64,000 nt of DNA from Antedon mediterranea (taxonomy: Eukaryota; Animalia; Echinodermata): positions 20,956,001 to 21,020,000 of the forward strand of contig NC_092674.1 of NCBI RefSeq assembly GCF_964355755.1, given 5' to 3'. Positions within the stretch are counted from its first letter, which is position 1; each line of letters starts with the position of its first letter. This document shows positions 1-64,000 of this stretch, piece by piece. A program made the translations under genes and the position numbers. The notes beneath the pieces were generated by a model that worked only from the letters and a program-made list of their open reading frames with translations, had not been told where the DNA came from and did no database searches.

Positions 1-1100
1 TCTTCTGCTCCTTTGTAATTTCGTATAATTAAATGCTCCACACACTTTCCAAAAAAATCTGGAATGGGAATATTTGATGCACATTTACATTTCGAGGGAG
101 AGTTCAGATGTTTTTATGATTCTTGTTGCCATATTTTGTAGCGAGAATTTAAATTGTGTCATCTTTGTTTTGTACAGTATTTGGATTTTGTTCACAGTTT
201 TTGTCTTTCGTCGGAAATTATTTGCAGAGAAAGTGGATGCGGTGTAGATTCTTCAGCAGAGCCTGTATAATGGTTATGGTGAATGATCACTTTCAAATTT
301 GATAATTAATTCATCTGTTGATTTGCCATCATTGTTCCCAGTTTCCCATAACTTTTGGTAGATGTTCGAATCGTGACAATTCCAACTGTGCCATAGTTTT
401 CTCCTTTTTTAGACGTTCCATCTAGATGTAATGTATGATTGGATTTGTCAAGCAGTTCTTGCGAGGATGACAACTAATCCATGTGTATTTTTGATAACGG
501 CTCTGTCTCCAAGCTTCCAAGTTGTGAAACACATGTAGTCTATAGCATTTCTAGCTCCAACATTATACTTTGTTGTTGTTGTTTAATAAATCCATAATTC
601 AACTATTTTTCATTGTAATGTCCATGTTCATATTACGTCTTCATCACTCTGTTTTTTCACTTCTTTGTTGTCATTTCTTCAAGTTTGCTTGCTCAAGATT
701 TGAGGCATGTTCAAGAAGAATTCCATTATATTTTTTTTTCATTATTGCACCACAGCTCTTACAACTTTCTCACCCTTTAATCTCCTTCCTTTAATCCTTG
801 TAAACATGCTAGTTTGCATTGTTTCACTTCTCCCTTGTTATTGCTTCCAATTACTTTTATTTAATCTGTAACTGTTCAGCTTTTAACCCATTGATATCAT
901 ATCAGAGGCCAACGTGCTATAGATGGTTTTAATTCTTCCTTTTGTTGACATTTTTTGGTGTGTATCGTGACATTTTTTCTCTTGCATCTATTATTTTTAC
1001 ATTATTTTCAAACTGTATAGTTACACAATCAAGTTCCTTTGCCATTGTTTGCATTTGATTGTTTTCACTGCCATTTGCCTTTTATTTCCTTTAATCCATT
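1..1100 (-). pseudogene. Degenerate, frameshifted DDE-transposase-like coding remnant
   Basis: Manual minus-strand translation of ~470-340 gives QELLDKSNHTLHLDGTSKKGENYGTVGIVT, resembling the strand-DGT first catalytic motif of RNase H-fold transposases. Upstream sequence is Lys/Glu-rich with many stops. Superfamily not assignable. Confidence 0.4.
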
Positions 1101-1194
1101 TTCACATGCAATTCCTTTCAGATCATGTATGTGTATTATAGGCTCTGCATAGACATCGTGTCATGGGAAAACCTTGTGTTTTCAATTATTTTTC

Positions 1195-1562
1195 AACAAC
1201 ATTTTCAAAAACAGTAAATATAAATATGTATGTTCTGATCATTTTGACACCAATATCAAGGTTCTATGATTTTTAGTTACGTAGATGTGAACATTTTGTT
1301 ATGCCATATATGGGTCAAAGGTCACAAAATGGAATTTCCGGTCTTGTTTCAGCAAAATGTTTAAAAAGGGTAAATATAAATATGTATGTTCTGAACATTT
1401 TGACACCAATATCAAGACTCTGTGATTTGCAGGTACGTAGATATATAAACGTCATGCCATATATGTCAAAGGTCACAAACTGGAATTTCCGGTCATGTTT
1501 CAACAAAATGTTCAAAAAGTGTAAATATAAACATATATATTTTGAACAATTTGACACCAATT
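1195..1562. repeat. ~155-bp diverged tandem repeat (~2.4 units), probably subterminal repeats of the DNA transposon remnant
   Basis: aaatataaa...ttttgacaccaat recurs at ~1216, ~1372 and ~1523. Confidence 0.7.
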
Positions 1563-2792
1563 ACAGCTGTCTACTACAAGCGGTAACATTGGCGGCCATC
1601 TTTTTTAAGGTCAAATTTTGAACCTTTGCGGTAGTAAGTCTGATTTGAGTAAACTGTTGATATATGTTTTTTGAGACCATATTTTATTTTAATACATCAA
1701 AAAAACATTTTCTTGGGGTTAGGCCCTATATTTTCATTGATCCGACTAACAGACTTTTGCTAGAATCGACGTGAGTGATATAGGGCGAAGATTTGAAGCA
1801 GTAGGAATTTCATAGTGGTTACTTTGGGGGACTCCGGGGACCGAAATGATGGAATGGGATTGTAATCTATTGCTCACAATTTGGATTCCCTTATGCCAAT
1901 TGGATGGATCATTCTTTTTTAAATTTGAAAGGCGGTCTTGATAAAAGAATTTTTTTTGCTGATTTGATAGAGAAAATGATTTTGTTTCTAAGGAAGCGCC
2001 ACAGGTACGTTTTATTTTGGCAAAAGGCTACTTAACAAAAACCTTATTACGACATCTTCAGATAAATGTTTTAATTCTGGTAAAGTTACAAAATGCTATG
2101 CTTAGACATTTTTTTAGATAGGCTGTGCACAAAATCGTGGAAAGAAAGAAGAATAAAGAAGAAGAAAAGAAGAAGACCCTGACAATAACAAGGGTTATCC
2201 GCAAAAAAAAAAAAAAAAAAAAAAGCCTCTTATTTTTTCTCCAATTATAGTGTACATAATTTCAAGTATGTACACTATAATCATTCTAAATTAACTTGAT
2301 CTTCAACATATTGTAATATGTTATGAGATGACAATTATTAATTGGACCTATTTACTCATCCCTGGAGAACGCATGACTGAACATCACAGGCAAGTAGTTC
2401 CTCGAAATAAAAGTCGTTTAAATGAGTGAGCATGGAGCATAATCGGTGTCACTCTGGAGGAATTGAAACATAATTGTGTAGCCTATACACAAATTACAGC
2501 GTGTATGTTGGTCTTCAGAAACCTGTTCGCTCATAAGTAAGTTTAATATTTATTTTCACTTATATTTTTATCTGTTTAAGTGAAGGTGAAAATAAATAAT
2601 AATACATTAATATAACAATTCACTTTCATTTTTACGAGGTTGTTAAATAGTTTAGCTAAAAATTAGGGTAGTCAATAAGCGCATTAGATTGGACATCCTG
2701 ATATCAATGTTATGGTTTTTACATATCTTAACCACATTTTACACAACCACAAATTACTGGTTAAATAGCCTTATATATTAAATAGCCTTATA

Positions 2793-5131
2793 TAACGATG
2801 ATAATCAAAACCTGTTAACAGATATAATAATGGATCTACAGATAATACGGGAAGCATTGTTGGCTGCAAAAAATAATAAAGCACCAGGAGTTGACAATAT
2901 TACGAACGAACTTCTTAAAAATGGTGGTAATGCAATTGTAATGTCTCTAATGCAGTTATTTAACAAATTGATTCAAATTGAAAAGATCCCAAGTGAATGG
3001 AACTTGAGTATAATTGTTCCAATCTTTAAAAAAGGGGACAAAGCAGATTTAAACAACTATAGAGGTATTTCACTAACTTCATGTATATCAAAAATATTTA
3101 ACAGAGTTATTTCTATGCATATCTCTAGTTTCATTGAAAAAGAAGATCTGCTCTCGGAAGTCCAGGGAGGCTTTAGATCACAACATAGATGTGAAGATCA
3201 TATTTTTACCCTTAAAAGTATTCTAACATGTCGAACAAAAGAAGGGAAAAATACATATCTAGCCTTCCTGGACTTCCGAAAAGCTTTTGACAGTGTGTGG
3301 CGGGAAGGCCTATTAAAATCAGCATGGGATGTCGGAATAAGGGGAAAGGTTTGGCGAATCATTAAGTGTTTGTATAGTAATGTCAAAGCAAAGGTTAGAA
3401 TGGGGAATGATCTTACAGATCAATTTAATGTAAATAAGGGTGTAAAACAGGGATGCGTTTTATCCCCAATATTATTTTGTATCTTCATAAATGAATTTGT
3501 TAAAATGCTCCGTAGTAATGATTTAGGAGTTAGAATGAATGGTTCATGGATGGGTGGCCTCTTTTGGGCCGATGATGTTGTTTTGCTAGCTAATAATGAA
3601 TTTGAAATGTTAAAAATGCTGGATATTGCAGGGAAATATGCAAAGGAGTGGAAGTTAAGCTTCAATTATGACAAATCTAATGTAATGGTTACTGGGAAAC
3701 GTGTCAATCGTGATAAAAAATGGAAAATTGGAGATGAATTTATAACGGAGGTAAACAATTATAAATATCTAGGTGTAATAATTTGTGCAAATCAAAAAGA
3801 GCATGGTCACTACCAACATGTTATACAAAAAGGAAATCGTTTAATCGCATATATTAAAGGTATAATAGGAAATCTTGATGATTTCAATAGGGTCTATTTC
3901 GGGAATATCCTATGGAAAACAATTGCACTTCCCTCGATTAACTATGCATGTGGTGTATGGCACTGTAATTCAAAAGGCGATATTTACAATTTATAAAAAT
4001 TACAGCTACAAATGGCCAGATTCCTACTAAAAGCTCCGAGATGCACACCGCAACAAGCACTATATGGTGATTTAGGGTGGAGTCCATTATCAAAAACACA
4101 TGAAATTACTAAAATCAAATACCTCAAACGTGTTATAAATATGAATGTAAATAGATGGCCTAATATTTCACTCCATTGCATGTTTCAACTCAACAGTGAT
4201 TTTGATTCATTAAAATACAACTTTTTAGCTTTATGTAAAGAAACTTTAGATAAATGCCAAGACTTAAATATGTTTGAACAAGTTTTTGATACTGAAAATT
4301 ATACTTTTAATTCATTCTCTGTTAAAACCATAGATGACCATGTTGCAGATGCATACACTTTGGATTGGTTAAATAATATAAACCAAAAGTCATCCCTTGA
4401 AGATTACTCCAAACTAAAAGAAAGTCCTAGCCTTGAGAGTTATCTTCTTGATAAAACCAATTTCACAGGTGCAAGCTTAAAATTTAAATTAAGATCCAAC
4501 ACTTTACCTCTAGATGGACGAACCTGTAAATGGTCTAAAGAAATATCTGGCCACTGCACTATATGTCAGAGTGGTGAAATAGAAAATGTACAGCATTTTT
4601 TATTTAATTGCCAAGCTTTTAATGCTATAAGGGAGATCCAATTAGTGAAGCTAAATAATGACCTTGAAAATTTGGATGAGTCTGCAACATGGGAACATTT
4701 TATAAATGCTGATGTTAATGAAAAAACTACTATAGTTTTAGGGGGAGATATTAACTTGGATCCTAGTAAAGCTGTCTTGACAGCATTTGACAAATACTGT
4801 AAGAATTTTCTTAAAGTTGCCTGGAAAAAAAGATCCGAGTTAAAAAAGAGTTAATTTGCATTGTTGCTTTATAATTTTGTTTATTAATTTTCACTGTATT
4901 GTATTTAATGTTGCAGAGAAAGACTGGTGTACATCTCTGTAAATCTTTTTTTAAATTACTATTTGTGTTTACTGTATTCGTTGATCTTAAAGTTTATTTT
5001 CATACTTTAATTTGTTAATTAACTATTGTATAATTCATTTCCTTTTCTTTTTCTTTAAACTTATGAACGCACCGTCATAAAACGTGTGCCGCTGTTCTAA
5101 AAGCGTCTGTTCAAATAAAGTTATTATTATT
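2793..5131 (+). mobile_element. 5'-truncated non-LTR retrotransposon (LINE) with short (TTA)n tail
   Basis: RT ORF; aataaa followed by ttattattatt at ~5114-5131. The paralogous empty site at ~52760-52795 (ggttaaataccttatattgtttcttagacgc) defines the boundaries. Confidence 0.9.
2830..4854 (+). pseudogene. LINE ORF2 (reverse transcriptase + C-terminal CCHC knuckle), one in-frame stop at 3994-3996
   Basis: KAPGVD, YRGISL, QGGFR, FLDFRKAFDSV, GVKQGCVLSP, WADD, YKYLG; C-terminal CTIC...HFLFNC. ORFs 2830-3996 and 4012-4854 are in the same frame. Confidence 0.9.
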
Positions 5132-5921
5132 GTTTCTTAGACGCACTGTTGGTAGTTCGTCGGTGAGCACAAGCATATTTTACAAATCTTAGACTGTACT
5201 AGCGTCTATTTTTGCTTATGTCAAGAGAGTTTAAAAGTGCTAAATTGAAATACTGAGGTTTTTAATAAAAATGTTGATCTATAAAATGGGTTTCGTCATT
5301 AAGTTTGAAGTAAAGTAAACGTAAACATCCGATTGGGTAAATTTGTAAAACTTATAAACTTGTGGGAGACCCGTGTTGCTAAACACGTTTAATAAACTCC
5401 CGACTCACAAAAACAACTTATTATTTGGTCATTTTTCTTATCCTTTTCTACTCAATATTTATTATTCAGTCTCAAGTTCAGATTTTCCTAACTTTATCTT
5501 TTCAGATTTTTTGTAATGACATTTTTACAGTAAGATGTACACATTACATCTTTCCTTAAAAAAAGAACCCCTGATTGATGTTTAGAGAATTATGTCTTTA
5601 ATTCTAAGTCTAACGACAAACGAGAATAAATTCTGCGGCGCATGCTGACGGCAACCTAGTACCATGGGCTACTGTAGCATTTTTCATCACTTGTTCAATA
5701 AATGAGTGCTGCACTCAGCAGACACGATATTGCTGGTTTGCGATACAAAATTTTAAAAATGTATCTTTTACAGTAAATACAAAGTACAGACGTGGTGCAT
5801 CTTTTGTACTTTTATCATAAGTGGTTTTTCTTTCCTGATTGTAGAATTAAGTTCTAGAATGTTTTTTATTACTTATTTACAAATTTTTTTTTTATTTATC
5901 AAGAATAAGTGATACATTGCA

Positions 5922-8836
5922 ATGGATTTGTTGAAGAAGTTATGGGGTTTTACCTGTGTACTGATCATTGTTTACAACACTGGTAAGTATTTAATATATA
6001 ATAATGGTGATTGATTCTTTCCTTATAATGCTTTTATTGTGACAGCAAATGTCTTACATGTTGATTATCTATTTACTATATTAATTATCTTTTGACAAAC
6101 TGGTTTGTTTTATAGTTGTTATGTGGTTGTGTTGAAACTAAAGCAAGTATGAACACTCCATGACTTTGAAATTGCTGATATAATCGGTTTTTTTTAAACC
6201 GAAACGAGTTATTTCATCATGTTTGACCTTGAAATCAATGTTTCACAAATAATGGTTTCGTGCAACATATTAATATTTCCATTGTATTGTGATTACCTTT
6301 AGTTTCAGATTTCATTGATTCTTTTTTTTATTTTGTAAATTTAGAGCCAAACTTTGTAAATGCATTACACGAACATAACTGTTTGTTGTCAAGCATGATG
6401 GTCCGTGATAAGAAAGACTATAATGTTAAAATGGATCGTGTTGTTAACTCTCGTTCTGCCATTCAATGCGTCAGCTTTTGTACTCTTGACCCAACATGCG
6501 TGTCTATCCGTTTTGATGGAATTAATTCATGTGTGATGTACAGCGTCGAAAGCGGTAGTTTAGATACTGACAATGGTCAACCTACATACTACGAAATTAC
6601 CAAGGTATTATGGCGTGTCCAGGGATATTTTTCAAAACAATACGTGATTAACTACAACTAGTACTATAGTGTGCTACAATTACATTTCTACTGATACAAA
6701 CACAATTATTTTGACATATTGCTCACGAACGTACGCTTACGTACTAATACGTAACAAAATATGTTAATTTTCGTCCTATTCACGCTATAACTGCACAAAC
6801 AAGTTTCTTGCAAATGCGGAATTTAATTGTTCTCCGACTTGATCCGATTTACTATAACAAATAAATAATGATTACAAAATAATATATACGGTATCTATCA
6901 TACAGTACAACATAAATAATTCTATACAATAATAATAGACCTTACATGACAATCTAAATAAGTCATAGATAAAACAATACAATATAAATAATTCTTGGTT
7001 TAAAATAATTACAACTATAATAATAATAATAATAATAATAACACTAATAATAATAATAATAATAATAAGATAAGTCTCAATTGCTTACCAAAGATATGCC
7101 TGGATAACATGTGCAGCTATAGCTATACACTATATCAATTACTACTGTACTACAGCTTTAGGCTTCTAAGTAGTCCTTGGTACATCTACCACTTCTATAG
7201 GCTTCTAAGTAAGCCTTGGTACATCTACCACTTCTATAGGCTTCTAAGTAAGCCTTGGTACATCTACCACTTCTATAGGCTTCTAAGTAAGCCTTGGTAC
7301 ATCTACCACTTCTATAGGCTTCTAAGTAGGCCTTTTGTGCTTGCTAGGTCCTTACCCAACAAGCCTAACTATCCAACTGCCAGCCACAGCCCAAGCAAGC
7401 TATGCCCTCATTAGCATAACCCATATGGTTGGTCACCTGTTCACTTGACACCCTTCAGTGAACACAAGAACAGTATACCTAGCTTGGATTTGGCACTTAC
7501 ACACGCATTACATCATAATTTACCTCCTATCAGAAACAGGCCCCGTGATCTAAGCAACTGGGTTGGGGGATTGGATCCAGTTGGGTTGGTCACAGTTAGG
7601 CATTTCTGGGTACCAAGAGTGAAATTATTTTAAAATTTAATTCTCTGGGAGTACTGTTTTTGTCGTAGGCTTAAATCCCAGATCGTTTGGTCATCAATGG
7701 ATGGTGTTACTACACACACTTACAAACGTAAACATTACTTACAGATGTTTTTCTTTTATTTTCATTTGTTGCACATCTGAGTGTTAAACATTTGAAAAAA
7801 ATGTTATTATGCCGGCCTGACCATTTTGGTGAGCACGTATTATTTAGTAGACGTAGAAAGTGTATCATGTAACTTTCGCAAGTCTGTGAAAACAATGATG
7901 CGTATTGCGCATTCGCGACTTAAATTCTTCCATCATTGACAATGTCATCATTTACTATTATTTATTCTTCATATATCTAGATAAGAAATCATGAATGTAT
8001 TGGTTACAATGAAAACAACGAGGAGGTCAAATGCGTTTACCAACATGGACATGAATGCGAAAATATGAGTAAGTTAATTACTGTCATTACACGACGAAGG
8101 GTAGAGGTTTCGTGTTCAAACAAAATACATCAAATTCAAAATGATTGATGGAGGCTCGCGTTAAAAGTTGTAAACTGGTCGTGCGTAATATCATTGTTTA
8201 ATATCATTATCATATTATGATTATTTAAATTGTGCTGCTTGGTTCATAAGAACACTGTACATTGACCGGTCACGGCACGATGGATACCATCTTAACTGTC
8301 GCTTTCGCTTGGTCAACTCACTTGCTGTTCGCCTACGTCATTGGAAACAAGCTTAATTTTGTTTTGTTTGTTAAGTTATCACTAGTTTTATCTATTTTTT
8401 CTCTACAGTCTGCAAACAATATGTTACAACTGCAAACTACGAATATCGTTTTGATATCCTAATACTACAAGTAGAAACGACGACAAGGATAGAGTTCAGT
8501 GCCGTTGCTAAAAGTGACGTTCACATTGCCTTATCGTCAAGTCCGGGGGTTATGACACCAATGTATGAGATTGTGATTGGTGGCTGGGGAAACACTAAAT
8601 CAGTCATACGCCGCTGTTCGCAGTGTGACAATGAGAAAGAACATGCTGAAACTGGAATGCTATCTGTGGATAAGTTTACCAAATTCTGGATATCGTTTGA
8701 AAATGGATCAATACGTGTTGGTCTGGTAGGCAGTGACCCTTTCATGGAATGGGATGACCCAAATCCATTTCCTTTCAAATACGTTGGATTCTCAACATGG
8801 CATAACATCAAAGGAATTTTTCAATTTTGCCATTAA
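5922..8836 (+). CDS. Secreted PAN/Apple + FAMeT-like (Methyltransf_FA) domain protein, copy 1 (278 aa; exons 5922-5982, 6345-6604, 7981-8068, 8409-8836)
   Basis: All GT-AG junctions in phase. Signal-peptide-like MDLLKKLWGFTCVLIIVYNT; PAN pattern SAIQCVSFCTLDPTCVSIRF...C; FAMeT motifs DVHIALS, YEIVIGGWGNTKSVIR, FWISF, PFMEWDDPNPF, VGFSTW. Confidence 0.85.
6786..7501. mobile_element. Probable solo LTR in intron 2 of copy 1
   Basis: Absent from the same intron of copy 2 (~19565-19580). Flanked by 5-bp direct repeat CACGC (6781-6785, 7502-7506); ends TATAAC...CTTACA (degenerate TG...CA). Confidence 0.6.
7161..7329. repeat. 39-bp minisatellite (~4.3 copies); (TAA)n tract nearby at ~7017-7068
   Basis: Unit ggcttctaagtaagccttggtacatctaccacttctata repeated almost perfectly. 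Confidence 0.95.
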
Positions 8837-11800
8837 AAATAATTGGTAGTCTAATTATTGGTTATGTACGAAATCCATCTTTAACAGCTTTTCTCATGCC
8901 ATCCTTGGATTTACCTTGTCCGAGGCCATGGGTCTTTTCTGTTTGATGGTTGCGTTCCTTATTCTCAGTTTTGTATGTAAATCGTGTATAGAGCTTAGAG
9001 CTGCAATCTCTACGAGAATACCAACATTTTCAGAGAATGAATTCTTGTGCCTATTCTAAAGAAACCCAATATAGATCATTCAATACCAACCAACTACAGA
9101 ACAATAATTGTTTTTTAATATCCTGTCAAAACTATTTGAACTAGGTTTTAACGAATCATGTAAACTTGACCCATCAGGATCAGGAAGGAATGGGGAAATT
9201 AATACGTGGGGGTAGTTGGGGAACGTGTACGGATATAAATATTGTATGAGAAGTTTCAAAATGATGATCAGACCAACACGTTTTACTAGATAATTTTTCA
9301 ATATTGAAATGAAAAACAATAAATAGTAAACTGAAAGTTAATTGGATGTTTTTTTGTATGGTGAATTTATACGAAAATATTGTAAATAATGAATATGCTT
9401 TAAATTATTCTGTTTTTAAAATATTGGCAAATTTTAAATAAAAGGTCTAGAAAATTCATTTGTATTATTTAGTATTCAAAATGTATAAGAATAATTTCAT
9501 AAAATGACACGTACGTTAGCCCGGCGCTTACGAACACCTTATTACGACATCTTCAGATAAATGTTTAATTTCTGGTAAAGTTACAAAATGCTATGCTTAC
9601 AAGTTTTTGAGAAAACAAAATTGTGGAAACAGTGACGAATAAAGAAGATGAAAAGAAGAAGATCGTGACAATAACAATAGCAATAACAATATAATAATTA
9701 TAATAACAATAATAATAATAATTCATACAATAACAATAGGCGATCATTTTATTTTAAGTTATACCTAATTATGTACTATAATACTTCTACTGATAAGATC
9801 TTTAGCATATTGTAATATACAAACGATTTTAAAACAAGTTAGTGTTTACGGAGCAACCGACCTACATAGTCGGCCCACTAAAGCTGATGATAAACTTTCT
9901 CCTCGCATAAAAGAAATAAATGCATTTTGCAATGGGTTCGTTATTGAAAACTGGTCAGAAATGTACAATTGTGATTCAAAATTAGCGTTTGAAACAGTTT
10001 TATTTAAATTTTATAATATTCATGATAAGCATACTTCTCATAACACTATACCCTTCAGGAAAATACCCAAACAACCGTGGATGTCACCTGGTTTAATAAA
10101 AAGTAGTAGAAGGAAACATAAACTGTACAACAAATCTATTTTCTCTCAGAATCCCAATCACAAATCAATATAATATTAAATATAACAATATGTTCAATAA
10201 ACTTTGTCGTACAGCTAAAAGAAATTATTACTTTTCAAAATTTGACGCTGTCAAAATGTAATCTAAAAAAATTTCATCTGCGATAATTTCTGTACTCAAT
10301 TCAAATAAGACTAATAGAAATTACCCCATACTCATTGAAACAGATGATAAAACCATTACTTCTGATCAAGGCATTTGCGACTCTTTTAATAAATATTTTT
10401 CCTCAATCGGTTCTTCTCTATGCAATTCTATGTTAGATCCTCAAATTGATTTTTTAAGTCCTATCTTCCAAACCCAGTTTTTCAATAATGTTTCATTAAT
10501 CCTGTAACCGAATATGAAGTTTTACAAATAATTAACATTAATGATTTAAATTCCAATAAAGGCGGTGGTCACGACAAAAGTACGTCACGCATTATTAAAA
10601 TAGCTTCCCCTCACATTGTCAAACACTTTTACCTTTCTATTACCTCTTCTTTTTCGACTGGCAATTTTCCAAATTATTAGAAGCTCGCCAAAGTTATACC
10701 TGTTGTTAAAAAAGGCAGCAAAGATATACTCTCAAATTATAGACCGATTTCATTACTTAGTGCTTTCTCTAAAATAACATGCAGAAAGTTAATGTACTTG
10801 CGTCTTTATGACTTTCTGGACTGTCATAATATTCTTTTTACACATCAATATGGTCTCCGCAAAAATCATTCTACATCTCATGCGATTATGGATTTTATTA
10901 AAAATGTAACTGCAAAGATAATTTTTGTTATCAGTTTTTGTTGACCTATCTATAGCATTCGACGTTATTAATCATAAGATTCTTATTGGTAAATTACATA
11001 ACTATGGTATTAGAGGTATTGCTTTAGAATGGTTTACAAGTTACCTGAAACATAGGAAACAAATGTTTCTTTGGGTAACTGTCTTTCATCGGAGGAGGAA
11101 ATCACTTTTGGGGTGCCACAAGGTTCTGTCCTTGGACCATTGTTATTTTTAATTCATGTGAACGATTTATCCAGAGCCAGTCGGGTTATTTCTTTTGCCG
11201 ATGACACTACGCTTTTTTTATTCCCATCCTGATTTAAATGTTTTATATGCTACAGTGAATAATGAGTTAATATCTATAAATGACTGGTTCATCTCAAATA
11301 AACTTATTATCAACTCACGAAAAACAAATTATATCCTCAACAAAGAAAGCCTATTTATTCAAATGGAAAAACTATTGAACGCATGCCTAAAACTCTGTTA
11401 CTTGACGTCTATATTCAAGAACATTTGAGATGGACCTGTCATCAAAATCACGTAGCAAAAAAGGTTTCTAAAATAATAGGAATTATTAACTCAAATATAT
11501 TTTCCCACAAGGGTGTTCTTCTTGCTTTATATAACTCATTAATACTTCCACACATTCATTATTGTAATATAATTTGGTGTGCTGATTACCCTTCAAATAT
11601 TAACAAAGTAAACAAACTGATAAAAAAAATGGCGCTGACAGAAGCGATACATCTGTTTATACATTAAAACACTTCATGAAAAAATTGAAGTTAAAAGATG
11701 TATGGAGAAATAAAAATCCAAATAAAATTCAATTTACATGGCGAGGAAAATGCCACCAAGTATATAGACGACTTGGTTTCTGGCTAATCTCAAACAATAT

Positions 11801-12199
11801 TTTTGATCATGATGGAATAAAATCTTGTGACATAAGCCCTGCAATATTTACAGACCATCAGGCAATCTCAATTAAGATTGAGTTTATTGATTTAAGAAAA
11901 GGCCCTAGCTACTGGAAAATGAACAATGAACATTACAGATATTGAATATCGAAATTCTATTCGGAAAATAATTTTAAAAACACAAATAAATGAAAATAAT
12001 TTTGACCCTGAAATATTATGGGAATTAATCAAAATCAGAGTTAAGTATTCAGTATTCAGTATTCATTTATTATCCAGAAAAATACAAACAATAATACAAA
12101 AAAGCATAAATAACATAAAAACAAAAACAAGCATAGAAAAACGCAGAAAGCACTATCCTGGCAGATTGTCAAAAAGCAAAATATCGCTATAAAAGACTC

Positions 12200-13119
12200 T
12201 CCTGATAGTGCCAGTGGCAAAATAACAGAAACAAGGTTAAACATTTAACAATCCGGTAACATAGAATTTATATAAAACAGAATAAAAATTACAGTCATTA
12301 TAAATAAACATGCCTGTGATATATACCGGAATCTCATCCCACATCCGTGGAAATGAAATAAAAACAGAGTTTAAAAAAAGCATTAGTACGAGACTTCTCA
12401 TGTCTGAAAACAAGTTTCTCACTTCTACGTTCAACAGGTTTAGGTAGCAAAGCACCATCAATTAGGAAATCAGTACAGAGGCACTTCACAACAAATTTAA
12501 CACGGATGAATTTAAGTCTATTATAAATCGTGGGTAATGAGTCCGTAACCTTTGTTCGTATGACGGCCGCATGTCATAATCCATATGAAAAAAAACCTGG
12601 GAAGCATGATCGTGTAAAGCGTCTCTGAACAGATTCAATCTGATTGATGGTGCTTTGCAGAAATGGAAACCAGACAGGTGAAGCGTATTCAATTACAGGC
12701 CTAATGATATACTTAAATAATTTAGGAAAAACGGTCTGATCATTGGTTCTAACACACCTCTTAATAAATCCTACAAGTTTATTGCATTTACCAGTAGTCA
12801 GAGAGATGTGTTTATTCCACTTCAAATCTGAAGACAAGGTAACACCAATATACTTTATTATCAATTTTATAATGAAAATACTGTTTTACTTTCGATCTAG
12901 AGATCGACATAACCTTACATTTACTGTTATTTAGAGACATACAATTATCAGTGCCCCATAGGGCTATGGCAGCTAGATCGTCTTGAAGCTTCAAACAATC
13001 ATCTTGATTATTTATTACTCTGAACAAGACAGTATCATCTGCATATAATGCATTATTTGAATTAACTACTGATGGGAGCTCACATGTATACAAATTAAAA
13101 AGAATAGGTCCCAACATGG
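12200..13119 (-). mobile_element. Inverted CR1/L2-like RT fragment nested in the Tx1-like element
   Basis: Minus-strand LGPILFNLY...LYADDT...LQDDL, KYIGV, IRPVIEYASPVW, IESVQRRFTR. Boundaries approximate. Confidence 0.75.
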
Positions 13120-15029
13120 AAAGAAAATAAATAAAAAATAAAAATAAACAAAAAGAGAAACTACAAAAAGAAATAAAGCAATTAAATGATGCATTATTAT
13201 ATAGTTGCTCCATAGAAATAAACATTAAAACAAAAACTAAAGAGTTAGAAAACATTTATGATAATGAAACAAAAGGTGCATACGTACGTTCAAGGGTAAA
13301 GTGGATAGAAGAAGGTGAACGTAGCACAAAATACTTTATAAATTTAGAAAAAAGAAATGGTAATAAAAAGGTTATAAAAAGTCTTAAAAAATTGAACGGC
13401 GAAATTATAACAACCTCAAAAAATAATCTTCGAGAAGAGGTTAGGTTTATAAACAGCTTTATGCAAAGAAAGAAATTCCTCTTAATTAAATAGAATCATA
13501 TCTTAACAAAACAGATATACCATGTTTAACAGAAAAAGAAAAGAGTTTATGTGAGTGTATTGTTACCTTATATGAATGTGAAAAGGCAATACAGAGTATA
13601 AAATCAAACAAAGCACCAGGATGCGATGGTTTGACAGTAGAATTTTATAAATGTTTTTGGGAAAAAATTAAAGAAAGCGTCTGTAGTGCTTTAAATTACT
13701 GTTATTGTAAAAAATGAGCACTAATCAAAAACGGGGTGTCATTAAACTATTGTACAAAAAAGGTGACAAAGAACTGTTAGACAACTGGTGGCCTATTACA
13801 TTGCTTAACACAGACTATAAAATCCTGACTCACATACTATGGTCAAGACTTCAAAACGTAATTAAGACGCTAGTTAATGAGGACCAAAAAGGCTATATTA
13901 AGAGTCGATTCTCTGGCGAGAATATTAGAATGATTAATGACATTCTTCATTACACTGAAGAAACAGAAACAGAAGGTGCTATAATATCACTTGAAAAAGC
14001 TTTCGATTCTGTTAGCAGGGAGTTTATGTTCTGTGTATTAAGAAAATGTAATTTTGGCGAATCTTTTAGTAAATGGGTAAAAACATTATATAGTAACACA
14101 GAGTGTATCATTATAAATAATGGATAGACATCGACTAATTTTAAAATGGAAGGTGGAGTAAGACAAGGTTGTCCGTTGTCAGCTTTGTTATTTATCCTTC
14201 CGTAATAATTATAAGGAATGATTTAATCTATAAAGGAATACCAGTTCCTAAAAAAGATTGTGGTTTTGAAGAGGTGCGTATTGCGCAGCTTGCTGACGAT
14301 ACGATGTTTTTTGTCGGAAATGACAAAAGTATAACTAGGAGTGTACAATTGTAAAACAACTTTGTAAAGTGTCTGGTATGTGTTTAAATGAGCATAAAAC
14401 CAACGCTATGTGGATAGGTAAAAATGGAAATAGAATTGAAAAGCCTGGTAAACTGAATTGGGTAGATAAACCAATTACGATATTAGGTATCTATATTGGA
14501 TACAATACCAGATTGTGCAAAGAGTTAAACTGGGATGCTAAAATGATAAACTTTGAAAGACTACTGAATACTTGGAAAATGAGAGATCTAACATATTATG
14601 GTAAGGTGACAATTCTAAAAAGTCTCGCACTGTCAAAATTGATATACAATGCTTCAATTATAGATGTACCTAACCATGTTATCGCGACAGTAAATAAATT
14701 GTCATATGAATTCTTATGGAATGGTACAAAAGAAAAAATAAAAAGAAAAACAATAATTGGTAAACCGTTAGAAGGAGGCATTGGCATGCCTGATTTCTCA
14801 CTACAAGTAAAAGCACTTAAAATTAAATGGGCGAGAAATCTCCTATCGAGAAAACATATAAAGGTCGAAATTGTTGCCTTTGCATTACATCAATAGAATA
14901 GGTAATGAGAATATTTTATTCAGTATGTCATGCATCAATCTCACTAATCAGAAGATCTTTCAAGATAATATAAAAATAAAATTTTTAAATTGTAACAATC
15001 TTTATAATTGTGATTATAAAAAAATATAT

Positions 15030-15410
15030 CCCACATCTCCCCCTTCATTACGTAGATGTCACAATGATCTTATTTTTCTTTTTAAATGTCTTCATTTTAT
15101 TTTTGACTGCAACTTTATCTCCCATTTCGGTATTCGTGTTCCCGCCAGTAATTTAAGAAACAACCGTATCCTTTGTGTTCCCTTTTGTAGAGTCAATGTT
15201 CTAAAACATGGTTACATCAGTAGATTAAGTGTATATTATAATAGTTTAGTTTAGTTTAGGCCCATCCCCATATTGACATTTTTAAATCCAATCTTTATCT
15301 GTTTTGTCGTAATTTAAGTGTTTCTGAGTTGTTGTAATTGTATTTTATCTGTTAAACCAAGCTGTAAGTGGCGGATTTGTTTCTGATGTTGTTTCTGGTT
15401 TAAAAAAAAA
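15030..15410 (+). mobile_element. Short 3' fragment of a CR1/L2-like LINE nested in the Tx1-like element
   Basis: LRRCHNDLIFLFK...NLRN C-terminal motif, followed by 3' UTR-like sequence and an A tract. Confidence 0.5.
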
Positions 15411-17318
15411 AAATATATATATATACCATTATTTTATTTAAAAGTTATTGAGAGCTGCGTCAATTTGAACAAGGTTGACGTTGAAACTCTCAGTAATTAT
15501 GAACAGATTGTTGAACAATATTTATGGGGAAATAAGAATATTTAAATAAATAACAAGGCTTTATTTTATAAAAATTGGGTTTCATCAGGGTTTACAAAAG
15601 TGAAACACGTTGTTTCCTTTAATCGTTTATTAAACCCAAGTGAAATAAAGAATAATTTGGGTATAAAAAGAAATTGGATTAGTGAATTCACTACACTTTT
15701 TGAGGCAATTCCAAAAATGTGGATAAATGTAATTAAGAAAAACAATAAACAGGTAAATAATATGGTTACAAAATGTGACGTAATTGATACAATTTTAGAA
15801 ATGACCATAAAAGATGCATATTTATACTTTGTCAACAGCATTTTTATTCCTTCTCAATGTATACGTAAATGGGAGAATGTCTTTAAAATTACAATAAAAA
15901 TGGCCAGAAGTTTGGAAACAAAAAGTATTAAATGAAAAAAACAAAAAAATATGCACAATTTAATTATAAATTGTTGAATCAAACTATTCCTACCAATAGT
16001 CGATTATATATGTGGAATATTAAGAGTACTAGTAAATGCAATAATTGTGATGCCTTTGACGATGAAAAACACATGTTCTTTGAATGTCCAGGTAACAAGA
16101 ATTTATGGGGAAATATAGATAACATTTTTAAAAATATTGATGGTAGTAAAAGTTTTTTTAATGAGCTCATTCTTGGCAGTGGAAATTGTACAAAAAACAA
16201 TATACCATCGCTACTTATTCTATTTATAAAATAAAAATATATAATGAATTAAAAAAACCGTTTTGTCAAAATCCATGGGTGGTCTTTAAATCTAATGTAG
16301 TAGATATGACTGCCGTAGGTTTGATTTAAATGTGTTTTATTATATTTATTCTACCATACAAAATAGCATAATTATATTGCATGAATAAATTTTAAATATA
16401 TTCAGTTTATGTTAAACAACAAAAGTGAACAAAAAAAATCTGCAATGCGAATGGTGCTAGTTTTTTATGTACATTCATATATTTACAATATATAAGATAC
16501 TTTTTTATTAATCATTCATGGTGTTCTCACCTCCTGATGAGATATTTTATATAGCCATTTTAGATATACTGATGTATATACTACACTGTACTGTAAACAT
16601 TATTTATGCATTGTTACCTTTATTTACTATAAACTTGAGTATCCTAAATTCAAGCAAATAATGATAAAAAAAGAGAGGAATATGTCAATATGTATTTGTA
16701 ATAATTAGGATGAACGAATAAATGTGGTAGATTACACCACAAAAGAGAAAAAAAAGTAAATAAACTGCTTAAACGTGCTATTAGAATTATTACACTTTCC
16801 CCTTATTAAACCCTATCTAAACCTTTATTCAAAGAACTTAAGTTGCTAAATTTATTTGACATACATAAATGCTAGGTGGCCTCTTTTATTTTTCTATTCA
16901 CAATAATCTTCCTACTTCTATAATTAATTGATTTAATAATGTTGTACATTATCATGATTATAAACTTCGTAGCATGCATTGTAACTTCCAGTTAAATATT
17001 CCTTTTAGAAGAATTTTTAGAAGAGTTGGATGTCACTAATAAAAGTTTAACTTCTCTTTTTACCTTTCGAAATAAATTAAAAAGTGTTTACGAATATAAC
17101 TATTATTATTTATATTACTATTCTGTTTTTGTTTTGTTTCATTTGTTTTATTGATTTTATTGATCAAATTTTGATTTGTTTAGTCTGTAAATCAACAATG
17201 TAAATATTCTTTACTCTAAAAGGGTCTTACGTGACAAGATGTTTATCTTCTAGTAATTATCCTGGTATGGTTTCTTTATATCAAATCTATTTTATATCTT
17301 TTTACTATTTGATAGTTT

Positions 17319-18330
17319 GTCACGAACTCCTTTGACGTGAAATAACTCCAGAAGCTTTTTCCGAATTTAATTCGTTTTCATCTCTTAGTTTTTCTTTTCT
17401 AGCATGATCTCTAGTGTCAACTTCAGGAGTGCCTTTCACTCTTTTCTCCTGGTTGTTTCTATTTTCGTGTTTTCTATTTTGAAACTTTTTCTCAAAAAAA
17501 TGTTCTATCATCAGCTGCATCATAAGATTCTGTTGCTGCATTTGCTGTTGCATCATAAGATTCTGCTGTTGCATTTGTTGCTGCATCAACAACAAAAAAT
17601 TGTTTGAAGATGATACAGCCCCTGTAGGGTTATGTCCACTGGTTGGTCCAGACTCCTGTGTCTGTTGTTCAGGTTGTAATGACTGAACCGATTCTACATC
17701 AGAATCAGATTCATCACCACCGCTGTATTCTCTACCGGATCTTGTTGTTGATTGTTTATCAGTCTTATTTTAAATCTGGATGAGGGTCTTGTTACTAGTT
17801 AATCGTAGTTACCGAGACGTTCACAAGTCTACTGTTCCAAATAAATAATGTACTGTTCTTAAAACAATGTTTGTGTACTTACGATTAAACACAACGTAGC
17901 ACCACGGCTTCCGTAAAATATCACAGTATTGTAAGTACCGCTTCCACAAAATATCTCAATAAAAGTACAGTTGATCCTAAAACAGCCACCAATCTATCAC
18001 AAAATACAGTAGATCAAACGTACTACTACCACAAAATATCACAACAGTAGATAAAAAATAAATCCACAGTTAAGTCGAACAGTAGATCGAAATAACCGCT
18101 ACCACCAAATTATGTCGAACACCGTTGCCACCAAATTATGTCACGAACTCCTTTTACGTATGTTTCCGAGCGGTTGAAAATACTTTAGGAACTCCCTTGT
18201 GACATAAGAGTAAACACACAAAATCCACAAAGTTGTAAATTAACTCAAAACAAAGCTTTAATTCCAATCAACTTCAACTTTCAACAATCCAGTAAGCACT
18301 TTAAACAACAGCTTCACAATAACTTTTACT
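17319..18330 (-). mobile_element. LTR-retrotransposon remnant (PBS-like motifs, gag N-terminus with Gln/Met repeat)
   Basis: Minus-strand tggtggtagcggt (~18095-18107) and tggtggcaacggt (~18121-18133); TRSG motif then acidic and QQQMQQQNLMM repeats; direct repeat gtcacgaactccttt at ~17319 and ~18140. Confidence 0.5.
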
Positions 18331-18665
18331 CTTTCCGTTAAAAAATAACACCCAGATTCTTGTAGAGAATTATGTCTAACGACAAACGAGATTAAATTAT
18401 GAGTTGCAACCTAGTACCATGGGCAACTGTAACATTTTCCGTCACTTGTTCAATAAATCAGTGTTGTACTCAGCAGACACGATTTTCGATACAAAGTCCA
18501 AACATGTATATTTTACAGTAAATACAAAGTACAGACGTGGTGCATCTTTCGTACTTTTATCATAAGTGGTTTTTCTTTCCTGATTGTAGAATTAAGTTCT
18601 AGAATGTTTTTGATTACTTATGTACACATTTTTTTCTTATTATTAAGAATAAGTGATACATTGCA

Positions 18666-20894
18666 ATGGATTTGTTGAAGAAGCTAGGTTTTTTTACCTG
18701 TGTACTGGTCATTATTTACAACACTGGGAAGTATTAAATATATAATAATGGTGATTGATTCTTTCCATACACTGTGTTTTTGTGACAGCAAATGTTCTGA
18801 ATTTTGATTATCTGTTGACAAACTGGTTTGTCCAATCGCAATAGTGCTTTTGAGAACTTAGTGACAAAGATCACCCACAAACGTTATGGTGCCTCTTATA
18901 ATTTGTGTTAAAACTAAAGCAAGTAAGAAATACTCTATGGTATAATCAGTTTATGTATGAAACGAGTTATTTCATCATTTTTCACCTTAAAATCAAAGTT
19001 TCACAATACAAAAAATAATTTTTTCGTGCAACATATTAATATGTTCATTGTATTGTGATTACCTTTAGTTCAGATTTCATTGATTTTATTTTTATTGTGT
19101 GAATTTAGAGTCAAGCTTGGTTAATACATTACGCGAACATAACTGTTTTTTGTCGAACATGATGGTCCGTGATAAGAAAGACTATACTGTTAAAATGGAT
19201 CGTGTTGTTAACTCTCGTTCTGCCATTCAATGCGTCAGCTTTTGTACTCTTGACCCAACATGCGTGTCTATCAGTTTTGATGGAATTAATTCATGTTTGA
19301 TGTACAGCGTCGAAAACGGTAGTTTAGATACTGACAAAGGACAACCTACATACTACGAAATTACCAAGGTATTATGGCGTGTCCATGGGTGTTTTTCTGC
19401 TTAATAACACAAAAATATACGTGAATAACTACAACTACTATATTATAGTGTGCTACAATTACATTTCTACGTACTGATACAAAAACAATTATTTTGACAT
19501 ATTGCTCACGTACGTAGGCCTACGTTTGTACTTACACGTAACAAAATGCGTTAATGTGTCGGCCTTTTCACGCATTAAACCATAATTTACCTCCTATCAG
19601 AAACATGCCCCGTGATCTAAGCACCTGGGTTGTGGGATTGGATCCAGTTGGGTTGGTCATAGCTGGGCATTTAGGAATACCAGAGAAGAGTGAAATTATT
19701 TTAATATTTAATTAATTTCACTCTTTTCTGGGAGTACTGTTTTTGCCGTACATCCCAGATCGTTGGGTCATCTATGGATGCTGTAACTACACACACATAC
19801 AAACGTAAACATGTCTTAAAGATGTTTTTCGTTTATTTTCTCTTTTGACTTGTTGCACATCTTAATGTTGAACTTTGAAAAAATGTTATTATGCCGGCCT
19901 GGCCATTTTGAGTTTTTTTTTAGTTTTCGGTGGGCATGTATTATGCTCACAACCAACCATGACTGCGACGGCTGCGCTAAGCTGCTGTAGTATTTCTGCC
20001 ATCTTCATCATTGTCGTTTACTATTATTTATTCTTTATACTTAGATAAGAAATCATGAATGTACTGGTTACAACAACGAGGAGGTCAAATGCGTTTACCA
20101 ACATGGACATGAATGCGAAAATATGAGTAAGTTAATTACTGTCATTACACGACGAAGGGTAGAGGTTTCCGTGTTCAAACAAACATCAAATTATAAATGA
20201 TTAATGGAGGCTCGCGCTCAAAATTGTAAACTGGTCGTGCGTAATATCATTGTTTAATATCATTATCATGTTATGGTTATTTAAATTAATGCTTGGTTCA
20301 TAAGAACACCGTACATTGACCAATCACGGCGCGATGGATCCCATCTTAACTGTCGCTTCCGCTTTGTCAACTCACTTTCTTTGCGCCCATACGTCATTGG
20401 AAACCAGCTTAATTTTAGTTTTTGTTTGTTAAGTTATTACTAGTTTTATCTATTTTTTCTCTACAGTGTGCAAACAAAATGTTACAACTACAAACAACGA
20501 ATATCGTTTTGATAACCCAATATTCCAAGTAGAAACGACGACAAGGATAGAGTTCAGTGTTGTTGCTAAAAATGACGTTTACATTGCGTTATCGTCAAGT
20601 CCGGAGGTTATGACACCAATGTATGAGATTGTGATTGGTGGTTGGAAAAATACTAGATCAGTCATTCGCCGCTGTGCGCAGTGTGACAATGAGAAAATAC
20701 ATGTTGAAACTGGAATACTATCTGTGGATGAGTTTACCAAATTCTGGATATCGTTTGTAAATGAATCAATTCGTGTTGGTTTGGTAGGCAGTGACCCTTT
20801 CATTGAATGGGATGACCCGAATCCATTTCCTGTCAAATACGTTGGATTCTCCACATGGCACGGAATCAAAGGAACATTTCAATTTTGTCAATGA
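18666..20894 (+). CDS. PAN/Apple + FAMeT-like protein, copy 2 (exons 18666-18726, 19109-19368, 20045-20126, 20467-20894); intron-1 donor is GG, possible pseudogene
   Basis: Exons collinear with copy 1 and open, but 18727-18732 reads ggaagt instead of gtaagt. Confidence 0.8.
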
Positions 20895-21268
20895 AATGTT
20901 GTTTGTATTCATATTTATCTTTTTAAAATTAAGCACGGCAGTTGTAGGCTAGGCCTACTTCAATCAAAATATAAGGCACGCTAGAACAGTAGAATGATAG
21001 GCCTGCTTCTGTTTAAAGATATCAACTAACCCTGAGGTTATGTTCTTTTTTAATGTCTGCTTGCTTTGATAATTTAATTTTAAATATATATATATATTAC
21101 ATATAGATTAAATTTCTAAATGCTCATGACCTCTTACTTGTATACAATCAAATAACTCGACTATAATTCAGATCTTGTTGAGATGTTAAATGAGGGTTTT
21201 GTATACAGTATTATTGGCTGACATGGCGTTTGTTTTGTATTATTACGAACTAGCCCGAACTCTACTAT

Positions 21269-22496
21269 CCCAGCTAACAATTTAACGTTCAAATAACGTT
21301 ATTTGAATGTTATCTGTTACGTTTTTTGAATGTTACAAATTAACGTTAAGTTGACTTAAAAATGTTGACCCTTGTAAACGGTCATTGAAAGTTTTTTGTC
21401 AAGTTTGTTGAAGGTTTAAAATAAAGTTAAAATGAGGTGTTTTTATTAAAACATTCAAAAATAGTTGTTTTAATACTAAATAAGTAGCTAGCTTGATAGA
21501 TAGAATTGTACAGATGTACTGATAGTAACTGTTACTGAGCTAAGAAGATTGGCAGATGCTTGGCTTTGGTATACTCAGGCTAATACTAAAGTGGGCCAAG
21601 CGCGCCTAGAAGTACAGATGAGACAGACTAGCCAATCAAATCGTATTTTTCATGAAATAAGATCCTTCATGAGGTCTCCTTGTGAATAATGTACGTGTAT
21701 AACAACTACTGTAGGTCATAGCATAAAACTGTTTTTTTTTCTAATCTGTTGCAACATTTTAATATACTCTACTGAAAAACAGTATCTAATGTCCCATTTT
21801 TGTGAATGTCATTTTAACTTAAGATGGACGTTATCATAACAGTTCTGTTAAGTGCATCTCCTTACTTTCTATTACCGATTAAAGTTGTGTACACGGCTTG
21901 ATTCTTTCAACGTTAGATGTATGTTAATGAAAATGTTATATTTTAAGGTTCTAATTGCCGTTCTTTTCAATGTTAAGTTATCTTCTAACGTTATTGTAAA
22001 TGTTAATCGAACGTTAGATGAATGTTTATAAAGTGTTCTCTAATAGATACTTTTACATTTGATTGATACATTTTTAATGTTAATAAAAATGTTATGTACA
22101 AGTCGTATTTTAACATTTTTGTGAACGTTCTTTGTACGTTAGATAAAGGTTTTAGAAATATTTATGTATTTTAACGTTATTATAAAAAGTTAATCTAACA
22201 TTAGATGAACGTTGTTAAAAAGGTTCACCGAAAGTTACTTTTTGAACGTTATTCTGAATGTCCTTCTAATGTTCGATAAACCATTCTGTTTAAGTTAGAT
22301 TTAAAACATTATTGTGAACGTTCTTTCAACGTTAGATAAAGATTTTAGAAATAGTTATGTAACATTTCATTTTAATGTTATTATGAAAGTTAACCTAACG
22401 TTAGATGAACGTTGGTTACTGGAAGTTACTTTTGGACGTTTTTCTGAATTTCCTTCTAATGTTTGTTAAACGTTATTTTTGTATATTTTTGCTGGG
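21269..22496. mobile_element. Non-autonomous DNA transposon (CCCAGC...GCTGGG ends, many AACGTT repeats), left part
   Basis: Starts cccagctaac, contains tttgctggg at 22488-22496; absent from the paralogous 3' flank of copy 3 (~55815-55830). Confidence 0.7.
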
Positions 22497-22654
22497 AAAT
22501 AGCCAGGTGTTTTATTGACAATACTGAAGGTTTTTAATTAATATTAATTTACACATTATTATTATTATACCGTATTTCGTTCATGATACTAATTGACATT
22601 TTTATCACATCAGTAGAAAAAGAGGTACTTCAGTCAGCCTTGACCTTGATGTAT

Positions 22655-22908
22655 TTCCTGATTACGTAATATCCGCCAGGTGTTTCTAATGAAGGTCGTT
22701 CTTTTCCTGATTACGTATAGTTATGTAATTTGAAGGTCGTTTTTTTCCTGTTATTGTAATAGTTATGTAATTTCCGCCAGGTGTTTCTAATGAAGGTCGT
22801 TCTTTTCCTGGTTTCGTACTAGTTATGCAATTTCCGCCAGGTGTTTCTAATGAAGGTCGTTCTTTTCCTGGTTTCGTAATAATTATGTAATTTCCGCCAG
22901 GCGTTTCT
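22655..22908. repeat. Subterminal 60-bp tandem repeats, left end (mirrored at ~36800-37040)
   Basis: tttccgccaggtgtttctaatgaaggtcgttcttttcctg... with tttccgccag at 22771, 22831 and 22891; unit arrangement differs between the two ends. Confidence 0.9.
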
Positions 22909-22928
22909 TTGTCTCTTATTTATTAATT

Positions 22929-22965
22929 TTTGGCGCGATGTTCTGGTACGTGGTGAGTGACGTCA
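22929..22965 (+). promoter_or_regulatory. E2F-like (TTTGGCGCG) and ATF/CRE (TGACGTCA) motifs upstream of the first ORF
   Basis: Motifs at 22929-22937 and 22958-22965, conserved in the right arm; function inferred only. Confidence 0.4.
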
Positions 22966-23078
22966 TTACGTTATTTATGATTTAAGACGGTGTAACAAAG
23001 TGAAGCGGTTATTGTTGTACTATTTTCCAGTTGTTTTTGCATATTTTTGCGTAGAGTATCTCTTTTCAGTATTTCATT

Positions 23079-23633
23079 ATGTCTGGAAGTATATATTTTT
23101 CGCAAGGGAGTTGTGCAGATAATGTTATAATAATTAGCGATGATGAGGAGACTGTTGTTGTTCCAGGCAGTGATATAGATGATCGTTACACGGAGGCCGA
23201 AGAGGTTATCCCCGCCGGTATAGATGAAGGAGTCGAGAGGAGTAACAGGCCTACAAGTTGTATATTCACGTACTTGGACGAGGTGGAGAGAGAATTTATG
23301 TTGAAAATGGAGCGTTTGGTTAAACAATTGTTTGCTGCTCAAGTGTTAGCCAAGTGTTGGGTTTTAAGTAAAGCGGATTGTTATGGTTGTGAATTTGACA
23401 GGAGCAGTCAAAAAGATCATGATTTTTGTTGTATGAAGTCTCTAGAGGAACAGATTGACTATTTTTATCGGGAGGTTCTGGATAAGAAGTATGTTTCAGT
23501 CGATACCGTTTACAACGAACTAAATATGCACGGAGAATATTCATTGCCTCGGTATAGACATTTCGTTTATTTTCTTGTCAATACCCTGATTAATTCAGAG
23601 GCTATTTTTAAGCTGTTGTGCGAGGATATTTAA
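23079..23633 (+). CDS. Uncharacterised 184-aa acidic protein with SIM-like motif and Cys/His cluster
   Basis: Open ORF, more GC-rich than flanks; VIIISDDEE; CYGCEFDRSSQKDHDFCC. True start uncertain (1-nt indel between arms just after the ATG). Confidence 0.65.
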   Translation: MSGSIYFSQGSCADNVIIISDDEETVVVPGSDIDDRYTEAEEVIPAGIDEGVERSNRPTSCIFTYLDEVEREFMLKMERLVKQLFAAQVLAKCWVLSKADCYGCEFDRSSQKDHDFCCMKSLEEQIDYFYREVLDKKYVSVDTVYNELNMHGEYSLPRYRHFVYFLVNTLINSEAIFKLLCEDI

Positions 23634-23792
23634 ATTGTGTTTCGCACGTGTCACGGAAACGATTGACCGGAAATAACAATCATTATCTTTTTAATTACTG
23701 TACTGGGCTACTTCCCTACTGAGCTGCATATATATCCTGATTCAAGCGTAATCGTTCGTTTCACTCTCTGTAACTCTCTACAGTCTATAAAC

Positions 23793-25634
23793 ATGAGTTT
23801 CAACTGTTTACCTACTCCGAAATTAGCAATTGGTGAGAAAGCCCGTAGGACTATGAAAAGAGTTATGGGGAGTTCTAATGGTCAAGCTGACGAGTGTAGC
23901 AGTTTAAAATTACCAACGATGGCTTCTACATCAGCGAATATAATGGATTCTATAAAATCTTTTAACGGTCAAACAGATGAGTGTAAAGGTTTGAGTAAAG
24001 CCTCAGGAATGAGCGCCCGAGATTTTGCCGTAATGACCGATGGTGTACCAAAGATTTCCATAACTTCAAAGAATCGGATTTTCTTGTCTGAAAAACGCCA
24101 TGTAGTGGCCCAGCGATGGGGTGACGATGTTTATGTTTGTCTCAGAGAGTATTACCAAACGGAAGAATATGGTGCCTTCAAACCTGGACCTCTAGGTATT
24201 AATTTACCCGTTCTGCTGTGGCAAAAACTTTTCAACAATATTGATTTAATTATTCAGTCACTGGAAGACTTACAAAGAGACATTAACATGGTGGAGGCAG
24301 TAAGAATCCCCCTTTCGGACATAATTCATGTGGTAGTTAGTAACTGGAAAGAAGAACAATTTGTGTGTATTCGTCGCTATTACCAGTCTGAAGAAGGAGG
24401 AAAGTTTAAACCCGGTAAACAAGGTGTAAACCTTCCAAAGAGTCAGTGGTTCAAGTTAATTGAAAAACACGGTGAAATACAAAAGATGATTGAGGAGGTT
24501 GGTAATGATAATGCAGCTACTGTTGAAGGAGGTGTTGACAAAAACGTTAATGGAGGACGTTTATTCAATTCAGAACATCATTTGCTACCTCCTGATAAGT
24601 TATCGGTGCAAAAGATAATAGGGGAAAATTTAGACTGTGATTACCTTCAACTTCTTGATAAAGGAGCAGCCGATACATTGTTTAAAAAATGTGAGGAAGA
24701 GATTGACTATTTTACCGGTGATTTTGCAAAGGTGAAAGTGTATGGAAAGTGGTTTAATATTCCTAGAAAACAGGTTAGTTCCATTATGTTTTTATCCGTG
24801 GTTTTGTATTAATGACTTGTTAATTACTTGTATATCGTTTCCTTTGTTTTTCTTTATTTACCGCTGTGTAGCTATAGGTGTAATTTACTCTTTTACTGTA
24901 AATTATTTTATTTAGGCGTGTTCATTTACATCTCGCCAAATAATAAATGACTTTCTTTGTATGGTTTCCTCTCTGCAGGTTTCGTTTGGCGATGCAGGCT
25001 TAACTTACAAATATTCAGGCAATACAGTACCAGCTTTACCGTGGCCACCATTCCTGAAAGATCTCCGCGACCTTTTAAAATCGGTTACAGGACATTACTT
25101 CAATTTTGTTTTGGTCAACCGGTAAATATTCTTGTTTATTATTTTATTTATTTATTTTTTTTTATTGATTAAAAGGGTCTATAGTTTACCTCTAAAACGA
25201 TTGAACATTATCAGTATTCATACTGGATGATTTCTGCAATTTGTTAGATAAGATTGTTTTAATGGATAATTGGGGTTTTTTTTAGTCTCATCTTAAAATA
25301 TCTTATTTTCTATTGTATTTTGTCGTTACTCTATAGATATGCTACTGGAAGTGATTACATTGGCGAACACAAAGATGATGAGAAAGACATGGATCACTTT
25401 AGTTCAATCGCCTCTGTATCATTGGGGCAAACACGTATGTTTAGATTTCGACATGGTGATGCGCGAGGTAAGAGTCCCAAAAGAATCATTGAGCCAGTAA
25501 CTGTTGATCTTAAACACGGTACATTATTAATGATGAATTATCCCACTAATGAGTACTGGTACCATTCACTGCCTAAAAATCAATCCATCAAGCTACCAAG
25601 AATAAATCTCACGTTTAGAGATATTAAAAGATGA
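23793..25634 (+). CDS. Tandem PC4 (Sub1-type ssDNA-binding) domains fused to an ALKBH2-like 2OG-Fe(II) dioxygenase (473 aa; exons 23793-24773, 24979-25121, 25337-25634)
   Basis: PC4 repeats VCLREYY...KPGPLGINL...WQKL and VCIRRYY...KPGKQGVNL...QWFKL; ALKBH2 motifs VYGKWFNIPRKQ|VSFGDAGLTYKYSG, FNFVLVNR|Y, IGEHKDDE, YHSLP, RINLTFR; GT-AG introns in phase 0 and 2. Confidence 0.9.
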
Positions 25635-25964
25635 GAGAAATGTTACGCAAACATTACAGTCTTTAATAGTGATTGCAGATCTCAAGAATATCAACTGTTC
25701 ATGATCTGTTCTCATTTAGTATAGTAGTACCAGTTGAATTATTTTTGTGATGATATTCCTACAAATGGTTGTATTATTGTATTGAAGTTAATTCACTTAG
25801 ATTTTGGCCTAATTCCATTGATCGTTAATAATCATGTGATTGTTTGACATTGTGTGGATAATGATTAACTTTACGAATAATTTCTTAAAAGTAACTTGTA
25901 ATGTATTTCTAATTGTTAAATACAATTTTTTATGTTTTTAATAAGTGTGTAAGTTTTTCTTTAA

Positions 25965-27092
25965 AATGGACCTGAAATGGATTTTCGATTTTTTTCATTT
26001 TAGAATGATGTTTTGGGGGCTATTAGGTGTTGCTAGAATGTATATTGTTACAAAATATAAATTGGCCCTTTTGGGGAAAGCCCCATTTGAAAATCAAAAG
26101 AATTCGCGGGTGACATCACTTTGCGAATATATTCCTATCCCTCCAATGGACAATTTGCAGTTTTTTGGCTATAACTCTTGAAATCTATGGAGTATTTTCT
26201 AAAAAATGCTTGTGCATATGCAGAAACGTATTTAGAATTTTTTTAGATAAAATTATTACCGTATAAACGGTTATTCATCGAGTAAATGACGATTTAAAAT
26301 CTTAAAATCAACGTTTTTTTCTGGCAATACCGAAGTTGGCCTGGCAACGTTGTCCGGGATACAGCTCCGTGCGCAATGATGCGTATCCATATTTTCCGTT
26401 CGTGTATTTTGTATATCGTTCGTAATTTATACTGCTAAAATGTGTTAGTTTCTTTAGTTTTTAGTTTAGCAGAATTAAATTAGTAATATGAGATGATAAT
26501 TTATTTGTCACAAATCAGGCAGTTCGAAAACGAATTTTATTCATATTTTACTTTGGCTTGACAATGAGCGTAGCACGTTGTTGATATCGCTTTGGTCCTT
26601 GGATGCACATGAAACGGAGCCTCGCCGCATGATGTGGGTGGTGGATCGACTCCGCGCGCTGGATTGGGGGCCTAGGCCTAGTAAAGGTTTGGGAGGTAGG
26701 CCTTCTAAATTCGGGTTTTAGAACAAACGAAGTACATTTTAGGGACCTATATTTCAACAACATTAGATATTGAATAAATTAGTATTAGTGTCAACGCTTC
26801 GCGTATCTTTCCAGGCCGTCGATCATTCACTGACTTTCGGGCGGCATACACGCTCTCGATATCATCGTGTGTATATGTGACGTCGTGAATATAGAGGCTT
26901 CCGACGGCCGTTGAAATAGAATATTGCAATGGCGTGAGTAATTTTCGCTAATTTACCATGGTATCTTAAAATTTCGTTTTTACTCAAAATACTATACATT
27001 TTGTTTTTATTTGTATGGGTTTGTGTTAATTTGATACATTTAAATAACATGTGTGAATTTCTTGAAAATCGAAATTCCATTTCAGGTCCATT
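25965..27092. mobile_element. MITE with TTAA target duplication (Kolobok-like ends)
   Basis: ~30-bp TIR aatggacctgaaatggattttcgatt / aatcgaaattccatttcaggtccatt; TTAA at 25961-25964 and 27093-27096. Confidence 0.8.
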
Positions 27093-30000
27093 TTAAAGCA
27101 TTTTAATCGTAATTTCAAGAGTAATATGTACTTGTAACGTTTGAACCGGACTGGTAGATTAAACAAAAAAAAAACAAAAACAACAAAAACAAAACACGTT
27201 ATAATAACACTAATAATAGCACATATTTTCGTACATGTATCAATGATTTATCTACATATGTGTGATTAATATTATTACAATAAAGACCATGTACATCTAC
27301 GATATTTTTACTGTAAGTGGTATTGTAAATAAAAATTATGAATTCAATCGTGAGAAATTACCGATATCTGTGTATTATTTTATATTACTTTTATCATAAT
27401 TGCAACAAAAAAAAAAAATTCAGAGAAATCATAATTATCGAATACAGAAAGACGTTTTGGTTACCAATTGTATTTCTTGACACTTAATACATTTTAACAG
27501 AAAACAAGACCTTCAACCGGAGCCAAAAGTGGAAATTTGTTTACGTGCAGGTTATTGCCATTAGATATTCTTAGAACTACTTTGGTTTTTATAAATATTG
27601 TCACTTTTTTTCTACACGTTTATCTACCGAGATTTTGTTTTCCTTTTTATGAATCTTCCGTTGTTCATAAGCATTATTAATTTTTACAGGCCTTGTTCTT
27701 CGCTTTGCAGGCTAAATCTTATAACGGCATAGGCCTACATTTTAACGGTTCTTTGTAAATATCCTCTTATTGATTGTTACCTTTAGTTCTCTGAATGTTT
27801 TAATTTACCGTAGATGATGAAAAAATCCATTAATCTAGCACCATTTAATAAAAAAAAGGTTCCGCAGTAAATGGTTTATTTTTGATGGTATTGATGGAAT
27901 CATCGAGGCACAATATTAGGCTGAAAAACATGACGTCACTATTTTAAACGGTTTATCATACAAGAACAATTAACCAATCACAAAACTGAGCTACTGATTT
28001 GCGTAGAAGTTTCTGGAAATGACAAATTAAGGAAACACGTACACATTAATAAATATATATTAATTTTTATATAAATAATAGACAAAACAAAAGGAAATAC
28101 ACCAAACAAATCATTTTCGTTATGAATTTATAATAACTTTAAATTTTGTCCATCACAGGAGACGCGTTTTCCAATTGTAAAACAGTTTCGCATTGCGTCG
28201 CAACACATGCACATACTGCAAGTACCGTACCGTACTGTAACAAGTCTACTGATATGTATTTTGTTGGTCACTCATCATTTTAGCCAACACATTATTTAAC
28301 TCATCAGGTGTAATATCTTTTCACAAATCCTTTATATCTTTACTTTTTCTTGACAACTCATAACAAACAAGAATAGTACTCTGAATGAGTGTGGGAGAGG
28401 TGTGTGGGAGTCCCATTCAACTAAACCTTGCCAATTTGTACTCGACCTACGATAAAACCATTTTTTAAAAGTCAACATAGCGACGCGAGAAAAAATTGAT
28501 AATAGGGATAAAAAGTTTTTCTTGCATTGTTATACAGTAATCTATGTTTTTCGGTGTTTACACCATCTCATTGTTTATAATTACGTTTGTTAATATCGAT
28601 AGTGTTTCTCTAGCAGAGTTATATTACTTGTTTATACTCGTATAGTTTGCAGCCCTCCATGTTGTTCGTATATTTTGTAAAAAGTGTACTTATGATTACT
28701 TTTAAAAACCAACTCATTTTATTTGCATTTTATCTACACCTCATGGTTAAAATGTGTTGTTTTTCATAGAGTGTGATGCTGCTTAAAACGTTATACTAGT
28801 ATAACCACCAAAACGGTTTATTATCTGTAGGAAATCATCAATTGTAACATGCGGTAAACAATACAAATTAGTTTCACAAATTATTAAAAAATAGCACAAT
28901 TGTTACAAATGAATTTAAGAAAATAAAGGTGTACAGATTTTATTTCGAAAAAGTGTAGGCCTAGACCTACAAAGATAATTTTACATAAAGTGTACAGAAT
29001 AAATTAACAAAAAAAGGTCACACATACATTAAACTAATTCTTATAAAAGTGTGTACAGTGTAGGCCTACTTTGGTTATCAGGTATATCAACTTTAGTATT
29101 TTAAGTATAGGGCCTATTTGTGGCAAACACACGGTTCCTTTTAATTGTGGGTAGAGGCCTTTTGCCGTTCGTAATTCAAACTGTTCGTAAAATTGAAGTT
29201 AATATTCTGAGATTAGGCCTATAGCCTATGATTGCAGCTTATACTAGTCAACGGTCTAAAAGAGCTGTATTGCAGGATGCGAAACATAAAAGTTCAATAA
29301 TAAACAGTATATTATAACGATAAAGAAACGAATGTACGATACACCAATATAGCAATACAATAACTGATTAACTGAAAACTTGAAGTCTACTGTATTCCTA
29401 CAATCATTCAAGTAGACATTGTTTGCTGAGTGTATGGTACTTTCTCCAAAGAGAATTCGAACGATGGGCTTTCGGACGTGTTTCTACGGTTATCAGAACG
29501 GGTCGATAATGAAAAAAAAAAAACAAACAAACAAACTGCCTACTAACTCCCAAAAAATCAATACCTATAAATAAGCTGAACCTACCCCACTAAATAATCT
29601 CTTCCATACATCAAAATCGACCGAAAATGATCTGGACATTGAAAAGTGGACACGGTCGTCTGTTCTTCTTTTCTGTTTCCACGGCTTGGGACGACATCCC
29701 TGCTAGTGATGTACGGTAGCCATGCGGTCTACACACTTATGATGACCACATCGCATAACATGTTCAGGGAACTTATTTTTCAACTCTCTGATACAATGTT
29801 TAAATACAAGTAGACTGGAAACCATTTAGGAACAGGGGTTTCTAATAATAAAAGTTGTTTAAAACTTTAGTTATTGTCAAGGGGAATTGTTCAAGACTTG
29901 GAGTAAAATGGTCAAGACCGGGGGAAAATGGTCAAGACCGGAAGAAAATTAAATTTCACCATTTTATAAGTTTATAGTCATTTATTGTGTTAAAATTCAT

Positions 30001-30125
30001 TTATTATTAGACCTGTATACGTATTCAATAACAAAAAATAACTTTGTTACATTAATAACATATCTTTAGTGGTTAAGGTAATATATTATTTCTCTGTATA
30101 CTGACGTCACAAATATAGATAAAGA

Positions 30126-30421
30126 GAGACTGTAACTAAATGTTTATTACTTATTAGGGTTACAGGGAGAGTTCCATACAGCATTAAAAGGTCAATTAAT
30201 GAGCCACCCAACTTAATTAAGTACCGGTACTTAACAAATGTGCTCAAACTCAATAAGGGTTACAAATCTACAAGAGACTGTAACTAAATGTTTATTACTT
30301 ATTAGGGTTACAGGGAGAGTTCCATGCAACATTAAAAGGTCAATTAATGAGCCACCCAACTTAATTAAGTACCGGTACTTAACAAATGTGCTCAAACTCA
30401 ATAAGGGTTACAAATCTACAA
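30126..30421. repeat. 148-bp tandem repeat x2 next to the palindrome centre (mirrored at 30793-31088)
   Basis: gagactgtaactaaatg... starts at 30126 and 30274; each unit contains the 18-bp palindrome ttaagtaccggtacttaa. Confidence 0.95.
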
Positions 30422-30574
30422 AAGAGAACATTTTATTTTTAAACCAGGGTTAAACATTAAAAGGTCAATTACTTGAACTCTGAACATGGGAAAAATACTT
30501 GTGTCAATTGACACTTGAACTTGACATCTATACAAGGACGAATAGACTGTGACAATTAACCATGACCTCTGGTC

Positions 30575-30639
30575 CCAAAAGCATGGGGGTTTCAGTTTTC
30601 GACTTCGTCGAAATTTGAGAGCCCCCCAATAAAACGGCT
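30575..30639. other. 65-bp imperfect hairpin at the axis of the giant palindrome
   Basis: Core tttcgac-ttc-gtcgaaa (30597-30613), extended by tttcag/ttgaga (G-T pairs) and tggggg/ccccca, with mismatched bases further out. Confidence 0.85.
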
Positions 30640-32368
30640 GACCAGAGGTCATGGTTAATTGTCACAGTCTATTCGTCCTTGTATAGATGTCAAGTTCAAG
30701 TGTCAATTGACACAAGTATTTTTCCCATGTTCAGAGTTCAAGTAATTGACCTTTTAATGTTTAACCCTGGTTTAAAAATAAAATGTCCTCTTTTGTAGAT
30801 TTGTAACCCTTATTGAGTTTGAGCACATTTGTTAAGTACCGGTACTTAATTAGGTTGGGTGGCTCATTAATTGACCTTTTAATGTTGCATGGAACTCTCC
30901 CTGTAACCCTAATAAGTAATAAACATTTAGTTACAGTCTCTTGTAGATTTGTAACCCTTATTGAGTTTGAGCACATTTGTTAAGTACCGGTACTTAATTA
31001 AGTTGGGTGGCTCATTAATTGACCTTTTAATGCTGTATGGAACTCTCCCTGTAACCCTAATAAGTAATAAACATTTAGTTACAGTCTCTCTTTATCTATA
31101 TTTGTGACGTCAGTATACAGAGAAATAATATATTACCTTAACCACTAAAGATATGTTATTAATGTAACAAAGTTATTTTTTGTTATTGAATACGTATACA
31201 GGTCTAATAATAAATGAATTTTAACACAATAAATGACTATAAACTTATAAAATGGTGAAATTTAATTTTCTTCCGGTCTTGACCATTTTCCCCCGGTCTT
31301 GACCATTTTTACTCCAAGTCTTGAACAATTCCCCTTGACAATAACTAAAGTTTTAAACAACTTCTATTATTAGAAACCCCTGTTCCTAAATGGTTTCCAG
31401 TCTACTTGTATTTAAACATTGTATCAGAGAGTTGAAAAATAAGTTCCCTGAACATGTTATGCGATGTGGTCATCATAAGTGTGTAGACCGCATGGCTACC
31501 GTACATCACTAGCAGGGATGTCGTCCCAAGCCGTGGAAACAGAAAAGAAGAACAGACGACCGTGTCCACTTTTCAATGTCCAGATCATTTTCGGTCGATT
31601 TTGATGTATGGAAGAGATTATTTAGTGGGGTAGGTTCAGCTTATTTATAGGTATTGATTTTTTGGGAGTTAGTAGGCAGTTTGTTTGTTTTTTTTTTGTT
31701 TTTTTTTTCATTATCGACCCGTTCTGATAACCGTAGAAACACGTCCGAAAGCCCATCGTTCGAATTCTCTTTGGAGAAAGTACCATACACTCAGCAAACA
31801 ATGTCTACTTGAATGATTGTAGGAATACAGTAGACTTCAAGTTTTCAGTTAATCAGTTATTGTATTGCTATATTGGTGTATCGTACATTCGTTTCTTTAT
31901 CGTTATAATATACTGTTTATTAATGAACTTTTATGTTTAGCATCCTGCAATACAGCTCTTTTAGACCGTTGACTAGTATAAGCTGCAATCATAGGCTATA
32001 GGCCTAATCTCAGAATATTAACTTCAATTTTACGAACAGTTTGAATTACGAACGGCAAAAGGCCTCTACCCACAATTAAAAGGAACCGTGTGTTTGCCAC
32101 AAATAGGCCCTATACTTAAAATACTAAAGTTGATATACCTGATAACCAAAGTACACTGTACACTTTTATAAGAATTAGTTTAATGTATGTGTGACCTTTT
32201 TTTGTTAATTTATTCTGTACACTTTATGTAAAATTATCTTTGTAGGTCTAGGTCTACACTTTTTCGAAATAAAATCTGTACACCTTTATTTTCTTAAATT
32301 CATTTGTAACATTTGTGCTATTTTTTAATAATTTGTGAAACTAATTTGTATTGTTTACCGCATGTTAC

Positions 32369-35300
32369 CAGTGGGACAGCCAGTCGACAAATCGTGTCAA
32401 ATTTCGACTCGGAGAGGGCGCCCTACTTTTATAATTTAGTTCAAAATTGCTAAATTTTAGGGTGTTGGAAAAACACAATATTTGTATATTTAGCTGATTA
32501 TCGGAAAAATATTGTTAGTGAAATAAATTCATAAATGGTTTTAATATATTGTCGTGTAAAATTAAATGTATTTGAACAAAACGATAATCTGTAATTTAAC
32601 GGCAAAATCAACCAATGTCTTTTTTCCGAAATTGTACCCTAGAAAATCGTTAAAATAAAATATTTAGAAAAATTGAACAATCCTGAATTTAAAATCCCTG
32701 TTAGAAAAATTAATAAGCTACAGAATACGATATTAAGATACAAAATTCGGTGGTTGGGATGCAGCTCCGACTATTCAAACTAAAGGTACCACTATTTGTT
32801 CCATCGAAAACTAGCGAAACCGCCATTTTGTAAACACATCGTCATCGTGTTTATGAATTTATTTATAGCGAACGATATACGCGATGTTTATTTATATTGT
32901 CCGCGTATAAGAATTCATATAAATAAATACATTCCAATACAACGTATATTATTACTTGTTTATTTATCACAGTATACATTTTAGTTGAGGAATATTTATC
33001 ATAACTATTATAATAGCTTTTATACGAGTCCGAGGCCTAGCCCTATTAGCGAGCGATTGTTCCAGGGGCGGAAAGTCACTTAGTGACGTTGTGATCGGGC
33101 GCGTCGGGCCTAGCTAATATTAATAATATGACCTGAAATAACCGGCTAACAAGAACTGTTATATACTTGCTTACAATTGTTTTGTTATTGATGAACAAAC
33201 AAGCAATTAGATTGAATAACAAATTACTTATTCATTTTTTTTAGGTAAAAACATGTACAAACTAGTACTCTATAATATAAATTAATAGTAATATTAAACT
33301 AATACAGTATTAATAAAATATAAAATAGGCCTAACATACAATAAATATTCAATTTTTAAGGTCTACCACATGGCAATAACATAATTTACAGAGTATAGTG
33401 TAGTAGGTTTGCATTTAACATAAATATTTGTATTGTAATTCATCTAAATCCTCTGCAACATACATATATTTGTAATTCAACATTTTGTTTTAAATAATTA
33501 AATTATAGTTTGGGTATGACAACGTCGGTAGGTACCGGTGTCATCTTTTTATCCAGTTCACTCTCAGTTTGAAGTCACAAAGACAAAGAACTCTGCATCA
33601 TCAACGATTCCTGAAAGTGTCAGAAAAAATAATAAATATTATTTAAAAAAAATGTTAATGTCAAATGGAAGCTGTATTTTATTAATTAATAATAATATTA
33701 CAGTATTTGCTATTATTATTTATAATAATCTAGGCCTACTTGTAGCCTAGCTAGGCACCTATTGAGCCTAATAAATCAAATAATAAATGAAAAATAAAAT
33801 AATAATATTAATACTGATTGAAAAAAAGTATTTTTTTGGGGGGGATCAGATCACCAGGCTAGGCCGGCCGCGATTTTTTTTTTCGTACATAAGTTGGGGA
33901 CCCCTCATGAAACGTCACAAAATAAACATGAATAATTCATCAGTTAAATTTGTTGTTCCGTGTGCACCCAAGCGTATTGCAACAAGAAGTGATTACACAA
34001 CTGCGATACGATACTTTCTACAGTAGGCCTAGGATTCTAAGTTAATTCACGTGCCGCCGATGCCTTCGCGCACTCTTCTTCACACAAAATGTCGAGTCGA
34101 GGCTAATCGACAGCTAGGCAAGACATTAAACTAAGTAGTAATTCATTGGACATAGCCCAAAGAAAGTTTAGACCCACAAGAATAAAGAATGTGTATAATT
34201 TGTGTACTGTATTTTTATAATTCTGCTATTTTATTATCAAACAATATGCATGTACTCAAATGAACTTTAAAAATGCGCGTATATGAACACATGAGATGGG
34301 AAGATTTGACCCACTAGAATAAAAAATGTATTTTTGTGTAATGTTTATTGTTTAATTTTGCTGACTTATTACTCAGATTGTGTCATACCAAACACACACA
34401 CGTCACACACACCCACACAGCTACTACTAGTGTACTAGATATAGACATGGGTTTAGAGACTAATAATTAGGCCTAATAGTATTAATAGAAACTATAATTT
34501 TAACACGTATTCTTTAGTAATAAATTATATTAAAAACACCATAAACTAAAGGCTGATTATTTCGACAATCCACACAAAACGCCGCTATTCTTCTATGAAA
34601 TCGCACGCCGCAACAACAGCGGAGACAGGCCTAGAATCGTACCGCACTTGTGTAATCACTCTTGTTGCTATACGCTTGGAACACGGAACAAGAAAATTTA
34701 ACTGATGAATTATTCATGTATATTTTGTGACGTTTCATGAGGGGGTCCCCAACTTATGTACGAAAAAAAAAATCGCAGGCCGGCCTGGACCAATGATACT
34801 CGTAATCAGTACAACTTAACGACTATCGGATCAGCATCAACACAGTACAACACACGTCTCGCTATCGCCTATACTGACACACGTGTCTCGCGTTGCCGAA
34901 ACCACGCTCACAGCTAGAAAATGTACCTACCTTTCGAGGCCTGAGAATACACCAACAAATTTTGAACAGCATAGAAATATATCATACTCGATTAAACTAA
35001 TATTATTCTTGATAAAACAATTGATTATAATTGTTTTAATTTGTTGGGATGCACCTCCGACTATTCAGAAAATGGACAACAAAACAGTAGTCAAATCGTA
35101 CCACATTTATAAATTTCACGAGTCCCGACTTCAGTCGCCGAATGTATTGTATTAGCTTCGGTTTCTTTGAAGGAAACCGATTGGTTATTCAATTATACTT
35201 ATTAGGAAATGCTTTTACCATAATAGGTAATGTTGGGCGGTTCTTAAATATTCATGAGAGCTTAAAAAAAAACAGCACTTATTTGCTAGGCGACGAAAAA

Positions 35301-35407
35301 TCGTGGTTTCAGTTTTCAACGATAGGTGGCGCTTCAAAATCGTCAATGCGGAAGTAAGTCGATTTTACACGATTTAACGGTCAAAACGCGAAGTGGCTTT
35401 CCCACTG
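32369..35407. mobile_element. 3.0-kb non-autonomous DNA transposon in the right arm only; CAGTGGG ends, 4-bp TTAC duplication
   Basis: Left arm gives the empty site (caattgtaacatgcgg, ~28839-28854); TTAC at 32365-32368 and 35408-35411; TIR cagtggga(c/a)agcca. Confidence 0.85.
33861..34787. mobile_element. Nested MITE-like segment with ~150-bp inverted repeats
   Basis: 33861-~34012 is the reverse complement of ~34636-34787 (cgtacataagttggggacccc / ggggtccccaacttatgtacg). Confidence 0.7.
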
Positions 35408-35615
35408 TTACAATTGATGATTTCCTACAGATAATAAACCGTTTTGGTGGTTATACTAGTATAACGTTTTAAGCAGCATCACACTCTATGAAAAACAACA
35501 CATTTTAACCATGAGGTGTAGATAAAATGCAAATAAAATGAGTTGGTTTTTAAAAGTAATCATAAGTACACTTTTTACAAAATATACGAACAACATGGAG
35601 GACTGCAAACTATAC

Positions 35616-35636
35616 CAGTGGCGGATCTAGGGGGGG
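35616..35636 (+). mobile_element. Isolated hAT-like MITE terminus at a deletion breakpoint
   Basis: cagtggcggatctaggggggg replaces ~490 bp present in the left arm (28147-28639). Confidence 0.5.
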
Positions 35637-36027
35637 TGAAATTTAAATTTATTATAAATTCATAACGAAAATGATTTGTTTGGTGTATTTCCTTTTGTTT
35701 TGTCTATTATTTATATAAAAATTAATATATATTTATTAATGTGTACGTGTTTCCTTAATTTGTCATTTCCAGAAACTTCTACGCAAATCAGTAGCTCAGT
35801 TTTGTGATTGGTTAATTGTTCTTGTATGATAAACCGTTTAAAATAATGACGTCATGTTTTTCAGCCTAATATTGTGCCTCGATGATTCCATCAATACCAT
35901 AAAAAATAAACCATTTACTGCGGAACCTTTTTTTTTTTTAAATAGTGCTAGATTAAGGGATTTTTTCATCATCTACGGTAAATTAAAACATTCAGAGAAC
36001 TAAAGGTAACAATCAATAAGAGGATAT

Positions 36028-36630
36028 TTACAAAGAACCGTTAAAATGTAGGCCTATGCCGTTATAAGATTTAGCCTGCAAAGCGAAGAACAACAGCTTA
36101 AAAATAGCCTCTGAATTAATCAGGGTATTGACAAGAAAATAAACGAAATGTCTATACCGAGGCAATGAATATTCTCCGTGCATATTTAGTTCGTTGTAAA
36201 CGGTATCGACTGAAACATACTTCTTATCCAAAACCTCCCGATAAAAATAGTCAATCTGTTCTTCTAGAGACTTCATACAACAAAAATCATGATCTTTTTG
36301 ACTGTTCCTGTCAAATTCACAACCATAACAAGCCGCTTTACTTAAAACCCAACACTTGGCTAACACTTGAGCAGCAAACAATTGTTTAACCAAACGCTCC
36401 ATTTTCAACATAAATTCTCTCTCCACCTCGTCCACGTACGTGAATATACAACTTGTAGGCCTGTTACTCCTCTCGACTCCTTCATCTATACCGGCGGGGA
36501 TAACCTCTTCGGCCTCCGTGTAACGATCATCTATATCACTGCCTGGAACAACAACAGTCTCCTCATCATCGCTAATTATTATAACATTATCTGCACAACT
36601 CCCTTGCGAAAATATATACTTCCAGACATA
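36028..36630 (-). CDS. Right-arm copy of the 184-aa ORF with an altered C-terminus at the 4.1-kb indel junction
   Basis: Nearly identical to 23079-23619 (YL/YV, AD/AA, RS/RN differences); ends FKLLFFALQ... instead of FKLLCEDI; 1-nt shorter T tract puts the ATG out of frame. Confidence 0.55.
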   Translation of the reverse strand, partial: YVWKYIFSQGSCADNVIIISDDEETVVVPGSDIDDRYTEAEEVIPAGIDEGVERSNRPTSCIFTYVDEVEREFMLKMERLVKQLFAAQVLAKCWVLSKAACYGCEFDRNSQKDHDFCCMKSLEEQIDYFYREVLDKKYVSVDTVYNELNMHGEYSLPRYRHFVYFLVNTLINSEAIFKLLFFALQAKSYNGIGLHFNGSL

Positions 36631-37589
36631 ATGAAATACTGAAAAGAGATACTCTACGCAAAAATAGGCAAAAACAACTGGAAAATAGTACAACAATAAC
36701 CGCTTCACTTTGTTACACCGTCTTAAATCATAAATAACGTAATGACGTCACTCACCACGTACCAGAACATCGCGCCAAAAATTAATAAATAAGAGACAAA
36801 GAAACACCTGGCGGAAATTACATAATTATTACGAAACCAGGAAAAGAACGACCTTCATTAGAAACACCTGGCGGAAATTACATAACTATTACAATAACAG
36901 GAAAAGAACGACCTTCATTAGAAACACCTGGCGGAAATTACATAACTATACGTAATCAGGAAAAGAACGACCTTCATTAGAAACACCTGGCGGAAACGAC
37001 CTTCATTAGAAACACCTGGCGGATATTACGTAATCAGGAAATACATCAAGGTCAAGGCTGACTGAAGTACCTCTTTTTCTACTCACATCTAATATAATCT
37101 AATTATCGAAGCCGAATAAAAATAAAAATATATATTAAAACTACGAAATTGTGCTTGCTCAGAGAATTATTAATTTTCAGAACTAGTGAACGGAAATTAC
37201 TAATAATAATATTATATGCGTACCGGTATTAATGTGTATTATACAATTGTTGTTATAATGAAGAGTTTTATTAAAGAATCGAAGTATAATAAATGTATAC
37301 ATTAATTAATGAATATTACACTATGCCAATTTATACTTAAAAATACAACGATGTACTTTTTTTTATGAAAAAAAATATACACGTCACTTACTTTACTCTT
37401 TTAATGTAAAAGAGTGAAAAACCAAATGCTTCACTCTTTAATACCACTTTTTAAAAGGATGACATTCACTCTAAAAGAAGGAATTTTGGTTCTTTTTAAT
37501 TTGGAATATTCTGGTTCAATTGAAGTTTAGCACTGTAGCATTAGAATAGATATGGATACGGTAATTAAATACTTAAAGTAGCATTACAT

Positions 37590-37954
37590 TTTAATATTAT
37601 TATGAAAGTTAATCTAACGTTAGATGAACGTTGTTAAAAAGGTTCACTCAAAATTACTTTTGAAAGTTATTCTGAATGTCCTTCTAATGTTTGATAAACG
37701 TTATTAAAAACGTTCTGTTTAAGTTATATTTAAACATTATTGTTAACGGTTTTTGAACGATAGATAAACGTTATTAAGACAAGTTATTTAATTTTATATT
37801 TGAACGTTTCTATAAACGTACCCTCAACGTTAAAATAATGTCAAACAACGTTTTTTGAATGAACGTTATTCGAACGTCACTTGAACGTCCGTAGTGAACC
37901 TGAACAAACAACTGCCAAACACTAACGTTAGATAAACGTTATATGTTTGCCGAG
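37590..37954. mobile_element. Right part of the AACGTT-rich non-autonomous DNA transposon
   Basis: Similar to ~22170-22470; ends gtttgccgag followed by TA, after which homology to the copy-3 flank resumes. Confidence 0.7.
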
Positions 37955-38269
37955 TACTTGGGCCTTTTGCTTTTTAATATTATTGTCTAAAAGTCGCTTG
38001 TCATTAGATTGAAAGGGATAATTTATATTCTTGTTACGAATAAATTACTATACAAACGAGAATCAGTAAGTTGTATATTTTATAGTAGAATAGCTCTTTT
38101 AAATAACATCATCTTTATTCAAAACCAATCAGATTGGTCTGTTTATTTTCTATATCTGTGAAGATGGTTACTAGTTCCTTATTCACATTCAATTAAAGAG
38201 ACAGTCACAAATTAAAAAAACAGATTTTAATACGTAATAACTGTCTAATTGAGTTGTTATTGCAACATG

Positions 38270-38790
38270 TTGGCCTTGACCTCCTCTACCTCTTCCGGTC
38301 AAAGTTCTATAAAATGTTATGCATTTACGCCCTCTACGGCGAATAGGTAAGAAGCTTTTACGAATGTTTTAACACTTGACCTACTTAATATTTTAAAAAT
38401 ATTTTGGTACAGATTGATGACCCTTGACCTATTCTACCATTTGCCACCCTAGTTTTGCGAACTTTTTTGTATCTACGCCCTCTACGGCGAATAAGTAAAT
38501 GACTTTACGAACGTTAAAACACTTGACCTACTTAATTTTTTTCTAAATATTTTGGTATGAATTGTTCACCCTTGGCCTACTTTATCATTTTCTACACTTG
38601 TTCCGCGACCTTTTTTGCAGCGAATGAGTAACTGGCTTTTACGAACGTTATAACACTTGACCTACTACATTTTTCACAATTTGTTGGTATGAAGCGTTGA
38701 CTCTTGACCTACTTTACTATTTGCCACCCTAATTCCTTGAACTTTTCTGCATCTACGCCATCTACGGCGAATAAGTAACTGGCTTAGTAC
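38270..38790. repeat. Diverged ~140-bp tandem repeat (3-4 units)
   Basis: tacgccctctacggcgaata...aacacttgacctact at ~38327, ~38474, ~38620 (partial) and ~38754. Confidence 0.75.
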
Positions 38791-40499
38791 GACGAAAGTA
38801 CAAGTACGATGAAGGGAGTCAAAGGTTTAAGAATGACCAAGTAAAACGGAAGTTCGTTCTACGTACCAAATCGTAATTATTTTAGTGAGTTTTATATGAA
38901 ACTTTTAATCGTTTTATTTTATCTTTATAATGGATAACTACTCAAAAGTATGCAATATTTTATCGTTTACTTGTTTTGGTCTGAAAAGTGCTCTGCACTC
39001 TCTTGACCAATGTATTTCAACAATAATTGTGATGTTAATTTTCTTTGTAAGCATTGGCTGAGAACTAGTGAAATTTCATATACTAAAGGGTTCGCTCGCT
39101 TCACTCGCGCACCCTCTAGTGGGTGTACACAAATGGTCCCCAAAAACATGACCAACGCCTCTGGAAATTAAAGCCCGGGTGACACCTATGCATATGACTG
39201 ATGAGTAATGTATGTTTATTTTAATTATTATATTCGGTCTTCCGCCGAATGAGTGTGTGAGATTTGAACCTGTACTGAAATTAAGTTGTGTAAGATGCGA
39301 AATTTATACCAATTATGATTGATTATGTCCCTGTTAGTAATGATGTATGGACACTTGAAAGCAATCGGTCGTCATAGGAACGTAAAGGGGAAAATTTACT
39401 CAATAGATTTATTTATTTGTAAACAAAATGTACATTAAATCTCCTGTAATGATGTAAAACTTTACAACAATTGGTATTAATGCAAATAATATAATTGTAA
39501 AGAACAGTATACGTATAATATACATATATTATATTATTATATATATTATCTGAATGAACGTTACACACAGGAGGAAACCGTTAATAGCGGTCATAAATCA
39601 CTGAACCAGTCTCTACCAAGAGACCAAAATGATAGTTTATCAAAGTGGGTGACAGTGAGCGGGGCTTTAACATTGTATCACAATATATCATAACAATTCA
39701 GCATCTTGTTAATTTTTGAACAAAATGATCAAATAACAACTTTTGTATTCTACTTATAATATCAGTCGTAAAAGACACCATTTATAATTATAAATAGAGC
39801 AAGCAACAGGAATAATCAATAATATAAACAGTGAACGTGTTTCCCTAGTAGGCCTACAATCGCACCTAAATTTGATTAAATGATTAATAAATAGCATAAA
39901 TAATTAGTTCAATTAGCCTCCTATAGTAACATTGAATCGCACCTAAATTTTTGATAAAATGATAAATAGCATAAATAATTAGTTAAATTACTATAACAAA
40001 TTGTATTTCACGTAAATTAAAGGCATTTATAATTGATAGTTGAATATCTAAAACAAATATTTTAATTGTAGTTAACGATCCAGTTGAATCACTAAAATCA
40101 CATGTAGTTCACGTAAAAGTAAAGGCCAATAATAGTTAAATTACTAAAACAAATTGTAGTTCACGTAAAGTAAATGCCTTTAATCAATATAATTGATTAG
40201 TTGAATATCTAAAACAAATTAATTGCAGTAGGCCTAGTTCACGATACGTTGAACCACTAAAATATTTGTATCTAATATTGAATGTCGCCACCAACGGCCA
40301 TTTTGCCGGAAGTGACGGAAGCCAGTTGAACAAAAAGCGCGAGTGTGTGAAAATAACCCTGTGATGTGATATCCACAAATTTTGATAGGTAACGCTAAAT
40401 TTTGCCGTTGTAAAAGACAAAAATGGAACAATAGCGTAGTACTGAAAACTAATGTTATCAAATCTACCGTACGTTTCGCGGTACATCTAAGATAAATAA

Positions 40500-41822
40500 G
40501 GTAGGTATCCAAGGTGGAGATTTATATCGAAGTTTTTTCATTGTGCTTGCCTATGTCAGAATTAACCACAATTTATATATAGATTAATGAACATTTTGGA
40601 ATCAAAGGATATCAGACTTTCTTGAAATCAGGTATGAATCCGTAAAAAAAAGTGTCAACCGGCAAACCCCACGGAGGTATTGGCTTCATATGTAAGTTTG
40701 CAAAAGACATAGTTTACAGAGAAATTTCGATCGAACACAAACTCATAAGCGCAATTCAGACGGTGAAAGATGGTAATATTTTATTGTCCATTTTTGGTGT
40801 TGTATATGCCCCATTTTGATCAGTCGTATGACCAGCTACAACTGTATGCTAAAACAATTCATGCGTTGCAGGGATACATTGATGATTATGATTATAGTCC
40901 GGTCATTATTGTGGGGTATCTGAATTATGCCTCACTACAAAAAAATTCAATTTACAACTAAATTGGTTTAAATCGCATCCATTTAAACGTTCATAATATC
41001 ATTATGTACGATTCTATATGTGATAATGATTTCTCTGTTTGTAATTTTGATTTTAACCAATTTATTGACCACACTTATTTTAAAGGTATCCGCCGTAGCT
41101 AGATCGACCATGTAATTGTTAACAAATACTCTCGTAGCAAGATCAGCTGTCGAATTCTAAGAGACATCCCGAACAATACCAGTGATCTCTCCTCTTATTA
41201 CCAAACTTGACATGAAGGTAAATATATTCTGAAAAAAAGATAAGAATAATGATCAATGATCAATGATCTATGGTATTTCCGAAGTGTCACTGTGAAAAAC
41301 AAAAGTTTCTGTCGTGAATTTGAAAGTAATTTCAAATCTAAGATTGATCAAATTAAATACCAATAAAATTGTATTAATGATCAAGAATCGGCTCAGTCCT
41401 CTATTCTTGCAATTCCCGTACAACTAAAAATAGTTGTAGTTCAAGAAAGAGAGTAAACTGGTGGAATAGCAAATGTACAATTTCCAGGGACAGACAACTT
41501 TTTTGGTTTGGTATATGGAAAGACTGTGGGGAGGGGGGGGGGGGGGTCTAGATCCGGCCAGATATGTTCATGTTATAAACTTGCCAAAAAACACTATAGA
41601 CTCGATCGTCCGTTAAAAATGCTGCTAACAAAAATTACTCCACTTTGAATAGGTTATATAAAGAAAAAGAAAATCCCAACAAAATCTGGAACGCAACTAA
41701 TAATTCTACGGGTAAAAGGAACTTAAATCCCAATGATATATCTATTCAATCATTAACCGACTTCTACGAGTCTAAGTTTGTTCCTAACACCTCTGTATCC
41801 CCAGTTATAGAAAAGGCTAAGG
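40500..41822 (+). mobile_element. Degenerate LINE fragment (APE endonuclease region), truncated at the BEL/Pao LTR
   Basis: Broken motifs GKPHGGIGFI, LYMP, IIVG.LN, IDHVIV, NTSD, WWN..C. Confidence 0.6.
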
Positions 41823-42888
41823 TGTAATTGGACCAGGGGAGCCGGGACGCCCTCTATACCAATGAGTATAACCAAGGAACACAAACACTTGAGTACGGGT
41901 ACTTCTTTGTCTTTATTCCAAAGCGGTAAAATTGCAAACAAACATAATCGATACATAGTCTAGTCACAAACATCATGAATAAAATGATTAATGGATTTAT
42001 ATAGTAAATATGTCAGAATGGTGAAATATTAAATTCTCTACAAACAGAGATTATCAACTGTTTGCAAACTTCAATTTCTTACAATAAAGTTTAGCGTTAC
42101 GCATAACACACTTCAGTTACATCAAAACTGACTGACATTTAACCTACGAACAATCGAATGTAAACATAATAACTGATTATTACAAATAAACTTACAGAGT
42201 GTGACTCAACATAATACGGAATCAATCTGAGGAAGCTTCGGGAAGCAAATCACTTGGATAAATTTAAAATGTCTAAAAAGAAACATATTATCACTAAATA
42301 ATAACGTTGGTAAACACCGCCCTCAATCTCTAAACTAACTCATAAATATTCATGACTAAGAAAAATCGGCGAGTGGAGGTCCTTTAGCAGAAGCTATAAA
42401 TGACCAGAAACTAAGAAAATTATACGATTAAATTATAACCTTCTAGTGCTTAAAATATATATGGATAAACGCTAGTTGTATTTTAGGCTTAACATACGGC
42501 ATACAGTGCTAACATATGGCATACAACGTTAACATAGGTGTACATTCTTCGTTAACGGGAAGCTCGAAACAACGACGAGCCACACCTTGTCATCCTCGTG
42601 GTAACATGTTGGACCAAAGATCCATAAAATTCTTCTAATATAATAAGTAACAGCTAACAAAATAACAACTATCAGATTCTAAGGTAAAAACATAACTACT
42701 ATAATATAGGTTCCGAAACTCACCAGAAAACATTAAAACGGTGATAAACACAGGTAACTTTGCATCTTAAAGATACATCTTTCAAAGATGACTAACTTGT
42801 TAAAAAGAAAGTAACCTTGCGGTAGAGCTAACCTTAGTTGACCCCAGAGGGCACTACGATCAATAAAACTCTTCAAACAGACAGCACA
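41823..42888 (-). repeat. 3' LTR of BEL/Pao element
   Basis: Direct repeat of 49002-50053. Confidence 0.92.
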
Positions 42889-43151
42889 CTCCCTCCAGTG
42901 ATGACCGCATCATCACTAAAAATGATCGTACCAAGTTACATGAGGGACAACAAAACATAAAACAAGCGCTACTGACTTAACATAAGTAGACCCTTACTTG
43001 CTACAACCATTAATAACATGAGATATTAAGATACAATTGTATTACTGTATTATTATTAAGCTACCTTTAACTTATTGTTATTAAAAACCATTATTTAACT
43101 AAAACTACAAAAAATGCATTATCTGTTGTAATGCTAACAAAGTCCTCCAAG

Positions 43152-46100
43152 CTAGTCTTCGGATGGAATTAATAATATCAGCTCACTTATGGGTCTCAGC
43201 ATGGTCTTCTTTCTATCCTCAACAATCATTTCTACGTTCACCTTACGGATATGACCATCTTCAGCGGCTGCTGTGTTCACAACTCTACCCAACGGCCAAT
43301 CATTTCGATGAAGGTCATGTTTCACGAGAACGATATCTCCGATCTTCAAATCACGTTTGGTAGTTTGCCACTTTGTACGTGTTTGTAACAAAAGCAGATA
43401 ATCTTTGCGCCACTTTGACCAAAACATATTGGCAAGGTGTTGCACACGTCTCCACTGACTTCGTAATAGGTCGTTTTTATTAAAGGGACCATCTGGAGCC
43501 GTCACTGGCGAAGATTTCATAGTGAGTAACATGCTGGGTGACAAATTCAATGGCAGCTCGGGAATATCACTATCTGGCAAAAGTGGTCTCTCGAATTAAT
43601 TGTAGCAGCCACCTCTGCCATCAATGTGACAAAGACTTCATGAGTTATCTGACTTGGCTTTACGTCTCTCATGACGCCATCCAATATGCGTCTGGCAATT
43701 CCTATCATGCGTTCCCATGCACCTCCCATATGGGATGCATGTGGTGGGTTAAAAATCCACTCACAGCCATGATCGAGAAGGAACCGTTTAACAGTATTCT
43801 TATCGTGTAGTTCATGGCCTAGCTTACTGCAAGCTCCAACAAAATTTGTTCCACAATCCGACCTGATCTGCTTTGCTGGACCACGGATGGCGAAAAATCG
43901 TCGCAGGGCATTGATGAAGGAAGAACTATCCATTGATTCCAGAACTTCAATATGCACGCCTCGTGTGTACATGCATGTAAACATCACTGCCCACCTTTTA
44001 GCCTGGCAGCTGGCTCTGGTTTTTCCTCTACTGATTTGAAAAGGTAGATTTGCCATAATCTGGGTTTCGTGTTTTCCTCGCAGTCTTCTGCATGTCACAC
44101 AACCTTGAATTACCTTAGCTACTTGCTTATGTCCTCCTAACACCCAATATCCTTCACTGCGCAACCTTCCAAGCGTGATGTGTCTGCCCTGATGGTTGCA
44201 TTGTTGATGCAAGTGCTTGATTACGAGATCGGTTATGTGGTTGTTTTTTGGAAGAATTATAGGATTGGTTGCTCTTTCAGATAACTGAGCATGCTTTAGT
44301 CTGCCGCCAACTCTAAGTATTCCTTTTTGATCCAGGTATGGTTGGAGTGCGATCAACTTGTTATTTTTTGAAAGTTTCTCCTTCTTCACCTCCTCTATCT
44401 CTTTGCTAAAGGTTTCACTCTGAAGGCTTCTTAAAATAGTTGTTTCCGCTTCTTGAAGATCTCTAGGGGACTTTACTTGTTTATCCTTGCGGCTGGAATT
44501 ATTTTTCCATGACTTAGCCACACCCTTCAGATTAGATATAGCTCTCTTAATGACCTTCCATGAAGAGAACCTGCTGAACCTATGGTTACCAAGCCCTCTA
44601 GAGGGTATTACGGTCTTCTTACAACTAACGGCTGCTTCAGGATACACCTCAGGGTCGTTTGCAAGTAACTCAACATCAAATCCCATCATGTCTCCTTCTG
44701 CTGCCCGACATGTACGTAAAATCTCCGGCCCTACTATCCACATGGAAGTTTTTAGATCGGACGCAGGAATTGACCTGGATGCTTGGTCGGACGGGTTTCT
44801 CGCAGACGGTACATACCTCCATTGTCCTGGGGTTGACGTTCGGAGTATTTTGGAAACACGATTACATACATACGTGCGAAAGCGCCGCTTGCGATTCGTC
44901 AGATAACCTAACACTACCTTGCTATCGGTGTAGAAAATTGAATGGTATCTCAATTTTGAGCTCATGTCTGACATATTCTTCGATCTCTGTAGCAAGAACT
45001 GACGCACACAATTCGAGTCTTGGAATGGTCGTAGCTGCCTTGGGTGCAAGCTTAGCTTTTCCCCTCACTAATCTGACATAAATCTCTCCGTCAGCGCTAA
45101 CAGACTTTAGGTAGCAAGCTGCACCAATTGCCGCATTAGATGCATCGCCAAAAGTATGGAGTTCCATTCTTTGTACATATTTCGAGGGGTAAGGTGTGAA
45201 AGGCCGTGGTATCTGTACCCCTTCCAGATCCTTCAGGGAGTATCTCCATGTCCTCCAGTCCTGTAATAAGTCTTGTGGAAGTGGGTCATCCCAACCAACA
45301 TTGTCCTTTGACATCTCGCGGAGTAACATTTTCCCCTTGATTATGACTGGGGCAGCTAGACCCATGGGGTCGTAAACACCATTTACTTCCGACAACACCA
45401 TCCTTTTGGTACTTGAATTTGGATTCGGTTCTGCTATCCGGAACGTAAATGTGTCCTCTTGTAGGTTCCAACACACTCCCAGTGTTCGCTGAATTGATTT
45501 GATCCAGTTTGGATGTAATTTCATTTTCAACCAAGGAAGCTGCTGGAGCTAACTCTTCTGGCTTGAAAGCAGCCAGAACGTCAGGATTGGTAGACGTAAA
45601 CTTGTGCAGTCGAATATTTGCGGTTGACAGGAGATCTCTTGTTCGTTTCAAAATATCAACAGCCTCCTCCACAGTTGGTAGGGATTTGAGCAGATCATCC
45701 ATGTAGAAGTTGTCATCAATCAGTTGCTTGACATCCATACCAAAAACAGCAGCTCCTTCCATTCCCGTCTTCCTTAGACCGCTGATGGCCACTGCTGGAG
45801 ATGGTTTATTTCCAAATATATGGACTGACATGCAGTATGTTACGATTTCTGCATCAGGCTGATTATCTTTGAACCACAGAAAACGTAGAAATTTCCTGTG
45901 ATCTTCTCGCACTTTAAATGCGTAAAACATCTGTTCAATGTCACCCGTCACTGCTACTGGTTCTTCGCGGAATCGAATGAGTACTCCGAGTAACTGGTTC
46001 ATTAGATCTGGGCCAGACAAAAGAGTGTCGTTTAGCGAAACACCGTTGAACGTAGCACTGGAGTCAAAAACCACTCTTAACTTGTCAGGTTTTTGCGGGT

Positions 46101-48970
46101 GATACACGCCAAAGTGAGGAAGATACCAAGCTTCATCTTCTTCTTTCAGAAACTTATTCTCTACCCGACACGCAAGCCTTTTATCCAGTATCTTGCCCAT
46201 AAAATCAAAGTAATGAGCTTTCTTTTTAGGATTTTTATTCAAGGAACTGACAAGCGTCTTCATCCTTTGTGTTGCTTGACACTTGTTGTTGGGGAGTTTT
46301 TGCCGACCTGTTTTGAATGGCAAGGGTGCAACCCAATTACCAGCTGCATCTTTTACCATCTCTTGACTCATAAGATTAGAAAACTCCAAATCTTCAGTTG
46401 AACGGCCTAATTCTTCGTCACCTGCAGTCTGTGTAAAAATGTCTGCACCAAATTGCTTTTCGTGATTTAGAATCTGACATATTTCTACTGCATTTTCGCA
46501 GGGTCGAAAGTTGGCTGAATTACGTCCATTGGTTAGTTGCGTGTAGTACGTACTGATGGCCTCTTTCTGGTTTGTTAGATCTTGTCGAAGGTGTGCACCA
46601 TTTAAACACACCTCTCCTATCACAACCCAGCCAAGATCTACGCGATGTGCCCAGGGTTCTTGATCTTCTCCGTTTATGACTTCCCTAACTTTGTGGAATT
46701 GGGGAGCATCCCTTCCAATCAGAATTCAAACATCTGCGTCTTTCTTTAAAGGCGGTATAAGATGTGAGATTGGCTCCAGATGTTTGAATGCTTCGGCAGC
46801 TTCCGGAGGAGGAATTTCCGACACGTCACCAGGGATACCACTGCATTCGTACAAAGTAGGGGCAGGAATAGAAGATGTTCCGTCCAGGCTTTCGATGACA
46901 AGTACAGAAACTTTTCTTCCGTCTATTTCTTGATGGCCCCCAACAGTCTTTACCATATAAACATGCGATTCGCATTGTAAGTTGAGGCCATCTATAAGTT
47001 TGCCACTAATGAGTGATCCATCACTTTGGTCGTCAATCAATACGTACGTTTTAATAATATTAGTAGGATTACTTGTGTGGTACACCTTCGCGAGACATAT
47101 TTTTGCGCAGGATCTTCCATGTTTTCGCTGACCACATACTCTGGTACACTTATTGTTTACTTTATCTGCCGTTGTTTCTGTCGGCATCGGTGAAGGCTTC
47201 TGTGGCGATGCTGTAGGAGGTTCTTTTGGGGCGCTGATGGGGGTTGGTTTGGCTTAAGCTCTCGGTGCATGATCGTCAAATGCGGCTTTTCACATTTTTC
47301 ACACTTAACTTGTGATTTGCAATTTCTTGATCGATGGTTTGGCTTTAGGCACCTGAAGCATAGCCTATGTTCTTTTATTAGTTCAGACTTTTCTTCTAAA
47401 GTCTTGCCCCTGAATTGTCGACACTCCACTAGACTGTGGCTTGTATTGTGTATAGGACACATTGATCCTTTCGGTGGCATGGCCCGCTTGTACATAATTC
47501 CGTTTTTTGGGCAGTGACTGTTGGTTTACGAGAGAACTGTTCTTCTGACTTTGAAGGGTTCAAAGGAAACAGGAAACTCGGGTCATTTTGTAGTTTAGCT
47601 TGGTGTTGCACAAACTTCACAAAAACTTCAAAGGGTGGAAAACTCACGTTGTTCTTCTCCTTGTATTCTGACCCTTTCGTTCGCCATTTACCTTGGAGTC
47701 TCTCTGAAAGTTTTTGCATTAATGGCAGTAAGCCTGATGCCGAGTCTAGGACCAGTAGACCCGAATATTTCTGTGCATCTTTCGTATACTGGGCTTCTAA
47801 TAGCAGATACCCAAACTGCTCCAATTTTAGATGATCCCGATTGTTGATTTTTGGAAATTCGTTTAATCTTCTTAGTACGTATTCAACAGCTTCACACGAA
47901 CCATATTTCCCTTAAAGAAATTCCCACATGCGGGGTAAGCCTACTTCAGGTCTGTCGGTATGGATGCCATGGATTGGTACCAGTAAAGTCCTTGGTTCGT
48001 TCTCTAGGGAATCAAGGATAAGGTCCATTTCCTGGAAGGCTTTCAGGTCTAAATCTTTTGTTGCTTGCTTGAAGCTGGCTTTCCACGCCCTGAACTCGGA
48101 TATCTTCCCACTGAACTTCCTTATCCCACTCCTTATTAGGTCTTTTCGCACCATCATGTTGCTTATTGAATTAAGGTTTTCTTTCAATAAAGGAGTCTCA
48201 TTTGGGTTCAACTCGACCTTAGGTGGAACAGGCAATTGAACAGATGCTTGAGTGTGAGGCTGAAATTGTGTTCGAACCGGTAGCTGTGATGTTGGCTGAA
48301 ACTCAGGCTGAACAGGAGGTTGCATTGTCACTTCAACTGGGGATTGTACGGGTGCTCGAAACGCTGGCTGAAACTCAGGCTGAACAGGAGGTTGCATTGT
48401 CACTTCCACTGGGGATTGTATGGGTGCTCGAAACGCTGGTTGAAACTGAGGTTCGACAGGCGATCGCATTGGTGCTTGCACAGGCAGTTGCGCTGGTGCT
48501 CCAACCGGGGATTGCACGGATGCTTGAATACTCGGTTGAAACTGTGGTTGAGCAATTGGATGAAACCTTGCCTCTAGCGGCTCAGTTGGACCATCAGCAG
48601 GAAAAAAGACATCTGCATCTGTCAAGAGGTATTCCTGCACTCTGACTACTGGATCTGAAACCGGAATTCCAAGATCACGAGACGAATACCAACCTATGTC
48701 TTGTTCTTCTGCAGCTGCTTCCAGAACTTTAGCTTCAGCTTCCGACATTGCCAAATCCTTATCTGCTTCCAGGAGCAGCATGGCATTTGCAATCTGTTGT
48801 TCTTTAGCCTTTAAAGCAGCTTCTTGGTGAGCAAACTCCCTTCTTGTCTTCAGTGCCTCGACTTTAGCACGGGCTCGTACCGCTGCTGAACTCGTACTTG
48901 ACTGGTGGCTTGACCTACAGGAAGGTGCCTTGCTACTTTTGACATCAAGAGAATCTCCTTGCATATCCAT
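43152..48970 (-). pseudogene. BEL/Pao gag-pol with several frameshifts and stops
   Basis: Zn knuckles CPIH...C, CFRC...H...C; protease LIDDQSDGSLI; RT YLPHFGV, RVVFD, DIEQMF, FYMDD; RNase H FGDAS, TIPRLEL, YTDS; integrase H...H...CVTC, SDCGTNF, GGAWER; C-terminal WPLGRV. Confidence 0.92.
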
Positions 48971-49001
48971 CGTAGAATCAGTACTGTGATACTCTTTTTA
49001 C

Positions 49002-50053
49002 TGTAATTGGACCTGGGGAGCCGGGACGCCCTCTATACCAATGAGTATAACCAAGGAACACAAACACTTGAGTACGGGTACTTCTTTGTCTTTATTCCAA
49101 AGCGGTAAAACTGCAAACAAACATAATCGATACATAGTCTAGTCACAAACATCATGAATGAAATGATTAATGGATTTATATAGTAAATATGTCAGAATGG
49201 TGAAATATTACATTCTCTACAAACAGAGATTATCAACTGTTTACAAACTTCAATTTCTTACAATAAAGTTCAGCGTTACGCATAACACACTTCAGTATAC
49301 ATCAAAACCTATGAACAATCGAATGTAAACATAATAACTGATTATTACAAATAAACTTACAGAGTGTGACTCAACATAATACGGATTCAATCTGAGGAAG
49401 CTTCGGGAAGCAAATCACTTGGATAACTTTAAAATGTCTAAAAAGAAACATATTATCACTAAATAATAACGTTGGTAAACACCGCCCTCAATCTCTAAAC
49501 TAACTCATAAATATTCATGACTAAGAAAAATCGGCGAGTGGAGGTCCTTTAGAAGAAGCTATAAATGACCAGAAACTAAGAAAATTATACGATTAAATTA
49601 TAACCTTCTAGTGCTTAAAATATATATGGATAAACGCTAGTTGTATTTTAGGCTTAACATACGGCATACAGTGCTAACATATGGCATACAACGTTAACAT
49701 AGGTGTACATTCTTCGTTAACGGGAAGCTCGAAACAACGACGAGCCACACCTTGTCATCCTCGTGGTAACATGTTGGACCAAAGATCCATAAAATTCTTC
49801 TAATATAATAAGTAACAGCTAACAAAATAACAACTATCAGATTCTAAGGTAAAAACATAACTACTATAATATAGGTTCCGAAACTCACCAGAAAACATTA
49901 AAACGGTGATAAACACAGGTAACTTTGCATCTTAAAGATACATCTTTCAAAGATGACTAACTTGTTAAAAAGAAAGTAACCTTGCGGTAGAGCTAATCTT
50001 AGTTGACCCCAGAGGGCGCTACGATCAATAAAACTCCTCAAACGGACAGCACA
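49002..50053 (-). repeat. 5' LTR of BEL/Pao element
   Basis: Direct repeat of 41823-42888, ~14 bp shorter. Confidence 0.92.
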
Positions 50054-52139
50054 AAATGGACTATGGATAGGAAAGGGCGATGGATCAGGAAAGAATGGGG
50101 CCATCATTACATGGGGTAGTTGGAGAACGTACGGATATAAATATTGTATGAGAAGTTTCAAAATGATGGTCAGACCATTCAACACGTTTTAGATAACTCT
50201 TCAATATTAAAATGGAAAACAATCAATAGTAAACTGAGGGTTAATTGTATGTTTTGTATCGACATTTTTATGGCAAATTTATATAAAAATATTGTAAATG
50301 AATGCTTTAAATTGTTCTGTTTTAAAAAATATTGGCAAATTTTAAATAAAAAGGTTTAGAAAATTAATTATGTATTATTTAGTATTCCAATTAATTATAG
50401 GAATGATCTATTTTGATGTGCTGATTACAACAGTGTGTAATTTTTATCTCATTTTAAAAGCTCTGCTAACATTTCTGACTGTTTTACTTCTCGTTTTGAT
50501 TTAGCTTTTCGCTTTTATTTTGTATCTCCATTGTGATCCAGCCACTGATACCCACAGCATTGTCATTTTTTTCAGTAATATGCCTTTGGATATACATATA
50601 TATATATATATATGTTTTTATTTATGGAAGTGAAGTGAAGTTTGACTTTTTATGTTTTTGTAACCTAATCACCGATATTTCCAATTTACATTAAGTGATC
50701 ATAATAAAGCCACTGATTTGACGAACATTCTTTTTGTCGTATAATTGTGTGTTGAGACCTGAAACTTGCAGAAAATTGATTAGAAATTGATTTTCGCAAT
50801 ATAAAATTTTAATTGTGCGTGCGCGCTGAATTTATTGCGCAATAGGCCATTTTTATTCCATACAAACTTGACAACTTATATAAATTATGATTTTATAAAC
50901 CTTAAATAAAAATGACTTATTGTTTTGAATTTATGATAATCCGAATCATAGAATTTCATAAAATAACACGTACGTTACGCTGCGCAAGTTCGGCGTTAAC
51001 GAAAACTTTATTACTTCAGATAAAGGTTTCATTTCTGGTAAAGTTACAAAATACTATGCTTACAAGTTTTTGCCCCAAATAGGGGTATTTTCCGATCGTG
51101 GTATACACTGTCTAATGGATGTCAATTTGAAAAATTCCCGCACACAATAATACGAGGACACTTCGCATTTTCCTATCTCCTCCTACGATAATTGTTTTTA
51201 ATAGCTGAAAACCGATTGAACAGTTCGAGTACAGCATCATAATGTTGAAGACAGGCCGATTTTCTTTTAAAAATGCTATTTTGATACATGTAATATACGT
51301 TTTTACAAATGTATTGATTTGTGATGAATGGAACATTCCAAATTATTTGGTTTAACCATAGAGGTATAGATTTAGATTTATGGGCCCCCTTGGAGAATAA
51401 ACATAAATAGTTTTGCAATGCTGTACAATACTGTTAAGGTATTAACCACTTTTGATCGCAATTTGAATCGCAAATTTCTTACTGTGAGTGTTGGTACTGT
51501 TAGATATAATATAAACAAATATACAAATAAACTTTATTACTGTGAGTGTGGGTAGGCCCTACTGTTAGATTATAAACATATAATATACAAATAAATAAAC
51601 GTTATTACTGACAGTTGCTTCTCAACGTTTGTATTAAATAATAATTTAAAAATATATAAACGTACGTAGTGGTGTATCGTTACATGTACTTTACTATTTC
51701 AATCGACTATGACAGTGAGAGTTTTAACAAAGTATTAAATCGTAAATGTTTTACTGTATTTAGTGGTATATTATTTATAGGCCTATAAAACATTAAAAAC
51801 AATATTTCGTTACTGAGTGGATAAGAATATATTTTAAAATGTTTCCTCTTTGTACCTATCTTCTTCCCCCATCCCTCAACCCTTAATGTTACATACAAAA
51901 CACAAATTGTGTTTGTTTAAATGAGTCCAAATAAAAAAATTTGACTCATTTTGTTTCTCTCTCGGAAGTAATTCCCAGGGTGCTAATTTTAGCTGACTAC
52001 ATAAATCATCGTGTATATTTATTCGTTTCTGTAAACGACAATGTATTATAGTCCTGCAGTACGTACATTTGAAATCTCCATTTTTTTCTCGCTGGAAAAT
52101 ACTGTGTATTCGAGAACCATCTGTGGGCACGACCTAGAT

Positions 52140-52171
52140 TGTACGCGAGCGAAGCGAGCGTACCATCTAGT
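52140..52171 (+). mobile_element. Helitron-like 3' end motif
   Basis: gtacgcgagcgaagcgagcgtac hairpin then CTAG|T; similar motif in reverse at ~39075-39110. Confidence 0.45.
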
Positions 52172-53559
52172 TATACTAATTAAACTAACTATAATCTTTC
52201 TACAGATAAGATCTTAGCATATTGTAATATACAAAAGATTTTTTTTTAAAGCCCATTATTTTGCTTTATCATTCTAAATTAACTTGATCTTCAGCATATT
52301 GTAATATTATTATGAATTGACAATTTATAATTGGACCTATTTACTCATACATAGCGAACGCATGACTGAACATTACTGGCAAGTAGTTCTTCCAAATAAA
52401 AGTCTTTTCGTCATTAAATGAGTGAGCATAGAGCATATAATCGGTGTCACTTCTGGAGGAATTAAAATATAATTGTGTAGCCTATACACAAATTACAGCG
52501 TGTACGTTGGTCTTCAGAAACCTGTTCGCTCATAAGTAAGTTTAATATTTATTTTCACTTATATTTTTATCTGTTTAAGTTAAGGTGAAAATAAAGAATA
52601 ATACATTAATATAACAATTCACTTTCATTTTTACGAGGTTGTTAAATTATAATTTTGCTAAAAAAATAGGGTAGTCAATAAGCGCATTAGATTGGACATC
52701 CTGATATCAATGTTATGGTTTTTACATATCTTAACCACATTTTACACAACCACAAATTACTGGTTAAATAACCTTATATTGTTTCTTAGACGCACTATTG
52801 GTAGTTCGTCGGTGAGCACAAGCATATTTTACAAATCTTAGACTGGACTAGCGTCTATTTCTGCTTATGTCAAGATAGTTTAAAAGTGCTAAAGTGAAAT
52901 ACTGAGGTTTTTAATAAAAATGTTGATCTATGGAATGGGTTTCGTCATTAAGTTTGAAGTAAAGTAAACGTAAACATCCGATTGGGTAAATTTGTAAAAC
53001 TTATAAAAACTTGAGAGACCCGTGTTGCTAAACACGTTTAATAAACTCCTGACTCACCAAACAACTTATTATTTGTTCATTTTTGTTACCCTGACTTTCT
53101 ACTCAATATTTTTTATTCAGTTTGAAGTTCAGATTTTCCTAACTTTATCTTTTCAGATTTTTAGTAATGACATTTTTACAGTGAGATGTACACATTCCCC
53201 CTTTCCGTAAAAAAAAGAACCCCTGATTCTTGTGTAGAGAATTATGTCTAACGACAAACGAGAATAAATTCTGCGTTGAATGCTGAGGGCAACCTAGTAC
53301 CATGGGCTACTGTAGCATTTTCTGTCACTTATTAAATGAATCAATGCTGCACTCAGCAGACACGATATTGCTAGTTTGCGATACAAAATTTAAAAAATGT
53401 ATCTTTTACAGTAAATACAAAGTACAGACGTGGTGCATCTTTCGTAATTTTATCATAAGTCGTATTTCTTTCCTGATTGTAGAATTAAGTTCTAGAATGT
53501 TTTTGATTACTTATCTACGAATTGTTTTCTTATTTATTAAGAATAAGTGATAAATTGCA

Positions 53560-55469
53560 ATGGATTTGTTGAAGAAGTTAAGTTGTTTTATCTGTGTACT
53601 GATCATTGTTTACAACACTGGTAAGTATTAAATATATAATAATAGTTATTGATTCTTTCCATATACTGCGTTTGTTGTAACCAACAAATGTCCTCAACTC
53701 TGATTATAACTACATTTTGACAAACTTGTTTGTCCTATTGCCATAGCGCTTTTGAAAACTTAATCGAAAACGACCACACACAAACGTTATGTGGTTGTGG
53801 TGCCTCTTATTGTATTGAAACTAAAGCAAGACATGACTTTTAAATTGTTGGTATAAAAAAATTATGTTATTGTTTAAAACCCGAAAAGCGTTATTAAATC
53901 AATGTTTCACAATACAAATAATGTTTTCGTGCAACAAATTTGTCCTTTGTATTGTGATTACTTTTATATTTTATTTTTTTTATTTTGTAAATTTAGAGTC
54001 AAGCTTGGTTCGTACATTACACGAACATAACTGTTTTTTGTCAAACATGATGGTCCGTAATAAGAAAGACTATAATGTTAAAATGGATCGTGTTGTTAAC
54101 TCTTGTTCTGCCATTCAATGCGTCAGCTTTTGTACTCTTGACCCAACATGCGTGTCTATCCGTTTTGATAGAATTAATTCATGTGTGATGTATAGCAGCG
54201 TCGAAAGCGGTAGTTTAGATACTGACAATGGTCAACCTACATACTACGAAATTTCCAAGGTATTTATGGCATGTCCATGGATGTTTTCTGCTTAATAACA
54301 CAAAACAATACATGATTAACTACAACTAGTATTATAGTATGCAACAAATACATTTCGGCTGATAAAAATTCCCAACAAATTGTATTATGCTCACAACCAA
54401 CCAATACTGCGGCGGCTGCGTAAATCTGCTGTAGTATTGCGGCGCGCCAATGTGTACGTAATACTCATTACGGTTTTAAGAAGGCCTGGGCTTATCTGTC
54501 TTATCGTTCAGTTTTCATTTTTCTAATTACTATTTAGGAAACTTAGAATGTGTATATTACAACTTTCGCAAGCCTGTAAAAACAATAGTCCGTATTGCGC
54601 ATTCGCAACTTAAATTCTTCCATATTCATCATTGTCATTTACTATTTTTTATTCTTTACACGTAGATAAAAAATCATGAATCTATTGGTTACAATGAAAA
54701 CGACGAGGTCAAATGCTTTTACCAATATGGATATGAATGTCAAAATATGAGTAAGTTAATTACTGTCATTACACGACGAAGGGTAGAGGTTTCCGTGTTA
54801 AACAAAGTACATCTAATTCAAAATGATTTTTGAAGGCTCGCGCTCAAAGTTGTAATATCATTGTTTAATATCATTATCATGTTATGATTAATTAAATTGT
54901 GCTTGGTTTATAAGAACACCGTACATTGACCAATCACGGCGCGATGGATCCCGTCCTAACTGCCTATACGTCATGGGGAACAAGCTTAATTTGTTTTTGT
55001 TTGTTTAGTTATTACTAGTTTTATCTATTTTTTCACTACAGTCTGCAAAGAATATGTTACAACTGCCAACTACGAATATCGTTTTGATAACCCAATACTA
55101 CAAGTAGAAACGACGACAAGAATAGAGTTCAGTGTCGTTGCTAAAAATGATGTTCACATTGCGTTATCGTCAAGTCCGGAGGTTATGATACCAATGTATG
55201 AGATTGTGATTGGTGGTTGGGAAAATACTCAATCAGTCATTCGCCGCTGTGCGCAGTGTCCAGATAAGAAAATATATTTTGAAGCTGGAATAATATCTGT
55301 GGATGAGTTTACAAAATTCTGGATATCGTTTGTAAATGGATCAATACGTGTTGGTCTGGAAGGCAGTGACCATTTCATGGAATGGGATGACCCGTATCCA
55401 TTTCCTGTCAAATACGTTGGATTCTCAACGTGGTATAACATCAAAGGAATTTTTCAATTTTGCCATTGA
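53560..55469 (+). CDS. PAN/Apple + FAMeT-like protein, copy 3 (exons 53560-53620, 53997-54259, 54666-54750, 55042-55469)
   Basis: Intact GT-AG junctions and open frame; same motifs as copy 1. Confidence 0.85.
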
Positions 55470-57400
55470 AAGTTTTTATTCATGTCCATCTTTTTAAAAT
55501 TAAGCACGGCAGGTGTAAGCTAGGCCTTCCTCAATCAAAATATTAGGCACGATAGGAAAGTAGAAAGATAGAATTACTTCTGTTTAAAGATATCAAATAA
55601 CCCTGATTTAACGTTATCTTATTTATTGTCTTGCTTGCTTTGATAATTTAAATGCTCATGAGCTCATAATTGCATACAATCAAATTTGATGATAATTTTC
55701 AATCAAGAACAACTCGACTATATTTCAGATCTTGTTGAGATGTTAAATGAGATTTGTGTACAGTATTATTGGCTGACATGGCGTTTGTTTTGTATTATTA
55801 CGAACTAACCCAAACTCTACATAGGCCTATTGCTTTTTATTATTGTCTAAAAGTCGCTTGTCATTCAATTGGAAGGGATCATTTATATTCTTGTTACGAA
55901 TAAATTAAATAAAAACGTGAATCAGAAAGATATAATTATATTTTTGTAGAATAGATCTTTTAAATAGCATCAACTTTGTTTAAAACAAATCAGATTGTTT
56001 TGTTTTTGTTCTTGCCTTGAAGAATGTGAAATGGTAAACTTATTTTTGTTTATACTAAAATGAAATTTGAAATGCCTAATAAAGCATTTGCATCGGTTTA
56101 AAAAAAAAGAGATATTTATTTTTAGTATTTGTCACAACACTGATTCGTTCAGTAGCTCTTTCCAGCGGATGAAAGGTTCAACTATTTATTAGCATCAGAT
56201 ATTTGGTCTTGACAGGTCTTGACCCGATGGTATCCACTGTAGACTATTGAGAAAATTGCTTCTGAAAACAGTCCAATTCTCTTTGTCTTATTTTCAAAAC
56301 TACTACATTGGGGTACAGTTCCTGAACAAGGCAAGACAACGTTTCACCGATCTATAAAGTAATAGAAAACCCCACTGGACAATGAAATCAATAATGGTAA
56401 CTTTAATTCTGTAAAAAACAAGAATAATTTCAAAATTAAGTACATTGCCGAAAAATGCAGAGACAGAAATTCATCGTTTGCAATATTCTTACGCTGCGTC
56501 TGTACTATCAAACAAGTTTGACAAAAGTTGTGATTTGCCCAAACATGGTAGTGATATGCCCAAATATAGTAGTGAAATGACATTATCATGTCCATATATG
56601 AGCACATCACAATTACATTAAGTTTGATATTGTAGACAGAGATTTACATTGTGAATACATTCACAATAAAGAATTTCAGAGACAGACTGTCAAAATCACT
56701 TTATCAATAAATATGAATCCTATACAACCATGAGGATTTACAAAGAGAGACTAAAAAATCTTATAGGCTTTCAGTCTAATGATCAAGGTACATCAAGGTA
56801 TTACAATGGATAGCTTATCATCTGGACTACTTTAAAATGTAAATTACAATTTTGCCATTTTAAGATTATATACTTATAGATAATAGGTTTTTTTTTAGTA
56901 GGCCTACCGTAGAAAGCATACACCTGTTTGGTGACAGTTTATGATTTTTATTTTCCATGCTATAATGACATGCTTTTGCCTTCCCTTCAATTGTTTGTCT
57001 TTTTTATTTTATATTTTGTAAATGTATTTTATTTGCCTGAATAAATAACAATAACACTAAATGGAACTCTATTCCAACCTTCTCTATTTCCGTATACAAA
57101 ATTGCAATCAGTTATATAATAATTTAAATTAAAAACACATATAATACAGGCAATAAAACATATAAATATACATTGACGAAATGATTAAAATTAAAATCAA
57201 TTTCTAAATACGTCGTCGATATTACAAATCTTAAAAAATCTACGAAATTCATCAAAATTACCATATGAATGAATGAATGAAAAGGTATCATTAATTAAAA
57301 TTACTATTTTTTTAAATTATCAAGATTACCGCACGGAAGATAAATTATTGTAATTGTTATTCATTAGCATGCATGCACACAGTCGTACCATGCTATAGGG

Positions 57401-57405
<5 letters not shown>

Positions 57406-57452
<47 letters not shown>
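57406..57452. repeat. (TA)n microsatellite
   Basis: Uninterrupted TA run. Confidence 0.95.
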
Positions 57453-57456
<4 letters not shown>

Positions 57457-58432
57457 TCGATATAATAGTGTTGACTTTCTTTACAAATATTCCCTTTCAT
57501 CTGTAACAAACATCTTTCTTCAGTGTCAGACAAACAAAAACGGCATTTCTTAACGTCCTGGGAAATCCAAGAAACTAGATGTATGTATGATAACATAATA
57601 AGTTCGCAGAAAGAAGGTCTTTCTGCTTCAACATAAATCAATGAAAGAGAAATATTGAAGTTTATACAATATAATGGATACGAGTGATTAACAGCGTCCT
57701 ATTTCAATACAAACAAAATATTTAAATACATATAGGTCTAGGCACTTATCTGTGAATTAATTATTAGATATTTATTATTGTTCGTGGAAATCAATCAACC
57801 ATTGATTCAATTGCATACATCGTTAATAAAGTACAAAACTAAACAGACATAGAGAAACCATCACACCACAATTTAATTAGTACAGACTGTTATAACGATG
57901 CAATAAAAACGTTTGCCAACAATAGTTTAATTATAGATTGTGTAATTAAATTAAACTTACAAAATTTAAACATCTAAAATATCTGTTTAAACGAATTAGA
58001 CTACACAACAATGGGTTCCAAAGATAGGTCATTAGATCTTTTGTATTTGATATTGCTTGATCAGTTGTTGTTAGTTCCATGTTGATCACGAATGTAAATA
58101 TTATGTGTGTATTGTTTTGCTTGTGTTTTTCTGCCAAGAAAACCAATATCATTGTACTATGTATGAATGACTTAATAAATTGAATCTGAATCTGAGGTAA
58201 ATTGTACATAATACTTGTTGTAGTAATAATCAGGTTAGAAGTAAAACAATTACTGTCTCTCATAATGATCCCTAAATGAACATAAACATAAGCAACAGAA
58301 AGGAGGCTCGTTACGTCCAGTTCCTTGTCAGTGTAAGACGTAATATTGGCTTATGAAACATACTTTAATGAGTAAATTAGATGACAGTACTATTATCTAA
58401 TTTTGTTTACAGAACCACTTCTGCTTAGTCGG

Positions 58433-63523
<5,091 letters not shown>

Positions 63524-64000
63524 CTAAAATAGTCGGAATACAAAAGTATAAACATTAGTGTGATGTACCTAAATATGGTAGTGATATGCCATCATCTTGA
63601 TGTCCATATAATATGGGCAAATCACATTTTTTGTTTGTTATCACTTAAGGTTTAATAGTGTTGATAGAGCTGCACGATGAATACACATATTCAATTCAAT
63701 TCAAAAAGACATTTATTTATAAAGGAGAATATTATAGAGGCATGTTATTTATAGGAAAATCACTAATTATGAGATAGCTTTAAAATAAAACTAAATCTGA
63801 AAGAAGTTGTTAAACAGTAAAATTTGCTAATTATATTACGATTATGAATAATATTTTTATTTATTCAGGTATAATAAATGTTTCATAAATATTAAATCGA
63901 TAAATTAGACCAATTCGGCCTGGACGGTACTTCCAGGATAATTCGTGAAATAAATAAGCAAGTCAGGTTGATTGATTTATTTAACTTTCATCGTGGTATT

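Follow-up and report, generated by a model that had tools for sequence, protein, structure and literature searches.

A Palindromic Polinton-Type Element with a PC4-PC4-ALKBH2 Gene in Antedon mediterranea, a Probable Satellite Copy

The 64,000-nucleotide stretch of Antedon mediterranea DNA analyzed here (the window) contains a 14,472-bp element at 22612-37083. We consider it, with a probability of roughly 60%, to be a decayed copy of a multi-copy palindromic Polinton satellite, which is likely copied from one arm around a hairpin at its centre, with Polinton enzymes integrating it in trans. A first-pass annotation had described a Polinton-type fold-back element devoid of replication and capsid genes, and its interpretation as a whole is partly supported. 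The absence of these genes was borne out. The element does contain two genes that the annotation left unmentioned, an open reading frame of a Polinton accessory family (ORF1) and a spliced PC4-PC4-ALKBH2 gene.

Ends and arms of the element

The following features were identified in the window.

22606-22611, plus strand: left target-site duplication CACATC; a 507-bp contig of run X1 (22183-22679) crosses the junction
22612-23619, plus strand: left terminal block with the AGTAG end, subterminal tandem repeats of 41 and 60 bp (22690-22908) and ORF1
23079-23633, plus strand: ORF1, 184 aa, with copies in both arms
23793-24773, plus strand: PC4-PC4-ALKBH2 exon 1, 327 codons, two PC4 domains and the start of the AlkB domain
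24979-25121, plus strand: exon 2, preceded by a 205-bp GT-AG intron; 46 of 47 residues as in the annotated relative P0015
25337-25634, plus strand: exon 3, preceded by a 215-bp GT-AG intron
25959-27098, no strand: nested high-copy MITE with inverted ends of 34 bp, missing from other copies of the element
27099-30574, plus strand: inner left arm, non-coding, covered by long contigs in runs X1, X5 and X6
30575-30639, no strand: 65-bp centre, an imperfect hairpin common to the family
30640-32368, minus strand: inner right arm, mirroring 28844-30574 and carrying the same 148-bp duplication
32369-35407, no strand: nested insertion of about 3.0 kb in the right arm only, with inverted ends of 7 bp and a 4-bp duplication
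33861-34786: MITE-like element inside the right-arm nested insertion
35408-36093, minus strand: inner-arm remnants in the right arm; 35602-35648 replaces left 28137-28653
36090-37083, minus strand: right terminal block with the second ORF1 copy and the CTACT end
37084-37089, plus strand: right target-site duplication CACATC

The sequence confirms the previously noted termini, AGTAG at the left and CTACT at the right, as well as the perfect 6-bp duplication around them. The element has terminal inverted repeats, and its first 69 bp are the same in both arms. The CACATC direct repeat on both sides is perfect at length 6 only, at this one locus, and two random flanking hexamers would match by chance in 0.05% of cases. 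Polintons are reported to generate 6-bp duplications and to end in (AGT)2 or (AG)3 (PMC8097293). The end hexamers of the element, AGTAGA...TCTACT, agree with (AGT)2 in five of six bases, the sixth being off AGTAGT. This departure from the exact vertebrate motif would suit a fold-back element of another superfamily with 6-bp duplications (IS3EU or Ginger type) that has picked up Polinton genes. We regard such an origin as very improbable, because AGTAG still falls under AG...CT ends, and because the terminal block contains ORF1, a gene tied to Polinton neighbourhoods (see below).

Four segments of the arms can still be aligned: 22612-23619 with 37083-36090 (96.4%), 27680-28146 with 36105-35639 (97.7%), 28636-28849 with 35619-35406 (99.1%) and 28844-30574 with 32368-30640 (97.9%). 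Substitutions between arms amount to 19 per 3,130 aligned bases (0.6%). The arms had been described as reverse complements all the way to a 65-bp centre, apart from arm-specific insertions and deletions. The centre is as described, but the arm-specific differences are large, and pairing is left over only about 3.4 kb of each arm (about 47% of the element; left arm 7,963 bp, right arm 6,444 bp). A 4.1-kb deletion with 4-bp microhomology has taken the PC4-ALKBH2 gene out of the right arm and has cut the second ORF1 copy near its 3' end. At the site of the nested MITE, contigs of runs X1, X5 and X6 jump 1,132 bp. The left arm without the MITE measures 6,831 bp, which gives about 13.7 kb for a symmetric form, in agreement with the earlier estimates for arm and ancestor.

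The inner left arm contains a 148-bp tandem duplication (30125-30425), which is mirrored in the other arm together with its two diagnostic changes, while run X6 has the single-unit form. Among the 23 best-supported family-variable sites, which are not all such sites, both arms carry the window allele at 19, and the right arm departs from it at 4. Together with a subtype that has mirrored changes (see below), the mirrored duplication and the 19 alleles in common support the proposal that the arms were copied from one another.

Polinton core genes and ORF1

No remnant of a gene for protein-primed DNA polymerase (pPolB), integrase, ATPase, protease or capsid proteins was found in profile and Pfam searches. 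For pPolB, there was no frame of polymerase size, and the best match, with fragments of locus L005, had an E-value of 0.075. A profile of six locus frames for the integrase gave no match at E-values up to 1, and Pfam was blank. Among 102 frame pieces, the best E-values were 0.28 for the ATPase and 0.034 for the minor capsid protein, with no match for the protease or the major capsid protein. Pfam matched none of 62 short interior frames, and an Rfam search gave no match.

ORF1 has an acidic N-terminus, a C-x-G-C-x6-Q-x2-H-x2-C motif and a domain predicted to be all-helical. Judged by its sequence relatives, it is a protein of a Polinton accessory family, with function unassigned. The 24 distant relatives share six invariant residues. 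A profile built from 18 metagenome loci alone matches both ORF1 copies (E-values 1.8e-14 and 6e-14) and no further frame among 1,054 in the window. At 10 of 19 metagenome loci, representing about 8 independent elements, the ORF1 homologue adjoins a Polinton core gene (integrase, ATPase, protease or polymerase). At the remaining 9 loci no core gene is seen, and one of them, L019, is parvovirus-like, which counts against our preferred reading. Loci L002, L007 and L010 have genes that we take to be those of major or minor capsid proteins, from position and motifs. Pfam and NCBIfam did not name these genes, and the capsid labels were therefore left out of the count of 10. PC4 is fused to two ORF1 homologues, and one further homologue adjoins a PC4 gene. 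The neighbourhoods of ORF1 homologues back the suggested Polinton origin beyond the end signature, and by homology the ORF1 family connects the element to Polintons by descent, apart from its ends.

ORF1 itself had no match in a word-indexed protein search, NCBIfam or Atlas, and its best Pfam E-value was 0.023. Viral contig scans with ORF1, ORF1 alignments and the PC4 pair found no relative. The predicted structure is confident (pLDDT 87.9), with no Foldseek match at E-values up to 0.001. The best structural match (Z 6.9) may just reflect a common helical arrangement.

Near a CxxC pair, the C-terminus of ORF1 has an LxCxD word, which resembles the 'Oncoid' genes as described in PMC8502044 but is not LxCxE.

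The PC4-PC4-ALKBH2 gene

The gene has three exons and is present in the left arm only. Exon 1 matches PF02229 twice (E-value 2.4e-23) and is 97.2% identical to P0015, a 473-aa annotated relative. Exon 3 matches PF13532 (E-value 1.5e-19), retains the HxD...H and R-x5-R motifs, and agrees with P0015 at 95 of 98 residues and with the host protein P0006 at 82 of 98. The annotated protein at the window locus (P0019, 339 aa) is unspliced and is without most of the AlkB domain. The spliced element protein has the ALKBH2 dioxygenase signature, consisting of the HxD...H triad, R-x5-R and the 2OG-Fe(II) domain. P0015 matches human ALKBH2 structures with an E-value of 9e-71, and the metal and 2-oxoglutarate motifs are retained. 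The catalytic motifs are kept in all 13 full-length annotated copies that we checked.

The AlkB domain of the element clusters with the 268-aa host ALKBH2 (support 100/100, 83% identity); support for the AlkB copies of the element as a single clade is weak (69/44). Similarity of the PC4 domains to those of human and fungal proteins is weak (E-values about 2e-5); to an unnamed protein, P0007, they are 58% identical over 65 residues. Between two subfamilies of the protein, the AlkB part is 97% identical and the PC4 part 85%. As far as these comparisons go, the gene is a captured host ALKBH2 fused to two PC4 domains. The 19 variant sites shown for ORF1 and exon 1 divide into 9 synonymous and 10 non-synonymous ones, a split that gives no clear sign of selection.

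A family with a common centre

Distinct PC4/AlkB proteins number 17 and are spread over 7 chromosome-size contigs (22-41 Mb). Copies on separate contigs can differ by just 2 of 238 residues. In four cases, proteins on the same contig form pairs that are identical or differ by one residue; these may be isoforms, which would count against our preferred reading.

The centre is likewise not unique to the window. Contigs of 131 bp in runs X6 and X7 hold the same centre flanked by arm sequence to the left and right, and among short-read contigs the same centre with both arms was seen in two organisms. In run X1, overlapping exact contigs cover the centre at depths of 179 and 211, versus 25 and 33 for flank contigs. 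In run X5, the centre is present with one arm. A second centre subtype, whose arms have mirror-image changes, occurs in runs X1 and X7; in X7, compared by eye, one flank is the reverse complement of the other at 29 of 30 letters, and both depart from the window by the same 6 changes. The same centre in other samples and in a second organism argues for a mobile family rather than a one-off.

Giant palindromes are a known type of artefact, and no short-read contig spans the entire element. A fold-back chimera from assembly or library preparation, or an inverted duplication that arose once in the chromosome, is nevertheless hardly credible at this locus, where the arms differ by substitutions, deletions and nested insertions, and where the duplication is perfect at both ends. 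At the level of the family, such an explanation is already refuted, since the centre is spanned in other samples and in a second organism.

Summed depth in runs X1 and X5, which is not copy number, is about 2-5 times higher for ORF1 and exon 1 than for the inner arm. Many gene-bearing copies may therefore be full Polintons or differ in their interior. The arm might then be the accessory end of an autonomous host Polinton that carries most PC4-ALKBH2 genes, with palindromes as dead-end products of template switching. In line with such an origin, vertebrate Mavericks have accessory regions on the flanks of their core (PMC8097293), and site-specific template switching of phi29 is reported to give subgenomic molecules. 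We still consider it unlikely, as the 3.5-kb inner arm has no trace of a core gene and the near-identical protein pairs on one contig would also fit two-armed copies. In addition, a centre common to two organisms and subtypes with co-evolved arms imply that the palindrome itself has descended.

The centre and the proposed mode of copying

By folding, the centre forms a hairpin with a 7-bp stem and a 3-nt tip, which beats 197 of 200 shuffled sequences on each strand. For the terminal 89 bases, folding was no stronger than in shuffled sequences (z -0.08). The centre is an imperfect hairpin and not an open loop.

In the satellite scheme that we prefer, a helper Polinton would supply the terminal-protein-primed polymerase and the integrase in trans. 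The replicating unit would be a single arm, about 6.8 kb long and capped by the hairpin tip, arising when the palindrome is resolved or folded at its centre. Copying from the open end around the tip would yield a head-to-head dimer with an integrase end on each of its two identical arms. After insertion the arms would decay apart, and their divergence would date the copy, as in LTR pairs.

The same satellite could alternatively replicate at full length from both ends, like an ordinary Polinton with giant inverted repeats. The displaced strand would fold back, mismatch repair or gene conversion would even out the arms, and no half-molecule would form. At the level of sequence, such evening-out looks the same as the half-molecule step. 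This alternative, which we think rather improbable, accounts equally well for the ends, the duplication, the common centre and the mirrored alleles. It also fits the persistence of copies with arm deletions beside the centre (depth 16 in X5 and 132 in X6), the deletion in X5 being on one side of the centre only. Mirroring of the 148-bp duplication with its internal changes is harder to reconcile with it, since whole-arm copying or long-patch repair is needed, and it does not need the tight hairpin tip that is kept in two diverged centre subtypes.

Within the hairpin-copying scheme, a role for the cargo protein can be imagined. The lesions 1-methyl-A and 3-methyl-C arise mostly in single-stranded DNA and pass into the refolded duplex. 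Speculatively, the PC4-PC4-ALKBH2 protein is retained because it would attach to the displaced single strand and clear such lesions. More doubtfully, animal Polintons might support a standing class of hairpin satellites. This lineage would have become more than a passenger by joining the host ALKBH2 gene to two mobile-type PC4 domains, and it would now be spreading, at two copies per element, a repair protein devoted to its own fold-back replication intermediate. If true, a virus-like transposon would have a satellite with a DNA-repair adaptation, which could serve as a natural probe of Polinton replication. Polintons have so far been characterized mainly in silico (10.1101/2023.08.22.554363), and their replication model is therefore largely untested. 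A palindromic satellite family predicts that arms are identical when they are inserted, that the hairpin tip is conserved and that a half-length hairpin occurs in free form. In ORF1, this family offers a gene that ties it to Polintons independently of the ends. It also includes at least 17 protein-coding copies of a near-complete host repair gene, an amplification that a gene-family study would mistake for an ALKBH2 expansion.

Comparison with known systems

Repbase has entries for non-autonomous Polintons. In a literature search by titles and terms, with Kapitonov and Jurka (2006) and the Repbase reports outside its scope, we found no palindromic Polinton derivatives and no PC4 or AlkB in Polintons. 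The element resembles Polintons/Mavericks, as far as these are described in PMC8097293, PMC8502044, PMC6431247 and 10.1101/2023.08.22.554363, in its AG...CT ends, its 6-bp duplication and a size within the 13-25 kb range. Like them, it has near its end an accessory gene family otherwise found among Polinton core genes. In contrast to Polintons, it has no pPolB, integrase, ATPase, protease or capsid genes. Terminal inverted repeats of vertebrate Mavericks are given as 46-1,447 bp (PMC8097293), whereas the inverted repeat of about 6.8 kb reaches the 65-bp centre in this element. Core genes of intact Mavericks are described as intronless, while the host gene in the element has introns.

Protein-primed replicons are reported to give hairpin, duplex and template-switch derivatives. 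Reportedly, these include a kalilo deletion derivative (from work by Vierula and Bertrand in 1992), a yeast hairpin plasmid (Kikuchi, 1985) and phi29 subgenomic molecules (Murthy, 1998). By analogy, the element would share with them one terminal origin, loss of core genes, a fold-back form and dependence on a helper. These hairpin and palindromic derivatives are free molecules arising in culture, whereas the element is integrated with a target-site duplication, inherited, of an age that has let it split into subtypes, and equipped with cargo.

The foldback transposons FB and Galileo of Drosophila are non-autonomous and have very long inverted arms with subterminal tandem repeats. The element similarly has long arms with internal tandem repeats, but its duplication is 6 bp only and its ends are of Polinton type, in contrast to the 7-9 bp duplications and P-element/MULE-type ends of FB and Galileo. 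Like Pack-MULEs, as described in PMC6431247, it is non-autonomous and has captured a host gene. Pack-MULEs mostly carry fragments, while the element holds nearly the whole gene, in frame and joined to PC4 domains of mobile type. From ALKBH2 and from the single-strand DNA-binding domain of PC4/Sub1, the element protein differs by the fusion of the two.

The Element and the Family Form of Its Arm

Self-comparison bore out the Polinton-type ends (AGTAG...CTACT at 22612-37083) and the perfect CACATC duplication of the first-pass annotation. The flanking repeat is perfect at length 6 only, and random flank 6-mers would match by chance in 0.05% of cases. The arms had also been described as reverse complements, arm-specific insertions and deletions aside, down to the centre (65 bp, 30575-30639). 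Four paired blocks with 96-99% identity do reach it (19 substitutions in 3,130 aligned bases), but pairing spans just ~3.4 kb per arm. The unpaired remainder is made up of two blocks exclusive to the left arm (4.1 kb and 0.5 kb) and one nested insertion exclusive to the right arm (3.0 kb).

The right-arm insertion (32369-35407), 3 kb of non-coding DNA, is bounded by 7-bp inverted ends and flanked by a duplication of 4 bp; it contains a 25-bp direct repeat, with copies 2,290 bp apart, and a MITE-like element. The nested MITE at 25959-27098, possibly Kolobok-like, has ends compatible with a TTAA-type target and 10-50 times the depth of the element.

In public sequencing runs, both left-only blocks are crossed in left-arm form, by contigs at 23289-23667 and 27489-27869 (X5), at about 28091-28870 (X5 and X6) and at 27264-28118 (X6), and contigs of X1, X5 and X6 skip the 1,132-bp MITE. 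The family form is therefore the left arm without MITE, which measures 6,831 bp, in agreement with the ~6.8 kb estimated beforehand. The right arm probably decayed through deletion and insertion after integration.

A GC content of 33%, introns, and LINE and BEL/Pao elements mark the window as animal DNA. Its closest named proteins are from the feather star Antedon mediterranea, with up to 97% identity, which makes an Antedon the most likely host. The insertion site is in repeat-rich DNA, with two of three host gene copies to its left and the third to its right.

Features surrounding the element
2782-4854 and about 11300-16234: remnants of two LINE-type reverse transcriptases
5100-8840, 18300-21270 and 52760-55820: host gene in three related copies (80-85% alike), with exons encoding a PAN domain and a Methyltransf_FA domain
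21983-22477 and 37567-37832: AT-rich host repeat copies in both element flanks, 70-83% alike
41823-50053, minus strand: BEL/Pao LTR retrotransposon, LTRs ~1,067 bp and 97.2% identical, frames broken
62918-63214, minus strand: ABC transporter exon

A Family With a Shared Centre

Inner-arm sequence is partly present in 11 runs of 6 studies, and five of these runs contain at least half its words. The centre was compared with four runs (X1, X5, X6 and X7). In X1 (organism A, perhaps the source of the window) a pair of overlapping contigs, both exact matches, covers it at depths of 179 and 211, compared with 25 and 33 for flank contigs, contig depth not being equivalent to copy number. X6 and X7 (organism B) each yielded one 131-bp contig with the centre and 31 arm bases per side, and in X5 one arm adjoins the centre, whose other side has a deletion. 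A diverged second centre type occurs in X1 and X7; in X7, its flanks mirror-match at 29/30 letters and share six changes relative to the window. The occurrence of two centre types, both within one run and across two organisms, excludes a one-off event as well as an artefact. The proposed mobile family with a common centre is upheld.

Given the deeper coverage of the outer gene block, some gene copies may reside in other elements. Loose ends at 22629-22872 (X1, X6) reveal related termini that diverge beyond the first 20-60 bp, and are candidates for other subfamilies or for the helper.

Gene Content

As previously noted, no polymerase, integrase, ATPase or capsid ORF was found in the element by long frames, Pfam or profiles, and the same searches found no protease. 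The description as an element devoid of replication and capsid genes had nevertheless overlooked two genes.

Genes of the element
23079-23633: ORF1, 184 aa, with a copy in the terminal block of each arm
23793-24773: PC4-PC4-ALKBH2, exon 1
24979-25121: PC4-PC4-ALKBH2, exon 2
25337-25634: PC4-PC4-ALKBH2, exon 3

An exhaustive search identified 24 distant relatives of ORF1, one of them from another crinoid, in which six residues (C, G, C, Q, H and C) never vary. Using an alignment of eight relatives as query, a metagenome scan returned 19 loci (L001-L019). A Polinton core gene lies near the ORF1 homologue in 10 of these, or about eight independent elements, as L001/L002 and L012/L013 are one element each.

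Polinton core genes near ORF1 homologues
Integrase: L002, L007, L012, L013, L017
A32-like ATPase: L002, L007, L018
Polymerase B: L005
Adenovirus-type protease: L001, L002, L004, L007, L010

The other nine loci are L014 with a PC4 neighbour, the parvovirus-like L019, and seven short contigs without a named neighbour. In L019 (NS1, PF01057), the ORF1 cysteine-histidine motif is matched over a short stretch, 3430-3480. A profile built on 18 metagenome loci, excluding L019 and the window protein, matches just the two ORF1 copies among 1,054 window frames. Because of the core-gene neighbourhoods and these exclusive matches, ORF1 is, as judged from sequence, a Polinton accessory gene. Comparisons of its predicted fold gave no clear structural match.

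The second gene has GT-AG introns, and its product combines two PC4 domains with an AlkB domain. All three exons share 97-98% identity with the annotated 473-aa protein P0015, which matches human ALKBH2 structures (E 9e-71). Splicing at the window locus is presumed, since its database record (P0019) is an unspliced 339-aa form. Counting the one in the window, 17 distinct proteins of this type are spread across seven contigs of 22-41 Mb; the host-type 268-aa ALKBH2 sits on an eighth. Two host-type records, P0006 and P0022, share a contig and differ by one residue; the pair stems either from recent gene duplication or from a duplicated haplotype.

In an AlkB-domain tree of 19 rows, restricted to proteins with the full domain, 13 element rows and the host protein cluster at 100/100 versus sea-urchin and sea-star orthologues, with weak support (69/44) for monophyly of the element rows. 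Between element and host, the AlkB domain is 83% identical. Two element protein subfamilies are 97% identical in the AlkB domain and 85% in the PC4 part. Element PC4 domains are distant from cellular PC4, and a PC4-ORF1 fusion is present in two proteins. We infer that host ALKBH2 was acquired by a mobile-type PC4 gene as DNA, along with its introns. Catalytic motifs are intact in all 13 full-length annotated copies checked, and lost in one C-terminally altered copy. The fusion may act in repair, a hypothesis that draws on established PC4 and ALKBH2 biochemistry.

Origin of the Arms and Comparison With Known Replicons

The arms of the element are copied from one another. At 19 of 23 listed sites in the paired blocks where high-depth contigs carry another letter, the right arm carries the left-arm allele. 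A 148-bp duplication (single-unit in X6) and two inter-unit changes are also mirrored between the arms. Four same-contig pairs of annotated proteins are identical or one residue apart, and may represent either the two arms or isoforms. Folding of the centre gives an imperfect hairpin, its stem 7 bp and its tip 3 nt long (z near -2.5 for each strand; 3/200 shuffles equally good).

The replicating unit would be a single arm closed by a hairpin, with a protein-primed end from which the helper's polymerase would copy round the hairpin tip, the product then being inserted by the helper's integrase. Full-length replication, with the arms levelled while the strand is folded back, explains the data almost equally well; the hairpin-closed single-arm cycle is the simplest to account at once for arm identity, tip conservation and a pair of integrase ends.

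Derivatives of the kind that this cycle would produce are reported for the protein-primed replicons phi29 and kalilo and for a yeast hairpin plasmid. Among the papers listed in literature searches, Repbase and the 2006 founding paper aside, none offered a precedent for the element. The element lies outside the autonomous Polintons and probably behaves as a hairpin derivative of a protein-primed replicon, dependent on a helper.

Follow-up and report, generated by a model that had tools for sequence, protein, structure and literature searches.

The fusion gene and its carrier

The window, that is, the whole 64,000-nt stretch of Antedon mediterranea contig NC_092674.1 that was analysed, contained a three-exon gene encoding two PC4 repeats followed by an ALKBH2-type AlkB domain, located in a 14,472-bp non-autonomous palindromic derivative of a Maverick/Polinton element. 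The gene had the following features, given in window coordinates:

23793–24773, + strand: exon 1, 327 codons with a phase-0 GT donor; N-terminal tail, PC4 repeat 1, PC4 repeat 2, linker and AlkB start
24075–24272, + strand: PC4 repeat 1, about aa 95–160; Pfam PC4 37.8 bits, E 1.3e-9
24303–24500, + strand: PC4 repeat 2, about aa 171–236; Pfam PC4 50.7 bits, E 1.2e-13
24549–24560, + strand: putative fusion junction inside exon 1; the NDNG motif ends and host ALKBH2 similarity begins
24774–24978, + strand: intron 1, 205 nt, GT..AG, phase 0 after RKQ; ancestral ALKBH2 position
24979–25121, + strand: exon 2, nucleotide-recognition part of AlkB
25122–25336, + strand: intron 2, 215 nt, GT..AG, phase 2 in the R of NRY; ancestral ALKBH2 position
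25337–25634, + strand: exon 3, with H386, D388, H451, R463, R469 and the stop

The predicted spliced product was 473 aa plus the stop (327 + 47 + 1 + 98 aa from the three exons). The first-pass annotation had described an intact spliced ORF of this length with two PC4 repeats and a complete AlkB domain, and these descriptions were borne out: with three exons and GT..AG introns, the gene was matched exon by exon by P0013, a 473-aa RefSeq model from another locus (318/327, 46/47 and 95/98 residues for exons 1, 2 and 3, respectively); each repeat separately exceeded the curated Pfam PC4 (PF02229) cut-off of 25 bits; and all iron and 2-oxoglutarate ligands were present, including the HxD..H triad (H386-x-D388 and H451) and the C-terminal RxxxxxR (R463/R469), with a match of exon 3 to 2OG-FeII_Oxy_2 (E 7.5e-19). 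The protein record of the window locus itself, P0017, was not the 473-aa form; it was a 339-aa read-through from exon 1 into intron 1. Since one uninterrupted frame runs from PC4 repeat 1 through PC4 repeat 2 into the AlkB domain, the fusion is independent of splicing. The junction was marked by the NDNG motif, which comes after PC4 in free crinoid PC4 proteins; DENDNG was common to P0019, P0058 and P0066, while the stretch downstream of the junction resembled P0020 and P0172.

The carrier consisted of the following features:

22606–22611: target-site duplication, left copy, CACATC, 6 bp
22612–23619, + strand: left terminal inverted repeat (TIR), starting AGTAG and holding most of ORF1
22731–22908: 60-bp subterminal tandem array within the left TIR
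23079–23633, + strand: ORF1, 184 aa, intact, with a CxGC..SQxxH motif
23620–27679: left-arm-only segment, holding the fusion gene and missing from the right arm
28844–32368: inner near-perfect palindrome, 8/1723 mismatches, with a 65-nt central spacer at 30575–30639
32369–35405: secondary insertion of 3 kb in the right arm, CAGTGGG...CCCACTG, TTAC duplicated
36090–37083, − strand: right TIR, ending CTACT
37084–37089: target-site duplication, right copy, same hexamer

The chance of a match between the two flanking hexamers was 1.7e-4. Long TIRs, a 6-bp duplication and end motifs of (AGT)2//(ACT)2 or (AG)3//(CT)3 are given for Mavericks in PMC8097293, and the end motif observed here, AGTAGA..TCTACT, had 5 of the 6 letters of (AGT)2. 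The TIRs (~1 kb) were 96% alike by self-comparison, with 0/50 mismatches at the tip and 6/710 (0.85%) inside; thus, the insertion is young. The element was palindromic about position 30607. In its right arm, the TIR abutted the mirror of 27680 with a short microhomology at the joint, a pattern that a deletion would leave, and the ORF1 copy in the right TIR had a frameshift near the start and an inner end that was cut off. No Pfam match to PolB, integrase, ATPase, protease or capsid was found in the long ORFs of the element or in its 45 internal ORFs of at least 48 aa, and the element was therefore filed as a non-autonomous derivative and not as an intact Maverick; a protein family was likewise searched for in the inner palindrome, and none was found. 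Small inverted-repeat insertions were also present within the element at 25959–27098 (34-nt arms, TTTAAA at both ends) and 33861–34786.

ORF1 was weakly similar to the C-terminal domain of P0147 (E 0.002; 1 of 500 shuffles scored as high), an unnamed 409-aa protein with a WW domain, two PC4 repeats and a CxGC..SQxxH domain; ORF1 and PC4 are therefore fused elsewhere. ORF1 homologues were found neither in the protein database (lengths 101–322) nor in viral contigs or the Atlas, a result that implies neither absence nor novelty.

The Maverick was nested within a larger AT-rich insertion (21266–37954), for which the empty site was visible in a paralogous repeat unit at ~55820. The window locus is hence not the host ALKBH2 locus, nor is it the only ALKBH2 of the host, as PC4-free ALKBH2s were found in Antedon (P0172/P0046 and P0006/P0020). 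Anneissia likewise has a PC4-free ALKBH2 (P0021). Elsewhere in the window were three tandem host repeat units (about 5100–9200, 18300–21300 and 52300–56000), of which an ORF at 20433–20891 matched Methyltransf_FA (E 2.4e-36), a BEL/Pao LTR retrotransposon at 41823–50053 whose 1.07-kb LTRs shared 97% identity and whose frames were interrupted, and non-LTR reverse transcriptase frames (RVT_1, zf-RVT) at 2782–4854 with a stop in between.

Origin of the PC4 and AlkB halves

The PC4 repeats were compared at the ssDNA-binding residues R70, F77, R86, W89, R100 and K101 of PC4, among which R70, R100 and K101 are named as DNA-backbone contacts in PMC4350104. Repeat 1 retained equivalents of R70, aromatic-77, R86, aromatic-89 and K97, had PGPLG in place of PGRKG of PC4, and lacked the R100/K101 equivalents; repeat 2 lacked the R70 equivalent and had PGKQG in the window copy versus PGKKG in the other copies checked. 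Two aromatics (W and Y) and R86 were retained in both repeats. Unlike the fusion repeats, the free tandem PC4 of Anneissia (P0022) retained both basic loops.

From a 62-row alignment, the tandem PC4 was predicted as one folded unit (pLDDT 94.7, pTM 0.88); a prediction for P0010 from the single sequence was unusable (pLDDT 34). Each modelled repeat superimposed on human PC4 (1pcf_A) with an rmsd of 1.2 over 66 columns, and the top solved-structure match of the whole tandem model was the single-chain Pur-alpha repeat I-II dimer 3k44_A (Z 11.2, rmsd 3.7, 129 aligned). The two repeats are thus predicted to form a single-chain, intramolecular PC4 pseudo-dimer, as had been proposed from the letters, and the model supports that proposal as a prediction. 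The top viral structure match was MOSUB of a lancelet adintovirus (E 9.7e-8, TMq 0.79, 178 columns). In sequence, the repeats clustered with unfused PC4 proteins of crinoid type (99/99), among them P0022 (tandem) and P0055 (single) of Anneissia. Tandem PC4 proteins without AlkB are already known, many with 2–4 repeats being present among the best 150 of 306 matches, two of them named from green algae. Neither the PC4 pair nor the ALKBH2 alignment found a match when viral contigs were scanned. The tandem PC4 is likely a native accessory gene of Mavericks/adintoviruses.

The AlkB half was assigned to ALKBH2, P0013 being much closer to human ALKBH2 (E 8.8e-71) than to ALKBH3 (E 1.5e-22). In a tree of 35 AlkB rows, the fusion proteins formed a clade (98/98) nested in a crinoid ALKBH2 clade (100/98). 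Their nesting inside Antedon had weaker support (87/81), and a capture after the Antedon/Anneissia split was favoured at that level, but the alternative was not rejected (p-AU 0.29). P0006 and P0020, near-identical 268-aa PC4-free Antedon paralogues, were the closest relatives of the fusion AlkB, which was 83% identical to P0006 over the domain; they may represent the donor lineage or another mobile capture. As for the duplex-recognition motifs, V-Y stood for Val101-Phe102, the R198/G204/K205 loop was kept, and RKK241-243 was absent (NQS); Tyr at the Phe102 position also occurred in sea urchin and sea star ALKBH2, and RKK was absent from the crinoid host copies too. A replacement of a PCNA-binding APIM tail by PC4-PC4 was considered and rejected, the crinoid host ALKBH2s lacking the motif by pattern, while a looser form of it occurred in 60 of 111 other matches.

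Homology ended at RKQ|V, the position of intron 1, in 42 of 54 ALKBH2-like unspliced gene calls, which were chosen by pattern from representative matches; nine continued and three behaved otherwise. Among 12 multi-block metagenome loci, two of them apparently one sequence, six broke at both intron positions. Because both introns sit at ancestral ALKBH2 positions, the AlkB half was captured as DNA, and together with the nesting in the crinoid clade this supports the capture of a host ALKBH2 suggested by the first-pass annotation. Its view of the whole gene as cargo held in part: the carrier is mobile, with Maverick termini and a target-site duplication, and the AlkB half is captured host cargo, whereas the PC4 half probably belonged to the element already.

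Related copies and a second PC4-AlkB pairing

Sixteen other related gene models were found in A. mediterranea, on at least six other long contigs. By Pfam, nine had two PC4 repeats and AlkB (one with a cut AlkB end), one had a single PC4 and AlkB, four had AlkB only and two had PC4 only; the full architecture of two PC4 stretches and a whole AlkB domain was thus present in 8 of the 16. Three of the models (P0008, P0011 and P0012) were AlkB-only proteins of 238–242 aa beginning at an internal Met near aa 232, and P0004 was PC4-only. Members of the PC4 family were detected in three of the best 120 of 274 AlkB matches (260–828 aa), all three from Antedon, and PC4 and AlkB occurred together in 13 of 176 proteins compared, all 13 being members of the Antedon fusion family. 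In Anneissia, PC4 and ALKBH2 occurred only as separate proteins among the matches found. A further protein, P0124, combined a lancelet-like ALKBH2 N-terminal part with a C2H2 finger and an acidic tail, and may be a gene-model artefact.

Between the two subfamilies represented by P0013 and P0019, identity was 195/201 in the AlkB domain, 60/68 and 57/68 in the PC4 repeats, 24/34 in the linker and 19/41 in the N-terminal tail, a gradient for which gene conversion could be an alternative cause. Ten of 16 listed coding differences, the 16 being the best-supported of 356 rows, were synonymous versus 26% expected (p 0.002). Overall, the fusion is real, constrained, multicopy and carried on a Maverick derivative.

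The spliced joint across intron 1 was present in contigs of runs X5 and X10 and absent from those of X1 and X6, the four runs compared; no RNA is on record among the 13 listed runs, X5 and X10 included. The X10 joint lay in an 88%-identical piece that is possibly host ALKBH2 mRNA, and the short side of the X5 joint was 19 letters. In run X10, depth was present in 20 of 30 bins, the uncovered parts being uninformative, and rows sharing a depth figure of 7.92 hint that PC4 repeat 2 and spliced exon 2 may be connected within a single contig.

Of 80 metagenome loci retrieved by means of an ALKBH2 alignment, three, namely L022, L030 and L035, had a PC4 ORF directly after an AlkB ORF on the same strand; their contigs, of 1.5–2.9 kb, are too short to reveal the carrier. 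Their PC4 ORFs were recognised by Pfam with E 1.6e-8 in L022, and with E 1.6e-4 in L030 and E 2.4e-5 in L035, the latter two just below the curated cut-off; the PC4 profile run over 5,846 ORFs of the metagenome loci gave nothing further below E 0.1. L022 had its AlkB ORF at 520–1134, a gap of 97 bp and a separate ATG-started PC4 ORF at 1232–1462. L030 (245–1329) and L035 (246–1272) each had an intronless ALKBH2-like ORF (about 41%) ending in a phase-0 GTAAGT donor, from which a pyrimidine-CAG acceptor led in frame to a PC4 exon, giving a predicted spliced AlkB-PC4 fusion in the reverse order. These two loci had a common data-set prefix and were identical at 94 of 112 positions over the compared stretch. 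Their AlkBs fell outside the crinoid clade, and a single clade for all PC4-linked AlkBs was rejected (p-AU 0.005) in a test on 27 of the 45 rows, with 18 metagenome rows left out and with long branches. The pairing of PC4 and AlkB has thus arisen at least twice, since three unrelated metagenome contigs show PC4 after AlkB. With the L035 AlkB as query, no match was obtained, and the L022 AlkB gave only ten distant matches (26–31%). Elsewhere among the loci, L001 and L002 were considered as element-borne intronless ALKBH2 genes and rejected, as they adjoin a zf-HIT gene as cellular loci would, and the L025–L052 group contained many intronless ALKBH2-like genes beside LRR, ankyrin and F-box genes in a giant-virus-like context.

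Proposed role and comparison with known systems

The likely origin is that a crinoid Maverick/Polinton took up the host's ALKBH2 gene as a genomic copy, which became fused behind the element's own doubled PC4 gene. We lean slightly towards a product that would work as a PC4-anchored demethylase while the element replicates, acting on the displaced strand, at the edge of the bubble or in the panhandle after re-annealing; the PC4 pair is predicted to grip unwound DNA and would hold the demethylase at the site of replication. Protein-primed strand-displacement replication exposes long single strands. Mavericks replicate via a protein-primed polymerase (PMC6431247), and 1-meA and 3-meC arise far more readily in ssDNA (PMC3413135 and PMC12295762). 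Such lesions would form mainly where single strands are exposed and would be a block to polymerases. With the PC4 pair attached to the displaced strand, or to the edge of the bubble or fork, demethylation by the ALKBH2 domain would take place either at that site or in adjacent re-formed duplex, namely a terminal-repeat panhandle or the fold-back of the palindromic window copy. Repair in re-formed duplex would suit ALKBH2, which acts on both ss and ds DNA with dsDNA preferred (PMC3413135 and PMC12295762). Selection probably acted while the gene rode a hypothetical autonomous element, the window copy presumably being a deleted passenger dependent on a helper.

Against an ssDNA-tethered role count this dsDNA preference, the apparent loss from each repeat of part of the DNA-binding residues, the read-through record P0017, the completeness of only 8 of the 16 models, the ambiguity of the X5 and X10 joints and the fact that no autonomous Maverick bearing the gene appeared among the sequences examined. 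Several of these would also fit a real fusion with uncoupled halves, in which AlkB functions independently, for instance as a form that starts at the Met near aa 232, and PC4 hitch-hikes or serves as a separate accessory; the AlkB-only P0008, P0011 and P0012, the PC4-only P0004, the end of P0017 in intron 1, the lost DNA-contact residues and the separate AlkB and PC4 ORFs of L022 all point this way. We regard it as rather unlikely, however, for neither subfamily has a break in the frame at the junction, conservation is higher in the PC4 repeats than in the flanking tail and linker, and a second fusion in reverse order is predicted in L030/L035. A role in opposing the host's methylation of the integrated element, by clearing the DNMT by-product 3mC or weakly oxidising 5mC at transcription or excision bubbles, is unlikely. 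ALKB2 does co-evolve with DNMT1/3 because DNMTs introduce 3mC (PMC9246332), and human ABH2 weakly oxidises 5mC (PMC10377887), yet the CpG observed/expected ratio of the element (TIR 1.19, exon 1 0.74) was not distinct from that of the flanks (0.86 and 1.14), no methyl-reader domain was fused, and PC4 indicates unwound DNA and not methylated duplex. A domesticated gene that gives the host extra repair capacity and is merely spread by elements would fit an intact gene in a non-autonomous copy and the additional PC4-free paralogues in Antedon, but is quite unlikely given the youth of the insertion (TIRs 0.85% apart), the copies on other contigs, the incompleteness of half of the models and the separate PC4 and ALKBH2 of Anneissia among the matches found.

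The PC4-anchored demethylase may belong to a broader pattern, for which we see somewhat less than an even chance: animal Mavericks/adintoviruses would have repeatedly and independently coupled a PC4 gene to a captured ALKBH2, in both orders, as a replication-coupled repair module. On the same tentative reading, such a module would be to DNA elements what AlkB domains are to plant RNA viruses, and PC4 would serve the element as its own targeting clamp. If the proposed role is true, a virus-like transposon offsets its single-stranded replication phase with its own targeted repair enzyme. That enzyme would have been assembled by joining a gene of the element to one captured from the host, and the site of the fusion as well as the host introns can still be recognised. 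The repeated PC4-AlkB pairing would be an initial clue to what the uncharacterised PC4/MOSUB accessory genes of Mavericks/adintoviruses do, and the fusion lends itself naturally to testing whether a demethylase that prefers duplex can be redirected by a module that binds ssDNA.

No published PC4-AlkB fusion was found in the literature searched; supplements and subscription papers, which lay outside its scope, could hold one. PC4 was absent from the available main text of PMC4738411, 10.64898/2026.10.13.758929 and 10.1101/2024.03.25.586562. Maverick cargo capture, a tandem-PC4 gene in an adintovirus and viral AlkB domains are each already known separately.

Plant RNA viruses carry AlkB domains, and these, like those of giant-virus-like contigs, likewise provide a selfish replicon with its own oxidative demethylase; they differ from the fusion in belonging to distant lineages without introns, with no PC4 beside them in the loci examined. 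With animal ALKBH2 (human ABH2; crinoid P0172, P0020 and P0021) the fusion shares HxD..H, RxxxxxR, the equivalent of the R198/G204/K205 loop and both introns; unlike these, it has PC4-PC4 in place of the N-terminal tail, Tyr at Phe102 and NQS at RKK, and is multicopy and mobile. With PC4/Sub1 it shares the PC4 fold in each repeat, and its two repeats in one chain are modelled in an arrangement like that of Pur-alpha I-II, whereas the asymmetric loss of basic residues and the attached enzyme set it apart from both.

The top viral match, MOSUB of a Branchiostoma lancelet adintovirus (A0A5H3CIS2), has the same tandem-PC4 fold in the structural match given above, but is 203 aa long, only 22% identical and too short for an AlkB domain. 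A MOSUB gene adjoins an ITR in one supplementary adintovirus map (Starrett et al., PMC8502044), AlkB does not appear in the examined part of that supplement, and neither PC4 nor AlkB is mentioned in the main text of that paper as far as it was accessible. The window copy shares AG..CT termini, long TIRs and a 6-bp duplication with nematode and vertebrate Mavericks (PMC8097293 for the latter). In nematode Mavericks, the 2–5 kb inside the left TIR holds intron-bearing host cargo, including wasp proteases and krma kinases (10.1101/2022.07.12.499685), and the fusion gene is likewise placed just inside the left TIR. Unlike known Mavericks, the window copy is palindromic and devoid of polymerase, integrase, ATPase, protease and capsid genes, and its cargo, a repair enzyme, shares one reading frame with an element gene.
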